Source: Candidatus Moraniibacteriota bacterium
Lineage (GTDB): Bacteria; Patescibacteriota; Minisyncoccia; Moranbacterales; UBA1568
DNA: 64,000 nt
Direction of reading: 5' to 3'
Assembly (NCBI GenBank): GCA_018061645.1
Contig: JAGOTT010000001.1
Span: 65,090 to 129,089 of the forward strand
In this document: one piece after another, positions 1 to 64,000 of the stretch
Position numbering within the stretch: position 1 is the first letter of the stretch
How the letters are laid out: every line of letters starts with the position of its first letter
The notes under the pieces: model-generated
What the model was told of the DNA's origin: nothing
Database searches by the model: none
The model's input: only the letters and a program-made list of their open reading frames with translations
Translations under genes and position numbers: made by a program

Positions 1-85
1 GCATAGTTTTTCTTTTTGTCCTTTCGGTTCGATTATACACCGGGTTCGGTTTTCCGTATAGACCGTTTCCGTATATAATGGATGC

Positions 86-1201
86 ATGAATATCGTGATA
101 CAGGCGGCGGATCTCGATGCGGCGCGGGTGGACGGAACCCGCGTCTATTTGCGGGAGCTTCTGCGGCGGTTCGGGACGATCGCGACCGATGAACGGTTCA
201 CGATCTGTCATAAGGGGACATTCAATCCCGAGCTCGCACCGCCCGAATTTCCGAACTATTCTTTCGAGACGATTCCGGGGGAGCGGCTCTGGATGCAGAC
301 GGGATTCGCGAAACGGCTCTTCGAACTTCGTCCGGAGAAGGTGTTTATACCGCTTCAGGCGGTGCCGGTCGCGACGCCGCAGGGGACGGAGATTATCGCG
401 ACGGTGCACGACCTCGCCTTCCGGTATTTCCCGAAGACCTTTCCGGTTGCCGCACGCGCGAAACTCAACCTCCTCCTCGGCGTGATGGTCCGCAAGGCGG
501 GGAAGATCATCGCGGTGTCCGAGGCGACGAAGCTCGATCTCATAAAATTCTTCCCCGATATCCCGAGCTCGCGGATACGGGTGATCCATCACGGCGTGAA
601 CGCGGACACCTATTCCCGCGTCGTCGGAGACGGCGAGATGGCGGAGGTGCTTTCGAAGTACGGACTCGAGCGCGAAAGCTATGTGCTCTATGTCGGGGCG
701 ATCCAACCGCGCAAGAACCTGGTCCGGCTCGTGTCGGCTTTCGAGGCGGCGAAGCGGCGACACCCGGAAATGAAACTCGTCATCGTCGGTGAGAAGGCGT
801 GGCTCTCGGATGCGATCGTCGCCCGGATGGAACGGAGTCCGAACGCCGAAGACATCATCCGGACGGGCAAGGCGCCGTTCTCCGAGCTGCCGGCCTGGTA
901 TCAGGGCGCACGCCTGTTCGCGTTCCCGTCGCTCTATGAGGGGTTCGGGTTACCGCTTCTCGAGGCGTTCGCCGCCGGCACGCCGGTCTTATCCGGGAGC
1001 ATCTCATCGCTTCCGGAAGTGGGTGGGGATGCGGCGCTCTATGCCGATCCGCATATCGACGGCGATATCGCGAAAAAACTTCTCATGTTGTGGGAGGATG
1101 CGGATCTCCGTGATCTGCTCCGTGCGCGCGGAAGGGAGCGTGTGAAACTTTTCTCCTGGGATCGATGTGCAGAAGAGACACTTTCGTATATCCGGGAATG
1201 A
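86..1201 (+). CDS. Glycosyltransferase family 4 (GT1/GT4 fold)
   Basis: 371 aa ORF; C-terminal motif EGFGLPLLEAFAAGTPV typical of GT4 retaining glycosyltransferases; high GC3. Confidence 0.85.
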   Translation: MNIVIQAADLDAARVDGTRVYLRELLRRFGTIATDERFTICHKGTFNPELAPPEFPNYSFETIPGERLWMQTGFAKRLFELRPEKVFIPLQAVPVATPQGTEIIATVHDLAFRYFPKTFPVAARAKLNLLLGVMVRKAGKIIAVSEATKLDLIKFFPDIPSSRIRVIHHGVNADTYSRVVGDGEMAEVLSKYGLERESYVLYVGAIQPRKNLVRLVSAFEAAKRRHPEMKLVIVGEKAWLSDAIVARMERSPNAEDIIRTGKAPFSELPAWYQGARLFAFPSLYEGFGLPLLEAFAAGTPVLSGSISSLPEVGGDAALYADPHIDGDIAKKLLMLWEDADLRDLLRARGRERVKLFSWDRCAEETLSYIRE

Positions 1202-1303
1202 TGTTCAGGGAACGGGGAACAAGAAACAAGAGGATGTTTATTTAAGAATCACGTGAAAACGGTATCCTGCGAAAGGATGCCGTTTTTTCCTTGTTTCTCG
1301 GTT

Positions 1304-1750
1304 TCAATCTCTTCGGAAGAAGATCTTCCAGAAGAGATAGGCGATACCGAAGATACCGCCGATGATGATCGGCACGACCCAGGATGGAAAGCCGATCGAC
1401 GCGAGCGTGAGGAGGAATGCGAACCAGGTTATCCCGATCCAGGCGAGCGGGTTCTTCTTGTCGGGCGAGAGAGGGAACGACGCGCCGAGGTGTCTCCCGA
1501 GAAAGCCGGCCAGGGCGATCATGAGGATGATGACGATGAGCGGCTTCGCGAGGTTCATCCGGAAGGTGACGATTCCCGGAAGGATCGCTTCCGCGGTGAG
1601 GACGAGCGCGAACGCGAAGAGCGAAAACTCGACCGCTTCGAGCAGGAGCGCATAGATGACAGGCAGATACGGATGCGAGAAAGCCGTGATCTTTTCGCGG
1701 ATTTTCCGTAGGGAGGATTTTCTCATAGCGGGTTTTTTATCGCTGGTCAC
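1304..1750 (-). CDS. Small polytopic membrane protein, unknown function
   Basis: 148 aa, ~4 predicted TM helices; overlapping + strand ORF is acidic antisense-like. Confidence 0.5.
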   Translation of the reverse strand: MTSDKKPAMRKSSLRKIREKITAFSHPYLPVIYALLLEAVEFSLFAFALVLTAEAILPGIVTFRMNLAKPLIVIILMIALAGFLGRHLGASFPLSPDKKNPLAWIGITWFAFLLTLASIGFPSWVVPIIIGGIFGIAYLFWKIFFRRD

Positions 1751-1757
1751 GTATCAT

Positions 1758-2918
1758 TTACCTGTCTCCATACACCGTCTTGAAACGTTCCCGGATCTGA
1801 TTCGCGAACAGGGAGAAATTCGTGCGGTTCGGACTTGTGCTGAATGTCGCCTGAAGCGTCGCCGCGCGGATCGTTTCCGGAACGGAAACGGATATCTCGA
1901 AACTTCCGCCGGGAAGATCCCGGAGCGTTTCAATCGGCATATCGCAGAAGTAGGTTCGGCGGAGCGAAAACACGGTGCGTCTGAGTGTGCAGGAGGCATA
2001 TCGATCCAGGGCATCTTCGGAAGCCGCGATCGGCTTCGAAACCGCGTGGAGCGACGCGAGGGAATCGTCATGGACAATCGGTCGTCTTTTCCCGTTTTCG
2101 ATGAGGAAGTACCGCTTCGTCTTCGTGTCGGAAAAAAAGGTTCCGTCCGGCTGTGGAGCATCGAAGAGCATTATTTTCCCGCGTTCGTGAAAGCGTATCT
2201 CTTCCTCGTCCGCCGGAACCACACTATCCCAATCGAACCCGAGCGATTCGAATATGGCGGTGCTGCCGATTGGTCGGGCCCGACCCGACCCGTCGATCGC
2301 GTAGACGCCTTCCATATCGGAAAGAAGCGTGCCCGGACGGAACCCCTCGAGGTCTTCTTTGGGTGGGAATATCCTGAGGAGATCTTCGTTTGCGGGAAGG
2401 ATATCCTCCTTCGGAAACCACGAGAGAGCCGCTCGATCCGAGAGGAAGGGTCGGAGCGTGCCATCCGAAAAGAAGTATGCCGTCTTGTCCACGACGAATC
2501 CGCGATCTTTCGTGGCGGCGACGATCGGCTCTCCCTCGGGATAGAAAAACGAACGGTAGGATTTCCGGACGGAAATTTCGGGATTCCGATCCGGCCGCGG
2601 CGAGTCTTTCTCGAGCGTCAGTTCGACGCGGATCGATGAAAACATTCCGACTGTTCCGGCGTATGTGACGAACGTCGAATCCTTCGGGAAGTTTCCTTTC
2701 CTTGCCTCGGTTCCGTCGCGCGTTTTCGGTATCTCGAGGCTGTTCGACGAGGCATTCGGATTCTCGAATGAAAAGAGGAAGTGCTGCGAAGGGAATATCA
2801 TCCGGTAGCCGAAAACCGTTCCCGCCCCGATGAAAACGAGGATGAGCGCTGTGCGGAGAACACGGAACCGGTTACGGAGCGGTTTCGGGACAATCGGAAT
2901 CGGGTCGAAGAGGATCAT
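1758..2918 (-). CDS. Membrane-anchored hypothetical protein (N-terminal signal anchor, extracytoplasmic domain)
   Basis: 386 aa; N-terminal TM segment ALILVFIGAGTVFGY; overlapping + ORF is R-rich antisense-like. Confidence 0.5.
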   Translation of the reverse strand: MILFDPIPIVPKPLRNRFRVLRTALILVFIGAGTVFGYRMIFPSQHFLFSFENPNASSNSLEIPKTRDGTEARKGNFPKDSTFVTYAGTVGMFSSIRVELTLEKDSPRPDRNPEISVRKSYRSFFYPEGEPIVAATKDRGFVVDKTAYFFSDGTLRPFLSDRAALSWFPKEDILPANEDLLRIFPPKEDLEGFRPGTLLSDMEGVYAIDGSGRARPIGSTAIFESLGFDWDSVVPADEEEIRFHERGKIMLFDAPQPDGTFFSDTKTKRYFLIENGKRRPIVHDDSLASLHAVSKPIAASEDALDRYASCTLRRTVFSLRRTYFCDMPIETLRDLPGGSFEISVSVPETIRAATLQATFSTSPNRTNFSLFANQIRERFKTVYGDR

Positions 2919-2937
2919 AAAGGAGAGTCCATTAAGT

Positions 2938-2960
2938 TCATAAAGTCTATAAAGTTTATC
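2938..2960. repeat. Left inverted repeat flanking four-helix-bundle gene A (cataaagtctataaagtttatc)
   Basis: reverse complement ctttatagacttt matches ctttacggacttt at 3342-3358 (11/13). Confidence 0.5.
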
Positions 2961-2980
2961 AAGCCCATCAAGAGGAAACT

Positions 2981-3328
2981 TTAAGCAAGTCTTTTTATAA
3001 ACCCGGAGAGCATTCTTGATATTTCAACGGATTGCCCATACAGAGTATCAAACTTTCTTTGATTTATGTATCCGAGGTCGAGTGCTATATACAGCATGGA
3101 TCGGACTTCGCCGCTGGAGCCTTTTGCTATGAAAAGAAAATTTTTCAATTCCTTATCACTCTTACGTTCGAATCCTTCGGCGATATTGTTCATGACGGAG
3201 ACAGCTGCTCTCTGAATCTGATCGCGGAATCCGTAGTCTTTCATCTGCGAAAAAATACCGTATATGTCCGAGACGAGAATTCTTGACTTCTTCCATGCCT
3301 CGATGTCTTCGAACGTTTGTATACTCAT
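2981..3328 (-). CDS. Four-helix-bundle protein (23S rRNA intervening-sequence protein family, TIGR02436/PF05635-like)
   Basis: 115 aa; motifs QIQRAAVSVMNNIAEGF and FLFIAKGSSGEVRSMLYIA; paralog of ORFs at 39898, 41672, 50352. Confidence 0.9.
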   Translation of the reverse strand: MSIQTFEDIEAWKKSRILVSDIYGIFSQMKDYGFRDQIQRAAVSVMNNIAEGFERKSDKELKNFLFIAKGSSGEVRSMLYIALDLGYINQRKFDTLYGQSVEISRMLSGFIKRLA

Positions 3329-3341
3329 GGGATTTTCTTTC

Positions 3342-3358
3342 GACTTTACGGACTTTTT
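3342..3358. repeat. Right inverted repeat flanking four-helix-bundle gene A
   Basis: gactttacggacttttt; partner of 2938-2960; overlaps last codons of GT-C gene 3346..5154. Confidence 0.5.
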
Positions 3359-5154
3359 AACTCAAAGAGGACGGCATCCTGTTCCATGTGCCTTATTGAA
3401 GGGAAGCCGATGTTTCGAAGCGGAAGCGTTTCCAACTGTTCGGTCGAAAACGTGAACGCGGAGACGAATTCGAACGAGACGGGCATTCCTTCCCATTTCT
3501 CGAAAGATCCGAGCGGTGTCAGCAGATAGATATGTTCGTATCCGTCCTTTGCCATTTTCGCATAATCTTCCGGATTGAAGAAATAGGCGGCATTTTTTCC
3601 ATGGAGGAACCGGAGCGGACCGGAGGGAATGGAGAAATGATCCCCGGTCGTATCGCGATCCATGAGGAGCAGGTCGTGAGCGCCCACGAGCGGTGCTATT
3701 TCGGCGGTCGTCCCGAGGAATCCGCGGTTGTCCGCGAAGGGGAACACCCGGACCGATGTCGGAATCGCGAGTAGGAGGACGAAGAGACAGATGCCGATCG
3801 CGGTTACGTTTCCGATCCGAGCGCGTTTTTCGGTGAGTACAAAGAGCGCGAACGTCCCCGAAAGAAGAAGTGCGGGAAACGCGAACGGAAGGAAGCGGCG
3901 GAGCATCCACGGATGGTCGTGCGTGATGTTCGGATCGACGAAATAGAGGAAGGTCGGGAGCGCGAGGAGCGCCGGGATGAGCGGCACGAAGCGTCTTTTC
4001 CGGAGCAGGAAAACGATGCCGGCGAATCCGAGAACGAAAATCGGCAGGAGTCCGTAGGTAGCGAAGAGTTTCCAGAGCGCGAACGAGGTTCCGGCGCTAT
4101 CCCCGAGTGCGGCCATGTCGGTTCCGGAGAGCGAGGAGAGGTTTTTGAGGAGAGCCTTCGCCATTACGGTGTAGAAGGGGAGATTCGCGGAGAAGTTGAT
4201 GAGGAGCACCGTAAGAGCGAAGAGAAGAGGAGCGGTTCGGAAGAACGTTTTCCGTGGCGCGACGAATTCGCGTCCCTGTCGCGAGAGGAAGAGGATGCCG
4301 AGCGCGATGCCGAGCGCCCAGATACCTTCGATGCGGGTGACGGCGAGCAAAAGCGCCGAGAAATACGCGCCGAGAAAAAAACTCGCGCGGTTCTCGCGGA
4401 GAAAAAGGATGAGGTTGAGCGAGAGGAAGAGGAAGAGGAAGAGCGCGGCGTTTTCGGTGAGCGTGAATTTTACGAACCAGGAAGGGAGGAATGATGCGGC
4501 GAAAATCGCCGTGGCGCCTATCGCGTACCGTTCGCCCGTGAGGGTGCGGACGAGGATGAATATCGAGAGGATGGAGAGCGAAAGGAGGATGCCGTTGCCG
4601 ACACGAAAGCCGTCTATTCCGAAAAACGCCGTGAACGCGGCGAGCCATGACGTGTAGCCGAGCGGAAACTGGGTCAGAAGCGACCCGTCTTCGGCATAGA
4701 AGAATCCCGGGAAGTGTAACGCCTGTCCCTTGCCATAGATGGCGGAAAACGTTCCGCTTGCCGGATGCGAGAACGAAAGTGATCCGGTTCGGACAAGCTC
4801 GAAGGCCGCCTCGCTGATGGACCCCTGATCGCGCCCGGAGAAGACCGTCGGTTCGGCGAAATACATGAGAGAAACGGAATACAGGATAGCGAGAACGAGA
4901 ACGATCTTCGCGGACAGGTTTTCTTTCGTGATCCATTTTCGTGCGGACATGAACGCACCCACACCCATGATGACGGCGAACAGCATGAGCAGGCGCGGAG
5001 AAAAGAACCCCGCGACCGCGAGGAAATAGGTGGACCACCAGAAAAGGAGGAAGCCGAACGCGAAAAACGAGAATCGCGCGGCCTGCATGAGTCGTTGGTC
5101 GTCGTGTTCCATGTAGGGAGTATAGCGGAGACGGCAGCTTTTTTCAATTTGCAA
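3346..5154 (-). CDS. Polytopic GT-C fold membrane glycosyltransferase (PMT/ArnT, GT39-like)
   Basis: 602 aa, >10 TM helices, large C-terminal soluble domain; family resemblance to paralogs at 44475-52308. Confidence 0.55.
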   Translation of the reverse strand: MQIEKSCRLRYTPYMEHDDQRLMQAARFSFFAFGFLLFWWSTYFLAVAGFFSPRLLMLFAVIMGVGAFMSARKWITKENLSAKIVLVLAILYSVSLMYFAEPTVFSGRDQGSISEAAFELVRTGSLSFSHPASGTFSAIYGKGQALHFPGFFYAEDGSLLTQFPLGYTSWLAAFTAFFGIDGFRVGNGILLSLSILSIFILVRTLTGERYAIGATAIFAASFLPSWFVKFTLTENAALFLFLFLSLNLILFLRENRASFFLGAYFSALLLAVTRIEGIWALGIALGILFLSRQGREFVAPRKTFFRTAPLLFALTVLLINFSANLPFYTVMAKALLKNLSSLSGTDMAALGDSAGTSFALWKLFATYGLLPIFVLGFAGIVFLLRKRRFVPLIPALLALPTFLYFVDPNITHDHPWMLRRFLPFAFPALLLSGTFALFVLTEKRARIGNVTAIGICLFVLLLAIPTSVRVFPFADNRGFLGTTAEIAPLVGAHDLLLMDRDTTGDHFSIPSGPLRFLHGKNAAYFFNPEDYAKMAKDGYEHIYLLTPLGSFEKWEGMPVSFEFVSAFTFSTEQLETLPLRNIGFPSIRHMEQDAVLFELKSP

Positions 5155-5177
5155 AAGGGGGTTCCGAAAGGTAGAAT
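5149..5177 (+). promoter_or_regulatory. Candidate sigma70-like promoter (TTGCAA-17-TAGAAT) for Clp-like ATPase gene, possibly leaderless
   Basis: ttgcaa at 5149-5154, tagaat at 5172-5177, 17-nt spacer, ATG at 5184. Confidence 0.3.
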
Positions 5178-5183
5178 GGAAGC

Positions 5184-7649
5184 ATGTTTTTCCCGATCTC
5201 CTATTTCTTCTGGCACTACGCGAAAGGATTCGCTTCGGCGCTTTCGGCGTGGCTCAATATCTTCCGTGCATTCCTGCGTATTTTCGGTGTCGGGGAGCTG
5301 CTTATGACGCTCGTTTCTCCGTGGAAACGCGACGTGACACCGAAGACCTGGATCGGTTTCCAGCCGCTTGCGACGGTCAATCGCCTGCTCATGAACGCTT
5401 TTTCGCGGATGATGGGGGCGATCGTCCGGTCGATCGTCATAGTCGTGGGCGCGGTCGTTCTCGGAATCACGATTGTCGTGGGCGCCGCGTTCGTGATCGT
5501 CTGGTTCCTCTCGGTGCCGGTGTTCCTGTTTCTCCTCTTCCAGCTTTCGGTCCGTGGGGATCTTTGGCGTGCGGAGCAGATCGTGCTGCTCGTTTCCGGC
5601 ATCGGTACGGCACTGTCGCTTCTCTCATACGTCTCACGGCTGCCGGCGTCGTTTCTTCCGGAAAACCGTGGCGATCTTTTCGGTATGGCGTATTTTCCTC
5701 GCGTGCTCGGTCGCCTGGGAATCCGGAAGAAGGATTTCCGCCGGGCGGACTGGGAAAGTGACGATGCCTTCACGAAGCGGCTTTCGGAGCTGAATATCCC
5801 CAAGGAGACATTCGATGGTATCGTCGCGCATGAAGCGGCGGCGGCGGAACGCCGTGCCCGGCGCGGCAAGCCGTTCCTGTGGGAAAATCTTCGCAAGTCC
5901 GTCCCGATCGGTCGCGGTTGGAGGTATGGCTATACCGTGAAGCTCGACCGATACTGCACGGATCTTTCGAAGTCCGATTCCTCCGAATATTCCCGCCTAC
6001 ACCTTTTCGGTCGCGAGGATGAATTCCGTGTGACGACGCTTGTCATGGCGCGTCCCCAGCAGAACAGTGTCCTGCTCGTCGGCGATGCCGGTATCGGAAA
6101 GAAGACGTTTGTTCATTCGCTCGCACGGAAGATCCGCGAGGGGGATCTGCCCGCATACGAGCATCTCCGTTTCCTCGTCTTCGATCTCGGAACCGCGGTC
6201 GGCGATGCCATGAACCGCGACGATGATGTCGAAAACGCGCTCCGGGTGCTGTTCATGCAGGCGGCCTATGCGGGGAACGTCGTCCTGGTCATCGACCATA
6301 TCGATACGTTTCTCGGCGGTGATCCGAATCATCCGAACCTCGCGCCGCTCTTTTCGGAATTTCTCGCCTTACCCACCTTCCGGGTCATCGGACTCATCGG
6401 AGCGGGGAAGTATCACGATCTCGCGCGGACGGACGAACCGGCACTCAAATTCTTCGAGGCGGTCTATCTCCGCGAACCGGACGAGACCGAGACGCGGGAA
6501 ATCCTGCTCAACATACTCGAGCCCGAAGAGCGGAGCGGCGTGCTTTTCACCTGGAAGGCGCTTCAGTCGATCGTCGAACTGTCCGGACAATACGAATGGG
6601 ATGTTCCGTATCCGGAGAAGGCGCTCGACCTCGCGCAGGAGACTTTGCTTCATTACCGGGCGTCTCCGGACGGGTCGTTCATCACTCCCGCGACCGTTCA
6701 GGCCTTCGTCTCGATCAAGACCGGTGTCCCGGTCGGCAGTCTCGGCGAGGACGAAAAGGATCGTCTGCTTCGTCTCGAGGAGATCATGCATGCCCGGGTC
6801 GTCGGACAGGAAGATGCCGTTCGACAGGTCGCGGAATCGATGCGCCGTGCCCGCGCGGGGTTCGGCAACCCGAAACGTCCGCTCGGTTCGTTCCTTTTCC
6901 TCGGCCCGACCGGTGTCGGAAAGACCGAGACCGCGAAAGCGCTCGCCGAAGCGTATTTCGGCGGTGAAGACCGGATGGTGCGGATCGATATGAGCGAGTT
7001 CCAGGGCCCGGACGCGGCCGAGCGACTCATCGGATCGAGCGTTTCGGGCGAAGAGGGACAGCTTACCGCGATCATGAAGGAGCACCCGTTTTCCGTCCTG
7101 CTTCTCGACGAGATCGAAAAGGCGTATCCGAAAGCGCTCGATATCTTTCTTCAGATCATCGACGAGGGATTCGTGACCGACGGATTCGGCAGGAAGATCA
7201 ATTTCCGCAAATGCATCATCATCGCCACTTCGAACGCGAGCTCCGCCCTCATAGCCGAGTTGCTCGGACACGGGGCGACCCCGGAACAGGCGAAAAAGGA
7301 AGTCGTGGCGGACATCGCGAAACAGGGGACGTTCCGGATGGAATTCATGAACCGTTTCGACGGACTCATCTTCTTCTCGTCGCTTTTGCCTGCGGAACTT
7401 TCATCCGTCGTCTCGATCAAACTCGCCGGACTCGCAGCCAGGATCAAAAAGGAGAAGAACATCACGCTCTCGTTCGGTGACGGTGTCGCGGACACGATCG
7501 TCTCCCGCGGGTATGAGCCGGAATTCGGCGCCCGGTCGCTCAACCGCTACCTGGAAGACAAGGTCGAGGATCTTATCGTCCGGAAGGTGCTCACGGGAGC
7601 CGTGAAGGAGGGCGGGAGCTGCGAGATTTCCGTTGTCGATCTCCTGTAA
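5184..7649 (+). CDS. Membrane-anchored Hsp100/Clp-family double AAA+ ATPase (ClpB/ClpC-like, D1 degenerate)
   Basis: 821 aa; N-terminal ~120 aa with 2 TM helices; D1 Walker A GDAGIGKKT and Walker B IDHID (no catalytic Glu); D2 GPTGVGKTETAKALAE and LLLDEIEKA intact; no IGF ClpP loop seen. Confidence 0.8.
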   Translation: MFFPISYFFWHYAKGFASALSAWLNIFRAFLRIFGVGELLMTLVSPWKRDVTPKTWIGFQPLATVNRLLMNAFSRMMGAIVRSIVIVVGAVVLGITIVVGAAFVIVWFLSVPVFLFLLFQLSVRGDLWRAEQIVLLVSGIGTALSLLSYVSRLPASFLPENRGDLFGMAYFPRVLGRLGIRKKDFRRADWESDDAFTKRLSELNIPKETFDGIVAHEAAAAERRARRGKPFLWENLRKSVPIGRGWRYGYTVKLDRYCTDLSKSDSSEYSRLHLFGREDEFRVTTLVMARPQQNSVLLVGDAGIGKKTFVHSLARKIREGDLPAYEHLRFLVFDLGTAVGDAMNRDDDVENALRVLFMQAAYAGNVVLVIDHIDTFLGGDPNHPNLAPLFSEFLALPTFRVIGLIGAGKYHDLARTDEPALKFFEAVYLREPDETETREILLNILEPEERSGVLFTWKALQSIVELSGQYEWDVPYPEKALDLAQETLLHYRASPDGSFITPATVQAFVSIKTGVPVGSLGEDEKDRLLRLEEIMHARVVGQEDAVRQVAESMRRARAGFGNPKRPLGSFLFLGPTGVGKTETAKALAEAYFGGEDRMVRIDMSEFQGPDAAERLIGSSVSGEEGQLTAIMKEHPFSVLLLDEIEKAYPKALDIFLQIIDEGFVTDGFGRKINFRKCIIIATSNASSALIAELLGHGATPEQAKKEVVADIAKQGTFRMEFMNRFDGLIFFSSLLPAELSSVVSIKLAGLAARIKKEKNITLSFGDGVADTIVSRGYEPEFGARSLNRYLEDKVEDLIVRKVLTGAVKEGGSCEISVVDLL

Positions 7650-7683
7650 AATGAAATTTGAAAAATCAAAAATAAGAATTATC

Positions 7684-7716
7684 GTGTCCGCCAAGGACGG
7701 ACTCCTTTATTTTTCA
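7684..7716 (+). terminator. Putative rho-independent terminator after Clp-like gene
   Basis: hairpin gtgtccgccaaggacggac followed by T-rich tract. Confidence 0.4.
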
Positions 7717-7718
7717 TT

Positions 7719-8984
7719 TTGATATTTACGTTTCGCATTTCGTCCCAACGCGAAAAACATGATGATACGAATATGTTTTCGAGCAAGAAAAGCCTGAAAA
7801 TACTGATGATCGCCCCGACACCGTTTTTCGCGGATCGGGGAACGCATATCCGCATTCTCGAGGAAGCGCTCGCCTTGCGGCGGCGCGGGCACGAGGTCAC
7901 GATAGCGACCTATCATATCGGGAACGACCTTCCGGAAGAAACAGCGAACGGAATCGACGTGCGTCGGATCCGGAGGCTCCTCTTCTGGTACAAGAAACTC
8001 GAAGCGGGACCGGACTGGCAGAAGATCATCCTCGACCTCATGCTCATCCGAAAGACATTTTTTCTCGCGCGAACCTGGAAGCCGGATATCATCCATGGAC
8101 ATCTCCACGAAGGCGTCCTCATCGGATGGATCGTGAAGCGTGCGCTTTTTTGGAGGAATATGAGACTCGTCGCGGATTTTCACGGGAGCCTGACGAAGGA
8201 GATGGTCTCGCACGAGTATCTCGGAGGCGGACTCCTCCGGAAGGTTTTCGAGCGGATCGAGCGGGTTATCGACAACCTCGGCGACGCGGCGGTCGCGAGC
8301 TCGTGGACCAATGCCGCCGATATATCGCGTATCCGGCGACGCGGCGGCGTCGAAGTCGCGCTCGACGGTGCCAGGATGCATGATCGTCTTGACGCGGAAA
8401 AACGTCTGCTTGTCCGCGAGAAGCACGGTATTCCGGCCGACGCGACGGTTATCGTCTATACCGGTGCCTTCATCGCCAACAAAGGGATCAAAGCGCTCGT
8501 CGGAGCGATGCCTTCGGCGCTTGCACGTGACGGAAACCTTTTTTTCGTAGTCGCCGGGTTTCCCCGCAACGAGCTTGAACCGCTCCTCGAGGAACAGGAA
8601 ATCCGTTCCCGCGTCAAGATCATAAGCCCTCTCCCGTATTTCGAACTCGGGGAAATCCTCGGGATGAGCGATATCGCGATCGATCCGAAACGCGACGGGA
8701 CGGGGCAGGCGAGCGGAAAGATGCTTCAGTACATGGGAGCGGAGCTGCCGGTGGTCTGTTTCGACACGCGGAACAACCGTGAGTACCTCGGCGACGGGGG
8801 AGTATTCGCGACGGACGATACCACCGAAGCGCTCGCGGATGCGATCGTCGCACTTTCCGCGCGCCGTGACGACTGGGAGAAACTCGGCGGAGACAACGGT
8901 ATCCGTGCGCATGCGTTCAGTTGGGATAAGACCGGTGAAAAATTGGAAGGAATCTATGAAATTGTTTCTCGTAAAGATCGGTAA
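7719..8984 (+). CDS. Glycosyltransferase family 4
   Basis: 421 aa (start may be second Met at ~7773); GT4-like N-domain and C-domain; antisense 462-aa ORF rejected. Confidence 0.8.
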   Translation: MIFTFRISSQREKHDDTNMFSSKKSLKILMIAPTPFFADRGTHIRILEEALALRRRGHEVTIATYHIGNDLPEETANGIDVRRIRRLLFWYKKLEAGPDWQKIILDLMLIRKTFFLARTWKPDIIHGHLHEGVLIGWIVKRALFWRNMRLVADFHGSLTKEMVSHEYLGGGLLRKVFERIERVIDNLGDAAVASSWTNAADISRIRRRGGVEVALDGARMHDRLDAEKRLLVREKHGIPADATVIVYTGAFIANKGIKALVGAMPSALARDGNLFFVVAGFPRNELEPLLEEQEIRSRVKIISPLPYFELGEILGMSDIAIDPKRDGTGQASGKMLQYMGAELPVVCFDTRNNREYLGDGGVFATDDTTEALADAIVALSARRDDWEKLGGDNGIRAHAFSWDKTGEKLEGIYEIVSRKDR

Positions 8985-10197
8985 GGCGTGGACAGCGATA
9001 CGGCGGGAGGGATTATTCTCCGGCGGGAAACGGGTATTTGGCGCGTTCCTTACATTGTTTCGCCGCGTCCATCCCGGGGATATCCTGTTTGTCACGAACG
9101 GGGTCGGGGACAGCGCCCGCTACCGCTGCGAGCATGTCGCGGAGGAGCTCCGTTTCCGCGGGTTTCGAACCGCTGTCACCGTGCAGGACAACCCGTTCCT
9201 TCCGTCGTATGCGGATCGGTTCGCGGTATTCGTCTTTCATCGCGTACTCTACACTCCGTCGGTCGCGAAACTCGTCGAGCGCATCAAGGAGCAGGGAAAG
9301 GAAATCATCTTCGAGACGGATGACCTCGTGTACGATCCCGCGTACCTCGTTCACATGGATTATTTCAAGGTCATGAATCCGCTCGAACGCAAGCTCTATG
9401 AACATGGTGTCGGCGGAGAGATTCTCGCCGACCCGTACGTGAAGGTGGCGACGACCACGACGACGTTCCTCGCCGACAAGCTTCGTGAGAGAGGGAAGCA
9501 GGTCTTTATCGTTCCGAACAAGCTTTCGGAAGCGGACGTGCGGATCGCCTCTGTCATTGCGAGCGAAGCGCGGCAATCCAGTCAGAAAAAGACTTCATGG
9601 ATTCCCGGGTCAAGCCCGAGGATGACAAATGATAAAATTACCCTCGCCTACTTCTCCGGGTCCGCGTCCCACAACAAGGACTTCGCGACCATCACCGGAC
9701 CCTTGCTTTCGATACTCGGGAAATATCCCGAGACGGAGCTTTTCATATATGGTCCGCTCGACCTCGACGCGCGGTTCGATGCATTCGGAGATCGCGTGAA
9801 AAAGGTTCCGTATACGCCGCGCGAAAAACATCTGGAGAATGTCGCTGCGACCGACGTCAATCTGGCACCGCTCGAGATTGGCAATCCCTTTTGCGAGTCG
9901 AAGTCGGAACTCAAATTCTTCGAAGCGGGGATATTCGGCGTACCGACGGTCGCCTCCGCTACCCGTACTTTCCGGGAAGCGATCGAGGACGGAGAAGACG
10001 GCTTCACGGCGGCCACGGATGCGGAATGGACAACCAAACTCGAAAAACTCATACTGGATCCCGCGTTGCGCGAAGAAATGGGAGAGAAAGCCCGTGCGAA
10101 GTCGCTTGAGAAATACGCGACGATGAACGCCAAGAACGAATCCTATTATCAGTATCTCATCGGCAAGATAGCGAAATCCATTCCTGCGTCATCCTGA
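8956..10197 (+). CDS. Glycosyltransferase (GT4-like) carrying an in-frame palindromic-repeat insertion
   Basis: start moved to ATG giving MKLFLVKIG; C-terminal GT motif FFEAGIFGVPTVAS; peptide SVIASEARQSSQKKTSWIPGSSPRMTNDK encoded by repeat 9552-9628. Confidence 0.75.
   Translation: MKLFLVKIGKAWTAIRREGLFSGGKRVFGAFLTLFRRVHPGDILFVTNGVGDSARYRCEHVAEELRFRGFRTAVTVQDNPFLPSYADRFAVFVFHRVLYTPSVAKLVERIKEQGKEIIFETDDLVYDPAYLVHMDYFKVMNPLERKLYEHGVGGEILADPYVKVATTTTTFLADKLRERGKQVFIVPNKLSEADVRIASVIASEARQSSQKKTSWIPGSSPRMTNDKITLAYFSGSASHNKDFATITGPLLSILGKYPETELFIYGPLDLDARFDAFGDRVKKVPYTPREKHLENVAATDVNLAPLEIGNPFCESKSELKFFEAGIFGVPTVASATRTFREAIEDGEDGFTAATDAEWTTKLEKLILDPALREEMGEKARAKSLEKYATMNAKNESYYQYLIGKIAKSIPASS
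9552..9628. repeat. Family-1 palindromic repeat element, in-frame inside GT gene
   Basis: tgtcattgcgagcgaagcgcggcaatccag ... ggattcccgggtcaagcccgaggatgacaa; first 33 nt identical to copy at 42815-42847. Confidence 0.8.
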
Positions 10198-10208
10198 TGC
10201 GGTGAAGG

Positions 10209-11654
10209 ATGCCGATATCGCAAGGAAAGCGGAACGGCTTCGAAATGTCTGATTCAAAACCCATGATAAAAATATTCCTTGGCTGTTTCCTCTTCGCCGT
10301 GTCGCTGTTCACTGCGCCGCCGCTTCCGGCCGCGGAGTATTCGCTGTATGTCGACGGGAGCGCGGAGGATGACGGAGACGGGAGCAAGGACGATCCTTTC
10401 CGGAAGTTGTCCGATGCCATAGAGGAAGCGGAAGGCGGGGATCGGATACATATCGAGAACGGGGAATATTCCGGCGGATTCACCGTTCCGGAGTCCGTTT
10501 CGCTTCATGGTGAGGATCGCGACAAGACGGTCATCAAGGGGACGGTCACGGCCTCGAATAAGACCTCCTTCTCCGATCTGACGGTATCCGGCGGTTCGAC
10601 GGCGATCCTCATCGTCAAGGATGCCAAAGTGCGGATCGAGCGATGCGCCATCCGGGATGCCGCGAAAATCGGCATCGAGATCGTCGCGGGTAACGGCGAA
10701 CTCGTCATCCGAAAATCGAAGCTCTACAAGAACGGAAAGGGTGTCTATATCCAGAAGGGGAACAACTTCGATATCGCCGGATCCGCGGTGTATCGGAACG
10801 ATGAGGAGGGACTCGATATCCGCAACGATGTGGACGGAGTGATCGCAGGGAACGAGATTTACGACAACGGCGAGTCCGGCATCGAGATCATCCTCGGGGA
10901 GAGCGATATGCTCATCGAGAAGAATGTCATTTCCGGAAACGCGGCGAGCGGCATCGCTTCCCAATTCTATACCGACTATAAGAAAACCGGTGACACTCGT
11001 ATCAGGGGGAACACGATCAAGAAGAACGGAAGCTATGGGATAAACTGCAAGACCCCGAGCGGAGGTAATCCGTCCGCCGCTTATTGGGGAAAATCCATGC
11101 TTATCGAGAAAAATATCTTCTCCGGAAACAAGGAAAAAGAGATCGCCGGACGATGCAACATCCCGCTCGGCGAGGATGTCGAGCAGGTGACGAAGGAGCA
11201 GATCGTCGTTGCGGATCCGGCGGCGGCAGGGAAGAGTGCCGAGGAGGAAGCCGCGAGGCTCGCCGCCGAGGAGGAGGCGAAGCGGGTGGTGGAAGCGGAT
11301 GCGAAGATACGGGAAGAGGCAGAGACGATCATCGCTGAATTCGATGCGACGAGGACTCGGGTAGGTGAAGTCTTCCGGGCCGTGGACGAACGCGCTCCTT
11401 CGAAATACTGGTATTGGCTGCTCGGTCCGGATGAGGAGAGCGTCTTATCGGCCGGAAACGAAGTCGCTACCGCGAAGTTTCAGTTCGAACGGCTTCGGGA
11501 TATCTCGGTGCAGTCGCCCGTCACCGAGACACGGCTCGAGCTCGAAGGAAAACTTCCCGACCTTGAAGCATACGTCTCGGAGCAGGAGCGGATCCTCTCC
11601 GAAAAAAACCGGGATCTTAGTTTTTGGAACCGCGTCAAGAAACTGTTTTTATAA
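10209..11654 (+). CDS. Secreted right-handed parallel beta-helix repeat protein with C-terminal coiled-coil
   Basis: 481 aa; signal-like N-terminus; repeated GNxxxxN/beta-helix motifs (IRNDVDGVIAGNEIYDNGESGIEI); Ala/Glu-rich C-terminus. Confidence 0.7.
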   Translation: MPISQGKRNGFEMSDSKPMIKIFLGCFLFAVSLFTAPPLPAAEYSLYVDGSAEDDGDGSKDDPFRKLSDAIEEAEGGDRIHIENGEYSGGFTVPESVSLHGEDRDKTVIKGTVTASNKTSFSDLTVSGGSTAILIVKDAKVRIERCAIRDAAKIGIEIVAGNGELVIRKSKLYKNGKGVYIQKGNNFDIAGSAVYRNDEEGLDIRNDVDGVIAGNEIYDNGESGIEIILGESDMLIEKNVISGNAASGIASQFYTDYKKTGDTRIRGNTIKKNGSYGINCKTPSGGNPSAAYWGKSMLIEKNIFSGNKEKEIAGRCNIPLGEDVEQVTKEQIVVADPAAAGKSAEEEAARLAAEEEAKRVVEADAKIREEAETIIAEFDATRTRVGEVFRAVDERAPSKYWYWLLGPDEESVLSAGNEVATAKFQFERLRDISVQSPVTETRLELEGKLPDLEAYVSEQERILSEKNRDLSFWNRVKKLFL

Positions 11655-11677
11655 ACAATAAGCGTGAACGAAAGGAT

Positions 11678-12634
11678 ATGAAGATTCTCATCACCGGAGG
11701 AGCGGGATTCATCGGCAGCGCGACCGCCAAGAAACTCATGGACCGCGGGGACAAGGTCGTCCTTATCGACAACTTCAACGACTACTACGACCCGAAACTG
11801 AAGCGCGACCGCATTTCGAAATTCCTCAAGGACTACAAGGGACGATTTACCCTCTACAAGGGTGATATCCGAGATGCGAAATTTCTCGACCGCGTCTTCA
11901 GGAAAGAGAAGCCTGCGAAGGTGCTCAATCTCGCCGCGATGGCCGGTGTACGGAGCTCGCTTGAGGATCCATGGCTCTATGCCGACGTGAACGTGATGGG
12001 ATTCGTCACGCTTCTCGAGACGGCGGTCACATACAAGGTGAAGAACTTCGTCTACGCCTCCTCCTCGTCCGTCTACGGCAACAACACGAAAACACCCTTC
12101 GCCGAGACCGATACCGTCGATACTCCGATTTCTCCCTATGCCGCGACCAAGCGGGCGAACGAGCTCATCGCACATACCTACAGCCACATCTACAAGCTCC
12201 CGACGACGGGTCTGCGCTACTTCACCGTCTACGGTCCGTGGGGGCGCCCGGATATGGCGCTCTACAAGTTCGTGACGAATACCATCGAGGGGAAGCCGAT
12301 CGATGTCTACAACAAGGGAAAAATGTCCCGCAATTTCACCTATATCGACGATATCGTCTCGGGAACGATCATCGCGCTTGACACGCCGCAGCCGTACTCG
12401 ATCATGAACATCGGCGGAGACAAGGAAGAGACGCTCATGCGCTTCATCGAGGTCATCGAGCAGTGCGTCGGGAAAAAGGCGAAGAAACGGATGCTTCCGA
12501 TCCAGCCCGGCGACGTCCCGTCGACCGTCGCGGACATCTCCAAACTCCGTGCGCTCGGCTGGAAGCCGACCACCCGCATCGAGGAAGGTATCAAGAACTT
12601 CGTCGACTGGTATCGGGGATACTACAAGGTGTAG
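11678..12634 (+). CDS. NAD-dependent epimerase, UDP-glucuronate 4-epimerase-like
   Basis: MKILITGGAGFIGS Rossmann N-terminus, RBS aaagga upstream; motif GLRYFTVYGPWGRPDMA characteristic of UDP-GlcA epimerases (Cap1J/WbnF-like). Confidence 0.8.
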   Translation: MKILITGGAGFIGSATAKKLMDRGDKVVLIDNFNDYYDPKLKRDRISKFLKDYKGRFTLYKGDIRDAKFLDRVFRKEKPAKVLNLAAMAGVRSSLEDPWLYADVNVMGFVTLLETAVTYKVKNFVYASSSSVYGNNTKTPFAETDTVDTPISPYAATKRANELIAHTYSHIYKLPTTGLRYFTVYGPWGRPDMALYKFVTNTIEGKPIDVYNKGKMSRNFTYIDDIVSGTIIALDTPQPYSIMNIGGDKEETLMRFIEVIEQCVGKKAKKRMLPIQPGDVPSTVADISKLRALGWKPTTRIEEGIKNFVDWYRGYYKV

Positions 12635-12679
12635 CCTCCTGCGCTATCCCAGCCGATACCTGTTCCCGCCCTTCTTCTG

Positions 12680-12706
12680 CTATTCTGAGCGTAGCGAAGA
12701 ATCCAG
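12680..12706. repeat. Family-1 repeat half-element (intergenic)
   Basis: ctattctgagcgtagcgaagaatccag. Confidence 0.6.
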
Positions 12707-12741
12707 TCTTTGAGAAACTTCCCAAAAAATGATTCTTTCGT

Positions 12742-13131
12742 ATGGAAAAAGATTTCGACGAGTGGAATTCGAAAAAGAAACAACTTGATGTTGTATCAAG
12801 GAAACTTCTTTTCAAGGAGGGTGAGATCTGGTGGTGCTCCATTGGCGTGAATGTCGGAGAGGAGGTTTATGGGAAAGGAGAATACTTCCGTCGTCCGGTC
12901 GTGATACTGCGGAAGCTCTCGGGGAATACCTGTATCGTCATGCCGACGACGACGCGGGAACGAAGTGGAAGCTGGTATCATCATCTGAATATCCGAAATA
13001 AGGACAGGTGGGTAATGATGAATCAGATTCGCCTTATTTCAGCGAACCGACTCTGGGTTCGTGAATCCACTTTGTCGAGAGAGGAATTTGAGGAATTAAA
13101 AAAGTCCGTAGCAGGACTGCTCGGACTTTGA
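12742..13131 (+). CDS. PemK/MazF-like endoribonuclease toxin (apparently solitary)
   Basis: 129 aa; GEIWWCSIGVNVGEE..RPVVIL and CIVMPTTTR / NQIRLISANRLW resemble PemK/Kid; no antitoxin ORF recognised nearby; low-GC surroundings. Confidence 0.55.
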   Translation: MEKDFDEWNSKKKQLDVVSRKLLFKEGEIWWCSIGVNVGEEVYGKGEYFRRPVVILRKLSGNTCIVMPTTTRERSGSWYHHLNIRNKDRWVMMNQIRLISANRLWVRESTLSREEFEELKKSVAGLLGL

Positions 13132-13255
13132 TAATTGGTCACCCCGCCGAGGCGGGGATCAGTGGGTAACCCCAAATGTACCATAATTATACGCCTTTTT
13201 TCGGTAAAGTCAAGTCCGTTAGTCAAATCGTCGTCTTGCGCTCGCCTCTTCAGCT

Positions 13256-13290
13256 TTTTCATTCCGAGCGAGTTCTCGAGTCGAGAAATC
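13256..13290. repeat. Family-1 repeat unit (intergenic)
   Basis: ttcattccgagcgagttctcgagtcgagaaatc, same subtype as 25921-25955. Confidence 0.6.
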
Positions 13291-13292
13291 TG

Positions 13293-13324
13293 AAAAATCC
13301 CCACACCATCCGTGGGGATTTTTG
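13293..13324. terminator. Rho-independent terminator-like hairpin (bidirectional)
   Basis: aaaaatccccac accatcc gtggggattttt: 12-bp stem, A-run before and T-run after. Confidence 0.55.
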
Positions 13325-13377
13325 TCTGCCTCGACTGATTTTGGTATTATGGAGAAGTAAATCGATAAGAAAATAAT

Positions 13378-13668
13378 ATGTTTTGGTCGAGTCCAAGCGC
13401 GGATATGGAAATCATGCTGTTCCTGCTCGTCGTATCGCTTGTGATAGCGGTTGCAGTTTATTCTTTCTCGAAGAGACTCCTCTGGTCGATATTTGCTTTT
13501 TCTGTGTTGAGTAATTTGGTATTTTATTTTGGGTTAGATTACAATTTGTCGGTTATTTATAATATTATTTGGCTATTTCATTTCACAAGAGATATTTATC
13601 CATATATAAATATCACGCTTTTGGCTCTGATTCTTATAATTCTTTTCAGAAAGAAATATGCGAAATAG
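13378..13668 (+). CDS. Small hydrophobic protein, hypothetical
   Basis: 96 aa, AT-rich region, 3 TM-like segments; weak. Confidence 0.3.
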   Translation: MFWSSPSADMEIMLFLLVVSLVIAVAVYSFSKRLLWSIFAFSVLSNLVFYFGLDYNLSVIYNIIWLFHFTRDIYPYINITLLALILIILFRKKYAK

Positions 13669-16531
13669 TATGGCTCGGCGCTGTGTGGTGCGGCTGCTTA
13701 TTGCTGTGCTGCTTTTTTTGCCGATTGTTCGAATAGGAGGTGATTTTGGTTCGGCTCATGCGGAAGAGGGGGATTGGTGGGCTGGGTACGAGGAAAACTA
13801 CGTCGTCATCCATCAAGATACTATCTGGAGCGGGAACATCACACGTGAGGATATCCCGAAGCCGGTCATGATCCTGAACGGGGCGACGCTGACCATCACC
13901 CCTGGGACGCACGTCGAAATCGATCGGATCACCGTGACCGACGGAAGGATCATCGCGAAAGGGACGGAGAGCGAAAAAATAGTTTTCACCAAGCAGGCGC
14001 CGGACTTTTCCTGGATGACGCCGGAGTACGAACAATACGATCGAGAGTGTTTCCCGTCGGCATATGCGAAGGGAATTATAGAGTTTTCCTCCTGGTCCGA
14101 TGTGGGTGACGAGGGCTTGTCGGTATTCCGCTATGTCGAGTTCGTTGGTATGGGAACGCATATCGTAAATGACGGGGAAAATTGTCCGGATTTTGCCATG
14201 CGGGACAAGGGTCTTCGCTCCTTGCTCGTGAACACCGCGCATGCTTCGGAGCCGATTATGCAGACCTCCCCCGCGATCCTATTCCATTCCGGGCAACTCC
14301 ACATCGAGAACTCCGTCTTCAGGAACGGAAACCATACCGATATCGAGACCGACATGCAGTTTGACGACAGGTGGGAGTCGTACGATTCCTTGCGCGTTGT
14401 CAACTCGAACTTCGAGGGAAATGGGCAGAACCTCGCCCTGATTTCGGCTTTCGAATACGACGGCGAACACGTGAAGGATTATTCCCATCACGTGCTTCTG
14501 AAGAACAACTGGTATGGAAGCCCGTACGGACCAAGTATCGGTTCGACGCAGGGATCGACGGACATCATCGCGATAGCAGGGGATTATCAGCTCGACGGAT
14601 GGAGGGAATCTGACCTCATCGCCGATCCGGTCGTCGTTATTCCTGGGATAACCGGATCCGCGAAGTTTCTTGACGAATGGGAACTGGATCCGATACTCCA
14701 TAAATACGACGATCTGATGTCCTCGCTCGAGAGGAATGGCTATCAGAAAGAAGTGAACCTGTTCCCGTTCCCGTATGACTGGCGCGTGACGAACAAGACC
14801 TCCGCGCTCTATCTGCAGGACAAGATCGAGGACGTGATCCAAAAGACCGGCGTGTCCAAGGTCGATGTCGTCGCACACTCCATGGGTGGGCTGGTCGCGC
14901 GGTCGTATGTTGAGGAACTCGGAGAGGCGCGGTATGCGGATACGATCGATCAGCTTATCACGCTTGGGACGCCGCACCGCGGGTCGCCGGAAGCGTATCT
15001 GAAGTGGGAGGCGGGCGAAGGATTTTTCAGAATAAGAGGCGCTCTTGCTCGCCATCATTTCGAACAGGAGGCTGAGGAGTCCGGATATGATGGTGATCTC
15101 ATGGGATATATTCGGGACAAGGTGGTTTCTGTCGGGGAGTTGCTTCCGGATGACGATTATCTTGTCGAAGTTTCGTCTGGGGAGACCAAGGGCTACCCGA
15201 CTGGGTATCCGAAGAATTCCTTTCTGGAAGACCTGAATGATCCAAACAATGTCTCAAAATTTGACGGAATACGCTTTGTGAACATAGTCGGAATTGACGA
15301 AGAAGATGACACGATATCAAGCCTTCGAGTGACCGGAAGTTCCGTTTCCGGAAAGTGGGAGCACGGGATGCCGGAGAATTTTTATGATGTCGAGACTAGT
15401 CGTGGCCTTGTTTTTGGCAAGGGGGATCAAACGGTTCCGGAGGCAAGCGCGAAAGGAATTGTAGCTGATGAAACGATCGAGGTTACAGCGACTCACAATG
15501 AACTCCCGACGAAGGCGCAGTGTGATGTATTCCGGAAGTTGACGGGTCAGCAGGAGTGTAACTATGACGAGGATATCCACATCTCGAACATTCTCCTCTT
15601 CAATGTCTTTTCCCCCGTCGATATCCAGGTGGTGTCGCCGAGCGGATTGAAGGTCGGGAAGGACTTCGACGGTGACGGGTTCCTGAATGAGCTTCCCGGC
15701 GCATACTATACCGGGTCGGATACGAAGAACGAATTCGTCACGATCCCGAATCCGGAAAACGGCGAGTATAGGATTCTCGCGCGTGGAACGGATGGCGGCG
15801 GAGTGTATCGGATTGAGACGACGAAGATTATGGAAGCAGCGGACGGTGACGCCACGGAATCAACCGCGGTAATAGAAGGTGAAGTGGTTGCTGGTGTGAT
15901 GGAGGAAGATATGACGGTCGCAGTTTCGGCAAACGCGGTCGAATTGAAGGACGAAGGTGGGGACATCATCGCGCCGACCGTCATGATCGTTACTCCGGAA
16001 TCGAAAACATACCACAATAGCGTCATGATTCCGGTCTCATATTCCGTTTCGGACGATGCCACTCCGAACGAGAAACTAGCGACAGTCGCTTCGCTCGACG
16101 GTGCGGCGTATGCGAAGTCCGATATCGATGCCGCACTTCTTCCGCTTGGCGCCCATGAGTTTTCCGTGAGTGCGACCGACGAGGTGGGAAATGTCGGCAC
16201 GGCGGAAACAACTTTCACTCTCGATACCTCTTGGGGCGCCCTGCTCAAAAATATCGACCACTACGCGGTACTCGGACTTCTCAAGAACAAAGGTGAGCGG
16301 CAGATGCTGAAGACACATATCCGGAACCTCGGTGAAACCGTTGAATTTCTGGAAAAATATGATGCGTTTTTCCGATTCCATCCGAAACTTCGCGATATCT
16401 TCGAACGTGAAATCACACACCAGCTTTCCATTCTTCAGAAATACGTGAATCAGAAATCCGGGAAATCAATCGACCCGATCGGAGCGGCTCGTCTCATCGA
16501 GAGCATGGAATTCTTGAAGAAAACACTATGA
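13658..16531 (+). CDS. Large secreted multidomain protein: beta-helix region + alpha/beta-hydrolase (PGAP1/lipase-like) + Ig-like C-terminal domains
   Basis: 957 aa; signal-like N-terminus; GxSxG nucleophile elbow VVAHSMGGLVARSYV and LITLGTPHRGSPEAY (DUF676/PGAP1-like lipase motifs). Confidence 0.7.
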   Translation: MRNSMARRCVVRLLIAVLLFLPIVRIGGDFGSAHAEEGDWWAGYEENYVVIHQDTIWSGNITREDIPKPVMILNGATLTITPGTHVEIDRITVTDGRIIAKGTESEKIVFTKQAPDFSWMTPEYEQYDRECFPSAYAKGIIEFSSWSDVGDEGLSVFRYVEFVGMGTHIVNDGENCPDFAMRDKGLRSLLVNTAHASEPIMQTSPAILFHSGQLHIENSVFRNGNHTDIETDMQFDDRWESYDSLRVVNSNFEGNGQNLALISAFEYDGEHVKDYSHHVLLKNNWYGSPYGPSIGSTQGSTDIIAIAGDYQLDGWRESDLIADPVVVIPGITGSAKFLDEWELDPILHKYDDLMSSLERNGYQKEVNLFPFPYDWRVTNKTSALYLQDKIEDVIQKTGVSKVDVVAHSMGGLVARSYVEELGEARYADTIDQLITLGTPHRGSPEAYLKWEAGEGFFRIRGALARHHFEQEAEESGYDGDLMGYIRDKVVSVGELLPDDDYLVEVSSGETKGYPTGYPKNSFLEDLNDPNNVSKFDGIRFVNIVGIDEEDDTISSLRVTGSSVSGKWEHGMPENFYDVETSRGLVFGKGDQTVPEASAKGIVADETIEVTATHNELPTKAQCDVFRKLTGQQECNYDEDIHISNILLFNVFSPVDIQVVSPSGLKVGKDFDGDGFLNELPGAYYTGSDTKNEFVTIPNPENGEYRILARGTDGGGVYRIETTKIMEAADGDATESTAVIEGEVVAGVMEEDMTVAVSANAVELKDEGGDIIAPTVMIVTPESKTYHNSVMIPVSYSVSDDATPNEKLATVASLDGAAYAKSDIDAALLPLGAHEFSVSATDEVGNVGTAETTFTLDTSWGALLKNIDHYAVLGLLKNKGERQMLKTHIRNLGETVEFLEKYDAFFRFHPKLRDIFEREITHQLSILQKYVNQKSGKSIDPIGAARLIESMEFLKKTL

Positions 16532-17529
16532 AGAAAATTCTTATCACCGGCGGGGCGGGGTATATCGGGTCGCATGCGGTCAAGCTCTTTCTCGAGAAGG
16601 GCTTTCCGGTTGTCGTGCTCGACAACTTCTCGCGCGGATACCACGAACCGATGGAGATACTCTCTACGAAGGGTAATCTGTCCGTTGAGGAATCGGATCT
16701 GCTCGACGCGGATGCCGTGAAGAACGTCTTCGCGCGGCACGATATCGGCACGGTGATCCACTTCGCGGCGCTCTGTCTCGTGAACGAATCGGTGGAAGAA
16801 CCGAACCGGTACATGAGGAACAATGTCGAAGGCACGCGGAACCTGCTCGAGGCGATGCGCGAAGCGGACGTGAAAAACATCATCTTCTCCTCGACCTGCG
16901 CGGTCTATGGTGAGACCAGGACGCTTCCGGTAGACGAGACGCACCCGACCGATCCCGTGAATCCCTACGGCGCCTCCAAGCTCGCGGCGGAAAACCTGAT
17001 CCGCGAATATGGCGAGCGATATGGCCTCCGATCCGTCATCTTCCGGTATTTCAACGTCTGCGGCGCAGCCGAGGATGGTACCATCGGTGACAGCAAGAAA
17101 CCGTCACAGCTCCTTATGCAGAACGCGGTGCGCGGTGCTATGGGTATCGAATCCTTCGCCTATACCTGTGCGACGGTCGATACGCCCGACGGTACGCCGA
17201 TCCGTGACTATATCGACGTCGAAGACCTCGTCGCGGCACATTTCGGAGGATACGGATATCTCGAGAAGGGCGGCGTGAGCGATGTTTTCAATCTCGGGAA
17301 CGGAAAGGGATTTTCGGTCAAGGAAATCGTTTCGGAAGTCGAGCGAATCTTCGGCACGACCATGGAAAAATTCCAAGCCGAGCCGCGCAAGGGGGAGTAT
17401 GCCAAGATATACGCCGACCCGTCGAAAGCGAGATCGGCACTCGGATTTTCCCCGAAAAAATCCTTGGCGGACAGTATCGAGAGTCTCCGGAAATGGTACT
17501 CCGGTCATCGTCAGGGCTACGGACGGTAG
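16528..17529 (+). CDS. galE: UDP-glucose 4-epimerase
   Basis: MKKILITGGAGYIGSH, YGASKLAAE (YxxxK), SDR extended family; 333 aa. Confidence 0.85.
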   Translation: MKKILITGGAGYIGSHAVKLFLEKGFPVVVLDNFSRGYHEPMEILSTKGNLSVEESDLLDADAVKNVFARHDIGTVIHFAALCLVNESVEEPNRYMRNNVEGTRNLLEAMREADVKNIIFSSTCAVYGETRTLPVDETHPTDPVNPYGASKLAAENLIREYGERYGLRSVIFRYFNVCGAAEDGTIGDSKKPSQLLMQNAVRGAMGIESFAYTCATVDTPDGTPIRDYIDVEDLVAAHFGGYGYLEKGGVSDVFNLGNGKGFSVKEIVSEVERIFGTTMEKFQAEPRKGEYAKIYADPSKARSALGFSPKKSLADSIESLRKWYSGHRQGYGR

Positions 17530-17542
17530 CGGATCCGCACCG

Positions 17543-17571
17543 TTGACTTGAATCGCGTTTCGTCGTATAAC
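17543..17571 (+). promoter_or_regulatory. Candidate sigma70-like promoter TTGACT-17-TATAAC
   Basis: ttgact 17543-17548, tataac 17566-17571; upstream of DUF218 gene with RBS ggaggg. Confidence 0.3.
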
Positions 17572-17602
17572 GAGACGTGTTCTTTTTTTGCAGGAGGGTG
17601 GG

Positions 17603-18169
17603 ATGCGAGCCGATGCGAAGTCTGGAACGAAAAAGAGCCGGATACTGTTCGTGCCCGGGCATCAGGAGATGGAATCGCCGGTCATGACGGAGCGATTGAA
17701 GGAGGCGGAGCGGCTCTGGTGGCAGGGAGACGGTCATTTGTACGACTACATCATCGTTTCCGGCGGTATCACGAGGCGGCGTCAGCTTGTCTCCGAGGCG
17801 GATTTCATGAAGAACTGGCTCGTGAGGCATGCGGGAATCGCTCCGGGGAACATCATTGCGGAATGCTGTTCCTGTGATTCCTTCGAGAACGTGCGGAACG
17901 TGGTGGAGGGATACCTGTGCGAACCCGCGTATCTCGCGAAGGATGTGGAGGTGGTCATCGTTTCCCAGTGGGAGCACGCGAACCGACTCCGGGTGACCTT
18001 CGAGGCGTATGGGATACGGGTCGGTATCTCGTCCGTCCCCGGATATTCCTTCTCACGGCGCCTGCTTGAATGGGGGTATCTCTATTACACTCTATACGAT
18101 CCGAAAGGAGAGAGCTGGTTTTCCAAATGGAAAGCCGACCGCGTTCGGAGAGCGATCGATGGATTCTGA
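17603..18169 (+). CDS. DUF218 (YdcF/SanA/ElyC-like) domain protein
   Basis: YIIVSGG...SEADFMKNWL...GIAPGNIIAECCSCDSFENV matches DUF218 core; start moved to second ATG after RBS. Confidence 0.65.
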   Translation: MRADAKSGTKKSRILFVPGHQEMESPVMTERLKEAERLWWQGDGHLYDYIIVSGGITRRRQLVSEADFMKNWLVRHAGIAPGNIIAECCSCDSFENVRNVVEGYLCEPAYLAKDVEVVIVSQWEHANRLRVTFEAYGIRVGISSVPGYSFSRRLLEWGYLYYTLYDPKGESWFSKWKADRVRRAIDGF

Positions 18170-18190
18170 TCACTCCTGCGGCAAACCCTG

Positions 18191-18910
18191 TCAGACACGA
18201 TGTCTGGCGGGGTCATTTTTTTTGAGAAGGTACGCCAGCTCCTCCTCGCGTTCGGGGTGGAAGATGTATTCGACGGAGACCCCGTCCGGAAGCGATTCCA
18301 TGTGTCGCCCGATATCCAGACCCGGGAGCCAATCCGCGCTTATGAGGTAGTCCGACGTGTCGAGTCCGGAGACACGGAATGCCTTCCGATTCAGGAACCG
18401 GAGTCTATCAAGCACGATCGGAACCGGACGGAGTATGCCTGATCGGTGACGACCGAAGCGGACATGTCCGATGCCGTATTTTTTCGCGAGACCGACGAGA
18501 ATGGTAAAATAGGAGGGGAAGAAGTGCACGTGCTCGTGGGAGTTGAGCCCGTCGGGAAGACGGCCGAACTGTTTTTGAAACGCGAGGATCTGCTCCTCCC
18601 ATGTCGCGCGAACCGACTTCGGTGACAGCTCTCCCGTGATGTGTCCGGCAAGGAACGTCGTGATCCTTCCGAAAAAACTTCCGCGAAGTTCCCTCGAGTC
18701 CGGAATGACCGGATTCCGATCCAGATGGATATCGATTTTTACTCCGGAGTTCAAAAGGAAAGAGACATCGTTCGGTGTGACCGACCCGTGCGGCATGACG
18801 GCGACCCGGTCGACGGCACCCGCCTGGATGAGGGTGCGTGCGGCTTCGTTCATCTTCTCGCTTATCCCGAAATCGTCGATGGTGATGATGCAGTTTCTCA
18901 TATCTTCCAC
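18191..18910 (-). CDS. YdjC/ChbG/HpnK-family carbohydrate deacetylase-like protein
   Basis: N-terminal IITIDDFGISEKMNEAARTLIQAGAVDRVAVMP typical of YdjC family. Confidence 0.7.
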   Translation of the reverse strand: MEDMRNCIITIDDFGISEKMNEAARTLIQAGAVDRVAVMPHGSVTPNDVSFLLNSGVKIDIHLDRNPVIPDSRELRGSFFGRITTFLAGHITGELSPKSVRATWEEQILAFQKQFGRLPDGLNSHEHVHFFPSYFTILVGLAKKYGIGHVRFGRHRSGILRPVPIVLDRLRFLNRKAFRVSGLDTSDYLISADWLPGLDIGRHMESLPDGVSVEYIFHPEREEELAYLLKKNDPARHRV

Positions 18911-18995
18911 TCTATCATATTTATGCTTATTCTCGCTATTTTCGTTGTTATAGGGGCGGGAATGTGGTAGAAAGGAAGAGAAATAAAGGAATCAG

Positions 18996-19727
18996 ATGGA
19001 CACGAGGACAATCTCCGTGGTCGTTCCCTGTTTCAACGAAGGGAAACGGGTATATCGGAATATCGCGAAAATTCGAGAGTTTCTCTCGAAGCGTTTTTCG
19101 TCGTTTCAGATCATCGCGGTGAACGACGGGAGCACCGACGACACGCTCACCGAGCTTGCCCGGGCGGAGCGGGATTTTTCCATCACCGTCATCGACCGGA
19201 AGCGAAACGGAGGCAAGGGAAAGGCGGTGCGTGCCGGGGTGCTGCGAGCGACCGGGGATGTCGTCATGTTTCTCGACGCGGATCTCGGCATACCGATAGG
19301 GAGCCTGGATGAATTCCTTCCCGAGCTCGACAAGGGGGCGGATATCGTCATCGCGTCGCGGATGGTCCCGGGGCTGCGCGTCGCGCGACCGGTCCGCGTG
19401 CACCGTCGATTCATGGAACGGATTTTCCGCCTCCTCCGTATCGCGATCATCGGCAACCCGAAGATACGCGATACCCAGTGCGGGTTCAAGGTCTTCACGA
19501 GGGAAGCCGCGGCGGATATCTTTCCACTACTCACCATCGACCGTTTCGCTTTCGATGCCGAGATCGTCTTCATCGCGGGGATGCTTGGGTACCGCGTGCG
19601 GGAGATGCCGATCGTCCTCCAGAATCCGGTCCGGACGAGCGTCCGGATCTTCCTGGACCCGATCAACATGATCGCCGACCTCTTCCGTATCCGTTGGAAC
19701 GGACTGACCGGAAAATACCGGAGATAG
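18996..19727 (+). CDS. GT2 polyprenol-phosphate glycosyltransferase (DPM1/dolichyl-phosphate glucosyltransferase-like)
   Basis: ISVVVPCFNEGKRV, AVNDGSTDDT, FLDADLGIP, IVIASR; 243 aa soluble-type; last 12 codons lie in 40-bp direct repeat. Confidence 0.8.
   Translation: MDTRTISVVVPCFNEGKRVYRNIAKIREFLSKRFSSFQIIAVNDGSTDDTLTELARAERDFSITVIDRKRNGGKGKAVRAGVLRATGDVVMFLDADLGIPIGSLDEFLPELDKGADIVIASRMVPGLRVARPVRVHRRFMERIFRLLRIAIIGNPKIRDTQCGFKVFTREAAADIFPLLTIDRFAFDAEIVFIAGMLGYRVREMPIVLQNPVRTSVRIFLDPINMIADLFRIRWNGLTGKYRR
19683..19722. repeat. 40-bp direct repeat copy 1 (left boundary of AbiE island)
   Basis: ttccgtatccgttggaacggactgaccggaaaataccgga, identical to 21394-21433; followed by ttacgtaa palindrome. 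Confidence 0.85.
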
Positions 19728-20015
19728 TTACGTAAGTGTACTTAAAACAGAGAAGCCCCCAAAGAGTTTTAAGTATGAAGAAGATATGCCAAGAGCGTTA
19801 TGCTGCCACACCTCGAGCGGAAGGATGAATATGCCGTCGTAGAGCAATTTTCCTTATTATGCATTGGCAGTCAATGCAGTAAACCACTAAGCAAAGCAAA
19901 AGAACTTCACGCGGGATTATTTTGAGTTTAGCCTTATGAATCGCTTTACAAAATTGGGTTTTTATTATAAAATAGTGTACAGTAGTAAGTTTAAAGCTAA
20001 CAACCAGTAACTATT

Positions 20016-20612
20016 ATGGATAAAAAGCCAAAAAAAGGTGAATACATAGAGATCATATTACGATCTCAAAAAACGGTCTTCTCTACGAAAGACATTGCTT
20101 TGTTGTGGGGTGAAAGAGTGAACGTCTCTGTTCGTGTGAGACTTTCTGATTATGTGAAAAATAAAAAGTTGATCAGAGTTCGTCAGGGTATTTACGTCAA
20201 AGATAACAATTATGATCGACAGGAATTAGCGACTCGAATTTATACCCCGGCATATATCAGCTTTGAAACCATATTGACTCGAACAGGAATAAACTTTCAA
20301 TATTACGGAAACATTTTTGTTGCTTCCTATGTCACCAGAGAGATTGAAATTGATGGACAAAAAATAAATTTCGTGAGAATGAAGGATTATGTGTTGAGCA
20401 ATACGATCGGAATTGAAGAGCAGGACAACGTAGCCAGAGCGACCAAGGAACGCGCATTTCTTGATAGGGTATATATCAGCAAAGATTATCACTTCGACCA
20501 CTTGAATGTTCTGGATTGGGACAAGGTTTTTGAAATTTTGCCAATCTATCGTAACGAAAAAATGAACAAGAAAGTGGAGGAGTATTACCAATCATACAAA
20601 GAAACACTATGA
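20016..20612 (+). CDS. AbiEi-like antitoxin/transcriptional regulator (type IV TA, abortive infection)
   Basis: 198 aa; translationally coupled (ATGA overlap) to DUF1814 nucleotidyltransferase; AbiEi_4-like composition. Confidence 0.55.
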   Translation: MDKKPKKGEYIEIILRSQKTVFSTKDIALLWGERVNVSVRVRLSDYVKNKKLIRVRQGIYVKDNNYDRQELATRIYTPAYISFETILTRTGINFQYYGNIFVASYVTREIEIDGQKINFVRMKDYVLSNTIGIEEQDNVARATKERAFLDRVYISKDYHFDHLNVLDWDKVFEILPIYRNEKMNKKVEEYYQSYKETL

Positions 20613-21304
20613 CCATTGATTATCCAAAACACAGAAATATCCTCCTACAGATATTGAAAGATATTTTTTCCGACACATCTATAGCCCCATTCTTAGGATT
20701 CAAGGGTGGTACAGCTGCTTTGATGTTCTATGATCTGGATCGCGATTCTGTCGATATCGATCTCGACTTATTAGACGAAAGCAAGGAGCAAGAGGTGTTT
20801 GAAAAGATTCAAAAGATAGTTGCTCGTTACGGCAAGATGATTGATTCAAAAATGAAACGATTCAATCTTGTGGTTGTCATATCGTATGCGGAGAAATCTC
20901 AGAATATCAAGGTTGAAGTAAGCCGTCGGAATTTTGGTTCAAAATACGAGTCAAAAACACTTTTGGGCATCCCGATGCTCGTCATGGTTCAGGAAGATAT
21001 GTTTGCCAATAAATTGATGGCAATGTATGAACGGATTGGCAAGACGAGTCGAGACGTGTATGATGTGTATTTTTTTGCGAAAAATCGTTGGTCAATAAAC
21101 AAGACATTGGTTGAGAATCGAGCTAATATTCCGTATAAAGAGCTATTGACAAAGTGTATCCAGCTATTGGAAAAAATGGATAATCGTCATATTCTCGATG
21201 GTCTCGGCGAAATGCTTTCCGAACCAAAGAAAGATTGGGCTCGAGCAAAACTTCGGACAGATACTATTTTTCTCTTGGAAGTATTGAGAAGTTTCGAAGA
21301 ATAA
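20609..21304 (+). CDS. AbiEii/AbiGii-family nucleotidyltransferase toxin (DUF1814)
   Basis: 231 aa; motif GFKGGTAALMF and DIDLD typical of DUF1814 NTases. Confidence 0.65.
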   Translation: MTIDYPKHRNILLQILKDIFSDTSIAPFLGFKGGTAALMFYDLDRDSVDIDLDLLDESKEQEVFEKIQKIVARYGKMIDSKMKRFNLVVVISYAEKSQNIKVEVSRRNFGSKYESKTLLGIPMLVMVQEDMFANKLMAMYERIGKTSRDVYDVYFFAKNRWSINKTLVENRANIPYKELLTKCIQLLEKMDNRHILDGLGEMLSEPKKDWARAKLRTDTIFLLEVLRSFEE

Positions 21305-21393
21305 AAAGAAAGAGAACCATCGTTTTATCGGTCGATGCCCTCTTTCGGATACTGCGTTGATAGTATATGCCATCCCATAAAAAACAAAAACCA

Positions 21394-21433
21394 TTCCGTA
21401 TCCGTTGGAACGGACTGACCGGAAAATACCGGA
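21394..21433. repeat. 40-bp direct repeat copy 2 (right boundary of AbiE island)
   Basis: identical to 19683-19722. Confidence 0.85.
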
Positions 21434-21477
21434 AGGAGGTTACGTAACCGGTTACGTAATAACCAGCGATACCACCT

Positions 21478-22656
21478 ATGAAACGATTGATGGACACGGC
21501 GCGGCGGGTCGCGCGCGAACTTCGGAAAAACGATCTCCGGGATTTTACCCGGAAAGCCTGGTTCTATTCGTTCGGGAAGGGAAGAATGCTCTGGGCGCTC
21601 GATCCGGATGATTGGAAACGAAAGAAAGCGAAGGCAGCAGTATATTTTTCGAAGTATCCGGTCGGGAATGGAGGCGAACGACCGAATATCGTCTTCATCG
21701 TTCCGGGAACGTGGATTTCCGGCGGTATCGCGGTCATATTGCGGCATGCCAACCTGCTAAAGACACGCGGATATGACGTGACTATCGTCACCCAGGATCT
21801 CAAGGCTTCTTTTCCGTGGTATGCGGGACAGGATGTTCCGGTCGTGCCGATCGACCGGGTATGGGCGCTTCTTGGGAAAGGGATTGATATCCTCGTTGCG
21901 ACCGGGTGGAACTCCGCTCCGACCGTCGATCTGCTCCCGGCGAAACGGAAGATTTATTTCGTCCAGCTCGACGAGCGCCGCTTCTACGACGACGAAGCGA
22001 CGAAGAATTTCGTCGGGGAAACCTATCGGCTTTCTTTCGAATATGTCGTCATGGCGCGGTGGATGCAAGAGTGGCTCCGGGACGAATTCGGTCATGAGGC
22101 GGCCTATGTTCCGAACGGCCTCGATACGGACCGGTTCCGACCGACGGATCCCGTCGAGCCGAAAGATGTCCGCCCGCGCGTCCTGATCGAGGGGCCGATC
22201 GATATCCCGTTCAAGGGGGTTGCGGACGCGTACGAAGCGGTGAAGGATCTCGACTGCGATATCTGGATGGTGAGTAGTCGCGGGACACCTCCGCAGGAGT
22301 GGCGGTGTGAACGGTTTTTTGAAAGCGTACCGATCGACGATATGCCGGGCATCTATTCGTCCTGCGACATCCTGCTCAAGATGAGTACGGTGGAGAGCTT
22401 CGCATATCCGCCGCTCGAGATGATGGCCTGTGGCGGTGTCCCGGTCATCCTGCGGGTATCCGGTATCGAGGAATATGCGGAACACGACAGGAACTGTCTG
22501 ATTATTGAAACAAAAGAAGAAGCGCGGGCAGCCGTGGAGAAACTGCTCGACGATGCCGATCTGCGTGGCAGGCTTTCCGAAAACGGACTGAAAACTGCGA
22601 AAGAGTGGTCGTGGGACCGATCCGCCGAAGCGATGCGAAAGGTCATAGCCGGATGA
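21478..22656 (+). CDS. Glycosyltransferase (GT4-like)
   Basis: 392 aa; C-terminal ESFAYPPLEMMACGGVPV resembles GT1/GT4 E-x7-E region; RBS aggagg near possible internal start. Confidence 0.65.
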   Translation: MKRLMDTARRVARELRKNDLRDFTRKAWFYSFGKGRMLWALDPDDWKRKKAKAAVYFSKYPVGNGGERPNIVFIVPGTWISGGIAVILRHANLLKTRGYDVTIVTQDLKASFPWYAGQDVPVVPIDRVWALLGKGIDILVATGWNSAPTVDLLPAKRKIYFVQLDERRFYDDEATKNFVGETYRLSFEYVVMARWMQEWLRDEFGHEAAYVPNGLDTDRFRPTDPVEPKDVRPRVLIEGPIDIPFKGVADAYEAVKDLDCDIWMVSSRGTPPQEWRCERFFESVPIDDMPGIYSSCDILLKMSTVESFAYPPLEMMACGGVPVILRVSGIEEYAEHDRNCLIIETKEEARAAVEKLLDDADLRGRLSENGLKTAKEWSWDRSAEAMRKVIAG

Positions 22657-23341
22657 TCCGGATGCCGAGGGCGATACTGCCGACGACGAGGATGGTGAAG
22701 AGCGCCGCTATCGGCCACCCCTTGAGAAACCCGGGTTTGTATTGTGAGAGCCGGTCGAGAAGCGTACCGAGGTCGGCGCGGAGCGATCCTTCGGTATACG
22801 CGGGGCGGAGGAAGAGAGAGTGGCTCTCGTACGTCTTTCCTTTGTTGCTGTCGACGAGTGTCCGATCGGAAAATGCCGGATCCGGAGCGTCCGTCGCGGA
22901 AAGATACGGTTTGCCGCCCTTGCGGTTCTCATCGGAAAAATACGTCGCGACGAAACAGTATCGCTTTCCCATGGAATCCGATATGGACTCGAAGGGGAAT
23001 ACCGTGTACGCACCCTGTTTCCCTGGTTCTCCGGAGAAGCTGATGGAAGCGATTTCCGTATCGCATGCCTCGTCTTTGAGCTGGAATCCGATATGCTCCC
23101 CGCGGCGGATACTCGCGTTCCCGAGGACGACGCGGACCTGATGGAGACCGTTTTCGTGCGCGGTGAAGGTCTGCGAGACCGGCATCCCGGGAGAGAGGGT
23201 CACCTTCTTGGTTTTCCCGAGGAAATTGTATCCGGATTCGCCGATGCCGAAATCAGAAAGGAACGTCCAAAAAATCCCGACAATCCCGAGGAGGAATATC
23301 GTGGTAAGAAGGAGTTTTGATTTTGATGCCGGATGATTCAT
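22643..23341 (-). CDS. Membrane-anchored hypothetical protein (N- and C-terminal TM segments)
   Basis: 232 aa; convergent 14-bp overlap with preceding GT gene. Confidence 0.45.
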   Translation of the reverse strand: MNHPASKSKLLLTTIFLLGIVGIFWTFLSDFGIGESGYNFLGKTKKVTLSPGMPVSQTFTAHENGLHQVRVVLGNASIRRGEHIGFQLKDEACDTEIASISFSGEPGKQGAYTVFPFESISDSMGKRYCFVATYFSDENRKGGKPYLSATDAPDPAFSDRTLVDSNKGKTYESHSLFLRPAYTEGSLRADLGTLLDRLSQYKPGFLKGWPIAALFTILVVGSIALGIRIIRL

Positions 23342-23494
23342 GACCTCGAAAATGGGTTGGAAACAAGTGAATTATGACATACTACCGAGAAAGCGGGAAT
23401 ATCAGATCGGAGGTCGATTTCTGGGTGTTGACAGTGGTATTTTCAAGTAGTATCATGCTTATTGGGAATAACTACATATTTATTTCAAATAAGT

Positions 23495-24799
23495 ATGAAT
23501 AAATCTGAAATACTTGAGGTCCTGAAAGACTGGAATCTCTGGGAGAAACCATTGGAAGAGGGCATCTCGCGCCCGGAATACGTCGGGAAAATGCGCGAAC
23601 AGATAGCATCCGGACAGGTGCTTATCGTGACTGGCGCCAGAAGGAGTGGGAAGTCGTTTCTTATGCGACAGCTCGCGTCTTCGCTTTGCAGTGATGGTCT
23701 TAAGAAGAATCAGATACTCTTCGTGAATTTCGAGGATCCGCGCTGGATAGGCGCGGACGCGGTGTTGCTTGATGAGATATTCCATGTGTATCTGGAATTC
23801 GTTCGCCCCGAAGGAAAACCATATCTTTTTTTGGATGAGATTCAGGAGGTCGAGGGATGGGAAAAGTGGGTTCGTTCCATACATGAGCTCGGCAAGGCAA
23901 CGATCGTTCTTTCCGGATCGAACGCGAAGCTCTTGAGCCGCGAACTCGGGACGGTTCTCACCGGAAGACATGTGGATGTGACGGTATATCCACTTTCGTT
24001 TTCCGAATTCCTTTCCTTCAAGGGCATGGATGCTTCATCTGATCGGCTTGGCGGATATATGCGCGAATATGTCGAGCGAGGGGCTTTCCCGGCGCTGGTC
24101 GTTTCCGGAACGAGCGTTTCGGAATGGCTGTTGTCGTATTATGACGATCTTCTTGAAAAGGATCTTATCAGGCGATTCAAGGTTCGGAAGACCGAAGAGC
24201 TGAAATCGCTCCTCCGGTTTTACATGAGCAATATAGCGAAACCGACGACTTTCCACTCCGCTGGAAAATTTTTGGGCATATCTTCCGATACGACGGAAAA
24301 ATTCATGATTTATTTCGAACAATCGTATCTTCTGTTTCCGCTCCGGCGATTTTCTTCCGGGTTCAAGGGACAGCAGAAAAGCCCGCGGAAAATATACGCC
24401 GTGGATACGGCGCTTGCCCGTGTTAGCGGATTCCGCTCCGGAGAAGATTTCGGAAGAATGGCGGAAAACATAGTTTATCTCGAGCTTCTTCGCGGAAGGA
24501 TGCGATATCCGGAACGGGAATATTTCTACTGGAAAGACGAGCGGGCGGGACGTGATGGGGGCGAAGTCGATTTCGTGGTGAAAAGCGGTGCGGATATCGC
24601 GGAGATCATGCAAGTATGTATGGGGGATTTTCGGGGAGATGTACGGCGGCGCGAACTTCGAGCGATAAAAAAGGCTGCGGAACGGCTTCATCCGAAAAAG
24701 TGCACGGTCATCACCGAAGAATATTCCGGCACGGAGGAGTTCCCGTATGGCGAGGTTGAATTCGTTCCGCTTGAGAAATGGCTCGTCCGATCGAAGTGA
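23495..24799 (+). CDS. AAA family ATPase with DUF4143 C-terminal domain (AAA_14-like)
   Basis: Walker A VTGARRSGKSFLMRQL; Walker B LFLDEIQ; typical architecture of PF13173+PF13635 ATP-binding proteins. Confidence 0.75.
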   Translation: MNKSEILEVLKDWNLWEKPLEEGISRPEYVGKMREQIASGQVLIVTGARRSGKSFLMRQLASSLCSDGLKKNQILFVNFEDPRWIGADAVLLDEIFHVYLEFVRPEGKPYLFLDEIQEVEGWEKWVRSIHELGKATIVLSGSNAKLLSRELGTVLTGRHVDVTVYPLSFSEFLSFKGMDASSDRLGGYMREYVERGAFPALVVSGTSVSEWLLSYYDDLLEKDLIRRFKVRKTEELKSLLRFYMSNIAKPTTFHSAGKFLGISSDTTEKFMIYFEQSYLLFPLRRFSSGFKGQQKSPRKIYAVDTALARVSGFRSGEDFGRMAENIVYLELLRGRMRYPEREYFYWKDERAGRDGGEVDFVVKSGADIAEIMQVCMGDFRGDVRRRELRAIKKAAERLHPKKCTVITEEYSGTEEFPYGEVEFVPLEKWLVRSK

Positions 24800-24858
24800 T
24801 CCCAAGGACCGTCAGGTCTCTCCAAGGGTAAACAGGTATATTGTGCCGATGCCGTGCG

Positions 24859-24890
24859 CCTGTTAGCTGTTCCTTGTTGATTGTTTCCTG
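24859..24890. repeat. Family-2 repeat copy (cctgttagctgttccttgttgattgtttcctg)
   Basis: shares ttgttgattgtt / ctgtt...cctg core with 40272-40314 and 55820-55895. Confidence 0.5.
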
Positions 24891-24891
24891 A

Positions 24892-26655
24892 TTAGAGGTA
24901 GTATCTTGGAATAATCACATTCACGATCGCATAGAGCTGGAGGAGTATCATCGCGAGCGCAAGGATTTTCAAGATCATTTCAAAAGTCTTTTCTCCATCT
25001 GTCATTCTGAGCGTAGCGAAGAATCCCGTTCCTATTTTGTCATTCTGAGCGTAGCGAAGAATCCCGAGATTCCTCGATAGACTCGGAATGACAATACCCC
25101 TTACCCACGAAACCGCAATCCCGACCCCGACGACGACAAGCACCAGATGCCCGATAAGGTTCGGCAGGAAATACCGTCCCGGCTGTCCGATGAGTACCTG
25201 TCCGGTTGCGTCGAATACGCGCCAGTCGTAGAAACGGATGGCGAACTGGAGCGAAATAATCATCCCGAGAAAAAACACGAGATACTTCCGTTCCGGCACC
25301 CGCCCCACTTTGTCATTGCGAGGGAGCACAGCGACCGCGGCAATCCAGTCCATTTTTTTCAAAACAGGCGCCAATAAATACATAAGCACCGCCACAAATC
25401 CGACGATCTCGATCCAATTGATGACCGACAGGATCCACTCCGGAATCGGTGTGTCGAGCCATCCGAAGTTTCCCCAGTACGAAAGTAACGTGTCGCGGAA
25501 TTCTCCCTGACGCATGGTCTTGTCGAGATACTTACCAATCGATTCGAGAGGGGAGTCGAACTTTGATAGAGCGGTCGCATTGGTGATCCCGATAAGATAA
25601 TCCTTCGGCACTGCAAGCAGACCGAACCCGACCAGTGTGATGGTTGTAATTCCGAGATACGCGAAAAACTTTCGCACTTTGTCATTCCGAGCTTCCTTCC
25701 TGTCATCCCGAGCGTAGTCGAGGGATCTCGTATATCGCTGATACGCCCCCCACACAAACAAAGGATACAACGCGGCAACGAGCACGATCCCCGGACCCTT
25801 CGAGAGGAGTCCGAGCACCGCGGCGATGATTGCGATAATCGCCCACTTTGTCATTCCGAGCCCCCCGTCTGTCATTCTGAGCGTAGCGAAGAATCCCGTC
25901 CCTTTGGCGGCATCTCCTTCTTTGTCATTCCGAGCGAGTTTTCGAGTCGAGGAATCTACGCTTCGTAGAAACGAAACCCCCGCATACAGGAACAACGAGA
26001 ACGAGAAAATGAGCGCGACATCGATATTTACCTGCGCTGCGGTGATAGCGAACATCGGCTGAAAAGCGACCAGCGTAGTGAAGAGTAGTGAAGTCTTTTC
26101 CGAAAGCCCGATTTTTCGCACGGTCAGATACATGAGCAGGACCGTCGCCGCACCGAAGGCAACCCCAAGCATTCGCATCGAGAAAATTCTGGTGAAGATG
26201 CTCTCATCGGAGAAGAACCGCTCGAGCCACGACGCGAAAAGGTAATAAACGGATTTCGTGCCGGACGTAGCTGTCGGACTTACGTCGACGTATCGCTTCC
26301 AGTCGTTTTCAGTGATCTGCTTTTCCAGTGATTTATCGGAAAAATTCTGTATATTTTGTCGCTCGAAGGTGAGTTCGTTGAATTTTGCGATAGAAGCGCT
26401 TTGCACCATCTCTTCCGGAAGATTCGATGTCCGGATATCTTTTGCGTCGATGAAGTATTTTCCGCTTTCGTACGCATGTATTTCCCATGTCTTCTCCTTT
26501 GGTTCCGCCCAGTGCTGTGCGGTTCCGTAATGCACCTGCTCATCCGGATTCTGGAACATCGGAATGAGAAAGCTCAAAACGGCGCCTTCAACAGCGAAAA
26601 GCGCGAGCAATGCCGCGAGCCGCATATTTGGAGTGGATATTTGCGGAAGCCTCAT
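24892..26655 (-). CDS. Polytopic GT-C (PMT-like) membrane glycosyltransferase heavily invaded by in-frame palindromic repeats
   Basis: 587 aa; loop-1 motif NPDEQVHYG (PMT FDEVHF-like); contains at least 7 family-1 repeat units all read as ARNDK/GFFATLRMTD peptides. Confidence 0.55.
   Translation of the reverse strand: MRLPQISTPNMRLAALLALFAVEGAVLSFLIPMFQNPDEQVHYGTAQHWAEPKEKTWEIHAYESGKYFIDAKDIRTSNLPEEMVQSASIAKFNELTFERQNIQNFSDKSLEKQITENDWKRYVDVSPTATSGTKSVYYLFASWLERFFSDESIFTRIFSMRMLGVAFGAATVLLMYLTVRKIGLSEKTSLLFTTLVAFQPMFAITAAQVNIDVALIFSFSLFLYAGVSFLRSVDSSTRKLARNDKEGDAAKGTGFFATLRMTDGGLGMTKWAIIAIIAAVLGLLSKGPGIVLVAALYPLFVWGAYQRYTRSLDYARDDRKEARNDKVRKFFAYLGITTITLVGFGLLAVPKDYLIGITNATALSKFDSPLESIGKYLDKTMRQGEFRDTLLSYWGNFGWLDTPIPEWILSVINWIEIVGFVAVLMYLLAPVLKKMDWIAAVAVLPRNDKVGRVPERKYLVFFLGMIISLQFAIRFYDWRVFDATGQVLIGQPGRYFLPNLIGHLVLVVVGVGIAVSWVRGIVIPSLSRNLGILRYAQNDKIGTGFFATLRMTDGEKTFEMILKILALAMILLQLYAIVNVIIPRYYL
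25000..25094. repeat. Family-1 repeats: two tandem units plus inverted partner
   Basis: tgtcattctgagcgtagcgaagaatccc x2 (25000, 25039) then gagattcctcgatagactcggaatgacaa. Confidence 0.85.
25311..25348. repeat. Family-1 repeat unit
   Basis: tgtcattgcgagggagcacagcgaccgcggcaatccag. Confidence 0.75.
25678..25729. repeat. Family-1 repeat, two tandem left-arm units
   Basis: tttgtcattccgagcttccttcctgtcatcccgagcgtagtcgagggatctc. Confidence 0.75.
25846..25955. repeat. Family-1 repeat, three tandem units
   Basis: tgtcattccgagcc.., tgtcattctgagcgtagcgaagaatccc, tgtcattccgagcgagttttcgagtcgaggaatc. Confidence 0.8.
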
Positions 26656-26694
26656 GCCAAGAGTATACTATAAAGGCTAAAAAAAGGCATTTCC

Positions 26695-27999
26695 ATGATT
26701 TCATCTGCATCGGTAAAACAAAAATTCTTCCGTCTTGCGGAGATTATACATCTCCGTCTTTTCGGGCATGGGATGGGTGAGGAGATGCGAAAATTTCTCG
26801 GAAATCTCTCGTGGTCGTTTTTCGGTGGCGTAATCGCCGCCGGGATCATGTTCGCCGTCAATATCCTTGCCGGCCGCTGGCTCGGTCCGGAGGAGTATGG
26901 GAAGTATAATCTTGTTTTTCTGATGGCGCAGGTGTTTTTCATTCCGATGCTGCTTGGAATGGATGTTTCTGCTGCGCGAGCGGTTTCGATCGCCGATGCG
27001 AACAAGGAAAAAATCAGTCGGATAATCTCCGGGTCGGTATTCGTCGTACTCGGCTCGATTGCCGTGACTGTTCCACTGCTCTTTTTCGGAAGCGATCATA
27101 TAGCTGAATTTTTTTCCGCGACCTCGGATATGGTGCTTATCGCGATATTTTTTGCTGTAGCGATAGCACTGAAAGCGCTTTTCGACGGCGCAGTGAGAGG
27201 ACTTCATTTTTTCCGTTTTCAGGCGATGACGAGAATGTTTGAAGGAATCGTGGGGATGATAATCTTTCTCGCCGCGTTTTTTTTTCTTCGCGACCACCTC
27301 TCTCTCGCCTTCTCGGTCGTCATTTCCGCGCTGCTTGTTTCTTCGATATATGTACTGAAGATGTGGGTGTTTTTTTCAGGATTTAGCATCGCATCGATAC
27401 GTGAACTTCTGCGGTACGCGAAATTTGTTGTTATCGGATCCGTGATAACGCTTATTCTCGGATATGGCGATCGCTACGTCGTGAATCGCTACCTCGGTAT
27501 CGAAGAACTCGGAATATATTCGGCCTATTACACTGCTACCATTCTTGTCGTAGGGCAATTTATCGCGATATTCGCGAATGTCTTTTTTCCGATGATCGCA
27601 AAGGTCGGAGAAAAGCGGGAAATAATGAAAAAGCTCGACCGCCTCGTCCTTATCGGGATCATCCCCGCAGTCGCGGGAATCTTTGTGATCGGTTTTCTCA
27701 TTCTCAAGCTCTTCGGCAGCGCTTATGCTGTTGATCCGCTTACGCTTCTCCTTTTCGGAGTGGTCGCGGCTCTCCAGTTCTTTGTTTCGTTTTACTCCGG
27801 TATGGTGAACGCGCATAACGAGCGGACATATTTCTGGGGACTCACTTTTTTTGCCATGAGAGCGATCGTCTATGCGGCCTACATCGTCGCGCTTATCGCT
27901 ACCAATTCGGTTACCGTTTCCGCTATTCTTGCCGGTCTTATCGTCAACTATGTTGTCGATATGTTGAATCTCCGTTATATTATAAGGAAATATGCCTGA
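26695..27999 (+). CDS. Oligosaccharide/polysaccharide flippase (Wzx-like, MOP superfamily)
   Basis: 434 aa (start may be at Met ~26773); LGPEEYGKYNLV motif; ~12 TM helices. Confidence 0.7.
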   Translation: MISSASVKQKFFRLAEIIHLRLFGHGMGEEMRKFLGNLSWSFFGGVIAAGIMFAVNILAGRWLGPEEYGKYNLVFLMAQVFFIPMLLGMDVSAARAVSIADANKEKISRIISGSVFVVLGSIAVTVPLLFFGSDHIAEFFSATSDMVLIAIFFAVAIALKALFDGAVRGLHFFRFQAMTRMFEGIVGMIIFLAAFFFLRDHLSLAFSVVISALLVSSIYVLKMWVFFSGFSIASIRELLRYAKFVVIGSVITLILGYGDRYVVNRYLGIEELGIYSAYYTATILVVGQFIAIFANVFFPMIAKVGEKREIMKKLDRLVLIGIIPAVAGIFVIGFLILKLFGSAYAVDPLTLLLFGVVAALQFFVSFYSGMVNAHNERTYFWGLTFFAMRAIVYAAYIVALIATNSVTVSAILAGLIVNYVVDMLNLRYIIRKYA

Positions 28000-29104
28000 A
28001 TACGATATCGTCATCATCGGAGCGGGAATTTCCGGCGCGACACTCGCCGAGCGGTACGCGTCGTCCGGAAAGCGTGTTTTGGTCGTCGAAAAACGTGACC
28101 ATATCGGCGGGAATTGCTATGACCATGAAAACGAGGATGGCATCCTTGTTTCGGAGTATGGCGCGCACCTCTTTCATACCAATCATGAGGACGTCTGGGA
28201 ATACGTGAATCGGTTTTCCGAATGGTATCCGTACGAGCACCGCGTGCTTTCTTCGGTTGACGGAAAACTCGTTCCTGTTCCGGTGAATATCGATACGGTG
28301 AACGCGCTTTTCGATATGAACATCGAAACGGAGCAGGAGATGCAAGAATGGCTCGAAGAGAACACGGAGAAGATAGAAGATCCGAAAAACAGCGAGGAGT
28401 CGGCTTTGCGGCGAGTCGGGAAGGTTCTTTATGAGAAAATGTTCAAGAACTACACGAAGAAACAGTGGGACATGTGGCCGAGCGAGCTCGAGGCGTCCGT
28501 GATGGACCGGATTCCTGTCCGGACGAATCATGACGATCGATATTTTTCCGACGCACACCAGGCGCTCCCGAAAGAGGGGTATGCCAGGATATTCGAAAGG
28601 ATGCTCGATCATCCGAACATCACTGTCAGACTCGGGGTGACATACGAAGATATCAAAAAGGATATCGGTGGATTTGAAAAACTTTTCTTCACGGGACCGA
28701 TAGACCAGTTTTTCGACTACAAATTCGGGGAAAAACTCCAGTATCGATCGCTCCGGTTCGAGTGGGAAACGCACGACAAGGAGATTTATCAGAATAATTC
28801 CGTCATCAACTATCCGTCGCTCGATATTCCCTATACTCGCATCATCGAATACAAGCACTTCACCGGACAGAAACATCCGAAGACGGTGATCTCCAGGGAA
28901 TACAGCTCTTGGGAAGGGGAACCGTACTACCCCGTCCCGAGCGAGCGCAACCGGCGAATATATGCCAAATATCAGGCGGAAGCGGAAAAATTGGAAAAGG
29001 AAGGTATATACTTCGTCGGTCGCCTCGCGAACTACAAGTATTTCAATATGGATCAGGCTTTCAAGAATGCCTTGGATCTTTTTAAAAAATTAGAAAATGA
29101 ATAG
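27992..29104 (+). CDS. glf: UDP-galactopyranose mutase
   Basis: MPEYDIVIIGAGISGATLAE FAD motif, GGNCYDHENEDGILVSEYGAHLFHTN; 370 aa. Confidence 0.9.
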   Translation: MPEYDIVIIGAGISGATLAERYASSGKRVLVVEKRDHIGGNCYDHENEDGILVSEYGAHLFHTNHEDVWEYVNRFSEWYPYEHRVLSSVDGKLVPVPVNIDTVNALFDMNIETEQEMQEWLEENTEKIEDPKNSEESALRRVGKVLYEKMFKNYTKKQWDMWPSELEASVMDRIPVRTNHDDRYFSDAHQALPKEGYARIFERMLDHPNITVRLGVTYEDIKKDIGGFEKLFFTGPIDQFFDYKFGEKLQYRSLRFEWETHDKEIYQNNSVINYPSLDIPYTRIIEYKHFTGQKHPKTVISREYSSWEGEPYYPVPSERNRRIYAKYQAEAEKLEKEGIYFVGRLANYKYFNMDQAFKNALDLFKKLENE

Positions 29105-29115
29105 AGGGTAAAATT

Positions 29116-30342
29116 ATGAAACTATTAATAGTTGCGCCAGATTTTTATCCGACTAACGGTGGATATGCCAATGCCATAAGCAATTTTTTTGATTGCCTCT
29201 CTCGGGATGATAGTAATATACAGATAACAGTCTTTACCCCAACGCCGATTGGGTCCAATGTTGAAATTCAAAGGAATAATGTGCTAATTTTAAGATTCCC
29301 TTTTAATAGGGCGTTGATGCCGTTTAAAGTTTGGGAAATTGTAGCTTATTTTAAGATAAGAAAATTTCTTAAAAAAAATGCGATAGACGTTGTGTTTTTT
29401 GAAACAGCTGAGTTTGGGCTGCTTGGATATTTATTGTCTATTTCTTTCAAGAAGGTTCTTGTGAGAATCCATGCTTGTACTGAGACAGAGGTAGCTATAT
29501 GGGGAACGCGCTTGTATGACAAAATCCATTCCTTTTTTATAAAGTTGTTTTTGAAAAAAGTAAAATGGATTTTGTCTACGAATAGCTATCATTTAGGATT
29601 CTATAAAAAATATTTTCTAATGGATGACGTATATAAAATTGCAAGCAAGGTTTTTTTTGTAGTTCCGAATACCGTTGTTGCTGATCCTGGAAACGAACAG
29701 CTAACCATAAGAGCAGTGAGAGAGACGGAGCTGTTTCCTAAATATGAAATTTTTTTGAAGCAGGGCCAGCGAATTTTTTTTGGTCTTGGGAGACTTAACC
29801 GAGTTGGATTGATGCAGAAAGGATTTGAGGATTTAATTTATGCAGTGTCCTTTATTAAAACTGAGGATGAGTATCTCTATAATAAAATAAAGATTGTTTT
29901 GGTTGGTGACGGTGAATGTAGAAAATACATTACAAATCTGATTAATAAACTCGAGCTCAGTGAGGCTTTTGTGATAATATCAAAAATGGAGCATAAGGAT
30001 GTACTTGCTTTTATGCATGAGTCTTCCGCTACCATGCTCTTTTCTCGATTTGAGGGGCTATCAATGTTTGCGTTGGAGGCATTGCACTCGGGGTCGCCAC
30101 TGCTGTTTGCTAGGAGTGGTGGTATAAGCGATCTTATTGGCGATAGCGGGAATGGACACCTGACCGATCCGCAGGATATTGACGGGATAAAAGATGGCAT
30201 AAAGAAAATCCTTCGTAGTACCGAAGGAGAGATAGAAGAAATGCGAAAGAAATCGCGCTCTCACTTTAATGAGAACTATGCGTCGGAAAAAACTATTAAA
30301 AAATTTATCAATATAATTAACTTGGTAAATAAATGTTACTAG
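29116..30342 (+). CDS. Glycosyltransferase family 4 (low-GC cassette)
   Basis: MKLLIVAPDFYPTNGGYANA; C-terminal EGLSMFALEALHSGSPL; AT-rich codon usage unlike neighbours. Confidence 0.75.
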   Translation: MKLLIVAPDFYPTNGGYANAISNFFDCLSRDDSNIQITVFTPTPIGSNVEIQRNNVLILRFPFNRALMPFKVWEIVAYFKIRKFLKKNAIDVVFFETAEFGLLGYLLSISFKKVLVRIHACTETEVAIWGTRLYDKIHSFFIKLFLKKVKWILSTNSYHLGFYKKYFLMDDVYKIASKVFFVVPNTVVADPGNEQLTIRAVRETELFPKYEIFLKQGQRIFFGLGRLNRVGLMQKGFEDLIYAVSFIKTEDEYLYNKIKIVLVGDGECRKYITNLINKLELSEAFVIISKMEHKDVLAFMHESSATMLFSRFEGLSMFALEALHSGSPLLFARSGGISDLIGDSGNGHLTDPQDIDGIKDGIKKILRSTEGEIEEMRKKSRSHFNENYASEKTIKKFINIINLVNKCY

Positions 30343-30346
30343 ATAT

Positions 30347-31174
30347 ATGGAAGAATACGAAAGTTCCTACACTAAAAAGAACCACTTCAGTTTTGGGAAA
30401 AACTGGAGCAAATTTCTGAAATCATTAAATGATGAAAAGATAGACGAGGCGAAGAAATCGCTCATTGAATTTTTTGGTGAAACTCGAACTATCAAAGGAA
30501 AGACGTTTATAGATATTGGATGCGGGAGTGGACTATTTTCTTTAGCTGCTTATCTACTTGGTGCTGAAAAGGTAGTGAGTGTTGATGTCGATCGCTTCTC
30601 TGTTTCGTGCGCAAAGTATTTGAGAGAGAAGTCTGGAAATCCTAATAATTGGAAGATTTTACAGGGCTCTGCTTTGGATGAGAGTTTTATAAAATCTTTA
30701 GGAAAGTTTGACATTGTTTATTCTTGGGGGGTTCTTCACCATACCGGGGATATGTATAGAGCGTTCGGCAATGTCATTAATTTAATAAAAGATGATGGAA
30801 TCTTTTATCTTGCCATCTACAATAAATTTGAGAAGAGATTCAGGGGAGGGACTTCTCGTAGCTGGCTAAAAATAAAGAAAATCTATAATAAATCCGGCAA
30901 CACAACCAAGCAAATTTTAAATCTGGTTTATGCAACCTACTTGTTGCTTGTAAGGTCTGTTCTTCTGGAGAATCCGGGTAGATACATTAAAGAATATAAG
31001 ACACTTCGCGGAATGGACTTTTTTACTGACGTAAAAGACTGGTTGGGTGGCTATCCTTACGAATTTGCTACTGTTGATGAAATTGCTGATTTTTTTAAAA
31101 AGAAGGGGCTGCTAATTGAAAAGGTGAAGCCCATAATCGGGACTGGGTGTAATGAATTTTTGCTAAAAAAATAA
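30347..31174 (+). CDS. Class I SAM-dependent methyltransferase (low-GC cassette)
   Basis: motif I FIDIGCGSGLFSLAAYLLGA, VVSVDVD. Confidence 0.75.
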   Translation: MEEYESSYTKKNHFSFGKNWSKFLKSLNDEKIDEAKKSLIEFFGETRTIKGKTFIDIGCGSGLFSLAAYLLGAEKVVSVDVDRFSVSCAKYLREKSGNPNNWKILQGSALDESFIKSLGKFDIVYSWGVLHHTGDMYRAFGNVINLIKDDGIFYLAIYNKFEKRFRGGTSRSWLKIKKIYNKSGNTTKQILNLVYATYLLLVRSVLLENPGRYIKEYKTLRGMDFFTDVKDWLGGYPYEFATVDEIADFFKKKGLLIEKVKPIIGTGCNEFLLKK

Positions 31175-31193
31175 AGATTATTTTTATGTCAAG

Positions 31194-32315
31194 TCACTCT
31201 AATTCTGCGTAGAATACAGAGTAATGTTCTGCTATAGACTGCTTATCAAATAGTTTTTTAGCCTCTTCCTTCGCATTCCTCCCTAAGTTTTCCCGGAGCT
31301 CTTTTTTATCCGTAAGTAGCTCTATTGCGCTTGTGATAGCGGGTGCATTTTTTACTGTTACCAGAAAGCCCGTTGATTGATCCTTGATTAGGGCTCTATT
31401 TTCGGAGAGATCCGTTGTGATAATGGCTTTCCCTGATATCATTGCTTCGATGATGGCATTGCTCATTCCCTCTCCCTCGGTTGGTAAGACGAAGATATCA
31501 GTGATAGTAAGAATTTCCGGAACATCAGTTCGGTTCCCGAGGAATTTTATCGAATCTCTTGATTTGTAGCCCGATGCTTGTTTTTTTAGTTCTTCTTCTT
31601 TTTCTCCATCACCAACAAGAAGGAGAACCGCGTCCTCTTGTTTTTGAAAGATTTCTTCAAACGCAGCAAGGAGATATTCGTGCCCTTTCTTTCTTCTGAG
31701 TCTGCTGACGCAACTAATGACGAAGGCGTCTTCGGGGATTCCAAGAGAGGTTTTTTTCTTTGCTTTATTGATGTCTACCTGAAATTGGCTAGCGTCAATG
31801 CCATTTGGAATTACTGTAAACTTCTTTTCATTGGGAAGATGAAGTCTTCCCATCCATTCCTTCTTCGCTTTTTCAGTCTGCACCAGATAGTGAGTGACAA
31901 GTCCTTTTGTCAACCGGTCGAAGAAAGCGAGCCATTCCCATTGAAGCAGGAGACCTCTTTTTGATGAAACAATTTTTTTTATTCCAAAAAGTCTTCCGAG
32001 AACCCGTCCATAGAGATCGGCATGGATAAGATAAGTGACGAGAATATCAGGCTGAAATTCTCGAATAACTCTGTAGAAACGGTACATGACACCAAGGTCA
32101 AAGAGACCACGGAATTCGAGATAATGTACAGGGACGCCTTTTTCTTCCAGCTGTCTTCCAATAGGACCATGCCCCCTAACGCAGCAGACACGATTCTCGT
32201 GGTAGCCTTGAAGCTCAGGAAGAATCCGAAGGAGTTGTGTTTCCGCACCTCCAATTTCGAGACCACTTATGAGATGAAGTATCTTCCTTTTTTCTTGCAT
32301 ATATATTCTAGTCAA
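31194..32315 (-). CDS. Glycosyltransferase family 4 (low-GC cassette)
   Basis: ILHLISGLEIGGAETQLL N-terminus; C-terminal EGEGMSNAIIEAMISGKAII. Confidence 0.8.
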   Translation of the reverse strand: MTRIYMQEKRKILHLISGLEIGGAETQLLRILPELQGYHENRVCCVRGHGPIGRQLEEKGVPVHYLEFRGLFDLGVMYRFYRVIREFQPDILVTYLIHADLYGRVLGRLFGIKKIVSSKRGLLLQWEWLAFFDRLTKGLVTHYLVQTEKAKKEWMGRLHLPNEKKFTVIPNGIDASQFQVDINKAKKKTSLGIPEDAFVISCVSRLRRKKGHEYLLAAFEEIFQKQEDAVLLLVGDGEKEEELKKQASGYKSRDSIKFLGNRTDVPEILTITDIFVLPTEGEGMSNAIIEAMISGKAIITTDLSENRALIKDQSTGFLVTVKNAPAITSAIELLTDKKELRENLGRNAKEEAKKLFDKQSIAEHYSVFYAELE

Positions 32316-34197
32316 AATACTCCTGGAACCAGAGTTCGAGGGTTATGAGCGCCCAGATATGATAACCGAAATCGACGTTTGTTGTGCAATGTCTATCAAG
32401 GAGTGACTTAACGGATTCTTTCTTGAAAATACCTCTATTTATCGCCTTATCTGAGAGAAGGGTTTGATAGGCATAGTCTTTCAGTTCACCACGGAACCAC
32501 CCGTGTATCGGAATCCCGAATCCCATCTTCGGACGAAACATGACCTCGTCGGGGATGATGCCGCGAAGCGCTTCTTTCAGGATATATTTCTTATTGTTTC
32601 TTCCTTTGAGCTTGAGATGAAAGGGGATTTTCGCCGTAAGCTCGAGAAGTTCATGATCGAGAAATGGGGAGCGCCCTTCGAGGGCGACCGCCATGGTGTC
32701 GATATCGACTTTGACCATGAGATCGTCGGGGAGATAGGTCGCGAAGTCGGCATAGACGGCCTGCTCCGCCCTGCTTCGGCTTCCGGATTCGGCGAATCGA
32801 TCGGCGACGATGCGATAGGAATCCGAATGCTTCATTTTCTCACGGAAGTCATCCGTATAGAGTTCGTCCTTCATCTCGTTCGTGAAATAGCAGATATAGT
32901 CCACATATCGGTAGTCGTAGGGCTTCGAGAGGCTCTCGGCGAAACGATGCGCACGGTCGAGGAATGTCGTTTTGAATGCTTTCGCGGCAAGCGCCGTCGC
33001 GGGGAGCGCGAGCGTCTTATGGAGGAGCATCAGCTTGTCGTAGGCGAGGGCGAACTTGTGTATGCTGTAGCGTCCATATCCGGCGAAGTTCTCGTCACCG
33101 CCGTCACCGTTCAGAGCCACCGTGACGTGCTCGCGGGTGAGCTTGGAGACATAGTAGGTCGGAAGGGCGCTCGAGTCGGCATAGGGCTCCTCGTACTGTT
33201 TGACGAGCATGGGGAGGAGGTCGATCGCGTGCGGTTCGACGATGAATTCGGTATGCTCGGTCTTGAACCAGTCCGCGATCATCCGGGCGTAGGGGAGCTC
33301 ATTGTACTTCTCTTCCTTGAAGCCGATGGAAAAGGTCTTGATGGGTTTGTCGGAGTGCCGCGCCATCATGGCGACGACCGCACTCGAATCCACGCCTCCG
33401 GACAGGAAGGCGCCGATCGGCACGTCGGAAATCATGCGGAGGCGGGTCGATTCGTCGAGCTTGTCGATGATCCGCTTCTTCCATTCGCTTTCCGGGAAAT
33501 CGAGTTTTTCGGAGTAATCGAGTTTCCAGTAGCGCTTGTTTTCGAGCGTTCCGGTCGCAAGGTCGAGTGAGAGGAAATGCGCCGGCTCGAGCTTCTTGAT
33601 GTCCTTGAATCCGGTGAGCGGGGCGGGGACATACTGAAGAGTCAGATAGTGATGGATCGCCTCGTAGTCAGGCTCCCGGACATATTCCGGCTGGGTGAGG
33701 ATGGCTTTCAGTTCGGATGCGAACATGAAGATTTTTCCGTCGAAGAAATACTTGAACGGTTTTTTGCCGACACGGTCCCGGGCGGCGAAGATGGTTCGTT
33801 CCTGCTCGTCGTAGATTGCAAAGGCGAACATCCCACGAAGGTGGTCGAGACACTTTTCACGATATTTGTCGAAAAGCGCGAGGATGACCTCGGTGTCGGA
33901 GTGGGAGGCGAAAGTGTAGCCCTCCTTTTCAAGCATTGCGCGCTTCTCCTGAAAGTTGTAGACCTCGCCGTTGAAGACGATTTCGTAGCGGTCGAGATAC
34001 CGCATCGGCTGGTGCCCGAGCGGTGAGAGGTCGATGATGGAAAGGCGTCGGTGGCCGAGACCGACCTTGTGATCGGGCGAGACGTATACGCCGCCGTCAT
34101 CCGGACCGCGATGCCTGATGGCCTCGTTCATCGTCTCGACTTCTTCGGTCGAGATTTCCTTGTTTGTGAGGGAGATTTTTCCGGCAATACCGCACAT
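32308..34197 (-). CDS. asnB: Asparagine synthase (glutamine-hydrolysing), AsnB/WbpS-like amidotransferase
   Basis: start set at MCGIAG (Cys2 nucleophile); SGGVDSS PP-loop motif; 629 aa. Confidence 0.85.
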   Translation of the reverse strand: MCGIAGKISLTNKEISTEEVETMNEAIRHRGPDDGGVYVSPDHKVGLGHRRLSIIDLSPLGHQPMRYLDRYEIVFNGEVYNFQEKRAMLEKEGYTFASHSDTEVILALFDKYREKCLDHLRGMFAFAIYDEQERTIFAARDRVGKKPFKYFFDGKIFMFASELKAILTQPEYVREPDYEAIHHYLTLQYVPAPLTGFKDIKKLEPAHFLSLDLATGTLENKRYWKLDYSEKLDFPESEWKKRIIDKLDESTRLRMISDVPIGAFLSGGVDSSAVVAMMARHSDKPIKTFSIGFKEEKYNELPYARMIADWFKTEHTEFIVEPHAIDLLPMLVKQYEEPYADSSALPTYYVSKLTREHVTVALNGDGGDENFAGYGRYSIHKFALAYDKLMLLHKTLALPATALAAKAFKTTFLDRAHRFAESLSKPYDYRYVDYICYFTNEMKDELYTDDFREKMKHSDSYRIVADRFAESGSRSRAEQAVYADFATYLPDDLMVKVDIDTMAVALEGRSPFLDHELLELTAKIPFHLKLKGRNNKKYILKEALRGIIPDEVMFRPKMGFGIPIHGWFRGELKDYAYQTLLSDKAINRGIFKKESVKSLLDRHCTTNVDFGYHIWALITLELWFQEYFD

Positions 34198-34202
34198 ATC
34201 AG

Positions 34203-34231
34203 TGAACAGCGAACAATTAACAGTCAACAGG
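34203..34231. repeat. Family-2 repeat copy (aacaattaacagtcaacag)
   Basis: 19-mer identical to reverse complement of 40281-40299. Confidence 0.65.
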
Positions 34232-34238
34232 AGCACTG

Positions 34239-34264
34239 GATTCCCGCCTTCGCGGGAATGACAG
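34239..34264. repeat. Family-1 repeat half-element, self-complementary hairpin
   Basis: ggattcccgccttcgcgggaatgaca. Confidence 0.6.
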
Positions 34265-34281
34265 CCTGAGGAGCATGGGCG

Positions 34282-36345
34282 CTAGCGTACTTTCCAAATA
34301 TACACGCCGTCCTGTTCATAAACAAGCGGATACGCATCGTTGAATTTCTCAATATTCGCGCCATAAGCGTTTTCACGCATCCACCATTCACGCTCGCGAT
34401 ATATCGTATCGAATTTATCGAAGGAATAGACGACATATTTCGGCTGGTCGACGAGCTTGCCCAACGCATCTATTTCCTTCTCCGTTTTTTTGAGAATCGC
34501 CTTCTGTTTCTGTATTTCGTCGGCGAATTCGAAGAACGATATCCTGTTTTCGGTGTATTGATTCACGAGCGAGTCTATCTCCGCATTTCGCCCCACGACA
34601 GAGCGACTGAGTTTTTCTATTTCCGCTTTCGGATCTTGTTCGAGGACTTCCTTTGCGAGAAAATATTCGGGGCCGATCGGAATATCCGTTCGCTCGGCAA
34701 AAAATGCGATCATCGGCCCGTTTGCGGCCTGGGTGATGAACGAGGAGTTCTTCGTCGTGTGTTCGCGGATCCACATCGCGGCACGGTATTCCGATTCCGA
34801 TGTAAGGGCCTTTTTGTGTGATGCGATATAGAACGAACCCGCGATGCCGATGACACAGAGCGCCATGAAGGACAGCAGAATCGTTTTTGACCGCATCGGA
34901 TATTTCTCCGATACATATTTCAAAATCGGGATGGAAGCAATGACCAGGAGTATATCCATGAGAAGCCAGAATCGTTCAGGAAGATAGAGATGATTGAGTC
35001 GCGGCAGAATTTCCGCGAACATGAAAAGGACGAGGAGGAGCGGGAGTATGATCCGTATCAACGGATCTTTCATAAATGGAATTTTCCTTGCAAGACCGAA
35101 AACGAGCGCGACGGCTATGAACACAAGTGCCGGGCTGAAATAATAGGCGTAATATTTCGCCGCACCGGTCACTCCCGGCCAGCCCATCTGGAGACCCGCG
35201 CCATCGCTTGAATAGTTTCCGATAAACCACAAACGCCATGCGGATATGTCGGAGACGTGAAGAAGAATGTTCCAGGCCGTAGCGATGGTCCCTTGCAATG
35301 TGCCTATTTCCCGAGAAGCAAGTAAACTAAGAAGCCCGAAACAGGCGACGACAAGTGCGGCGATGATTCTCTGGTCCCGTGTCACGTCGGATGAAAGGGC
35401 TCTCCGCATGAAGACAAGCCCGATCCATGCGGCATAGGTAAGAAGTGGAAAGACGAAGAACTCGTGATAGTTCATTCCTCCTATGGCGATAATGGAGGCC
35501 AACAGGAAAAATGCAATCTTCTTTTCCGTGAAAAATCTGAATGCGAAGTAGACGAGAATCGGAAGGAAAATGATGACAACATTCTGTGGGCGAGTCATGT
35601 CGATTTCCATATTGATCACCGGCACGGATAGCGCGAGGAGATAGATGACGGCTTCGACGGATTTTTTCTTGACATCCGATAGACGGATGAGTCGTGAAAG
35701 GACAAGAAGAAGACTTGTTTGCAATGCTATGAGGATAAATGTAAAAAGAGTATAGAGTTGTATCCCTGAGAAGGTCGCGAGTACACCGATTGAGGAGTAG
35801 AAAAATCCTCGGTATTCCTGAGCCACGTCCTGGTCCTCCAGTCCTTTTTCCAGCTTGATGAGATCGGTATACCCGTCCCACTCCGGCATGAATCCGTAGA
35901 AATGATAGTTGGTCGCATGAAGGAAGAGGAATCCCGCGAGCGCGGCGAGCAGGATACCGTTGCGCTTGTTCAAAACCTGATTCAAATTGATGGCAATCTC
36001 ATCACCACGATTCAGTTTCGTCGCGACAAGGGCGCAGGCGAAAATGACGAGGTTCGCGATGAGTATATTTTCTGTCGAAATCCTGATTCCAGCAGACTGG
36101 TTGAGAAAGAAGAAAAGAGGGGAGTAGAGGAAAAAGTAAAATGTAAGAAACGCGAAATATTTTTCGATGATCGAAAATGACGATATTTTGAACACCTGAA
36201 AGAACGCCATCGGTGTGGCGATGAAGAGGGAAAGCACCCCGGCTACGCCGAGCGCGATTTCTGCACCTGGAGCGTTCTTGGCGAAAAACGCAATCAGGTA
36301 AATTGCGAGCGAAACGACGTTCGCTCGGATGTAGTCGATTCTCAT
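34282..36345 (-). CDS. Polytopic membrane protein with large C-terminal soluble domain (possible GT-C glycosyltransferase or polymerase)
   Basis: 687 aa, >12 TM helices; no confident family assignment. Confidence 0.4.
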   Translation of the reverse strand: MRIDYIRANVVSLAIYLIAFFAKNAPGAEIALGVAGVLSLFIATPMAFFQVFKISSFSIIEKYFAFLTFYFFLYSPLFFFLNQSAGIRISTENILIANLVIFACALVATKLNRGDEIAINLNQVLNKRNGILLAALAGFLFLHATNYHFYGFMPEWDGYTDLIKLEKGLEDQDVAQEYRGFFYSSIGVLATFSGIQLYTLFTFILIALQTSLLLVLSRLIRLSDVKKKSVEAVIYLLALSVPVINMEIDMTRPQNVVIIFLPILVYFAFRFFTEKKIAFFLLASIIAIGGMNYHEFFVFPLLTYAAWIGLVFMRRALSSDVTRDQRIIAALVVACFGLLSLLASREIGTLQGTIATAWNILLHVSDISAWRLWFIGNYSSDGAGLQMGWPGVTGAAKYYAYYFSPALVFIAVALVFGLARKIPFMKDPLIRIILPLLLVLFMFAEILPRLNHLYLPERFWLLMDILLVIASIPILKYVSEKYPMRSKTILLSFMALCVIGIAGSFYIASHKKALTSESEYRAAMWIREHTTKNSSFITQAANGPMIAFFAERTDIPIGPEYFLAKEVLEQDPKAEIEKLSRSVVGRNAEIDSLVNQYTENRISFFEFADEIQKQKAILKKTEKEIDALGKLVDQPKYVVYSFDKFDTIYREREWWMRENAYGANIEKFNDAYPLVYEQDGVYIWKVR

Positions 36346-37505
36346 TTTCGTATCGTTTGGAAGAGCTCAAGGTATTTCCCTATGGATGCATCCCAGGAAA
36401 AACGTTCGCGCACATTTCTTTTGGCCATAGCCGAGAAAGTTTTCCGCTTCGTTTCATCCTGAATAAGTCTTTCGATAGCTGTCCCGATTTCTTTTGCCGA
36501 AGGCTGGCCTATGAGAATGCTGTTTTTGTCGTGTTCGACGATTTCGTCGGCGCCTTCGTTCGGAGTGGCGATGACGGCACATTCGCAATACATCGCCTCG
36601 AGGAGCGACGTGGAGAGCCCGCCGCCCGGAAGTGAGGAGTGAATGTAAATGTCGCTTGCTTTCAGTGTCGCGATCACTTTTGTCCGTTCGAGCCTCCCGG
36701 TCATTTCGATCGGGAGGCCTTTGGAGAGTTTTTTCAAATGACTGAAGTCCTCGCCATCTCCGACGATGAGAAATATGATTTTCGACCTGATATCTTCAGG
36801 AAGTATGCGGATCGCCCCGATGGTATTCTCGATGCCTTTCCACTTATAGAGTCGCGCGGCTGTCGACATGATGATTTTCCCAGGATATCGTTCCTGCATG
36901 GACATATCCGTCGGCACCGCGTCGATAGCATCGAAATCGATCCCGCGATAGATGACAGGGGAATTACGCCAATCGAATTTTTCGACGAATCGTTCCACTG
37001 CCTTGGAAATCGATATGTTCATGTCGGAACATCGAAAGACAATCCTCCCGAAGGTATGATCATATATCTTTGCGACGAATGTGCTGAACGGACTTGAAAG
37101 CCGCACGAAGTCCGACCCATGTTCGATATGGACAAGCGGAATACCTCGCGACTTTGCATACGTGAGAGCGAGGAGTGATGTATTGAAGAATCTGGTTCGT
37201 GATATGACTATGTCCGGGCGTTCTTTCCAGAGCGCGAGAAACATGCGGAAAAACCTCGGCGTGAGGAAGAGTGGAATATATTTCGGGAGAGGATAATTCG
37301 GAATGATCTCGTATGCCGGAAAACGGATGATCCGGATATTTTCACATGGCGATTCCTCTTCCGGGGCATTCGCTGGGAGTCGTGGCGTAAAAACGACGAT
37401 TTCGACACCCTGCCGCGCAAGGTGTCGATTGAATTCTTCGCTATGGCTTTCCAATCCGCCTGTGTGCGGAGGATAGTATGGTGAGAAGACGAGGACTTTC
37501 ATCAA
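36342..37505 (-). CDS. Glycosyltransferase family 4
   Basis: MMKVLVFSPYYPPHTGGLESH N-terminus; GT4 C-domain. Confidence 0.85.
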   Translation of the reverse strand: MMKVLVFSPYYPPHTGGLESHSEEFNRHLARQGVEIVVFTPRLPANAPEEESPCENIRIIRFPAYEIIPNYPLPKYIPLFLTPRFFRMFLALWKERPDIVISRTRFFNTSLLALTYAKSRGIPLVHIEHGSDFVRLSSPFSTFVAKIYDHTFGRIVFRCSDMNISISKAVERFVEKFDWRNSPVIYRGIDFDAIDAVPTDMSMQERYPGKIIMSTAARLYKWKGIENTIGAIRILPEDIRSKIIFLIVGDGEDFSHLKKLSKGLPIEMTGRLERTKVIATLKASDIYIHSSLPGGGLSTSLLEAMYCECAVIATPNEGADEIVEHDKNSILIGQPSAKEIGTAIERLIQDETKRKTFSAMAKRNVRERFSWDASIGKYLELFQTIRK

Positions 37506-37855
37506 TCGTTTTTATTTTCTTTGAGGTCATCCAGGGACTCTTTCCGTGTGAGCGAGGTGATCTGCTGTTCGAGACTTTCGACGGCGGAGAGGATCTTGAA
37601 GATCATGAGGAAGACGAGAATGAATCCGACGAGGATGACCGCGTTGATGTTGCCCTCGATGCCGATGAACAGGGCGACCTGGTTGCTCAGGTTCGGGTAG
37701 ATGGCGATGGCGGCCATACCGCCCCAGACGATGATCCGGACGGCGAACTTGAGGAAGGTCTGATTGTCCTCATGGGTGAGGTATTTCTTACCGCCCTGAA
37801 AGATCATGAATGCGGCGAGGGCGAGGATGACGACCTGGTAGAGATGGAGAGACAT
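37502..37855 (-). CDS. Small membrane protein (DUF2304-like) coupled to GT2
   Basis: 117 aa, 3-4 TM helices plus charged tail; downstream of and overlapping GT2 operon partner, common GT2+DUF2304 arrangement. Confidence 0.5.
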   Translation of the reverse strand: MSLHLYQVVILALAAFMIFQGGKKYLTHEDNQTFLKFAVRIIVWGGMAAIAIYPNLSNQVALFIGIEGNINAVILVGFILVFLMIFKILSAVESLEQQITSLTRKESLDDLKENKND

Positions 37856-37912
37856 ATAAGAATTGCAGATTGCAGAATTAAGATTGATGAATGATGAATT
37901 GAGATTTTCGAA

Positions 37913-38000
37913 TGAGATTCCTCGACTCCAAGACTCGCTCGGAATGACAAAATGATGAAATCCTTCGACTGCGCTCAGGATGACAGCTTCGCTGTCATTT
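37913..38000. repeat. Family-1 repeats (two reverse-orientation units) in GT2-DUF2304 intergenic spacer
   Basis: gagattcctcgactccaagactcgctcggaatgacaa and gaaatccttcgactgcgctcaggatgaca; preceded by low-complexity tandem repeats 37861-37912. Confidence 0.75.
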
Positions 38001-38756
38001 TAGCATGTGGAAGATCATGCGGTAGAGGGTCTTGATGCCGTTTGCGAGACTCTGTTTGTGGAGTTTCCCCATCGAATATTCGGTGTAGCGGACTTCGATC
38101 GGGATTTCCCGATATGTGAGCTTGTATTTATAGATTTCGCGGATGACCTCGCTGTCGTATTCGTAGCGGTCTGTTCTCGTGTTGATGACTTCGGCGGCAT
38201 GGCGGGAGTAGGCGCGGAAGCCAGACTGGCTGTCGGAGACCCACAGACCGTAGAGGTACCAGACGATGGCGTTGCCGATCCAATTGTGGACGATCTTGTA
38301 TTTCGGCATGCCCCGGGGATCCTTGAGGCGGGTGCCGAGGACGACATCGCAGTGTCCGTCACGGATGGGGGCGATGAGTTGTTCGATGTCCGCGGGACTG
38401 TGCTGACCGTCGCCGTCCATGGTGACGATGATATCGGCGTCTTGGATTTTTGCCGCCTCAATGCCGGTCTTGGTGGCGGCGCCTTTGCCGCGGTTGAGCC
38501 GGTGGCGAAGCGTGAGGACGCCGGTCTCCTTCGCTTTTTCGTAGGTGGCGTCCCTCGACCCGTCGTCGACGACGAGGATGTTGCCGTATCCGGCTTGGCG
38601 GATTTCGGTGATGACGCCCCCGATGACGGTTTCCTCGTTATAGGCGGGGATGACGATGAAGACGGACGGAGCGTCCCTACGGACGACCGTTTCACGGATG
38701 TCGATCTCGACATCACGGGTTTCGTAGTGGATTTCGCGGGTTTCGGTTTCAGGCAT
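37995..38756 (-). CDS. GT2 polyprenol-phosphate glycosyltransferase (DPM1-like)
   Basis: VFIVIPAYNEE, LVVDDGSRDAT, VTMDGDGQHSP, VVLGTR. Confidence 0.85.
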   Translation of the reverse strand: MPETETREIHYETRDVEIDIRETVVRRDAPSVFIVIPAYNEETVIGGVITEIRQAGYGNILVVDDGSRDATYEKAKETGVLTLRHRLNRGKGAATKTGIEAAKIQDADIIVTMDGDGQHSPADIEQLIAPIRDGHCDVVLGTRLKDPRGMPKYKIVHNWIGNAIVWYLYGLWVSDSQSGFRAYSRHAAEVINTRTDRYEYDSEVIREIYKYKLTYREIPIEVRYTEYSMGKLHKQSLANGIKTLYRMIFHMLK

Positions 38757-38887
38757 AGGAATCCTTTCTTGTGGCTTATTGTAGCAGTTCCTATGGAAAG
38801 GGGAAAGTTGTGATTCTGAGCGGTTTCTGGTACGATAAAGCTGAAGAAAGCCTGTTTTTGATAGGTTTTAGTTTTTAGAAACGATAT

Positions 38888-39832
38888 ATGGAAAACGGGA
38901 AACCGTATGTATCGGTGGTGGTGCCGGTATATAACGAGGAAGGGAACGTGGTCGAGTTGCACCGGCGGATCAGGGAGGCGTGCGAGAAAATCGGGCGTTT
39001 GTTCGAAATCATCCTCGTCGATGACGGATCGACGGATAAGACGGTTGAGCTGTGTCGCGGATTATCGCCTTTGACGCTTATCGGATTTCGTAGGAACTTT
39101 GGGCAGACAGCCGCCTTTGACGCGGGGATCAAGAGAGCGACTGGGGATATCGTCATCACGATGGATGGCGACCTGCAGAACGATCCGGCGGACATCCCGC
39201 TTCTTCTTGCAGAGATGGACAAGGGGTTCGATATCGTTTCCGGATGGCGCCACAAGCGCAAGGACACGCTCATGAAACGGTTCTTCTCGCGCGGGGCGAA
39301 CCTGCTTCGCAAGGGACTGGTCAAGGACGGGATCCATGATTCCGGATGCAGCCTCAAGGCATATCGGCGCGAATGCTTCGACGGGGTGGATCTGTTCGGG
39401 GAGATGCATCGGTTCATGCCGGCGCTCCTTCAGCTCGACGGTTTCCGCGTGTCCGAGGTCAAGGTCTCGCACCACCCGCGTATCCACGGCGTGACGAAAT
39501 ACAACTGGAAACGAGCGATCAAGGGATTTGTCGATATGCTCTTCATCTGGTTCTGGCGCAAGTACTCGCACCGCGCGATCCACCTCTTCGGTGGGACGGG
39601 GCTCGTGCTCGGACTTGTCGGTATCGGGCTTCTCGGATGGATGTTCGTGGAAAAAGTCTTCTTCGGCGCGTCACTTTCGGAACGCATCTGGCCTTTGGTC
39701 GGAACGCTCCTTGTCCTTGTCGGAGTGCAGCTCTTCATCTTCGGCATCCTCGTTGATGTTTCGGTGAAGACGTACTACAGCCAGCGTGGAAGAATGAATT
39801 ACAGCGTAAAACAGATAACAAATAACAGTTAA
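38888..39832 (+). CDS. GT2 polyprenol-phosphate glycosyltransferase with C-terminal TM helices (GtrB/ArnC-like)
   Basis: VSVVVPVYNEE, LVDDGSTDKT, ITMDGDLQNDP, two C-terminal TM helices; last codons (KQITNNS) lie in family-2 repeat. Confidence 0.85.
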   Translation: MENGKPYVSVVVPVYNEEGNVVELHRRIREACEKIGRLFEIILVDDGSTDKTVELCRGLSPLTLIGFRRNFGQTAAFDAGIKRATGDIVITMDGDLQNDPADIPLLLAEMDKGFDIVSGWRHKRKDTLMKRFFSRGANLLRKGLVKDGIHDSGCSLKAYRRECFDGVDLFGEMHRFMPALLQLDGFRVSEVKVSHHPRIHGVTKYNWKRAIKGFVDMLFIWFWRKYSHRAIHLFGGTGLVLGLVGIGLLGWMFVEKVFFGASLSERIWPLVGTLLVLVGVQLFIFGILVDVSVKTYYSQRGRMNYSVKQITNNS

Positions 39833-39879
39833 CAGTCAACGGGGAAGCAAAAACAACAAAAACAGTTAACGGAAAACGA
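39809..39879. repeat. Family-2 repeat / left IR of four-helix-bundle gene B
   Basis: aaacagataacaaataacagttaacagtcaac ... aacagttaacggaaaacg; IR partner at 40272-40314. Confidence 0.65.
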
Positions 39880-39897
39880 AGAAAAGAAAAAATAGGT

Positions 39898-40260
39898 ATG
39901 GAAAAGGATATCCTGAAGGAGAAGATGGATGGATTAGCGAAGGGTGTCTATGATGTGACAAAGAAATTTCCAAAGGATGAGATTTATGGAATAACATCGC
40001 AGTTGAGAAGGGCATCCTTATCGGTTATCCTGAATTATGTCGAAGGATTTGCTCGAACGGGTGACAAGGAATTGAAAAACTTTCTTCAGATATCGTACGG
40101 GTCGCTGAAAGAAACGAAATACCTTATATTTTTCTGTACCCGAGAAAAGTATATGACAAAGAAGGAGTATGGAGCTCTTATGGCGTTGACAGATGAGATA
40201 GGGGCGATGCTTTGGAAAAGAATCCAGAGCGTGAAAGGAAGAATCGCTGCTGGTAAGTGA
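39898..40260 (+). CDS. Four-helix-bundle protein (23S rRNA IVS protein family)
   Basis: 120 aa; QLRRASLSVILNYVEGF, FLQISYGSLKETKYL. Confidence 0.9.
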   Translation: MEKDILKEKMDGLAKGVYDVTKKFPKDEIYGITSQLRRASLSVILNYVEGFARTGDKELKNFLQISYGSLKETKYLIFFCTREKYMTKKEYGALMALTDEIGAMLWKRIQSVKGRIAAGK

Positions 40261-40271
40261 GTGTTCGCTAT

Positions 40272-40314
40272 AAACTGTTTTCTGTTGACTGTTAATTGTT
40301 GATTGTTAACTGTT
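40272..40314. repeat. Family-2 repeat / right IR of four-helix-bundle gene B
   Basis: aaactgttttctgttgactgttaattgttgattgttaactgtt immediately abutting ugd ATG. Confidence 0.65.
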
Positions 40315-41625
40315 ATGAAGTTGTCCTTCATCGGGACGGGGTACGTGGGGCTGGTGTCGGGGACGTGCATGGCGGAAATCGGTCACGAGGTGATCTGTGC
40401 GGATATCGACAAGAAGAAAATCGACAAGCTCAAGCGGGGAGGAATCCCGATCTATGAGTTCGGTCTCGAGGAGCTGATCAAGGAGAACGTGCGCCAGGAA
40501 CGGCTGTCCTTCACGACGGACGTGGGTAGGGCGATCCGCGAGGCGGATGTCATTTTCTCCGCGGTTGGAACGCCGCCCCATCCCAAGACCGGCGAGGCGG
40601 ATCTCCGGTACGTGTTCGCAGCGGCGGAAACCTTCGGAAAGAACCTGAACGGGTACAAGATCTTCGTGAACAAATCCACGGTCCCGGTCGGGACGGCGGA
40701 ACGGGTGCACGCCGCGATCGCGAAAGCAAGTGATGGAAAATTCGAGTTCGATGTCGTCTCGAATCCGGAATTCCTCCGCGAGGGCGCGGCGGTCAAGGAT
40801 TTCCTCAATCCGGACCGGGTCGTCGTCGGTGCGGACAGCGAGCGTGCCTGGGAGATAATGGAAAAGGTCTATCGCCCGATCGCCCGTTCGGGGCGTCCGG
40901 TGGTGCTGACCGACGTGAAAAGCGCGGAAATCATCAAATACGCGTCGAACGCATTTCTTGCGACCAAGATATCTTTCATAAACGAGATCGCCCGGTTCAT
41001 CGACAAGGCCGGCGGCAACGTGAAGGAGGTGTCACGCGGGATGGGATTCGACAGCCGGATCGGCTCGCGATTCCTCTATGCCGGTATCGGGTATGGCGGG
41101 TCGTGCTTCCCGAAGGACGTGAAGGCGCTCATCCACACGGGCAAGGAGCATGGCGTGGACTTCACCATTCTCGAAGCGGTGGAGGCGACCAATGAGAGAC
41201 AGAAGCTCCTGCCGGTCGCGCATCTGCGGAAATCGCTCAAGACGCTCAAAGGGAAGCGGATCGCGCTTTGGGGTCTTTCGTTCAAACCGCGGACCGACGA
41301 TGCGCGCGAAGCGCCGGCACTTTCGATCATCGAGGCGCTCACCAAGGCAGGGGCGTCGATTCAGGCTTTCGATCCGGTCGCGACCGAGAACGCCAAAGGA
41401 TTCATCGGCAGGAACGCGAAAGTGAAGTATGTGACGAAACAATACGATGCGCTCGACAAGGCGGATGCGCTCGTCATCGTCACCGAGTGGGATGAGTTCC
41501 GTACCGCGGATTACAAGGAGATCGGCAAGCGCATGAAAGGGCGGGTGATCGTCGATGGACGCAATATCCTCGAGCGCGAGGAAGCCGAAGCCGCGGGATT
41601 CGTTTACTATGGGGTTGGAGTCTGA
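40315..41625 (+). CDS. ugd: UDP-glucose 6-dehydrogenase
   Basis: MKLSFIGTGYVGLVSG, GGSCFPKDV catalytic Cys motif, 436 aa. Confidence 0.9.
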   Translation: MKLSFIGTGYVGLVSGTCMAEIGHEVICADIDKKKIDKLKRGGIPIYEFGLEELIKENVRQERLSFTTDVGRAIREADVIFSAVGTPPHPKTGEADLRYVFAAAETFGKNLNGYKIFVNKSTVPVGTAERVHAAIAKASDGKFEFDVVSNPEFLREGAAVKDFLNPDRVVVGADSERAWEIMEKVYRPIARSGRPVVLTDVKSAEIIKYASNAFLATKISFINEIARFIDKAGGNVKEVSRGMGFDSRIGSRFLYAGIGYGGSCFPKDVKALIHTGKEHGVDFTILEAVEATNERQKLLPVAHLRKSLKTLKGKRIALWGLSFKPRTDDAREAPALSIIEALTKAGASIQAFDPVATENAKGFIGRNAKVKYVTKQYDALDKADALVIVTEWDEFRTADYKEIGKRMKGRVIVDGRNILEREEAEAAGFVYYGVGV

Positions 41626-41642
41626 TAGACAATAGACCAAGA

Positions 41643-41655
41643 ACCAAAATCCAAT
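41643..41655. repeat. Left inverted repeat flanking four-helix-bundle gene C (accaaaatccaat)
   Basis: perfect 13-bp reverse complement at 42083-42095. Confidence 0.65.
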
Positions 41656-41671
41656 CACCAAGGAAATTCCG

Positions 41672-42043
41672 ATGACCAATGACCAATCCCCGAAAAAGAA
41701 ATTCGATCTTGAGGATCGGACGCTTGATTTTGCGAAGCGAGTCGTACGGATGTGTAAGGAGCTACCGACGAACACCGTAAACGATAATCTTGTAGATCAA
41801 GTGATCCGCTCCGCTGGTTCGGTCGGAGCGAATTATCGTGAAGCGAATGATGCGCTTGGTACGAAAGACTTTCTGATGCGTCTGAAGATTTCTCGAAAAG
41901 AGGTGAAAGAGACACATTTCTGGCTGGAGCTTATCATCGAAGCAAATCCGGATCTGAAGAAAAGAATCGAAAGCCTGTTTCAAGAATCGCTCGAGTTGAA
42001 AAAGATTCTTTCTGCTATAATCACGAAACTCCAGAATAAATGA
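41672..42043 (+). CDS. Four-helix-bundle protein (23S rRNA IVS protein family)
   Basis: 123 aa; VIRSAGSVGANYREAN, FLMRLKISRKEVKETHFWL; close paralog of 50352..50723. Confidence 0.9.
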   Translation: MTNDQSPKKKFDLEDRTLDFAKRVVRMCKELPTNTVNDNLVDQVIRSAGSVGANYREANDALGTKDFLMRLKISRKEVKETHFWLELIIEANPDLKKRIESLFQESLELKKILSAIITKLQNK

Positions 42044-42082
42044 TTCAGTGATTGTTTCTTGATGATTGATCATTATCTGGTT

Positions 42083-42095
42083 ATTGGATTTTGGT
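42083..42095. repeat. Right inverted repeat flanking four-helix-bundle gene C (attggattttggt)
   Basis: reverse complement of 41643-41655. Confidence 0.65.
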
Positions 42096-42106
42096 AATTG
42101 GTGATT

Positions 42107-43429
42107 ATGAAAGTGTTATTTCTCAATTATGAGTATCCTCCGCTCGGTGGAGGTGCGGCGAACGCGACGCGGTATATCCTGCGGGAGTTTTCGCGCATGC
42201 CGGGTGTCGAGGCACATCTCGTGACGAGCGGGATGGGGAAGGAGTATGAGAAGGAACATATCGGCGGATCCGTGTGGGTGCATCGGCTGCCGATTGGCAA
42301 GGATCCGGGAAAGATCCACTCGCAGTCGGTGCGGGATCTGATTGTCTACAGCGCGAAGGCGTGGTGGTTTTCTTCGTGGATCATCCGTACGGCGAAACGC
42401 GAGGGAAATCCCTTCGACCGGACGATTGCCTTTTTCGGGATTCCCTGCGGGGCGCTCGCTCTTTGGTTCAAGTGGCGGTTTGGTATCCCATATGTCGTGT
42501 CGCTCCGCGGGTCGGATGTCCCCGGATACAGCGAGAAGTATGACCGGCTCTATCTTTTCCTCGCGCCGTTCGTCCGGCTCGTGTGGAAGAAGGCGCTCGC
42601 GGTCGTTCCGAACAGTCGGGGGCTCGCGGAACTTGCCGGAAAGACCGCTCCGCGACAGGCATTCGAAATTATTCCGAACGGTGTGGACACGGAGGAATTC
42701 CGTCCCGATCCGGCGCGCGAACGTGACGGATATTTCCGCATACTGGCCGTGTCCCGGCTTACGCCGCGGAAGGGGATTCGATTCCTCATCCGGGCGATGT
42801 CGATACTTTCTCCGTCTGTCATTGCGAGCGAAGCGCGGCAATCCAGTGAAAAGGGAAAAGGACTGGATCGCCACGCCTCTGGCGAAGACGTCGGGGCTCG
42901 CGATGACAGATATTCGAAACTGGAACTCTGGATCGCGGGTGACGGGGAGGAGAAAGCGGAACTTGAAGTGCTCGCGAAGGAATGCGGCGTCTCCGACAAG
43001 GTGAAGTTCTTCGGGGCGGTACCGCATGAGCATCTCGGCCGATACTACGGACTTGCGGACGTCTTCTGTCTGCCGTCGCAGAACGAGGGCATGAGCAACA
43101 CCGTGCTCGAGGCGCTCGCGGCGGGGCTCCCGATCGTCGCGACGGTGACCGGCGGGACGGAGGAATTGATCCGTGACGGGGAGAACGGTCTCTTCGTCGT
43201 ACAACGGTCGCCGGAGGATCTCGCCGAGAAGCTCGGAAAACTCTTGGCCGACGAGTCACTCCGAGTGCGTATGGGAGAGGCGGGCCGGAAGCGTGCCGAG
43301 GAGATGAATTGGGAAAGCGTTGCAGGCCAATTTCTTGAGCTGTGCTCAAGAAAAAAAGCACAAATCTTAGAACACAAAGATCCAAACAAAACACAGACCA
43401 CAAAACTGAAAACTGACCGATCGGAATGA
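42107..43429 (+). CDS. Glycosyltransferase family 4 with in-frame palindromic-repeat insertion in interdomain linker
   Basis: MKVLFLNYEYPPLGGGAANA; C-terminal EGMSNTVLEALAAGLPIV; inserted peptide SVIASEARQSSEKGKGLDRHASGEDVGARDDR from repeat 42817-42908. Confidence 0.85.
   Translation: MKVLFLNYEYPPLGGGAANATRYILREFSRMPGVEAHLVTSGMGKEYEKEHIGGSVWVHRLPIGKDPGKIHSQSVRDLIVYSAKAWWFSSWIIRTAKREGNPFDRTIAFFGIPCGALALWFKWRFGIPYVVSLRGSDVPGYSEKYDRLYLFLAPFVRLVWKKALAVVPNSRGLAELAGKTAPRQAFEIIPNGVDTEEFRPDPARERDGYFRILAVSRLTPRKGIRFLIRAMSILSPSVIASEARQSSEKGKGLDRHASGEDVGARDDRYSKLELWIAGDGEEKAELEVLAKECGVSDKVKFFGAVPHEHLGRYYGLADVFCLPSQNEGMSNTVLEALAAGLPIVATVTGGTEELIRDGENGLFVVQRSPEDLAEKLGKLLADESLRVRMGEAGRKRAEEMNWESVAGQFLELCSRKKAQILEHKDPNKTQTTKLKTDRSE
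42817..42908. repeat. Family-1 palindromic repeat element, in-frame inside GT4 gene
   Basis: tgtcattgcgagcgaagcgcggcaatccagt ... ctggatcgcc...ctcgcgatgaca. Confidence 0.8.
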
Positions 43430-44397
43430 CGGACACTTCTATGCTCTCAAGGAAAAATATCTTTTTTCTCCTGAAGTTCGCGGTTGCCGCGGGACTCGTG
43501 GCGCTCCTCGTACGGAACGTGGATTGGGTGGCGATCGGCGAGGAGTTTTCCGAAGCGTCGCTTCCGCTCGTGGCGCTCGCGTTCGTCTTCTATATCGTCG
43601 GGATGCTGATATCCGTCGGCAGGTGGCAGGCGACGGCGCGGTTCAAGAAGTTCGATCTTCCCTTTTCGGATGCGGTCCGGTTTCATTTCGCCGGACTTTT
43701 CCTCAACAATTTCCTGCCGTCGTTTCTCGGTGGGGACGCCTATCGGAGCTATCTTCTGGGGAATCCGGGGAAACGCTATTCCGCAGCTGCCTCGACCGTC
43801 ATCTTCGTCCGTTTCGTCGGTCTCTGGTCGACGATCGCGCTTTTCCTCGTATTCGGGTTCCTCGCGTTCGATGCCGTGTTTTCGCAGCCGATGTTCGCGC
43901 TGTTCGGAATCGGTCTCGGATGTTTTTTCGCGTTCGACGTGGCACTGACGCTTTTTTCCGATCGTGCTCCGGTGCAGTGGCTGTTCGGGATTTTTCCGGA
44001 CAAACTCCGGAACTTCTTCTATGAGATAGGAGGATTCACGGACCGGAAGTTCGTCCGGGAGAGTTTTCTCGTCTCGATCCTGTTCTCGTTCGTCGGGGTC
44101 GGGTTATTCAATCTGGCTCTTTTCTGGTCTTTCGGAGAGCATATCTCCGTCCTTCCGTATCTCTCGGTCGTTTTTCTTGTCTCGGTCGTATCCAGTCTTC
44201 CGATTTCGGTGAACAATATCGGTCTCAAGGAGTGGTCGTATTACACCTTTTTCCCGCTTATCGGCATCAGTCCGGAAGCTGCGCTTGCCGTGGCGCTCCT
44301 CGGGCGGTTTCTCCAGATGTTCGCGAGTCTCTTCGGCGCGCCGTCCTTCTTTCGAAGGAAAAGGAACCGGATAGCGGAAGATACCCGGGATTCGTAA
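43426..44397 (+). CDS. UPF0104/lysylphosphatidylglycerol-synthase-TM-like (flippase-like) membrane protein
   Basis: 323 aa, ~8 TM helices; N-terminal LLKFAVAAGLVALLVRNVDW typical of PF03706 proteins found next to GT2 genes. Confidence 0.6.
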   Translation: MTDTSMLSRKNIFFLLKFAVAAGLVALLVRNVDWVAIGEEFSEASLPLVALAFVFYIVGMLISVGRWQATARFKKFDLPFSDAVRFHFAGLFLNNFLPSFLGGDAYRSYLLGNPGKRYSAAASTVIFVRFVGLWSTIALFLVFGFLAFDAVFSQPMFALFGIGLGCFFAFDVALTLFSDRAPVQWLFGIFPDKLRNFFYEIGGFTDRKFVRESFLVSILFSFVGVGLFNLALFWSFGEHISVLPYLSVVFLVSVVSSLPISVNNIGLKEWSYYTFFPLIGISPEAALAVALLGRFLQMFASLFGAPSFFRRKRNRIAEDTRDS

Positions 44398-44474
44398 ACG
44401 TCCTGGAACTCATCATGCCGAACCCGTTCTTTTTCTAAGGAAACGCCTTCTCTCGTGGAGAAAGCGGGCATTTT

Positions 44475-46118
44475 TCAATATGTCAGGCATTTCTCCGGGA
44501 ATGGCATCCGCGGTTCCGAGCGCGAAGCCGGATCGAATACGGCTCCGAGCGTTCCGAACGGTATCAGATCATCAGTCGACGACGGTTTGCGCTCATCGAT
44601 AAAAAGGCGATTGAATCCGTCCGGAGCATCCCGCATTTCGCCTCTGAAGTAGCATCCTTGGTAGCCGTATTCGGCCGAAAGCACGTAATACATCGATTTG
44701 ACGTTGTGGCTTTCCCCGGAGATAAGAATCGGAATATCCTTGTGCGGGAATCGATGGAGCGTTTCATCGGCGATGGAACGCAGTTGTCCAAGGGTAACCT
44801 TGGCTTCGGTTCCGAATCGCAAGTCACGACCGCTTTCTTCCGCTGATGTCTGTGACATATCCAATTCATGCAGGTATTTCGTTGTCGCTTGAAAATTGAT
44901 CAGAATCAAGGCGATTCCAGCGGCTACTGTGGCGTTCTTGAGCCAGATGCTCCTGACAGCGCCGACGATACGATCGGCAGCGATGCCAAGGAAGATGAAT
45001 AACGGAGGAATGATCCCGAGATAGAAACGTGTCTGGATCTCGTATGCCACGAATACGGTGGCAAAAAAGAATCCGGCGAACCATAGTCCGACGAAAGCGA
45101 GCGCCGTTTTGCGTTTCATATCAGAAGCCGATCTCCATCTCTGGTATGCCGATACTGTGATAAATCCGAATATCATCATCGCAGGGATGGAGTATGGCAA
45201 TAAAGCCCGGCATTTTTTGTCGCAGGTCATCGAGAAGCCTTCCGTTTTGATCACATCGGTATCCTGCTGTCCGGTAACGGTGAGCCAGGTGACGCGTGAT
45301 GCCTGCTGGTAAGATCGAAAAATCTTCTCGTGCCAGCCATGCCCAACGCCATGATACGTATCGTCCGTAAGCGCCTTTTTGAATGTCTCCGTATTTTCTC
45401 CGCCGGTTTTCCATTCGTGTACAAAAATCGGGAATTGCAGTGCCGTAACTATGGCGATACCGAAGAATATCTCCCGAAGACGCAAGGATCTTGAGAGGAC
45501 AAGAAACATCGTCAGTCCGATCAGGAGTCCTGCGATCGCTACGAGGTGCAACTGTGCGATTATGCCGACGCATGTGGCTGCTCCGACAAGAAGCCATCGA
45601 CGCGTAGCGCCTTTTCTCTCGATCGCTTCGAGAAAAAACAAGGCGAAGAGCGTCGTGAAAAACGGGAGGCCGTTCGGATTCCATGTGAAACGGGAAAATG
45701 TCACCAGAAACAGTGAAACGCTTGCCAGCGCGGTGAACCACAGGGACAGCGGAAGGGGAATGAACCGTTGAAGCAACAAAAAAAGAAGGGGAATCGTAAG
45801 AACACCGAAAACAAGGTCGGGATACGCGAAACTTTCCGCCGTGCCGCCGAAAATCTTTCCTGAAAAATACTGGAAATAGTAGGAAATCGGTCCGAGGTGA
45901 AATCCCGTGCTGCCTGCTTCGGGTCCGAGAAGCGGCAGCGACGTGATTCCATGCGCCATCGCCTGATTCATGATGATAGCATCGCGAGCCTGGTCCGATT
46001 TGAATACGAGCCAATCGCTATGGTGAACCGATCGCAGCCCGATGGCAACGACGATGATGATCGCTGACAATGCGAGCAGGAGCTTTTTCCGTAGGTCTGG
46101 AACCTTATCAAGGCACAT
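44475..46118 (-). CDS. GT-C fold membrane glycosyltransferase, GT39/ArnT/PMT-like
   Basis: start set at MCLDKVPDLRKKLLLAL; loop-1 motif FKSDQARDA (DE-type); >10 TM helices. Confidence 0.6.
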   Translation of the reverse strand: MCLDKVPDLRKKLLLALSAIIIVVAIGLRSVHHSDWLVFKSDQARDAIIMNQAMAHGITSLPLLGPEAGSTGFHLGPISYYFQYFSGKIFGGTAESFAYPDLVFGVLTIPLLFLLLQRFIPLPLSLWFTALASVSLFLVTFSRFTWNPNGLPFFTTLFALFFLEAIERKGATRRWLLVGAATCVGIIAQLHLVAIAGLLIGLTMFLVLSRSLRLREIFFGIAIVTALQFPIFVHEWKTGGENTETFKKALTDDTYHGVGHGWHEKIFRSYQQASRVTWLTVTGQQDTDVIKTEGFSMTCDKKCRALLPYSIPAMMIFGFITVSAYQRWRSASDMKRKTALAFVGLWFAGFFFATVFVAYEIQTRFYLGIIPPLFIFLGIAADRIVGAVRSIWLKNATVAAGIALILINFQATTKYLHELDMSQTSAEESGRDLRFGTEAKVTLGQLRSIADETLHRFPHKDIPILISGESHNVKSMYYVLSAEYGYQGCYFRGEMRDAPDGFNRLFIDERKPSSTDDLIPFGTLGAVFDPASRSEPRMPFPEKCLTY

Positions 46119-46153
46119 ATTTTTTCGAAGCCGTTTTTTCACCCGAAAAGTCT

Positions 46154-48397
46154 TCAGGGCATGAACGGATAGATCTTCACATACTGTCCCGGGCGGCCGT
46201 TGATGAGGAGTTCCCACTCGGCGCCATCGGTTTTTTCATAGTACTTGTCGAACCGGATGACGTCCTTGCGGAGATCGTCGACAGCGATCTTGACCCGTCC
46301 GGTAGTGCGGCTCTCCCGTCCGGAAGAGACGACGACATAATCGAACGTATCGTTTTGGTAGAGTTTCCAGTCGAAGTTGCTCCGGCAGATCCCGTCGAAG
46401 AATCGGCAGACGCCGTTCTTGTCGGTCCAGATGGTGAGATCCTTGGCATTCGGGAGGCTGTTGAGATACATCGCCGCCTCGTAGCTTCCGTCACCCATGT
46501 CTTTCACGTTCACGTATCGGTCCTGTGGGAGAAGCGTCGAGGCGTAGCTCATCGGGAACGGGGTATTCGAAAGCGAGACGAGCGAGGCGATGGCGATGCT
46601 GGTGAGGACCACCGGAAGAGCGGAAGCGAAACGGATTTTCGATACGAGCGTGCCGATGGCGATACCGGCGATGATTCCGGCGACGGGGTAGAGCATGATC
46701 TGATAGCGGGTTATGGCGCCGACGCCGTTCACCGAGCTTCCGAGGTGGTAGAGCGCGATGAAGACGATTCCGTAAAGCAGTGTTTTCCCGGCGGTCGTTC
46801 GTGAGAAAGCCGGGCGCACGAGGAGAAGTCCTCCGCCAAGAAAGAGTCCGGCGAAGACGATCGGAACGACTCCGAAGAGGAGCGGATAAAAATTCGTCGC
46901 GAAGACGCCGAAAAGCCCGGCGTCGAGATAGATGGTCTTCGGGGCGGAGAGAAGTGACTGGAAATCGTAGCGTGCCATGCCGGCCCACACGTTCCATGAG
47001 ACGAACGAGAGCATCCCGACCCAGAATGCCGCGATGGCGGCGGAAACCCATCGGCTCCGATTCCGGAAGAACCGCATGATCGTTTCGGAAAAACGGGATC
47101 TGTTTAGGAAACGGTCGATGGCGATGGCGGCGATGATCGAAAGGAAGATCGGCGCGGTGCTTACGAACGCCTGCGAGAGGATGGTCGCGTTCAGGAGTTT
47201 TTCCGGCCGAACCCAGGTCGCCGGAAAGAGTACGAAGAAGGTCGAGATCGCCCCGAACGTCCAGAGAGCGTAGGCGAGAAGCGATCGTTTGAGATATGGC
47301 AGGAACGGCCGGTCGCGTTTCATGAGCACATATTCGAGGAAGACGACCCCGAACATGAGGACGAAGAGGATATTTCCGACGTATTTCGTGAGAAGCACGA
47401 GTCCGAGAATCACCGCCGAGAGGAAAAGAAAGGCGATATGTCCCCGTTTCAGATAGGTGAGGTAGGCGAGGAACGAGAGCGGTGCGAAGACCCACAGGAG
47501 GGAATCGGGATTGACGATCTTCGTCATGCCGAGCGTGATCGGAGAGAGGATAATGAGCGGATACGTGACGAGCGCGATCGTCCGCCCGAGGAGCCGGTCG
47601 AGCAGGAAGTAGAAGAGAGGGAGGAATATCGCCGCGGCGATGACGATACCGATGCGGAACGAGAAGAAGAGCTGCTCGAGTCCGACATCGCTCCCATTCG
47701 TCCGTTTCCAGGCGACCGGGTCGCTTTCGTGGAGCAGTCCGGTGCCGCTCGCGAAGGCGATAGTCAGTCCGGGCTTGTCGCTGACGCTCGTCTTTCGGAA
47801 TTCGAGGTTTCCGAGGGATTCCCAATATTTCGGGATGCGGTCATGGATCCAGAGTGCTTCGTCGACCCCGGAGAATTTTCCGAGATCCTTCGTGGCGAAG
47901 AAAAGGAATACGAACGTGGTCGCGATGACGAACAGGATCGCGGGCGCTCCCTGTCGGCTGAACCATGCCCGAAGAGTCGGTTCCGGCACGGAAACATCAT
48001 GAATGACCGTCCATTCCTGCAGGATGAGTTTTCGGACAAGGAACATCGAGACGCCGAATGCGTAGAAGGTGACGGCGATCTTCGCGCTGGCGGGAATGTC
48101 GGCGTAGAGATTCCAGGCGAGGACGAAAGTGAGAATGGTCGGAAAGGTTGCAATGAACAATGCTTTGAAGACAGGGACGAATTTTCTTTCCGATACCGAA
48201 AAAAATACGGCTGCGCCGAGCGCAAGACCGAGCGTCGGAAGCGCGACGATGAATATCTCCCGAGGAAGCTCCGCAAGAGAGGCGGGAACCCAGGGAATGT
48301 GTCGTGCAATGAATACTCCGGCGACAAGTGCGAGTATCGCGGAAAGTGCGATGACTGTCGGGGTCGTTTTACCGGCGGCGGCACGGAATCGGTTCAT
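46154..48397 (-). CDS. GT-C fold membrane glycosyltransferase, GT39/ArnT/PMT-like
   Basis: 747 aa; loop motif GVDEALWIHDR; many TM helices and C-terminal soluble domain. Confidence 0.6.
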   Translation of the reverse strand: MNRFRAAAGKTTPTVIALSAILALVAGVFIARHIPWVPASLAELPREIFIVALPTLGLALGAAVFFSVSERKFVPVFKALFIATFPTILTFVLAWNLYADIPASAKIAVTFYAFGVSMFLVRKLILQEWTVIHDVSVPEPTLRAWFSRQGAPAILFVIATTFVFLFFATKDLGKFSGVDEALWIHDRIPKYWESLGNLEFRKTSVSDKPGLTIAFASGTGLLHESDPVAWKRTNGSDVGLEQLFFSFRIGIVIAAAIFLPLFYFLLDRLLGRTIALVTYPLIILSPITLGMTKIVNPDSLLWVFAPLSFLAYLTYLKRGHIAFLFLSAVILGLVLLTKYVGNILFVLMFGVVFLEYVLMKRDRPFLPYLKRSLLAYALWTFGAISTFFVLFPATWVRPEKLLNATILSQAFVSTAPIFLSIIAAIAIDRFLNRSRFSETIMRFFRNRSRWVSAAIAAFWVGMLSFVSWNVWAGMARYDFQSLLSAPKTIYLDAGLFGVFATNFYPLLFGVVPIVFAGLFLGGGLLLVRPAFSRTTAGKTLLYGIVFIALYHLGSSVNGVGAITRYQIMLYPVAGIIAGIAIGTLVSKIRFASALPVVLTSIAIASLVSLSNTPFPMSYASTLLPQDRYVNVKDMGDGSYEAAMYLNSLPNAKDLTIWTDKNGVCRFFDGICRSNFDWKLYQNDTFDYVVVSSGRESRTTGRVKIAVDDLRKDVIRFDKYYEKTDGAEWELLINGRPGQYVKIYPFMP

Positions 48398-48486
48398 GGA
48401 TATGGTTGCGTTCTCCGGTGGGAAGCGGTATACTTCCGAAAGAAGAAAGCTTTTAATAAGGCATTATTCTCTTTCACTCTATCACA

Positions 48487-50268
48487 ATGTCCGAAGAAAG
48501 GAAACCATTTTCCAGCCGTTTTTCGAGGCCGATTCTCATCCTGATCGCCATTCTCGCGTTTGGCGGGTTCCTTCGGCTGTATCATTTTTCCGACTGGCTC
48601 CACTTCGAACTCGACCAGGCGCGCGATGCGCGGGTCATCGACGAGGCACTTTCCGGGGGCCCTGGCGAGCTGACGCTTCTCGGCATGAAGGCCGGGGGAA
48701 CGTCGCTTCGGCTCGGTCCCGGGTTCTACTACCTTGAGTATCTTTCCGGGCTCGTTTTCGGTGCGACCCCGCAGGGGATAGCGATGATCATCCCTATCCT
48801 TTCGGTCGCCTCGATCGGGGTGTTTTACCTGTTCGCGCGGCGGTTTTTCGGGGTGTCGGTCTCGCTCGCGCTCGCGCTCCTTTTTTCCGTTTCCGAATAC
48901 CTGGTCATGTACGGGCGGTTCGCGTGGAATCCGAACCCGCTGCCGTTCTTCTCGCTCCTTGGATTCTATGCGTTGCTTCGGTCCGTTTCTCCGGATGAGC
49001 GGCGACCGGGACGGTGGTTTGTCCTATCCGCATTTTCCATCGGTCTCGCGACGCATCTCCATTTCCTCGCCTTCCTCTCGCTTCCGGTGGTCGCGGCGAT
49101 TTTTCTCCTCGTCCGTCGGCCGAGATTTTCCTCCAAGGCGTGGGCGGCGGCGTTCGCGGCGTTTATCGTGTTCTATGTTCCGGTCGTGCTCAACGAGATC
49201 GAGACCGGCGGTGCGAATTCCAGGGCGTTCCTTTCGGCAATCACCGAAAAATCATCGAAGACGACCCGGACGGCTCCGGAGAAACTTATCCGGAACATTA
49301 CCGAGCACGGACTGGGATATCTTACGATCCTGACGGGGATCGAGGACGGGGGATTCGCGGATGTCGACCTGCGTCGCGAGGGAGTGTTCCGTATCGAATG
49401 CGATGCGAGGTGCCAGGACGGGAAAGTCGTCGGATCCGTATCCATGGCCGCATTCGCGCTTTCCCTGATTTCTGCTTTTTATCTGTGGTTTCGAATCCGA
49501 GATCGGAGGCAGTCGGACGTACTGCTTTTGTCCGGGATATGGTTTCTGGTTGTCTTTTCCGTGCTTTTCCCGCTTGCGTACGGGTTCTCGCCGCGGTTCT
49601 TCCTTGCTGCCGCGCCGATACCGTTCCTCCTGCTTGGGTTCCTCTTGGAGGGCGCGCGCGCGGTGTTTCCGGGTCGGAAGTCTGTGATGTGGGTCGGAGC
49701 GGCGATACTCGCCATCTTTGTTGCATTGAACGTCTTCGGAGTCGCGGAACGGTTCCGCCAATCGTCGCTCGCGTTGACGGAGGCGGTAGACACTCCGGCG
49801 GATCGTATCCTCAAGGAAAAGATCCGTGTGCCGCTCGAGCAGCAGATGAAGATTGTTGATTATCTCAAGACGCGGTCGGATGAGCGGGGGTGGCCGGTGT
49901 ATATGCACAGTGAACCGGAACATCGGCGGGCGCTCAAGTATCTTCTCGAGCGACGCGGTGTGGAGAACGCCGGATTCGGATTGACGGGTATTTATGAAGA
50001 GGGGATCTATGTGCTCATTCTCCGATCGAAGTCGGATCTCTATGACGGAATGAAGAAGTATCTCGAGAAATATGATGTCGTCGAGAAACATTCCTTCGGG
50101 ACGCTCACGATGATAGAATTCCGACCGAAGGAAACGTCCATCGAGGCGAAGCGACAGGTCTTCGTTCCGCAAGGGAAGGTGCAGGATAACCCGACCGCGC
50201 TCCCGCGCTACACCTGGCGCGAATGGTGGGAGCGGAAGAATGATCCGGGGAATGATGAAGAAGAATAA
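48487..50268 (+). CDS. GT-C fold membrane glycosyltransferase, GT39/ArnT/PMT-like
   Basis: 593 aa; HFELDQARDARVIDEAL loop-1; YGRFAWNPNPLPFF; divergent from 46154..48397. Confidence 0.65.
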   Translation: MSEERKPFSSRFSRPILILIAILAFGGFLRLYHFSDWLHFELDQARDARVIDEALSGGPGELTLLGMKAGGTSLRLGPGFYYLEYLSGLVFGATPQGIAMIIPILSVASIGVFYLFARRFFGVSVSLALALLFSVSEYLVMYGRFAWNPNPLPFFSLLGFYALLRSVSPDERRPGRWFVLSAFSIGLATHLHFLAFLSLPVVAAIFLLVRRPRFSSKAWAAAFAAFIVFYVPVVLNEIETGGANSRAFLSAITEKSSKTTRTAPEKLIRNITEHGLGYLTILTGIEDGGFADVDLRREGVFRIECDARCQDGKVVGSVSMAAFALSLISAFYLWFRIRDRRQSDVLLLSGIWFLVVFSVLFPLAYGFSPRFFLAAAPIPFLLLGFLLEGARAVFPGRKSVMWVGAAILAIFVALNVFGVAERFRQSSLALTEAVDTPADRILKEKIRVPLEQQMKIVDYLKTRSDERGWPVYMHSEPEHRRALKYLLERRGVENAGFGLTGIYEEGIYVLILRSKSDLYDGMKKYLEKYDVVEKHSFGTLTMIEFRPKETSIEAKRQVFVPQGKVQDNPTALPRYTWREWWERKNDPGNDEEE

Positions 50269-50303
50269 GCAGAGGATACAAGAGACAAGAAATGCAACGT
50301 TGG

Positions 50304-50327
50304 AAGAAACAAGGTACAAGAAACAAG
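50304..50327. repeat. Left inverted repeat flanking four-helix-bundle gene D (aagaaacaaggtacaagaaacaag)
   Basis: 22/23 match to reverse complement of 50737-50760. Confidence 0.7.
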
Positions 50328-50351
50328 ATACAAAAAATCCGAAATACGAAA

Positions 50352-50723
50352 ATGACCGAAGTGAAACAAAAAGAGAAGAGATTTGACCTGGAGGAAAGGA
50401 CGTTGGAGTATTCGAAAAGAGTTCTCCGGTTGTGCAAAAGTCTCCCAAAGAATGGTATCAATCGGGAGATGGCTGATCAGCTGTTTCGTTCCGCAAGCTC
50501 CGTCGGGGCGAATTATCGGGAAGCGAACGACGCCCTTGGTAAGAAGGATTTTGTCATGAGGATAAAGATATCCAGAAAAGAAGCGAAGGAGGCCGAGTAT
50601 TGGTTGAAGCTGGTTGCGGAAGGTAATCCTGAAATGAAAGAAAAAATGAGTGGGCTTATCGATGAAACAAAGGAGCTGCGGATGATATTTTCTTCCATAA
50701 TAAGCAAGGTTTCAGTGAATTGA
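50352..50723 (+). CDS. Four-helix-bundle protein (23S rRNA IVS protein family)
   Basis: start at MTEVKQKEKRFDLEERTLEYSKRVL aligning with paralog 41672; LFRSASSVGANYREAN. Confidence 0.9.
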   Translation: MTEVKQKEKRFDLEERTLEYSKRVLRLCKSLPKNGINREMADQLFRSASSVGANYREANDALGKKDFVMRIKISRKEAKEAEYWLKLVAEGNPEMKEKMSGLIDETKELRMIFSSIISKVSVN

Positions 50724-50736
50724 TTTTTCGTGATTT

Positions 50737-50760
50737 TTGTTTCTTGTAACTTGTTTCTTG
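50737..50760. repeat. Right inverted repeat flanking four-helix-bundle gene D (ttgtttcttgtaacttgtttcttg)
   Basis: partner of 50304-50327. Confidence 0.7.
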
Positions 50761-52308
50761 ATGATTAACGCTATGAGCTTAAGGAAAACATTGGCAGTGC
50801 TGGCGGTCATCGTTCTGATTGGGGCAGTTCTGCGCTTCTGGGGGCTTGGGAATAATCCGTTCAATGCTGATGAGTTCCTCGATATCAACTCCGCCTACGG
50901 GTACGCGCAGACGGGGGAATGGAAGGCGTGGGATTTCAATTTCGGTCAGGTGTCGGAAGTCAATATCAACCAGGCGCGTGATGAGCGTGCGAACGTGTAC
51001 AAGTGGCAGGTGGCGCAGCTCTTCTCTTTCCTTCCGCCGACGGAAGCGGTCGCGCGGAGCGTGTCGGCGCTGTGGGGCGTGTTCTCGATTCTCGCGATGT
51101 TCTTTGCCGGGTGGATGTTTTCGGGAAAGAAACGGATCGGGCTCTTCGCGGCGGCACTCTTCGCCGTATCCGTTTCCGGGATCGAGTTCGATCGCAAGCT
51201 CCGCATGTACGCGATGTTCTTTCCGCTCTTCCTTCTCATGTCCGTGTCGCTTTTCGGTCTCTACGAGCGGGAATATAAGGGCAGGATAAAAGCGCTCCGG
51301 ACCTTCTGGGAGAAGACCGACCTGAACCCCGCGTATCTCCTCCCGCTTCTCGTATCCGGATATCTTTCCTTTCAGACGCACCAGTTGTCGATCAACATCA
51401 TCCCGATTTTCGCCGTCTATGTGGTAACGATGATCGTTCTCGCTTGGCGCAGGAAACGATCCGCCGAGGACAAGTATATGGGAACCGCGGCGCTGGGGCT
51501 GGTCGTCGCGATCGTCGCGTGGACCGCGGCGCCGGAGAAGATGAAGGAACTGCTCGGCGCACTCGTGCTCTTCGATAACCATTACTCGTATTTCCGCTAT
51601 GTCGTGCGTGACTACGCGCAGCCGATCCTTGCGGCGCTTCTCTTCGGGTATGGTGCGTGGCATCTCGTGAAAAAGCTCGGAAAAGAGAAAGAGACCGCGT
51701 GGCTGCTTGTCTCGTCGCTTGTGCCGCTTGTGATGGCGGTCTGGTTCTGGCGACGCAACGAGGGACAACAATACATCTTCTTCGCGCAGTCCTTCATGGC
51801 GATACTGGTCGCTTCCGGCGGATACGGGCTCGTGCGGTTCGTGAATGACGAGTTTTCGTCCCGATGGAAGCATGCCGTGTGCGCGGCGACGCTCCTCCTT
51901 GCGGTGCTCGTTCCGAATTGGGGATACTTTTTTTGGGAAAACAACACGTATCATGAGACATCGACGGGGAGTTCGGCGAACTACCGGAAGATCTACCAGT
52001 ATTTCCGCAACAATGCGGGCGATGGCGACGCGCTCATCGCGCGGAATTTCCGCAACTACTACTGGAGCGGTACGGAGACCAAGGTACTTGATTTCGGCGG
52101 GGAACTTTCTGTCTCAAAACTTTCGGTCGGGGAAATAGAGGCGTTCATGACGAAACATCCGACCGGTTGGTTCATCGCGTCGGACAACGACATGGATTAT
52201 GTTTCGCGCGATGCGGAAATATTCATCGGGAAAAATATGGAGCGGCAGAGCCATTCGCTCATCCGGGGGAACGTTGAAGTGTGGCGGTGGGGGAAAAATA
52301 GTCTGTAA
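50761..52308 (+). CDS. GT-C fold membrane glycosyltransferase, GT39/ArnT/PMT-like
   Basis: ATG after IR (track used TTG at 50737); loop-1 NPFNADEFLDIN (PMT DE motif); ~11 TM helices. Confidence 0.65.
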   Translation: MINAMSLRKTLAVLAVIVLIGAVLRFWGLGNNPFNADEFLDINSAYGYAQTGEWKAWDFNFGQVSEVNINQARDERANVYKWQVAQLFSFLPPTEAVARSVSALWGVFSILAMFFAGWMFSGKKRIGLFAAALFAVSVSGIEFDRKLRMYAMFFPLFLLMSVSLFGLYEREYKGRIKALRTFWEKTDLNPAYLLPLLVSGYLSFQTHQLSINIIPIFAVYVVTMIVLAWRRKRSAEDKYMGTAALGLVVAIVAWTAAPEKMKELLGALVLFDNHYSYFRYVVRDYAQPILAALLFGYGAWHLVKKLGKEKETAWLLVSSLVPLVMAVWFWRRNEGQQYIFFAQSFMAILVASGGYGLVRFVNDEFSSRWKHAVCAATLLLAVLVPNWGYFFWENNTYHETSTGSSANYRKIYQYFRNNAGDGDALIARNFRNYYWSGTETKVLDFGGELSVSKLSVGEIEAFMTKHPTGWFIASDNDMDYVSRDAEIFIGKNMERQSHSLIRGNVEVWRWGKNSL

Positions 52309-52348
52309 AGTCCGTAAAGTTTCGATCGGAAATACGGTGAAAAAATGA

Positions 52349-52378
52349 AAAACCCCGGCAGATTCCTGCGGGGGTTTT
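52349..52378. terminator. Bidirectional rho-independent terminator between convergent genes
   Basis: aaaaaccccggcagattcctgcgggggtttt. Confidence 0.55.
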
Positions 52379-52391
52379 CGGTTGGAGAGAA

Positions 52392-52694
52392 TTACGGATG
52401 ATTGTTCTGTCCGGCGCCGCCGTGCCCGATGACCCGGCATCCCGTCTTCGAGGCGAAGATCGACGGTTCGAAGGTCGCAATACTTGGTTTGCGTTTGTCC
52501 AGACAGACACAGTATGTCATGCCTCGGATGCGGCAGATACATTTTTCGCCACTTCCGACCATTCGTTGGATATGTACTTCGTTGTCGTCGATCTTTTCCA
52601 GATACGGCCTGCCGATCGTGTGACCCTTGGCGCGGACGATTTTTGCTATCGCTTCGAGTTCTATCGTTGAAACTTTTCGGGCTATTTTACCCAT
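52392..52694 (-). CDS. Small Cys-rich hypothetical protein
   Basis: 100 aa; ggag RBS upstream; CxC...CxC pattern; GC3 moderately high. Confidence 0.35.
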   Translation of the reverse strand: MGKIARKVSTIELEAIAKIVRAKGHTIGRPYLEKIDDNEVHIQRMVGSGEKCICRIRGMTYCVCLDKRKPSIATFEPSIFASKTGCRVIGHGGAGQNNHP

Positions 52695-52848
52695 TTTCCG
52701 TCTCCAAAAAAACTTTTAAAGTTTTAAAGAAAAAACACCCCTTTGAAGCCGACGCTCTGGCTCCGTTTCTTTATACCATTTTTTGGCCTTCATGTCAATC
52801 GCGCGTGCTTCGTGAAAGAAAAACCGCGCCGATTTTTGTCGGTGCGGT

Positions 52849-53142
52849 TCATGATCCGTTCTTCGTATCGCGGATCGTCTTTACGATACCGAATACGAGA
52901 TCCTGTCTTTTCCGGTCGGCGAGGAGGGCTATGCCTGGCGGGTCGGTATGGATACGGATGATCGCTTTCCAGGGGAGCGCTTCGATCTCTTCCGCGTACT
53001 CGGTCTTCCATCGTTCGAAAAGTGTGTTCTCGAGTCGTTCTGTCCGGGGCATTTTTTTCTTGCCGAGGACGAAATATCTGAAAGCTGAAAATACTTCGAA
53101 GAGAACCTGCTCCTTTCTTTTTTTAAAAGCGTGCGTTTCCAT
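52849..53142 (-). CDS. Hypothetical small protein (second gene of two-gene module)
   Basis: 97 aa from ATG with strong aaggagg RBS; overlapping + ORF looks spurious. Confidence 0.4.
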   Translation of the reverse strand: METHAFKKRKEQVLFEVFSAFRYFVLGKKKMPRTERLENTLFERWKTEYAEEIEALPWKAIIRIHTDPPGIALLADRKRQDLVFGIVKTIRDTKNGS

Positions 53143-53210
53143 AAGAACCTCCTTTTCTCGGAAAAAAATACCGCGTCCGTAGTTCCGGGCGCGGCTGGTG
53201 GCTGATGCTC

Positions 53211-53459
53211 TCAAGCGGCGATTTTCATCCGTTCGATGATCCGCTGAGAAAGCTGCTTGGACAAGATATGCTTGCCCTCGCCTTTGAGCGCGAAGTATTC
53301 GGTGACGACCTCGTGCGTTACCACCTCGTCGATCGCCTGGCTGTTCGTGTCGTACCAGTCGGAAAAGCCGCTATGGCCGTTCTGTTCCCGGTCGAGCTTG
53401 CAGCAGATGGTGGCGTAGATGAGGTCGAGCAGAATGATTCTTTTCTCCGAGGGGTTCAC
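53211..53459 (-). CDS. Hypothetical small protein (GTG start, first gene of two-gene module)
   Basis: 82 aa; GC3 ~85%; aggaga RBS 6 nt upstream of GTG. Confidence 0.5.
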   Translation of the reverse strand: MNPSEKRIILLDLIYATICCKLDREQNGHSGFSDWYDTNSQAIDEVVTHEVVTEYFALKGEGKHILSKQLSQRIIERMKIAA

Positions 53460-53558
53460 GGAAGTCTCCTAGTGTGTGAGTTGGTAAACCAACAAAAAAA
53501 GTCCTCATCGGACCTGTGGAGTATGACAGATTTCCCGTTTTCTGTCAAGGATTCCTGA

Positions 53559-53870
53559 TTGACGGGGGAACGGTTGTCGTGGTACAAGGAAGTGTCTTCA
53601 ATGACACAGAGAGAGGGTATCGGTATGCCGCTTATCTTCGCGGGTTTCGTTCTTTTGTTTCTGATAGCGGTCTTCGCTCCGTATGTCAACGCTATCGCGG
53701 CGACATTCATCATCGCCGGCCGGTTGGTCGTCGCTTTTTTCATCAGCCTCATTCCTCTGGGCTTCCTGATTGTTTCCATCGTGGCGGTGTATCTCGGGTT
53801 TCAGGATATGCGTCGGGAGCTTCGGAGACCGAGGCGCCGAGTCGGTTCCGACGGCTTCGAAGATTTTTGA
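53559..53870 (+). CDS. Small 2-TM membrane protein, hypothetical
   Basis: start probably at internal Met (MPLIFAGF...); weak. Confidence 0.35.
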   Translation: MTGERLSWYKEVSSMTQREGIGMPLIFAGFVLLFLIAVFAPYVNAIAATFIIAGRLVVAFFISLIPLGFLIVSIVAVYLGFQDMRRELRRPRRRVGSDGFEDF

Positions 53871-53906
53871 TGCCATTCAGGCGGGTGCCGATGTACCCGC
53901 CTTTTT

Positions 53907-55379
53907 TCATGCTTGCGACTTATTCTTCGTGAAGAGTTTCCGGATCGGGTTCAGGTCGGATTCCTTCAGTTCCTTTGCCAGGAAAAGCGGGAGATAGTAG
54001 AGGACGAATAGGAATGCTCCGGAGAAGATGAATGATACGGGCTCGGAGGGGAGTATTTTCGAGAGGAGCGCGATGCCTGTCGCGGAGACAAGGGAAACGA
54101 CCCAGAGCCTCGTCGAGAGACGGACGGAGAAATGTCGCTCGGTATAGATGAGGATGGCGATCATGAGGATGAACGAGACGAGTGTGGTGGCGCCTGCCGC
54201 ACCGACGATACCGAAAGGAGGGATGAGTGCGAAATTGAGGACGAGTGCGAGCAGTACGCCGAACCCCGAGAGTTTCATCGGGATTTTCACCAGTCCGGCG
54301 CCGTTGAGCGCGAAGGCGAGGACGTAGAAGACCGTGAGGAACCCGGCGCCTACGGCGAATACGCTCATCGCGGATGCCGCGCCGAGGTAGTGGTCGCCGT
54401 AGAAGAGATGGAGGATCGGTTCGGCATAGACGGCAAGCAGCGTGACGAACGGAAAGAGGAGAAACGCCATGAGGCGGAGTGATTTCTCTACGAGCTCCCG
54501 CGTCTTTTCCGGTCCCTGGTCGGCGTTGCTTTTCGCGATCGCCGGAACCATCATGACCGCGAGCGCGTAAAAAAGGTAGTAGGGGATGCGCCCCATGGTG
54601 ATGGCGGCGTTGTAGAGACCCGTCGCGATGTCATCCCGGAGGAGCGCCTGCACGAGATACAGGTCGAGTGTGAGGACGAGCTCGTAGAAGACGAGGAAGA
54701 GCGTGAACGGCCAGGCGTATGAGAGCAGGAGTTTTCCGGGGAATGTGAAGTCCTGCCCCGGTTCCTGCGGGAAGGATTTTTTCGTGATGATCCAGTCGGC
54801 GACGAGACCGACGAAGAAGACCGAGAGCGGTGCCAGGATGTAACCGGAAACCGATCCCGGGAGACCGAAGAGGAACGCGAGCCCGACGATGAAGAACAGA
54901 CGCGCGAAGGAGCGGATGATCTTGAGCGTCGCCTGGAAGCGGAAATAGTGGAGTCCGTTGAAATAGTGGAGATAAAAGGACGCGGCGGCGAAGGCGGGAA
55001 TGATGAGTGAGGAAAGCGCGAAAAGCGAAGCCAGCTCCGGGTCGCCGAGAAGCTGGGCGATGAGCGGGGAAGCGAGAAAGAATATCACGGTGAGGCTCCC
55101 CATGATGAGCGCCTGGAGTCTCATACCGACCCGCTTGATGACCGGAACCTTCCAGGGGGCGTTTTCGAAGACTTCGGAGAGGTATTTCGACATCGCGGTC
55201 GGGAGGCCGTTTCCGACGAGTACGATGATCATGGTCGTGAGCGTGATGACGAGCCCGTAGCGACCGTAGTCGGCGGGACCGAGAATCCGTCCGACGGAGG
55301 CGTGGACGATGTAGCTCGCGATATTGAAGACGATCTCGGAAGCGGTGAGCCACACGAGTGCGCGTGAGAAGTTTTTCAT
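53907..55379 (-). CDS. Oligosaccharide flippase (Wzx-like, MOP superfamily)
   Basis: 490 aa, 12-14 TM; N-terminal GRILGPADYGRYGLV motif. Confidence 0.75.
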   Translation of the reverse strand: MKNFSRALVWLTASEIVFNIASYIVHASVGRILGPADYGRYGLVITLTTMIIVLVGNGLPTAMSKYLSEVFENAPWKVPVIKRVGMRLQALIMGSLTVIFFLASPLIAQLLGDPELASLFALSSLIIPAFAAASFYLHYFNGLHYFRFQATLKIIRSFARLFFIVGLAFLFGLPGSVSGYILAPLSVFFVGLVADWIITKKSFPQEPGQDFTFPGKLLLSYAWPFTLFLVFYELVLTLDLYLVQALLRDDIATGLYNAAITMGRIPYYLFYALAVMMVPAIAKSNADQGPEKTRELVEKSLRLMAFLLFPFVTLLAVYAEPILHLFYGDHYLGAASAMSVFAVGAGFLTVFYVLAFALNGAGLVKIPMKLSGFGVLLALVLNFALIPPFGIVGAAGATTLVSFILMIAILIYTERHFSVRLSTRLWVVSLVSATGIALLSKILPSEPVSFIFSGAFLFVLYYLPLFLAKELKESDLNPIRKLFTKNKSQA

Positions 55380-55619
55380 AAGCCCATTCTATCGGAAATC
55401 GTCGGAAAAAGAAAAAACCGTTCTATCCGGACGGTTTTCATGTGTGGGTGGAAACGGAAATCCGGGGGACGGTATAGGTCGGAACCATGAAGAGAAATTC
55501 GCCCGGCATCGGCTGATGCCTCCACGCGCGGCCTCGTCTTCCGCTTGTGGATCACCGTTCGCCCGAATCGCCGTTTCCGGGGGAGATGATAGGGTAAATG
55601 CAGGCATCTGTCAATAGGC

Positions 55620-56255
55620 TCAGGGTAATTCGACGGTTTTTCGGATCTCGTCGGCAATGACTTCTTTCGGCCCATCCGCGTCGATGACGACCATGTTCCA
55701 GTCGGAGACCATTTTCTTGAAGAGATCTGTTTTGGCATGGAGATATTCCTCGCCCTGCTCCGGGGCGCGCTCGCGGCCCATGATGACTCCCGGGTCGATG
55801 TCGAAATATAAGGCGATATCAGAAACAGGTAACAAATAGCAGATAACAGATAGCAAAAGACCCCGTTTCCTGTTTCCTGTTGACTGTTCACCGTTGGCTG
55901 ATCGGAGGTATTCGATATTGATAATCGAGTCGTAGAACGAACGGTCGGAAAGCAGATAGTCGAAATGCTCTTTCCTGAGTTTGCGGAGGAGAAGTCGGAA
56001 GCGGAGAAAATCGAGGAAGAGAAATTTCTCCCGCAGGACTATAGAACACCAGGAAGCCTTCGTGACAGCCTTTTCTTTCCCGGGTTCGAATTTTTGTACT
56101 CCTCTGAAAAGCCGCGCGATCCGGTTCGCGTACGAAAACTCGACCGCGTTGAATACGGCGACTTTCTTATCTCTGCCTTCAAGGTATTCTTTGAGGAGCG
56201 CGAGCTGGGTGCTCTTGCCGCTCCCATCCACACCGGAAAGAGTGATATATCTCAT
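55620..56255 (-). CDS. tmk: Thymidylate kinase with in-frame family-2 palindromic insertion
   Basis: MRYITLSGVDGSGKSTQ P-loop, SDRSFYDS, LYFDIDPGV; ~25 aa insert NGEQSTGNRKRGLLLSVICYLLPVSD encoded by repeat 55820-55895. Confidence 0.65.
   Translation of the reverse strand: MRYITLSGVDGSGKSTQLALLKEYLEGRDKKVAVFNAVEFSYANRIARLFRGVQKFEPGKEKAVTKASWCSIVLREKFLFLDFLRFRLLLRKLRKEHFDYLLSDRSFYDSIINIEYLRSANGEQSTGNRKRGLLLSVICYLLPVSDIALYFDIDPGVIMGRERAPEQGEEYLHAKTDLFKKMVSDWNMVVIDADGPKEVIADEIRKTVELP
55820..55895. repeat. Family-2 palindromic repeat inside tmk
   Basis: gaaacaggtaacaaatagcagataacag...ccccgtttcctgtttcctgttgactgttcaccgtt; arms gaaacagg/cctgtttc. Confidence 0.65.
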
Positions 56256-56293
56256 ATGCGCAGGGTAGCAAAAAGTGCTAGTATAAGCAATGT

Positions 56294-57802
56294 ATGGGAT
56301 TTCAAAAACTCTCAAAATACGCGTTTTTCTCCTTTCTCTTCCTCCTCCCGTTTCAGACGGTGCTTTTGCTGCGCGAGCCGATTATGGCCGGGGAGAAGTG
56401 GCAGTACGGAACGATCGGATTGTATGGAACGGATATTTTGTTGTTAGCAGCGCTTGTCTTTCATTTGTCATCCCGAGCGCAGTCGAGGGATCTTCATATG
56501 AAATGGCGGATTCCTCGATTCGCGGACTCGCTCGGAATGACAGAAGGGATACTCATCCTCTTCCTTTTGTGGGTGGGAGCGTCTGTCTTCTGGGCGACCG
56601 ATACGGTGCTCGCCGGATATTTTTTTGCGAAGCTGCTTCTCGGAGCGGGGGTGTTCTTCCTTGCGCGGTCACTTGATGATACGGGTGTGGGAATGGCGGT
56701 GAAAGTCCTGCTTGCGGCGGCGGTCATCCAGGTGCTGATCGGGATCGGGCAATTCCTGTATCAGACGGCGCCCGCGTCGACTCTGCTCGGGATGAGTGCG
56801 CATGAAGCGTGGACTGCGGGGACGTCCGTCTTGAAGCTGGAAGAAGGACGCTTCCTCCGCGCGTACGGATCATTCCCACACCCGAATATGCTTGGGGGAT
56901 TCTTGGCAGCGGTTTTCGTATTGGGTATTTCGTATTTGGTATCTGGTATCAAAACCATCTCTGTCATTGCGAGCGTAGCGAAGCAATCCAGGGAGAAGGA
57001 TCTTAGCCAAACACTTTCTGGATTGCCACGGGTTCGAAGACTCACCCTCGCAATGACGGCGGAGTGGGCTGGTGTGCTGATCATCCTCCTTGCTCTCATC
57101 CTCACGTTTTCCCGAGCCGCATGGCTCGGTGTAGCGATGGGAATCGTCGCGTATTGCGTATTTCGTATCCTGTATCCCTCCCATCAGACAAAATCAAAAT
57201 GTATCATAATTCCACGGCCGTGGAATTATGATACATTTTTCAAGACGATGTTCGTTCTGGGGATAGCGACGGCGGTGTTCGTGTTCGTGCTCCGTGACCA
57301 GGTGTTTCCGCGGTTCGACACGGCGGCAATCGAACGGGAAGGGTCGGTGTCGGAGCGGGTCGTGTCGCTTCGGGACGCGAAGACACTCATTGTAGAACAT
57401 CCGATCATCGGGGTCGGCGCGGGCAGCTTCACGAAAGCGATCATGGAAAACGAGCCGGATCGTCCGGTGTGGAGCGTCCAGCCGGCGCATGATGTCTTCG
57501 TTCTTGTCTGGGCGGAGCTGGGAGTGGTTGGAGCTGTGCTGTTCGTGGTGTTTTTTCTTTCTGTCATCGCGAGCGTAGCGTGGCGATCCAGAAATCAGGA
57601 AAAGAGTCTGGATTGCCACGGAGGCGAAACGCCTCCTCGCAATGACAGGGGAGTGGGTTTGGTGTTGGGAAATCAATCCATCATCTTTGCGATAGCATTT
57701 CTTACGCTTCTCCCGGGTCTCCTCCTCGACCATTGGCTCTGGTCGTCGCACTTCGGGTTATTGTTTTTCTTCCTACTGGCAGGATTTTCGAACAGAAAAT
57801 GA
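56294..57802 (+). CDS. O-antigen ligase/polymerase family (Wzy_C-like) membrane protein with three in-frame palindromic insertions
   Basis: 502 aa; LTFSRAAWLGVAMGIVAY motif; repeats at 56466-56542, 56962-57057, 57562-57647 keep frame. Confidence 0.65.
   Translation: MGFQKLSKYAFFSFLFLLPFQTVLLLREPIMAGEKWQYGTIGLYGTDILLLAALVFHLSSRAQSRDLHMKWRIPRFADSLGMTEGILILFLLWVGASVFWATDTVLAGYFFAKLLLGAGVFFLARSLDDTGVGMAVKVLLAAAVIQVLIGIGQFLYQTAPASTLLGMSAHEAWTAGTSVLKLEEGRFLRAYGSFPHPNMLGGFLAAVFVLGISYLVSGIKTISVIASVAKQSREKDLSQTLSGLPRVRRLTLAMTAEWAGVLIILLALILTFSRAAWLGVAMGIVAYCVFRILYPSHQTKSKCIIIPRPWNYDTFFKTMFVLGIATAVFVFVLRDQVFPRFDTAAIEREGSVSERVVSLRDAKTLIVEHPIIGVGAGSFTKAIMENEPDRPVWSVQPAHDVFVLVWAELGVVGAVLFVVFFLSVIASVAWRSRNQEKSLDCHGGETPPRNDRGVGLVLGNQSIIFAIAFLTLLPGLLLDHWLWSSHFGLLFFFLLAGFSNRK
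56466..56542. repeat. Family-1 palindromic element in O-antigen-ligase-like gene
   Basis: tgtcatcccgagcgcagtcgagggatc ... ggattcctcgattcgcggactcgctcggaatgaca. Confidence 0.8.
56962..57057. repeat. Family-1 palindromic element in O-antigen-ligase-like gene
   Basis: tgtcattgcgagcgtagcgaagcaatccag ... ctggattgccacgggttcgaagactcaccctcgcaatgac. Confidence 0.85.
57562..57647. repeat. Family-1 palindromic element in O-antigen-ligase-like gene
   Basis: tgtcatcgcgagcgtagcgtggcgatccag ... ctggattgccacggaggcgaaacgcctcctcgcaatgaca. Confidence 0.85.
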
Positions 57803-57920
57803 AACCGCTTCGGTCGATAATGACGAAGCGGTCTTTTTTTTGTCTCGATCGATGATACGAAAAGCGGGATTCTTCGCTTCCCTCCAAAGGCGGGCAGGCG
57901 CTCAGAATGACATGCAGGAG

Positions 57921-59420
57921 CTAATACATGATCACCGAGACGGGTTGCATCTTGGCTACGGGTTTGACGATGCCGTTTTCCTTGACGGAGGCGATGACAT
58001 CCGCGGCCTGCTTGTAGTGCGAGGAGTCCTGTTCGATGACTTTCGAGGAGCGACCGTTGTAGAGGGTGACGCCCTTAGCCGCGAGTTTCGCATCGAGTTC
58101 GGATTTGTTTTCGGGGACGACGGAATCCGTCTTTTCCTTCGATTTGCCGGCGCCGTGGTTGCAGGAATAGAAACTCGATTCGTTTCCATCCTGACCGACG
58201 CAGAGATAGGCTTCCGTCGACATGGAGGTCGGAATGAACGCCGGCTCGCCGGTTTCCTTGAATACCGGGTGGTCGTGCATACGCGACGGGCCGTAGGCAC
58301 GGCTGGTGCCGTTGCGGTGGATCCAGAGGGATTTTCCGAAGTGATCCTCTCGGGAGACGAGGATGTGCGGCATGTCGTAGAGGAGTTCCATTTCCGGATC
58401 GCGACCAAGCGTCTCTTCGATCGTGCGGGCGATGTTGTGCGCGATGACGGCGCGGTTCGCGTGGGCGAAGTTGGAACAGGCGTTGCGTGCCGCCATGTAG
58501 AGATCGGCTTCCTCGCCCGTGAATTCGATGAGTGGTTCCTTCTTTCCGAAGTCGGACTCCCGGATCTTGCGTGCGATACGGCCGACGATCGCCCGATACG
58601 GCGTGCGCCAGAAGAACCGGCCGATGTTCATGAGGATGGCGGTCGATTTATGCTCGCGTTTCTTCGCGGTGTACATGTACATGGTGTACTGGCCGAGGAT
58701 TCCCGAACCACAGTGGATCATGAACAGATACTGGCCTTTCTTTACGCCGAGCTTTTCCGCGAGGATGGGATCCTCGATGTCGGTCACCTTCATGAGATCG
58801 AGGAAGTGGTTGCCTGCGGCTCCGAGGATGCCCGAGCGGAACTGGGCGAAGAAGAGGAAGAGCGAGGGGATGATGTCCTTTATGTATCGCGACGATTTCT
58901 CTTCGCCGAAGAAGTTGCCGCGGTCGAGGGAATTTTCGCTCTCGAACTTTGTCTTGATGCCAAGATATTTGACGAGCGGCGTGATACCAAGGCGTGCGAT
59001 GTCCACGATGACACGGAAGGGGAGGTAGGTGCCGAGGTAGGCCTTCGTCGGGACGCGAGGGACAAGCGCCTGAAAGAGTTTTTCCAGTTCTTCCGGTGTG
59101 GTGTTCTCGTCGGTGAGATTGGTCCGGACGAGACGCATGCCGCACGCCGGGTCGGAGTCGTTCAATTGCGGAAGAATGGCGGTTTCGGAGACGACGGTGG
59201 TGCCGGTCGCGTTCTTGCGCCCGGGCTTGCTGTGTACGTCCGCCATCGCGGCGACATGGCAGGAGACGCAATGGTTCGATGCGACGCTTTCGAGCTGTGC
59301 CAGGGTCGATGCTTCCGGCATGAGTCCGTCCTGCACGTGAAAAACGACCGGAACCTTCATTTTTTCCGTCTTCATCTCCCGTTTGTAGGGAGTGATTTCC
59401 CTGATATCCGATGGATTCAT
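57921..59420 (-). CDS. rtcB: RtcB-family RNA ligase-like protein
   Basis: 499 aa; MADVHSKPG (D-x-H), IHCGSGILGQ (HSGSRGLG-like), CNHGAGKS (HGAGR-like), ANRAVIAHN; antisense 533-aa ORF rejected. Confidence 0.6.
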   Translation of the reverse strand: MNPSDIREITPYKREMKTEKMKVPVVFHVQDGLMPEASTLAQLESVASNHCVSCHVAAMADVHSKPGRKNATGTTVVSETAILPQLNDSDPACGMRLVRTNLTDENTTPEELEKLFQALVPRVPTKAYLGTYLPFRVIVDIARLGITPLVKYLGIKTKFESENSLDRGNFFGEEKSSRYIKDIIPSLFLFFAQFRSGILGAAGNHFLDLMKVTDIEDPILAEKLGVKKGQYLFMIHCGSGILGQYTMYMYTAKKREHKSTAILMNIGRFFWRTPYRAIVGRIARKIRESDFGKKEPLIEFTGEEADLYMAARNACSNFAHANRAVIAHNIARTIEETLGRDPEMELLYDMPHILVSREDHFGKSLWIHRNGTSRAYGPSRMHDHPVFKETGEPAFIPTSMSTEAYLCVGQDGNESSFYSCNHGAGKSKEKTDSVVPENKSELDAKLAAKGVTLYNGRSSKVIEQDSSHYKQAADVIASVKENGIVKPVAKMQPVSVIMY

Positions 59421-59494
59421 AGCGACTTTTTCATGTTTTAACTTCGGGACATGCTAACACGGAAACCGGATTCCGGGAAGGGTCATGTGTCGAT

Positions 59495-60475
59495 TCAGTC
59501 GTGGTGATGCGCTTTCGGATGGTATTCGAGTGTCTCTTCCGGAATGCCGAACTTCACGGAAATCCGACTCTTGTATTCGCCGAGGTCCGGACCCATGAAG
59601 ACGATTCGGTTGTCGCCGGAAAACGATCCTATCGGCTGCAGGTCGAAGTCGCCGTAGGCATAATTTATGACGAACGAATCGTCCTCGGAGCGGATAACGC
59701 CTTTGATGCGGAAAAAATCCTCCTTCGGGAACGATTCGAGGATTTCCGTCACCGTCTCTTTCGAGTAAGTCTTTTCCGTGTGGAGTTCGATCAGGTCCAC
59801 TTCGCCGGCCTGATGGTCGGCGGGGACAAGGTCCTCCTGTTCGGTGATGCTCGCTTCGGTAGAGAAGAGCGTTGTTTCGATACCGAAGATCACCTCGGCG
59901 TCGACATGCCCCTGATCGGTCCGTATCTTCGGTGTGTCCGGGTTGAGTTCGAAGACATCGTCGAGGACAAAATCGAGCTTCCGCTCGTCGAGCGTCTCGT
60001 GCTTGTTGATGAGGATGATATCGTTGTACTGCGCCTGGATCTTGGCAGTATAGCTCGTGTCCCGGTATCCGGGGAAGTTGAGTGCGTCGATCACGGTGAT
60101 GACACCATCCATGACCAGATTCTTGTGGCGGCGCACTTCCCAGACGATCGGAGCCGGGGCGGCGGATCCGGAGGTCTCGATGATGATGCGATCAGGGGAG
60201 GATGCGGCGAGTTCCTGGAGCGCCGTGCCGAGTTCGCCGATGAGCACGTGGCAGACACAGCCATTGAGCATTTCCTTGACCATGGACACACCACCCGACT
60301 TCGCGAGTTCCGAATCGACGGCGATCGTGCCGATCTCGTTCTTGAGCCAGGCGATGCGGTATCCTTCGGGGGAGTTTTTGATCAGATCGAGAATGATCGT
60401 TGTTTTACCTGCGCCGAGGAAACCGGTGAAGACCGTGACGGGAATCGGTGGCTTCGTCGCCTGTTCGTCTGTCAT
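59495..60475 (-). CDS. COG0523/CobW-family GTPase (zinc metallochaperone, ZigA/ZNG1-like)
   Basis: VTVFTGFLGAGKTT P-loop, GCVCHVLIGE (CxCC-type), His-rich C-terminus HPKAHHHD; divergent from zur. Confidence 0.85.
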   Translation of the reverse strand: MTDEQATKPPIPVTVFTGFLGAGKTTIILDLIKNSPEGYRIAWLKNEIGTIAVDSELAKSGGVSMVKEMLNGCVCHVLIGELGTALQELAASSPDRIIIETSGSAAPAPIVWEVRRHKNLVMDGVITVIDALNFPGYRDTSYTAKIQAQYNDIILINKHETLDERKLDFVLDDVFELNPDTPKIRTDQGHVDAEVIFGIETTLFSTEASITEQEDLVPADHQAGEVDLIELHTEKTYSKETVTEILESFPKEDFFRIKGVIRSEDDSFVINYAYGDFDLQPIGSFSGDNRIVFMGPDLGEYKSRISVKFGIPEETLEYHPKAHHHD

Positions 60476-60528
60476 AGGGGAGCGCATTCGCAGCTTATAG
60501 CTCCAGTATAGCACCTCTCTTGACAAGC

Positions 60529-60560
60529 GCAACTGAGTTGCATATTATGTCGATATAACA
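60529..60560. promoter_or_regulatory. Candidate Zur operator(s) in divergent COG0523/zur promoter region
   Basis: perfect 13-bp palindrome gcaactgagttgc (60529-60541) and AT-rich near-palindrome tattatgtcgatataaca (60543-60560) just upstream of zur ATG. Confidence 0.35.
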
Positions 60561-60576
60561 CGGCAAGGATACGGAT

Positions 60577-60999
60577 ATGAAGGAATGCATATCGGTACTC
60601 GGGGAACTTTCATCGCGCGGTGTCCGTATGACGCGGACGCGGGAAGCGATTCTTTCACTGTTTTCCGAAGCGGGTGCGCCGCTCTCCGTCCCGCGGATCC
60701 TCGAGTCGCTCGAGGAGACGGGGAGGCGCCCGAACAAGACGACGGTGTACCGTGAGCTCGAATTCCTGAAGGGATTGGGAATCGTGAAGGAGCTCACGCT
60801 CCGCAATGATCTCGCGCTCTACGAGCTTTCCGGGCCGCACCATCACCACCTTGTGTGTGTGGATTGCGGTACGGTACGGGACATCGCGGTTTCAGATGAG
60901 TCGCTTCTCCGTGAGGAGCGGCGGATCGAGCGGAAGGAAGGGTTCCGGGTCCTCGAGCATTCGCTCGAGTTTTTCGGGATCTGCGGAAACTGCCGATAA
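60577..60999 (+). CDS. zur: Fur-family zinc uptake regulator
   Basis: 140 aa; RMTRTREAIL, HHHHLVCVDCG, CGNC motifs. Confidence 0.85.
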   Translation: MKECISVLGELSSRGVRMTRTREAILSLFSEAGAPLSVPRILESLEETGRRPNKTTVYRELEFLKGLGIVKELTLRNDLALYELSGPHHHHLVCVDCGTVRDIAVSDESLLREERRIERKEGFRVLEHSLEFFGICGNCR

Positions 61000-61011
61000 A
61001 TCGAATGAAGA

Positions 61012-62049
61012 ATGAAAAATATGAAACGGATGAATGCGAGGATTATATTGGGAGCGGCGGTGATCGTCGCGGTGATACTTTTTTGGAACGCATGGACGGA
61101 TGTTCCGGAGAACGGATTCACTGATGAAAAAAATCTTCGGGTCGTAGCGACATTCTATCCGCTTGCGGAATTTTCCCGGATGGTCGGCGGTGATCTGGCC
61201 GATGTTTCCGTTGTCGTTTCTCCGGGGGTCGAGCCGCATGATTATGAGCCGACGCCACGTGATCTCGTTTCAATCGAGAATGCCGATGTGTTCGTTCTGA
61301 ACGGAGCGGAGATGGATCCGTGGGCGGAGAAACTCGTGCCGGCACTAAGGGAGAAGGGAGTCTCGGTAGTGATCGCGGCGGAGTCGGTGACGCTTCTTGC
61401 GGCGGAGGAGCATGATGAGCATCACGAGGAGGGAAACGGCGGACATGATGCCGACGAAGCGGATAGCGAGCACGATGCGCATGAGGAAGAAGCACACGAG
61501 GAAAAGCATGAACACGGCGCGTACGATCCGCACTTCTGGCTTGATCCGATATATGCCGAAAGCATCGTCGGCTCAATTCGCATGGCTCTGGTCGAAAAGG
61601 ATGCCGACAATGCCAGGACATACGAAGCGAACGCGGCTGCCGCCCTTTCGGAACTCGCGACGCTTGATGGTGAATATCGGACCATCCTGTCGACCTGCGC
61701 GCGTGACGAAGTGATCACTTCGCACAATGCTTTCGCCTACCTTGCCGGTCGGTACGGGTTCGGAGCACATTCGATCGCGGGGCTTTCCCCGGAGGCGGAA
61801 CCGTCCGCGGGTCGGATCGCGGAACTCGTGGACCTCGCGAAAAAGGAGAATATACGGTATATTTTCTTCGAGACGCTCGTATCACCGAAGGTTTCGGAGA
61901 CGCTTGCCCGCGAAATCGGTGCCGAGACGCTCGTCTTCGATCCGCTTGAGGGACTTTCGGCGGAGGATGCTGCTGCCGGGAAGAATTATTTTTCGGTCAT
62001 GCGGGAAAATCTTGCGAATCTTTCGATGGCGCTTGAATGCCGTCAGTGA
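61012..62049 (+). CDS. znuA: Zinc ABC transporter substrate-binding protein
   Basis: VVATFYPLAEF, His/Asp/Glu-rich loop EEHDEHHEEGNGGHDADEADSEHDAHEEEAHEEKHEHG, HFWLDP. Confidence 0.85.
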   Translation: MKNMKRMNARIILGAAVIVAVILFWNAWTDVPENGFTDEKNLRVVATFYPLAEFSRMVGGDLADVSVVVSPGVEPHDYEPTPRDLVSIENADVFVLNGAEMDPWAEKLVPALREKGVSVVIAAESVTLLAAEEHDEHHEEGNGGHDADEADSEHDAHEEEAHEEKHEHGAYDPHFWLDPIYAESIVGSIRMALVEKDADNARTYEANAAAALSELATLDGEYRTILSTCARDEVITSHNAFAYLAGRYGFGAHSIAGLSPEAEPSAGRIAELVDLAKKENIRYIFFETLVSPKVSETLAREIGAETLVFDPLEGLSAEDAAAGKNYFSVMRENLANLSMALECRQ

Positions 62050-62084
62050 GTTCATGAAGCTTGTAAAGTCGATAAAGAAAGAAT

Positions 62085-62804
62085 GTGTCTGAAATGAACG
62101 AGCCAGCGATACTGTTCGAGGGGGTCAGATTCGGTTACGAGGGGAGCTCGGAGCCGATTTTCAAGAATCTCTCCCTTGCGATCGAGGAGGGCGGATATAC
62201 CGGAATCGTCGGCGGGAACGGTTCCGGAAAAACGACGGCGCTTCGGCTTCTGCTCGGTTTGCTGCATCCGTCCGAGGGGAGGATTCATCTGTTCGGGACG
62301 CCGATAGGGGAGTTTTCGACATGGGGGTCGATCGGGTATGTTCCGCAGTATGTCTTCCAGCGGGAGCGGGAATTTCCGGCGACGGTGCGGGAGATCGTTG
62401 AGAGCGGGCACACGACCGGAACCGGTGTCTCCATCTGCCAATTTGGCACGGGGCACTGTCATCCGGTCGACGAGGCGCTTCGGATCGCCGAGATCGATCA
62501 TCTTTCACATCGACTTATCGGTGAACTGTCCGGGGGCGAACGCCAGCGGGTCTTCATCGCGCGCGCCCTCGTTTCGGCTCCGAAACTGCTCGTGCTCGAC
62601 GAGCCGACGGCGAATGTCGATGCCGTGTCGCAGGAGAAATTCTTCGCGTTCCTTTCCTCGCTCAATCGTTCCGGAATGACGATCGTCCTTGTTTCGCATG
62701 ATATCGATACCGTGTTCCGGGAAGCGAAATCGGTCTTCTCCCTTGAGGACGGGATGTTCCGCCGGAGGAAGACCCCTGATATGGTCGAGCGGCATATCCA
62801 CTAG
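62085..62804 (+). CDS. znuC: Zinc ABC transporter ATP-binding protein
   Basis: GIVGGNGSGKTT, LSGGERQRV, LLVLDEPTANVD. Confidence 0.85.
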   Translation: MSEMNEPAILFEGVRFGYEGSSEPIFKNLSLAIEEGGYTGIVGGNGSGKTTALRLLLGLLHPSEGRIHLFGTPIGEFSTWGSIGYVPQYVFQREREFPATVREIVESGHTTGTGVSICQFGTGHCHPVDEALRIAEIDHLSHRLIGELSGGERQRVFIARALVSAPKLLVLDEPTANVDAVSQEKFFAFLSSLNRSGMTIVLVSHDIDTVFREAKSVFSLEDGMFRRRKTPDMVERHIH

Positions 62805-62814
62805 ATTTCTGCAT

Positions 62815-63621
62815 ATGATCCAGGACCTCTTCCAATATGATTTTCTCGCCCGGGCGTTTTCCGCGGGGCTCGTGATCGCCGTCCTCGCTCCGGTGGTCGG
62901 GACGTTTCTTGTCGTGCGGCGACTGTCGTTCCTCGCGGACACGCTCGCGCATGTATCGCTCCTGGGTGTCGCCGGGTCGATCTTTTTCGGGATATCACCA
63001 GCGATCGGAGCGGTCGTCGTGTCGCTTCTTGCGGCGCTCGGTGTCGACCGGATCCGCTCATCCGGGCGGGTCATGACGGAAGCGGTGCTTGCGCTCTTCC
63101 TGTCGGTGTCGCTTGCAGCGGCGGTTGTGATCGTGTCCCTCTCCGGGGTCTCGAACGTGAACCTCATGAGCTATCTCTTCGGGAGTCTCGCGACAGTCTC
63201 CTTTTCGGAGCTTGTGTTCCTTCTTGCATTGGTCGTTTTCGCGCTCGCTTTTTTCCTTCGCTTTTATCGTCCGCTTTTTCTGCTTTCGCTCGACGAGGAT
63301 CTGGCGAAGGTATCCGGGGTCCGGGTCGGAGCCGTGAATGCCGTGTTCGTGTCGTTTACCGCGCTCACCGCCGCGGCATCGCTCCAGATCGTCGGGGTGC
63401 TCCTCCTCGGGGCGCTCATGGTGATCCCGGTGCTTACCGCGCTTCAGTTCGGGAGAGGATTCCGGGTGACGATACTCATCGCCATCGGATGCTCGCTCTT
63501 CGCGTTCCTTGCGGGATTCTTCCTGTCGTATTCCTTCGATCTGCCGTCCGGGGGGACGATAGTGCTCTCCGCCGGAGGATTCTTCCTTCTCGCGTTTCTC
63601 GGACGGAAACTGCTCCGGTAG
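62815..63621 (+). CDS. znuB: Zinc ABC transporter permease
   Basis: start at MIQDLFQYDFLARAF; ~8 TM; FLADTLAHVSLLG motif. Confidence 0.8.
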   Translation: MIQDLFQYDFLARAFSAGLVIAVLAPVVGTFLVVRRLSFLADTLAHVSLLGVAGSIFFGISPAIGAVVVSLLAALGVDRIRSSGRVMTEAVLALFLSVSLAAAVVIVSLSGVSNVNLMSYLFGSLATVSFSELVFLLALVVFALAFFLRFYRPLFLLSLDEDLAKVSGVRVGAVNAVFVSFTALTAAASLQIVGVLLLGALMVIPVLTALQFGRGFRVTILIAIGCSLFAFLAGFFLSYSFDLPSGGTIVLSAGGFFLLAFLGRKLLR

Positions 63622-63643
63622 CGTTTTCTTGAGAGGCGAAATG

Positions 63644-63675
63644 AAAAATCCCCCGAACGGGGGATTTTATTTTTG
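63644..63675. terminator. Bidirectional rho-independent terminator
   Basis: aaaaatcccccgaacgggggattttatttttg between convergent znuB and GT4 fragment. Confidence 0.7.
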
Positions 63676-63692
63676 TCGGCGATAGCGGGATG

Positions 63693-64000
63693 TCAGAGTG
63701 ATTGGTAGAGCCGGCCATATGCTTCGGCGGTCGTCTTGAGATCGAATTTCTTCTCGACGAAGGCGCGGGCGTTTTTGCCGAGCTCCGCACGTCGCGCCGG
63801 GTCCGATTGAAGCGTCGTGACCGCCTTCATGAAATCCTCGTTCGATCCGCGCTTCACGGTGACGGAGATATCCTCGTTCGAGAACTCCTCGAAGGCGGGG
63901 AGGTCGGAGAGGATGACCGGTTTCCCGCAGGCGTAGGCCTCGATGATGACGAGCGGGACGTCGAATTTCCCCTTCATGTCCGTGACGGGGAATGCGATGA
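63693..64000 (-). CDS. Glycosyltransferase family 4, C-terminal part (gene runs off window edge)
   Basis: VIIEAYACGKPVI...AEAYGRLY GT4 C-terminal motifs; ORF open to window end. Confidence 0.7.
   Translation of the reverse strand, partial: IAFPVTDMKGKFDVPLVIIEAYACGKPVILSDLPAFEEFSNEDISVTVKRGSNEDFMKAVTTLQSDPARRAELGKNARAFVEKKFDLKTTAEAYGRLYQSL

Follow-up and report, generated by a model that had tools for sequence, protein, structure and literature searches.

A conserved block of ArnT/PMT_2-type GT-C glycosyltransferases in Candidatus Moranbacteria, the probable core of a transmembrane glycosylation locus

Among the described systems closest to the locus reported here, ArnC/ArnT (with Ugd) modifies lipid A via undecaprenyl-phosphate-L-Ara4N, using a GT2 and a GT-C enzyme of family GT83. 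RgtC/D/E form, together with RgtA/RgtB, a set of ArnT-like GT-C paralogs putting galacturonic acid on LPS core and lipid A. The largest known bacterial GT-C paralog set is that of mycobacterial/corynebacterial PIM-LM-LAM and arabinan synthesis (PimE, MptA-C, Emb, Aft; Ppm1; PpgS/Rv3632/Rv3779), where cytoplasmic GT4 steps are followed by GT-Cs that act in turn on polyprenyl-P-sugars at the outside of the membrane. In Rhizobium, RgtA/RgtB were described to add GalA to Kdo (PMC4402001), and for the wall polymers of Gram-positive bacteria, genomes with several GT-Cs, each for another acceptor, are a known pattern (PMC8035078; 10.1101/180810).

Here, we describe a region in a MAG of Candidatus Moranbacteria (tiny uncultured members of the CPR/Patescibacteria), located in a window of 64,000 nucleotides (the whole stretch of DNA analysed). 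By sequence, structure models and analogy, it is probably the central part of a locus for multi-component transmembrane glycosylation that is conserved in this lineage. Four polytopic GT-C glycosyltransferases (A to D) are encoded in 44475-52308, the ORFs matching these coordinates exactly:

44475..46118, minus strand, GT-C A, paralog of C; the ORF reaches a GTG at 46217; EL1 motif SDQARD
46154..48397, minus strand, GT-C B, 747 aa; EL1 motif GVDEAL
48398..48486, no strand, divergent intergenic region between B and C, 89 nt, from the gene coordinates
48487..50268, plus strand, GT-C C, 593 aa, ArnT-like; EL1 motif HFELDQARD, invariant
50304..50759, plus strand, IVS-like cassette between C and D; Pfam 23S_rRNA_IVP 2.3e-16
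50761..52308, plus strand, GT-C D, 515 aa; EL1 motifs ADEFLD and RDERA

With A and B on the minus and C and D on the plus strand, the genes form two divergent pairs, and a 23S_rRNA_IVP gene lies between C and D; their description as a "tandem array" in the first-pass annotation is therefore inaccurate. The true start of A is likely M34 at 46118, not the GTG at 46217, and D, whose ORF opens at 50737 (50737-52308, plus strand), likely starts at 50761, because its orthologs comprise 515 aa. In B, the GT-C-type core is preceded by four additional N-terminal TM helices; C carries an extracytoplasmic alpha/beta domain at its C-terminus and is 100% identical to a protein of an NCBI Moranbacteria MAG annotated as "GT family 39". 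A promoter shared by B and C is presumed within 48398-48486, an 89-nt region in which a consensus sigma-70 site, SSRs and invertible repeats were sought and none was detected.

The proposal of four ArnT/PMT-like GT-C enzymes was borne out, for A, B and C by Pfam PMT_2 (35.5, 30.8 and 41.1 bits, respectively, against a gathering cutoff of 26.1 bits) and for D by fold and profile; assignments to unrelated families, e.g., to YfhO only, did not occur in the HMM searches. D gave no Pfam match even at E<=10 and is carried as "hypothetical" in public records, without a Pfam or NCBIfam family. Its AF2 model (pLDDT 82.9, pTM 0.81) found exclusively GT-C structures among the 21 best Foldseek matches in the PDB (ArnT with TM 0.55/0.53), 18 of its 32 distant relatives match PMT_2, and a profile of these relatives (A3) reached ArnT 5EZM at 5e-7 and Pmt2 at 6e-6. 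In the A3-ArnT alignment, D37-E38 of D fall on D55-E56 of ArnT and E75-R76 on E84-K85. By predicted fold and by profile, D is a GT-C. The model of C (pLDDT 85.2, pTM 0.87) matched ArnT 5F15 best (E=7.9e-9), all 32 best matches being GT-C. AF2 modelling covered C and D; the significant matches of both were GT-C enzymes only, with ArnT as best or best-balanced match.

At the sequence level, only A and C are related by BLAST (29.5% identity over 495 aa, E=8e-54; family profiles 100% in hhalign), and B, D and three further proteins of the window (E, F and H, see below) share no similarity detectable by this method. The families of A, B, C and B2, the latter occurring beside B in relatives, each match A3 at 96.5-98.8% with aligned acidic motifs (A 98.8%; B 96.5%, D179-E180 aligning with D37-E38 of D). 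Profiles restricted to the single families of A, B or C did not reach ArnT directly; residue equivalence to ArnT would follow from a two-step profile argument and, for C, also from the motif position in the model. As judged from sequence and models, A to D are ArnT/PMT_2-type GT-Cs from three ancient families (A/C, B/B2 and D).

The Pfam family name and the public annotation "glycosyltransferase family 39 protein" would suggest protein O-mannosyltransferases (GT39), which modify Ser/Thr of secreted or S-layer/pilin proteins with polyprenyl-P-mannose as donor. C weakly matches PMT (17.4 bits) and TMEM260-like (23.0 bits), structures of Pmt1, Pmt2 and Pmt4 appear among the fold and profile matches, and the D-E pair in B and D resembles the "DE" motif of PMTs. 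However, we consider this function unlikely, as PF02366 (PMT) stays below the gathering cutoff for C and is absent for A, B and D, Foldseek places ArnT and oligosaccharyltransferases above the Pmt structures, and the proteins show no MIR domain, nor did we find a synthase signature for GDP-mannose or polyprenyl-P-mannose. PMT_2 itself is broad, covering ArnT as well as GT-Cs of wall polymers, e.g., GtlB (PMC8035078).

A six-frame search recovered all five acidic loop-1 motifs quoted in the first-pass annotation, SDQARD in A, GVDEAL in B, ELDQARD in C, NADEFLDI in D and NPDEQVHY in E. They follow the first predicted TM helix (the fifth in B) and are extracytoplasmic by the positive-inside rule; in A to D, the motif opens the first extracytoplasmic juxtamembrane helix. 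In the families of A to D (12-76 orthologs each), the EL1 motifs are at least 95% conserved, including D-Q-x-R-D of A (n=12), D179 and E180 of B (n=53) and the motif of C with D43 as EL1 Asp (n=76); a loss of catalytic Asp/Glu in most paralogs was thus not observed. This conservation, together with the retained equivalents of ArnT E84/K85 in D, renders it quite improbable that some paralogs have the GT-C fold without transferase activity, as accessory or flippase-associated proteins (like archaeal Agl23) or as acceptor-binding partners. Such a role was considered since A, C and D weakly match NCBIfam TIGR03663 "flippase activity-associated protein Agl23" (1.6e-5 to 4e-4), albeit with 19-24 bits against a 126-bit cutoff, and since smaller GT-Cs were speculated to require partner proteins (PMC8035078).

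The GT-C genes are accompanied by the following genes of the window:

18996-19727, generic GT2, no TM segment
26695-27999, Wzx
37502-37855, minus strand, DUF2304 partner with three TM helices; Pfam DUF2304 1.5e-13
37995-38756, minus strand, PpgS/GacI-like soluble GT2; NCBIfam PpgS 1.2e-44
38888..39832, plus strand, ArnC/GtrB/PgfS-like GT2; Pfam Glycos_transf_2 6e-33
40303..41625, plus strand, UDP-glucose 6-dehydrogenase (UGDH, yielding UDP-glucuronic acid); three UDPG_MGDP_dh Pfam domains
42098..43429, plus strand, cytoplasmic GT4 glycosyltransferase; Pfam Glycos_transf_1 1.5e-42
43426..44397, plus strand, UPF0104/MprF-type flippase-like membrane protein; Pfam LPG_synthase_TM 1.9e-34
53907..55379, minus strand, MOP-family flippase (Wzx/SpoVB/MurJ-like); Pfam Polysacc_synt 2.5e-24, MurJ 7.6e-11
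56294..57802, plus strand, Wzy_C-domain protein (O-antigen ligase/polymerase or O-oligosaccharyltransferase type); Pfam Wzy_C 2.2e-20

The two Wzx proteins, the UPF0104 protein and the Wzy_C protein named earlier are hence all present by Pfam, and the parts list (GT-C, GT2, MOP flippases, UPF0104, Wzy_C) fits extracytoplasmic, lipid-carrier-dependent glycosylation, as had been proposed. Of three supposed polyprenol-P GT2 synthases, the ArnC/PgfS-like and the PpgS-like enzyme held, and that at 18996-19727, lacking TM segments and a specific synthase signature, did not. The GT2 at 38888-39832 features two C-terminal TM helices (236-254 and 271-289) and aligns over its full length with the NCBIfam models of ArnC (8.7e-52) and PgfS (2e-42), without reaching the equivalog cutoff of either (ArnC 176 vs. 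529 bits); by sequence, it is a candidate for the polyprenyl-phosphate-sugar synthase of the block. The PpgS-like GT2 and the DUF2304 protein (37502..38756) are possibly a second donor-synthase module, by analogy to GacI/GacJ and PpgS/Rv3632, for which the pairing of a GT2 with a small partner was shown experimentally (10.1101/180810). UGDH matches NCBIfam TuaD at 2.4e-171 and scores above the cutoff of the NDP-sugar dehydrogenase subfamily; the cluster also includes an AsnB-type amidotransferase. For the MOP protein at 53907-55379, SpoVB/MurJ-type models gave the highest scores, and it may work for peptidoglycan or a different polymer.

In about 80 species-level genomes, we found the order GT4, UPF0104, variable GT-C, B, C, D, Wzx and RtcB. 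B is divergent from and adjacent to C in 60 of 70 loci, D lies downstream of C in 51 of 66, GT4 and UPF0104 are found upstream of the GT-C block in 49 and 50 of 56, respectively, and a Wzx-type MOP flippase follows in 47 of 48. The Wzy_C protein was found downstream in 13 of 48 loci at the thresholds used. Within the 10 kb of flank examined, which partly explains the lower counts, UGDH lies upstream of C in 28 of 46 loci and an ArnC-like GT2 ortholog (at least 60% identity) near C in 23 of 46; with presence in about half of the loci, their tie to the GT-Cs is weaker than that of GT4-UPF0104. Since dozens of species-level genomes share this gene order, the clustering of the GT-C genes is far beyond chance, and as every family has orthologs in conserved order throughout Moranbacteria, the set is ancient and evolves under purifying selection. 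The block is old, common to most Moranbacteria, and its enzymes are new members of a well-understood kind of system.

These data leave hardly any room for a recent paralog expansion providing diverse or phase-variable surface decoration, as the first-pass annotation had supposed. Many GT-C genes do occur in one window, and the block contains one to six of them (most often four), with a variable slot beside B holding A, B2, both or neither, A being missing in many relatives. However, apart from A/C the families are unrelated by BLAST and have lineage-wide orthologs in the same order, their motifs are under strong purifying selection, and no homopolymer or SSR tracts and no invertible elements were found within or between the focal GT-C genes. 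The ancient families and the lack of such repeats therefore leave expansion and phase variation unsupported. Among the focal genes, the sole inverted repeat comes from the RFAWNPN-coding motif conserved in A and C, which lie on opposite strands.

The tight linkage of GT4 and UPF0104, overlapping by 4 nt and being the closest accessory association except Wzx, raises the possibility of lipoglycan assembly, in which this pair would make and flip a glycolipid primer that B, C, D (and A or B2) extend outside. The analog would be mycobacterial PIM/lipomannan/LAM, where the GT4 enzymes PimA/PimB' are followed by the GT-Cs PimE/MptA/MptB/MptC with polyprenyl-P-mannose; PimE is reportedly a solved GT-C of this type. 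In line with this, the UPF0104 protein (NCBIfam TIGR00374 "flippase-like domain", 64.2 bits vs. a cutoff of 43.2) falls in the MprF flippase-like family, which works on lipids, and several distinct, co-conserved GT-C families are what sequential steps would predict. Yet we regard this option as possible but doubtful: gene context is its sole basis, the GT4 shows no specific glycolipid-synthase match (best NCBIfam matches are generic EPS GT4s, and the monoglucosyl-DAG synthase Mgs at 4e-17), and we know of no lipoglycan described in CPR bacteria.

For the transmembrane glycosylation system we favour, the steps of loading, flipping and transfer are modelled on how the same families work elsewhere. 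On the cytoplasmic side, the membrane-anchored ArnC/GtrB-like GT2 (38888-39832), and possibly also the PpgS-like GT2 with DUF2304, would charge polyprenyl phosphate with a monosaccharide taken from a nucleotide sugar; the Wzx-type MOP protein and/or the UPF0104 protein would flip the product to the outer face, and each GT-C would there pass the lipid-linked sugar on to its own acceptor, or its own position, within an envelope glycoconjugate. As the GT-C families differ from one another and are conserved together, they most likely catalyse non-redundant steps or have separate acceptors, and interchangeable variants are disfavoured. The architecture fits both versions of transmembrane glycosylation reviewed in PMC8035078, where several GT-A/GT-C pairs with one common flippase also have precedent; a point against this reading is that a single GT2 synthase is conserved for three to five GT-Cs. 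With lower confidence, the sugar may be a uronic acid or derivative, since about half of the genomes have UGDH beside the ArnC-like GT2, and the cluster holds the AsnB-type amidotransferase; uronic-acid sugars are hinted at here instead of the chemistries of O-mannosylation or arabinosylation.

Each known system shares part of this inventory. ArnC/ArnT corresponds in the ArnC-like GT2, which ends in two TM helices and has UGDH as its neighbour, and ArnT is the best or best-balanced structural match of C and D and the best profile match of the D superfamily. In contrast, ArnA, ArnB, ArnD and ArnE/F homologs were not found among the window ORFs scanned, no NCBIfam ArnT model matches, three to five GT-Cs occur instead of one, and CPR bacteria, to our knowledge, lack lipid A. 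The Rgt enzymes resemble the locus as several ArnT-like paralogs, some adjacent, using one lipid-phosphate uronic-acid donor, which would fit the UGDH-GT2 adjacency; their acceptor LPS, however, is absent here, and uronic-acid use would be read from gene context only. Mycobacteria share a PpgS-like GT2 with DUF2304, and the fold matches include structures of Emb and Aft, although Emb, AftA and AftB rank below ArnT, genes of the decaprenyl-phosphate-arabinose (DPA) pathway are missing and the phylum is another. The Gram-positive wall systems (CsbB/GtcA/YfhO, GtlA/GtlB, GacI/GacJ/GacK/GacL, L. lactis CsdAB/CD/EF) have a like parts list, i.e., a GT-A synthase (membrane-anchored or soluble with a DUF2304-type partner), a flippase of the Wzx type and a GT-C of the PMT_2 type whose acidic motif lies in an extracytoplasmic loop. 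They differ in that the locus shows no detectable sequence relationship to YfhO and no GtrA-type flippase in the window, and its GT-Cs are clustered and co-conserved with GT4-UPF0104, not one-to-one with GT-A genes.

Two to three further GT-C proteins had been proposed elsewhere in the window; E is established by two Pfam matches that exceed their cutoffs, PMT (41.4 bits) and DUF2142 (42.2 bits), and F and H are probable:

3346..5154, minus strand, H, polytopic, 602 aa; hhalign 86% to A3
24892..26655, minus strand, GT-C E, outside the conserved block; motif NPDEQVHY
34282..36345, minus strand, F, polytopic, 687 aa, about 14 TM helices; PEWDGY invariant

F has no Pfam, NCBIfam or PDB sequence match, and its family profile (A4) aligns with A3 at 84% (E=7e-6; hhalign range to the GT-C profile 69-84%). 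H matches the NCBIfam LA_3751/LA_3752 putative glycosyltransferase at 2.2e-4, below cutoff. In the hhalign comparisons of F and H, controls gave at most 1%. Based on these profiles, F and H are probably GT-C-like proteins.

A separate observation concerns the cassette between C and D, whose arms of inverted heptamer repeats (50304-50337 and 50726-50759; inverted repeat I7) pair as closing stem in MFE and centroid RNA folds and flank a gene, likely 50352-50723, for a 23S_rRNA_IVP four-helix bundle. In most relatives, the C-D gap is 17-143 nt and lacks an IVP gene. A fourth IVP gene follows H at 2981-3328 (2.9e-34), the ORF of E (24892-26655) is riddled with in-frame hairpin repeats, and the GT4 (42098-43429) carries a 30-aa in-frame hairpin-repeat insertion relative to its L006 ortholog. 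These IVS-like "23S rRNA IVP" cassettes and in-frame hairpin insertions may be more unusual than the GT-C block itself.

The block at 44475–52308 consists of exactly the four polytopic GT-C glycosyltransferase ORFs that the first-pass annotation had placed there. It was described at that stage as a tandem array, but the genes form two divergent pairs instead of a same-strand row: A and B run leftward, C and D run rightward, and an 89-nt divergent spacer lies between the two pairs.

Focal GT-C ORFs
44475–46217, minus strand, GT-C A
46154–48397, minus strand, GT-C B
48487–50268, plus strand, GT-C C
50737–52308, plus strand, GT-C D

The gap between C and D holds a small 23S_rRNA_IVP gene (IVP). 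Two of the proteins probably start downstream of their ORF starts, namely A at M34 (46118), which removes the 64-nt overlap with B, and D at 50761, since its orthologs are 515 aa long. A sigma-70 promoter scan gave no enrichment over shuffles and yielded no operon boundaries; neither Rfam nor tRNA scans gave a hit in the window. Elsewhere, several ORFs of odd composition were rejected as shadow frames, i.e., 57840–59441 (+), antisense to RtcB (57921–59420, −), 38015–38962 (−) and 38007–38813 (+), both on the GT2 gene 37995–38756 (−), and 7707–9095 (−), on the GT4 gene 7719–8984 (+).

All five peptide motifs quoted for the GT-C candidates in the first-pass annotation are present, each just after a predicted TM helix, and they are placed on the extracytoplasmic face because the N-terminal side of the preceding helix is rich in Lys/Arg. 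The acidic motif of the first extracytoplasmic loop is at least 95% conserved in every family aligned: D-Q-x-R-D in A (n = 12), V-D-E-x-L-W, including D179-E180, in B (n = 53), D-E-H-x-W in the B-like paralog of relatives, B2 (n = 34), E-L-D-Q-A-R-D, including E41/D43/D47, in C (n = 76), and D-E-F-L-D (D37-E38-x-x-D41) plus R-D-E-R-A in D (n = 50). A loss of the catalytic Asp/Glu residues was not found in these alignments. In the AlphaFold2 models of C and D, this motif lies at the N-terminal end of the first helix following TM1.

By profile (A and B) and additionally by predicted fold (C and D), the four proteins are members of the GT-C superfamily and resemble ArnT, PMT and STT3. The gathering cutoff of Pfam PMT_2 (PF13231; 26.1 bits) is passed by A (35.5 bits), B (30.8) and C (41.1), and none of the seven candidates matched YfhO in Pfam or NCBIfam, so that an assignment to YfhO only was not found. 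D, labelled “hypothetical protein” in most public records, gave no Pfam match even at E ≤ 10 and only sub-threshold noise in NCBIfam. Predicted structures, proposed beforehand for comparison with PMT/ArnT-type enzymes, are consistent with the GT-C assignment for both C and D. With the AlphaFold2 model of D (30 orthologs; pLDDT 82.9, pTM 0.81), the best 21 Foldseek matches in the PDB were all GT-C; its fold matches include STT3/AglB/PglB, ArnT, DPY19, Pmt4, ALG9, EmbA and AftB. ArnT gave the most balanced overlap (TM 0.55/0.53), and unrelated folds appeared only below a probability of 0.35. For the model of C (pLDDT 85.2, pTM 0.87), ArnT ranked first (E = 7.9e-9) and the best 32 matches were all GT-C.

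The link between D and ArnT is also seen in profile searches. Among 1.84 billion representative proteins, relatives of D were found in 1,818 representative clusters (E ≤ 1e-3), and distant full-length relatives (19–24% identity) matched PMT_2 in 18/32 and PMT in 15/32 cases. A profile of such distant relatives, A3, aligned with Cupriavidus ArnT 5EZM (5e-7 over ~360 residues) and also matched yeast Pmt2 and Pmt1. In the ArnT alignment, D37-E38 of D fall on “PDEGRY” and E75-R76 on “FEKPP”; with the PDB chain numbering of 5EZM being offset by 3, these positions are D55-E56 and E84-K85 of ArnT, which we take to be functionally important residues. The remaining families were tied to A3 by hhalign (A 98.8%, B 96.5%, B2 98.0%, C 98.1%; negative controls Wzy_C and UPF0104 ≤1%), and D43 of C and D179-E180 of B align with D37-E38 of D. 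ArnT was reached only via this broader profile: against the PDB, single-sequence phmmer of C and D found nothing relevant and the narrow profiles of C (A1) and D (A2) found nothing. In a local hmmsearch, narrow HMMs of A, B, B2, C and D scored near zero against the ArnT fragment, so direct residue mapping is not possible for A, B and C.

ArnT proper (GT83, L-Ara4N transferase) is ruled out as the identity of A–D, as no NCBIfam ArnT model matched them and the window ORFs scanned include no homologs of arnA/B/D/E/F (formyltransferase/decarboxylase, ArnB aminotransferase, deformylase, ArnE/F). Likewise, the public label “GT family 39” is over-specific for the focal proteins on profile evidence, because all four stay below the gathering cutoff of Pfam PMT (PF02366; 22.7 bits), with 17.4 bits for C and no match for A, B and D; only the outlying gene E (24892–26655) passes it, with 41.4 bits. 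MIR domains were not detected in A–E. Two to three more GT-Cs had been announced elsewhere in the window, and E is one of them by Pfam, with DUF2142 (42.2 bits) in addition to PMT. F (34282–36345) and H (3346–5154), for which Pfam at E ≤ 10 returned noise only, are probably GT-C-like. F has no database family; its profile A4 (24 members) matched A3 at 84% (E = 7e-6) in the GT-C core region only, and against the PDB gave coiled-coil noise only. H showed a weak match to the NCBIfam “putative glycosyltransferase” LA_3751/LA_3752 (2.2e-4) and 86% to A3 by hhalign; a metagenome scan found its relatives at one locus only, which was not enough to build a profile.

The paralog expansion and phase-variable decoration suggested in the first-pass annotation did not hold up. 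Sequence comparison instead portrays the paralogs as ancient separate families, mostly undetectable to one another by BLASTP and with orthologs in conserved order, and a recent expansion is not seen. BLASTP relates A and C (29.5% identity over 495 aa, E = 8e-54) and detects no mutual similarity among B, D, E, F and H. By hhalign, A/C are one family and B/B2 another (both 100%); B against C reached only 60% and narrow C against narrow D only 17%, the latter tie being visible only through the deeper D-superfamily profile. Moreover, no tandem repeats, homopolymers, SSRs or invertible elements occur in or between the focal genes, and the sole inverted repeat links A to C and consists of an RFAWNPN-coding motif that both share on opposite strands. 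Variation in relatives concerns the slot between UPF0104 and B, which holds B2 (~620 aa, motif DEHxW) in many, an A-like gene in some, both (5–6 GT-C genes) or neither, e.g., L003 5774–7618, L018 ~5552 and L041 2147–7520; in the window, A is present and B2 absent.

The block is widely conserved. A Candidatus Moranbacteria MAG encodes a protein 100% identical to C, and relatives of C turned up in 174 genomes when one genome was scanned per GTDB species. The 80 loci retrieved are all Moranbacteria/Patescibacteria wherever a lineage is named. Their recurring order is [ArnC-like GT2 → UDP-glucose 6-dehydrogenase (UGDH)] → GT4 → UPF0104 →, ← [A-like and/or B2] ← B, C → D →, ← Wzx (Wzy_C →) ← RtcB, with four as the commonest number of GT-C genes per block (22 genomes; range 1–6).

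Synteny around C, by tblastn of window proteins against the 80 loci; counts are from loci with enough flank
B divergent and adjoining C: 60/70 loci
D downstream of C: 51/66 loci, 45 directly adjacent
GT4 upstream: 49/56 loci
UPF0104 upstream: 50/56 loci
Wzx downstream: 47/48 loci
RtcB downstream: 42/48 loci
ArnC-like GT2 within 10 kb of C: 23/46 loci
UGDH within 10 kb of C: 28/46 loci

Many TPA records carrying the Moranbacteria block (L004, L006, L011 and others) are titled “uncultured Bdellovibrionales bacterium”, which is probably a taxonomic mislabel.

Polyprenol-phosphate synthase-type GT2s had been noted alongside the GT-Cs, and two such GT-A-fold genes are recognised in the window by sequence. 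The GT2 at 38888–39832 aligns over its full length with the NCBIfam models of ArnC (8.7e-52) and PgfS (2e-42), below their equivalog cutoffs, and has two C-terminal TM helices, which are typical of polyprenyl-phosphate-sugar synthases of the GtrB/ArnC/DPM1 type. The GT2 at 37995–38756 is PpgS-like (1.2e-44) and adjoins a 3-TM DUF2304 protein, the same arrangement as in GacI/GacJ and PpgS/Rv3632, where the activity of the lipid-phosphate-sugar synthase is raised by its small membrane partner (10.1101/180810). Transmembrane glycosylation systems use either a membrane-linked GT-A or a soluble GT-A with a TM partner, a GtrA- or Wzx-type flippase, and a PMT_2/YfhO-type GT-C with a DxD-like extracellular motif, and one flippase can serve several GT-A/GT-C pairs (PMC8035078). 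Candidate flippases conserved in most loci are the downstream Wzx-type MOP protein and the upstream UPF0104 protein; the window encodes no GtrA-type protein, and in the relative L001 a GT2-GtrA fusion adjoins D. The dehydrogenase conserved along with the block is identified as a UDP-glucose 6-dehydrogenase (NCBIfam TuaD, 2.4e-171) and the same cluster encodes an AsnB-type amidotransferase (XrtA-type, 1.2e-184), which together hint at uronic-acid or uronamide sugars.

The interpretation given in the first-pass annotation is supported in part, in that its biochemical logic, i.e., synthesis of lipid-linked donors and transfer on the outer face, stands. The parts are recognised by family or fold, their catalytic-type motifs are conserved and their genes are co-conserved. 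Given their family and the neighbouring ArnC-like and PpgS-like GT2s, the GT-Cs would use a polyprenyl-phosphate sugar donor at the extracytoplasmic face: we infer that the donor is made and then flipped outward, whereupon each GT-C could transfer its sugar to a distinct site or acceptor. Such a system would work like the ArnC/ArnT, GtrB/GtrC-type, CsbB/YfhO and GacI-J/GacL pathways, and also like the Rhizobium Rgt and mycobacterial PPM-dependent GT-C pathways.

The GT4 and UPF0104 ORFs share 4 nt, and the UPF0104 protein scores above the cutoff of TIGR00374, the “flippase-like domain” model. From gene context, a more specific reading of the system is attractive, namely a lipoglycan assembly line for which GT4/UPF0104 would supply the primer. 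In its full form, which we consider rather unlikely, Moranbacteria would keep a dedicated, near-universal extracytoplasmic line, in which a lipid primer made by GT4/UPF0104 is flipped and extended by 3–5 distinct GT-Cs including the D family, which Pfam and NCBIfam do not cover, possibly drawing on uronic-acid donors. This would yield a lineage-specific lipoglycan or wall glycopolymer, parallel to lipomannan/LAM or lipoteichoic acid, central to the envelope and perhaps to host attachment. Moranbacteria are ultra-small CPR bacteria, for which reliance on scavenged lipids is the general view.

The Moranbacteria GT-C system is of an ordinary kind, with moderate interest for genome comparison; its mechanism is textbook, so it contributes to annotation and comparative genomics rather than new concepts. 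New are the recognition of the D family as GT-C, the definition of three co-conserved families and the lineage-wide synteny; in the library searched, no relevant literature on GT-C enzymes of Patescibacteria or Moranbacteria turned up. In particular, a widespread “hypothetical protein” family can be re-annotated as ArnT/PMT-like GT-C. CPR/Patescibacteria genomes are ~1 Mb in size and, to our knowledge, almost no envelope chemistry has been experimentally characterised in these organisms. That ~80 species-level genomes of Moranbacteria retain a block of 3–6 large GT-C genes points to an important surface glycoconjugate, which may bear on the host interaction of these likely episymbionts.

Apart from the GT-C block, the IVP gene between C and D belongs to a set of cassettes, each with inverted heptamer arms around a 23S_rRNA_IVP gene.

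IVP cassettes
2934–3355, minus strand
39810–40314, plus strand
41635–42071, plus strand
50304–50759, plus strand
L006 887–1355 and L079 3368–3821, in relatives, same architecture with other arm sequences

The four window genes encode bAvd-like four-helix bundles, and the arms are tandem heptamers, e.g., AACAGTT or AAGAAAC; they span 39810–39840 and 40284–40314 in the cassette before UGDH, and 50304–50337 and 50726–50759 in the one between C and D. In predicted RNA folds the arms pair into a long stem that closes a 370–440-nt loop (z = −7.0 for IVP1, −2.3 for IVP3), and the 3′ arm extends up to the start codon of the gene that follows (UGDH, D). The cassettes resemble rRNA intervening sequences but occupy mRNA spacers in a glycan operon. 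As only 3/80 related loci carry any IVP-type gene, the cassettes seem to be a mobile or proliferating element, and they may be more novel than the GT-C block finding itself.

A GC-rich hairpin repeat family (TGTCATTnnGAGCG..., TGTCATTnnGAGCGnAGCGnnGnAATCC and variants) is present in ~18 copies in the window.

Approximate positions of hairpin repeat copies
9547, 12673, 13244, 24995, 25033, 25060, 25675, 25701, 25844
25865, 25910, 37915, 37960, 42812, 56466, 56509, 56957, 57560

In-frame copies, reminiscent of Rickettsia palindromic elements, lie in E (~8), Wzy_C (4), the GT4 gene 42098–43429 (1) and the GT1-like gene 8779–10197 (1), and A–D have none. Comparison with the 57–75% identical orthologs of L006 reveals clean in-frame insertions, of ~29 aa in Wzy_C and of 30 aa in GT4 (75% identical). 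A perfect 44-nt palindrome in the Wzy_C ORF (57196–57239) coincides with a 14-aa in-frame insertion relative to the ortholog in L006. The seemingly empty 1.6-kb gap between D and Wzx holds two small genes, ~52392–52694 (−) and ~53214–53561 (−), kept in this closest relative at ~40% identity, one of which is Cys-rich (“...CICRIRGMTYCVCLD...”).

The left two-thirds of the window give the impression of an insertion-rich mosaic, unlike the conserved GT-C block. The glycan cluster is interspersed there with a MazF/PemK-type toxin gene (12742–13131, +) and an AAA_14/DUF4143 ATPase gene (23462–24799, +). It also includes a 957-aa protein (13658–16531, +) with a predicted LCAT/PGAP1-like lipase (alpha/beta hydrolase) domain, which might have a bearing on how a CPR organism scavenges or remodels lipids. 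A low-GC island (0.43; 19683–21433) carries an AbiEi/AbiEii toxin-antitoxin pair (20016–21304) and is flanked by a perfect 40-nt direct repeat (19683–19722, 21394–21433), which is a duplicate of the 3′ end of the GT2 gene 18996–19727; the island has the look of an insertion accompanied by a long target duplication.
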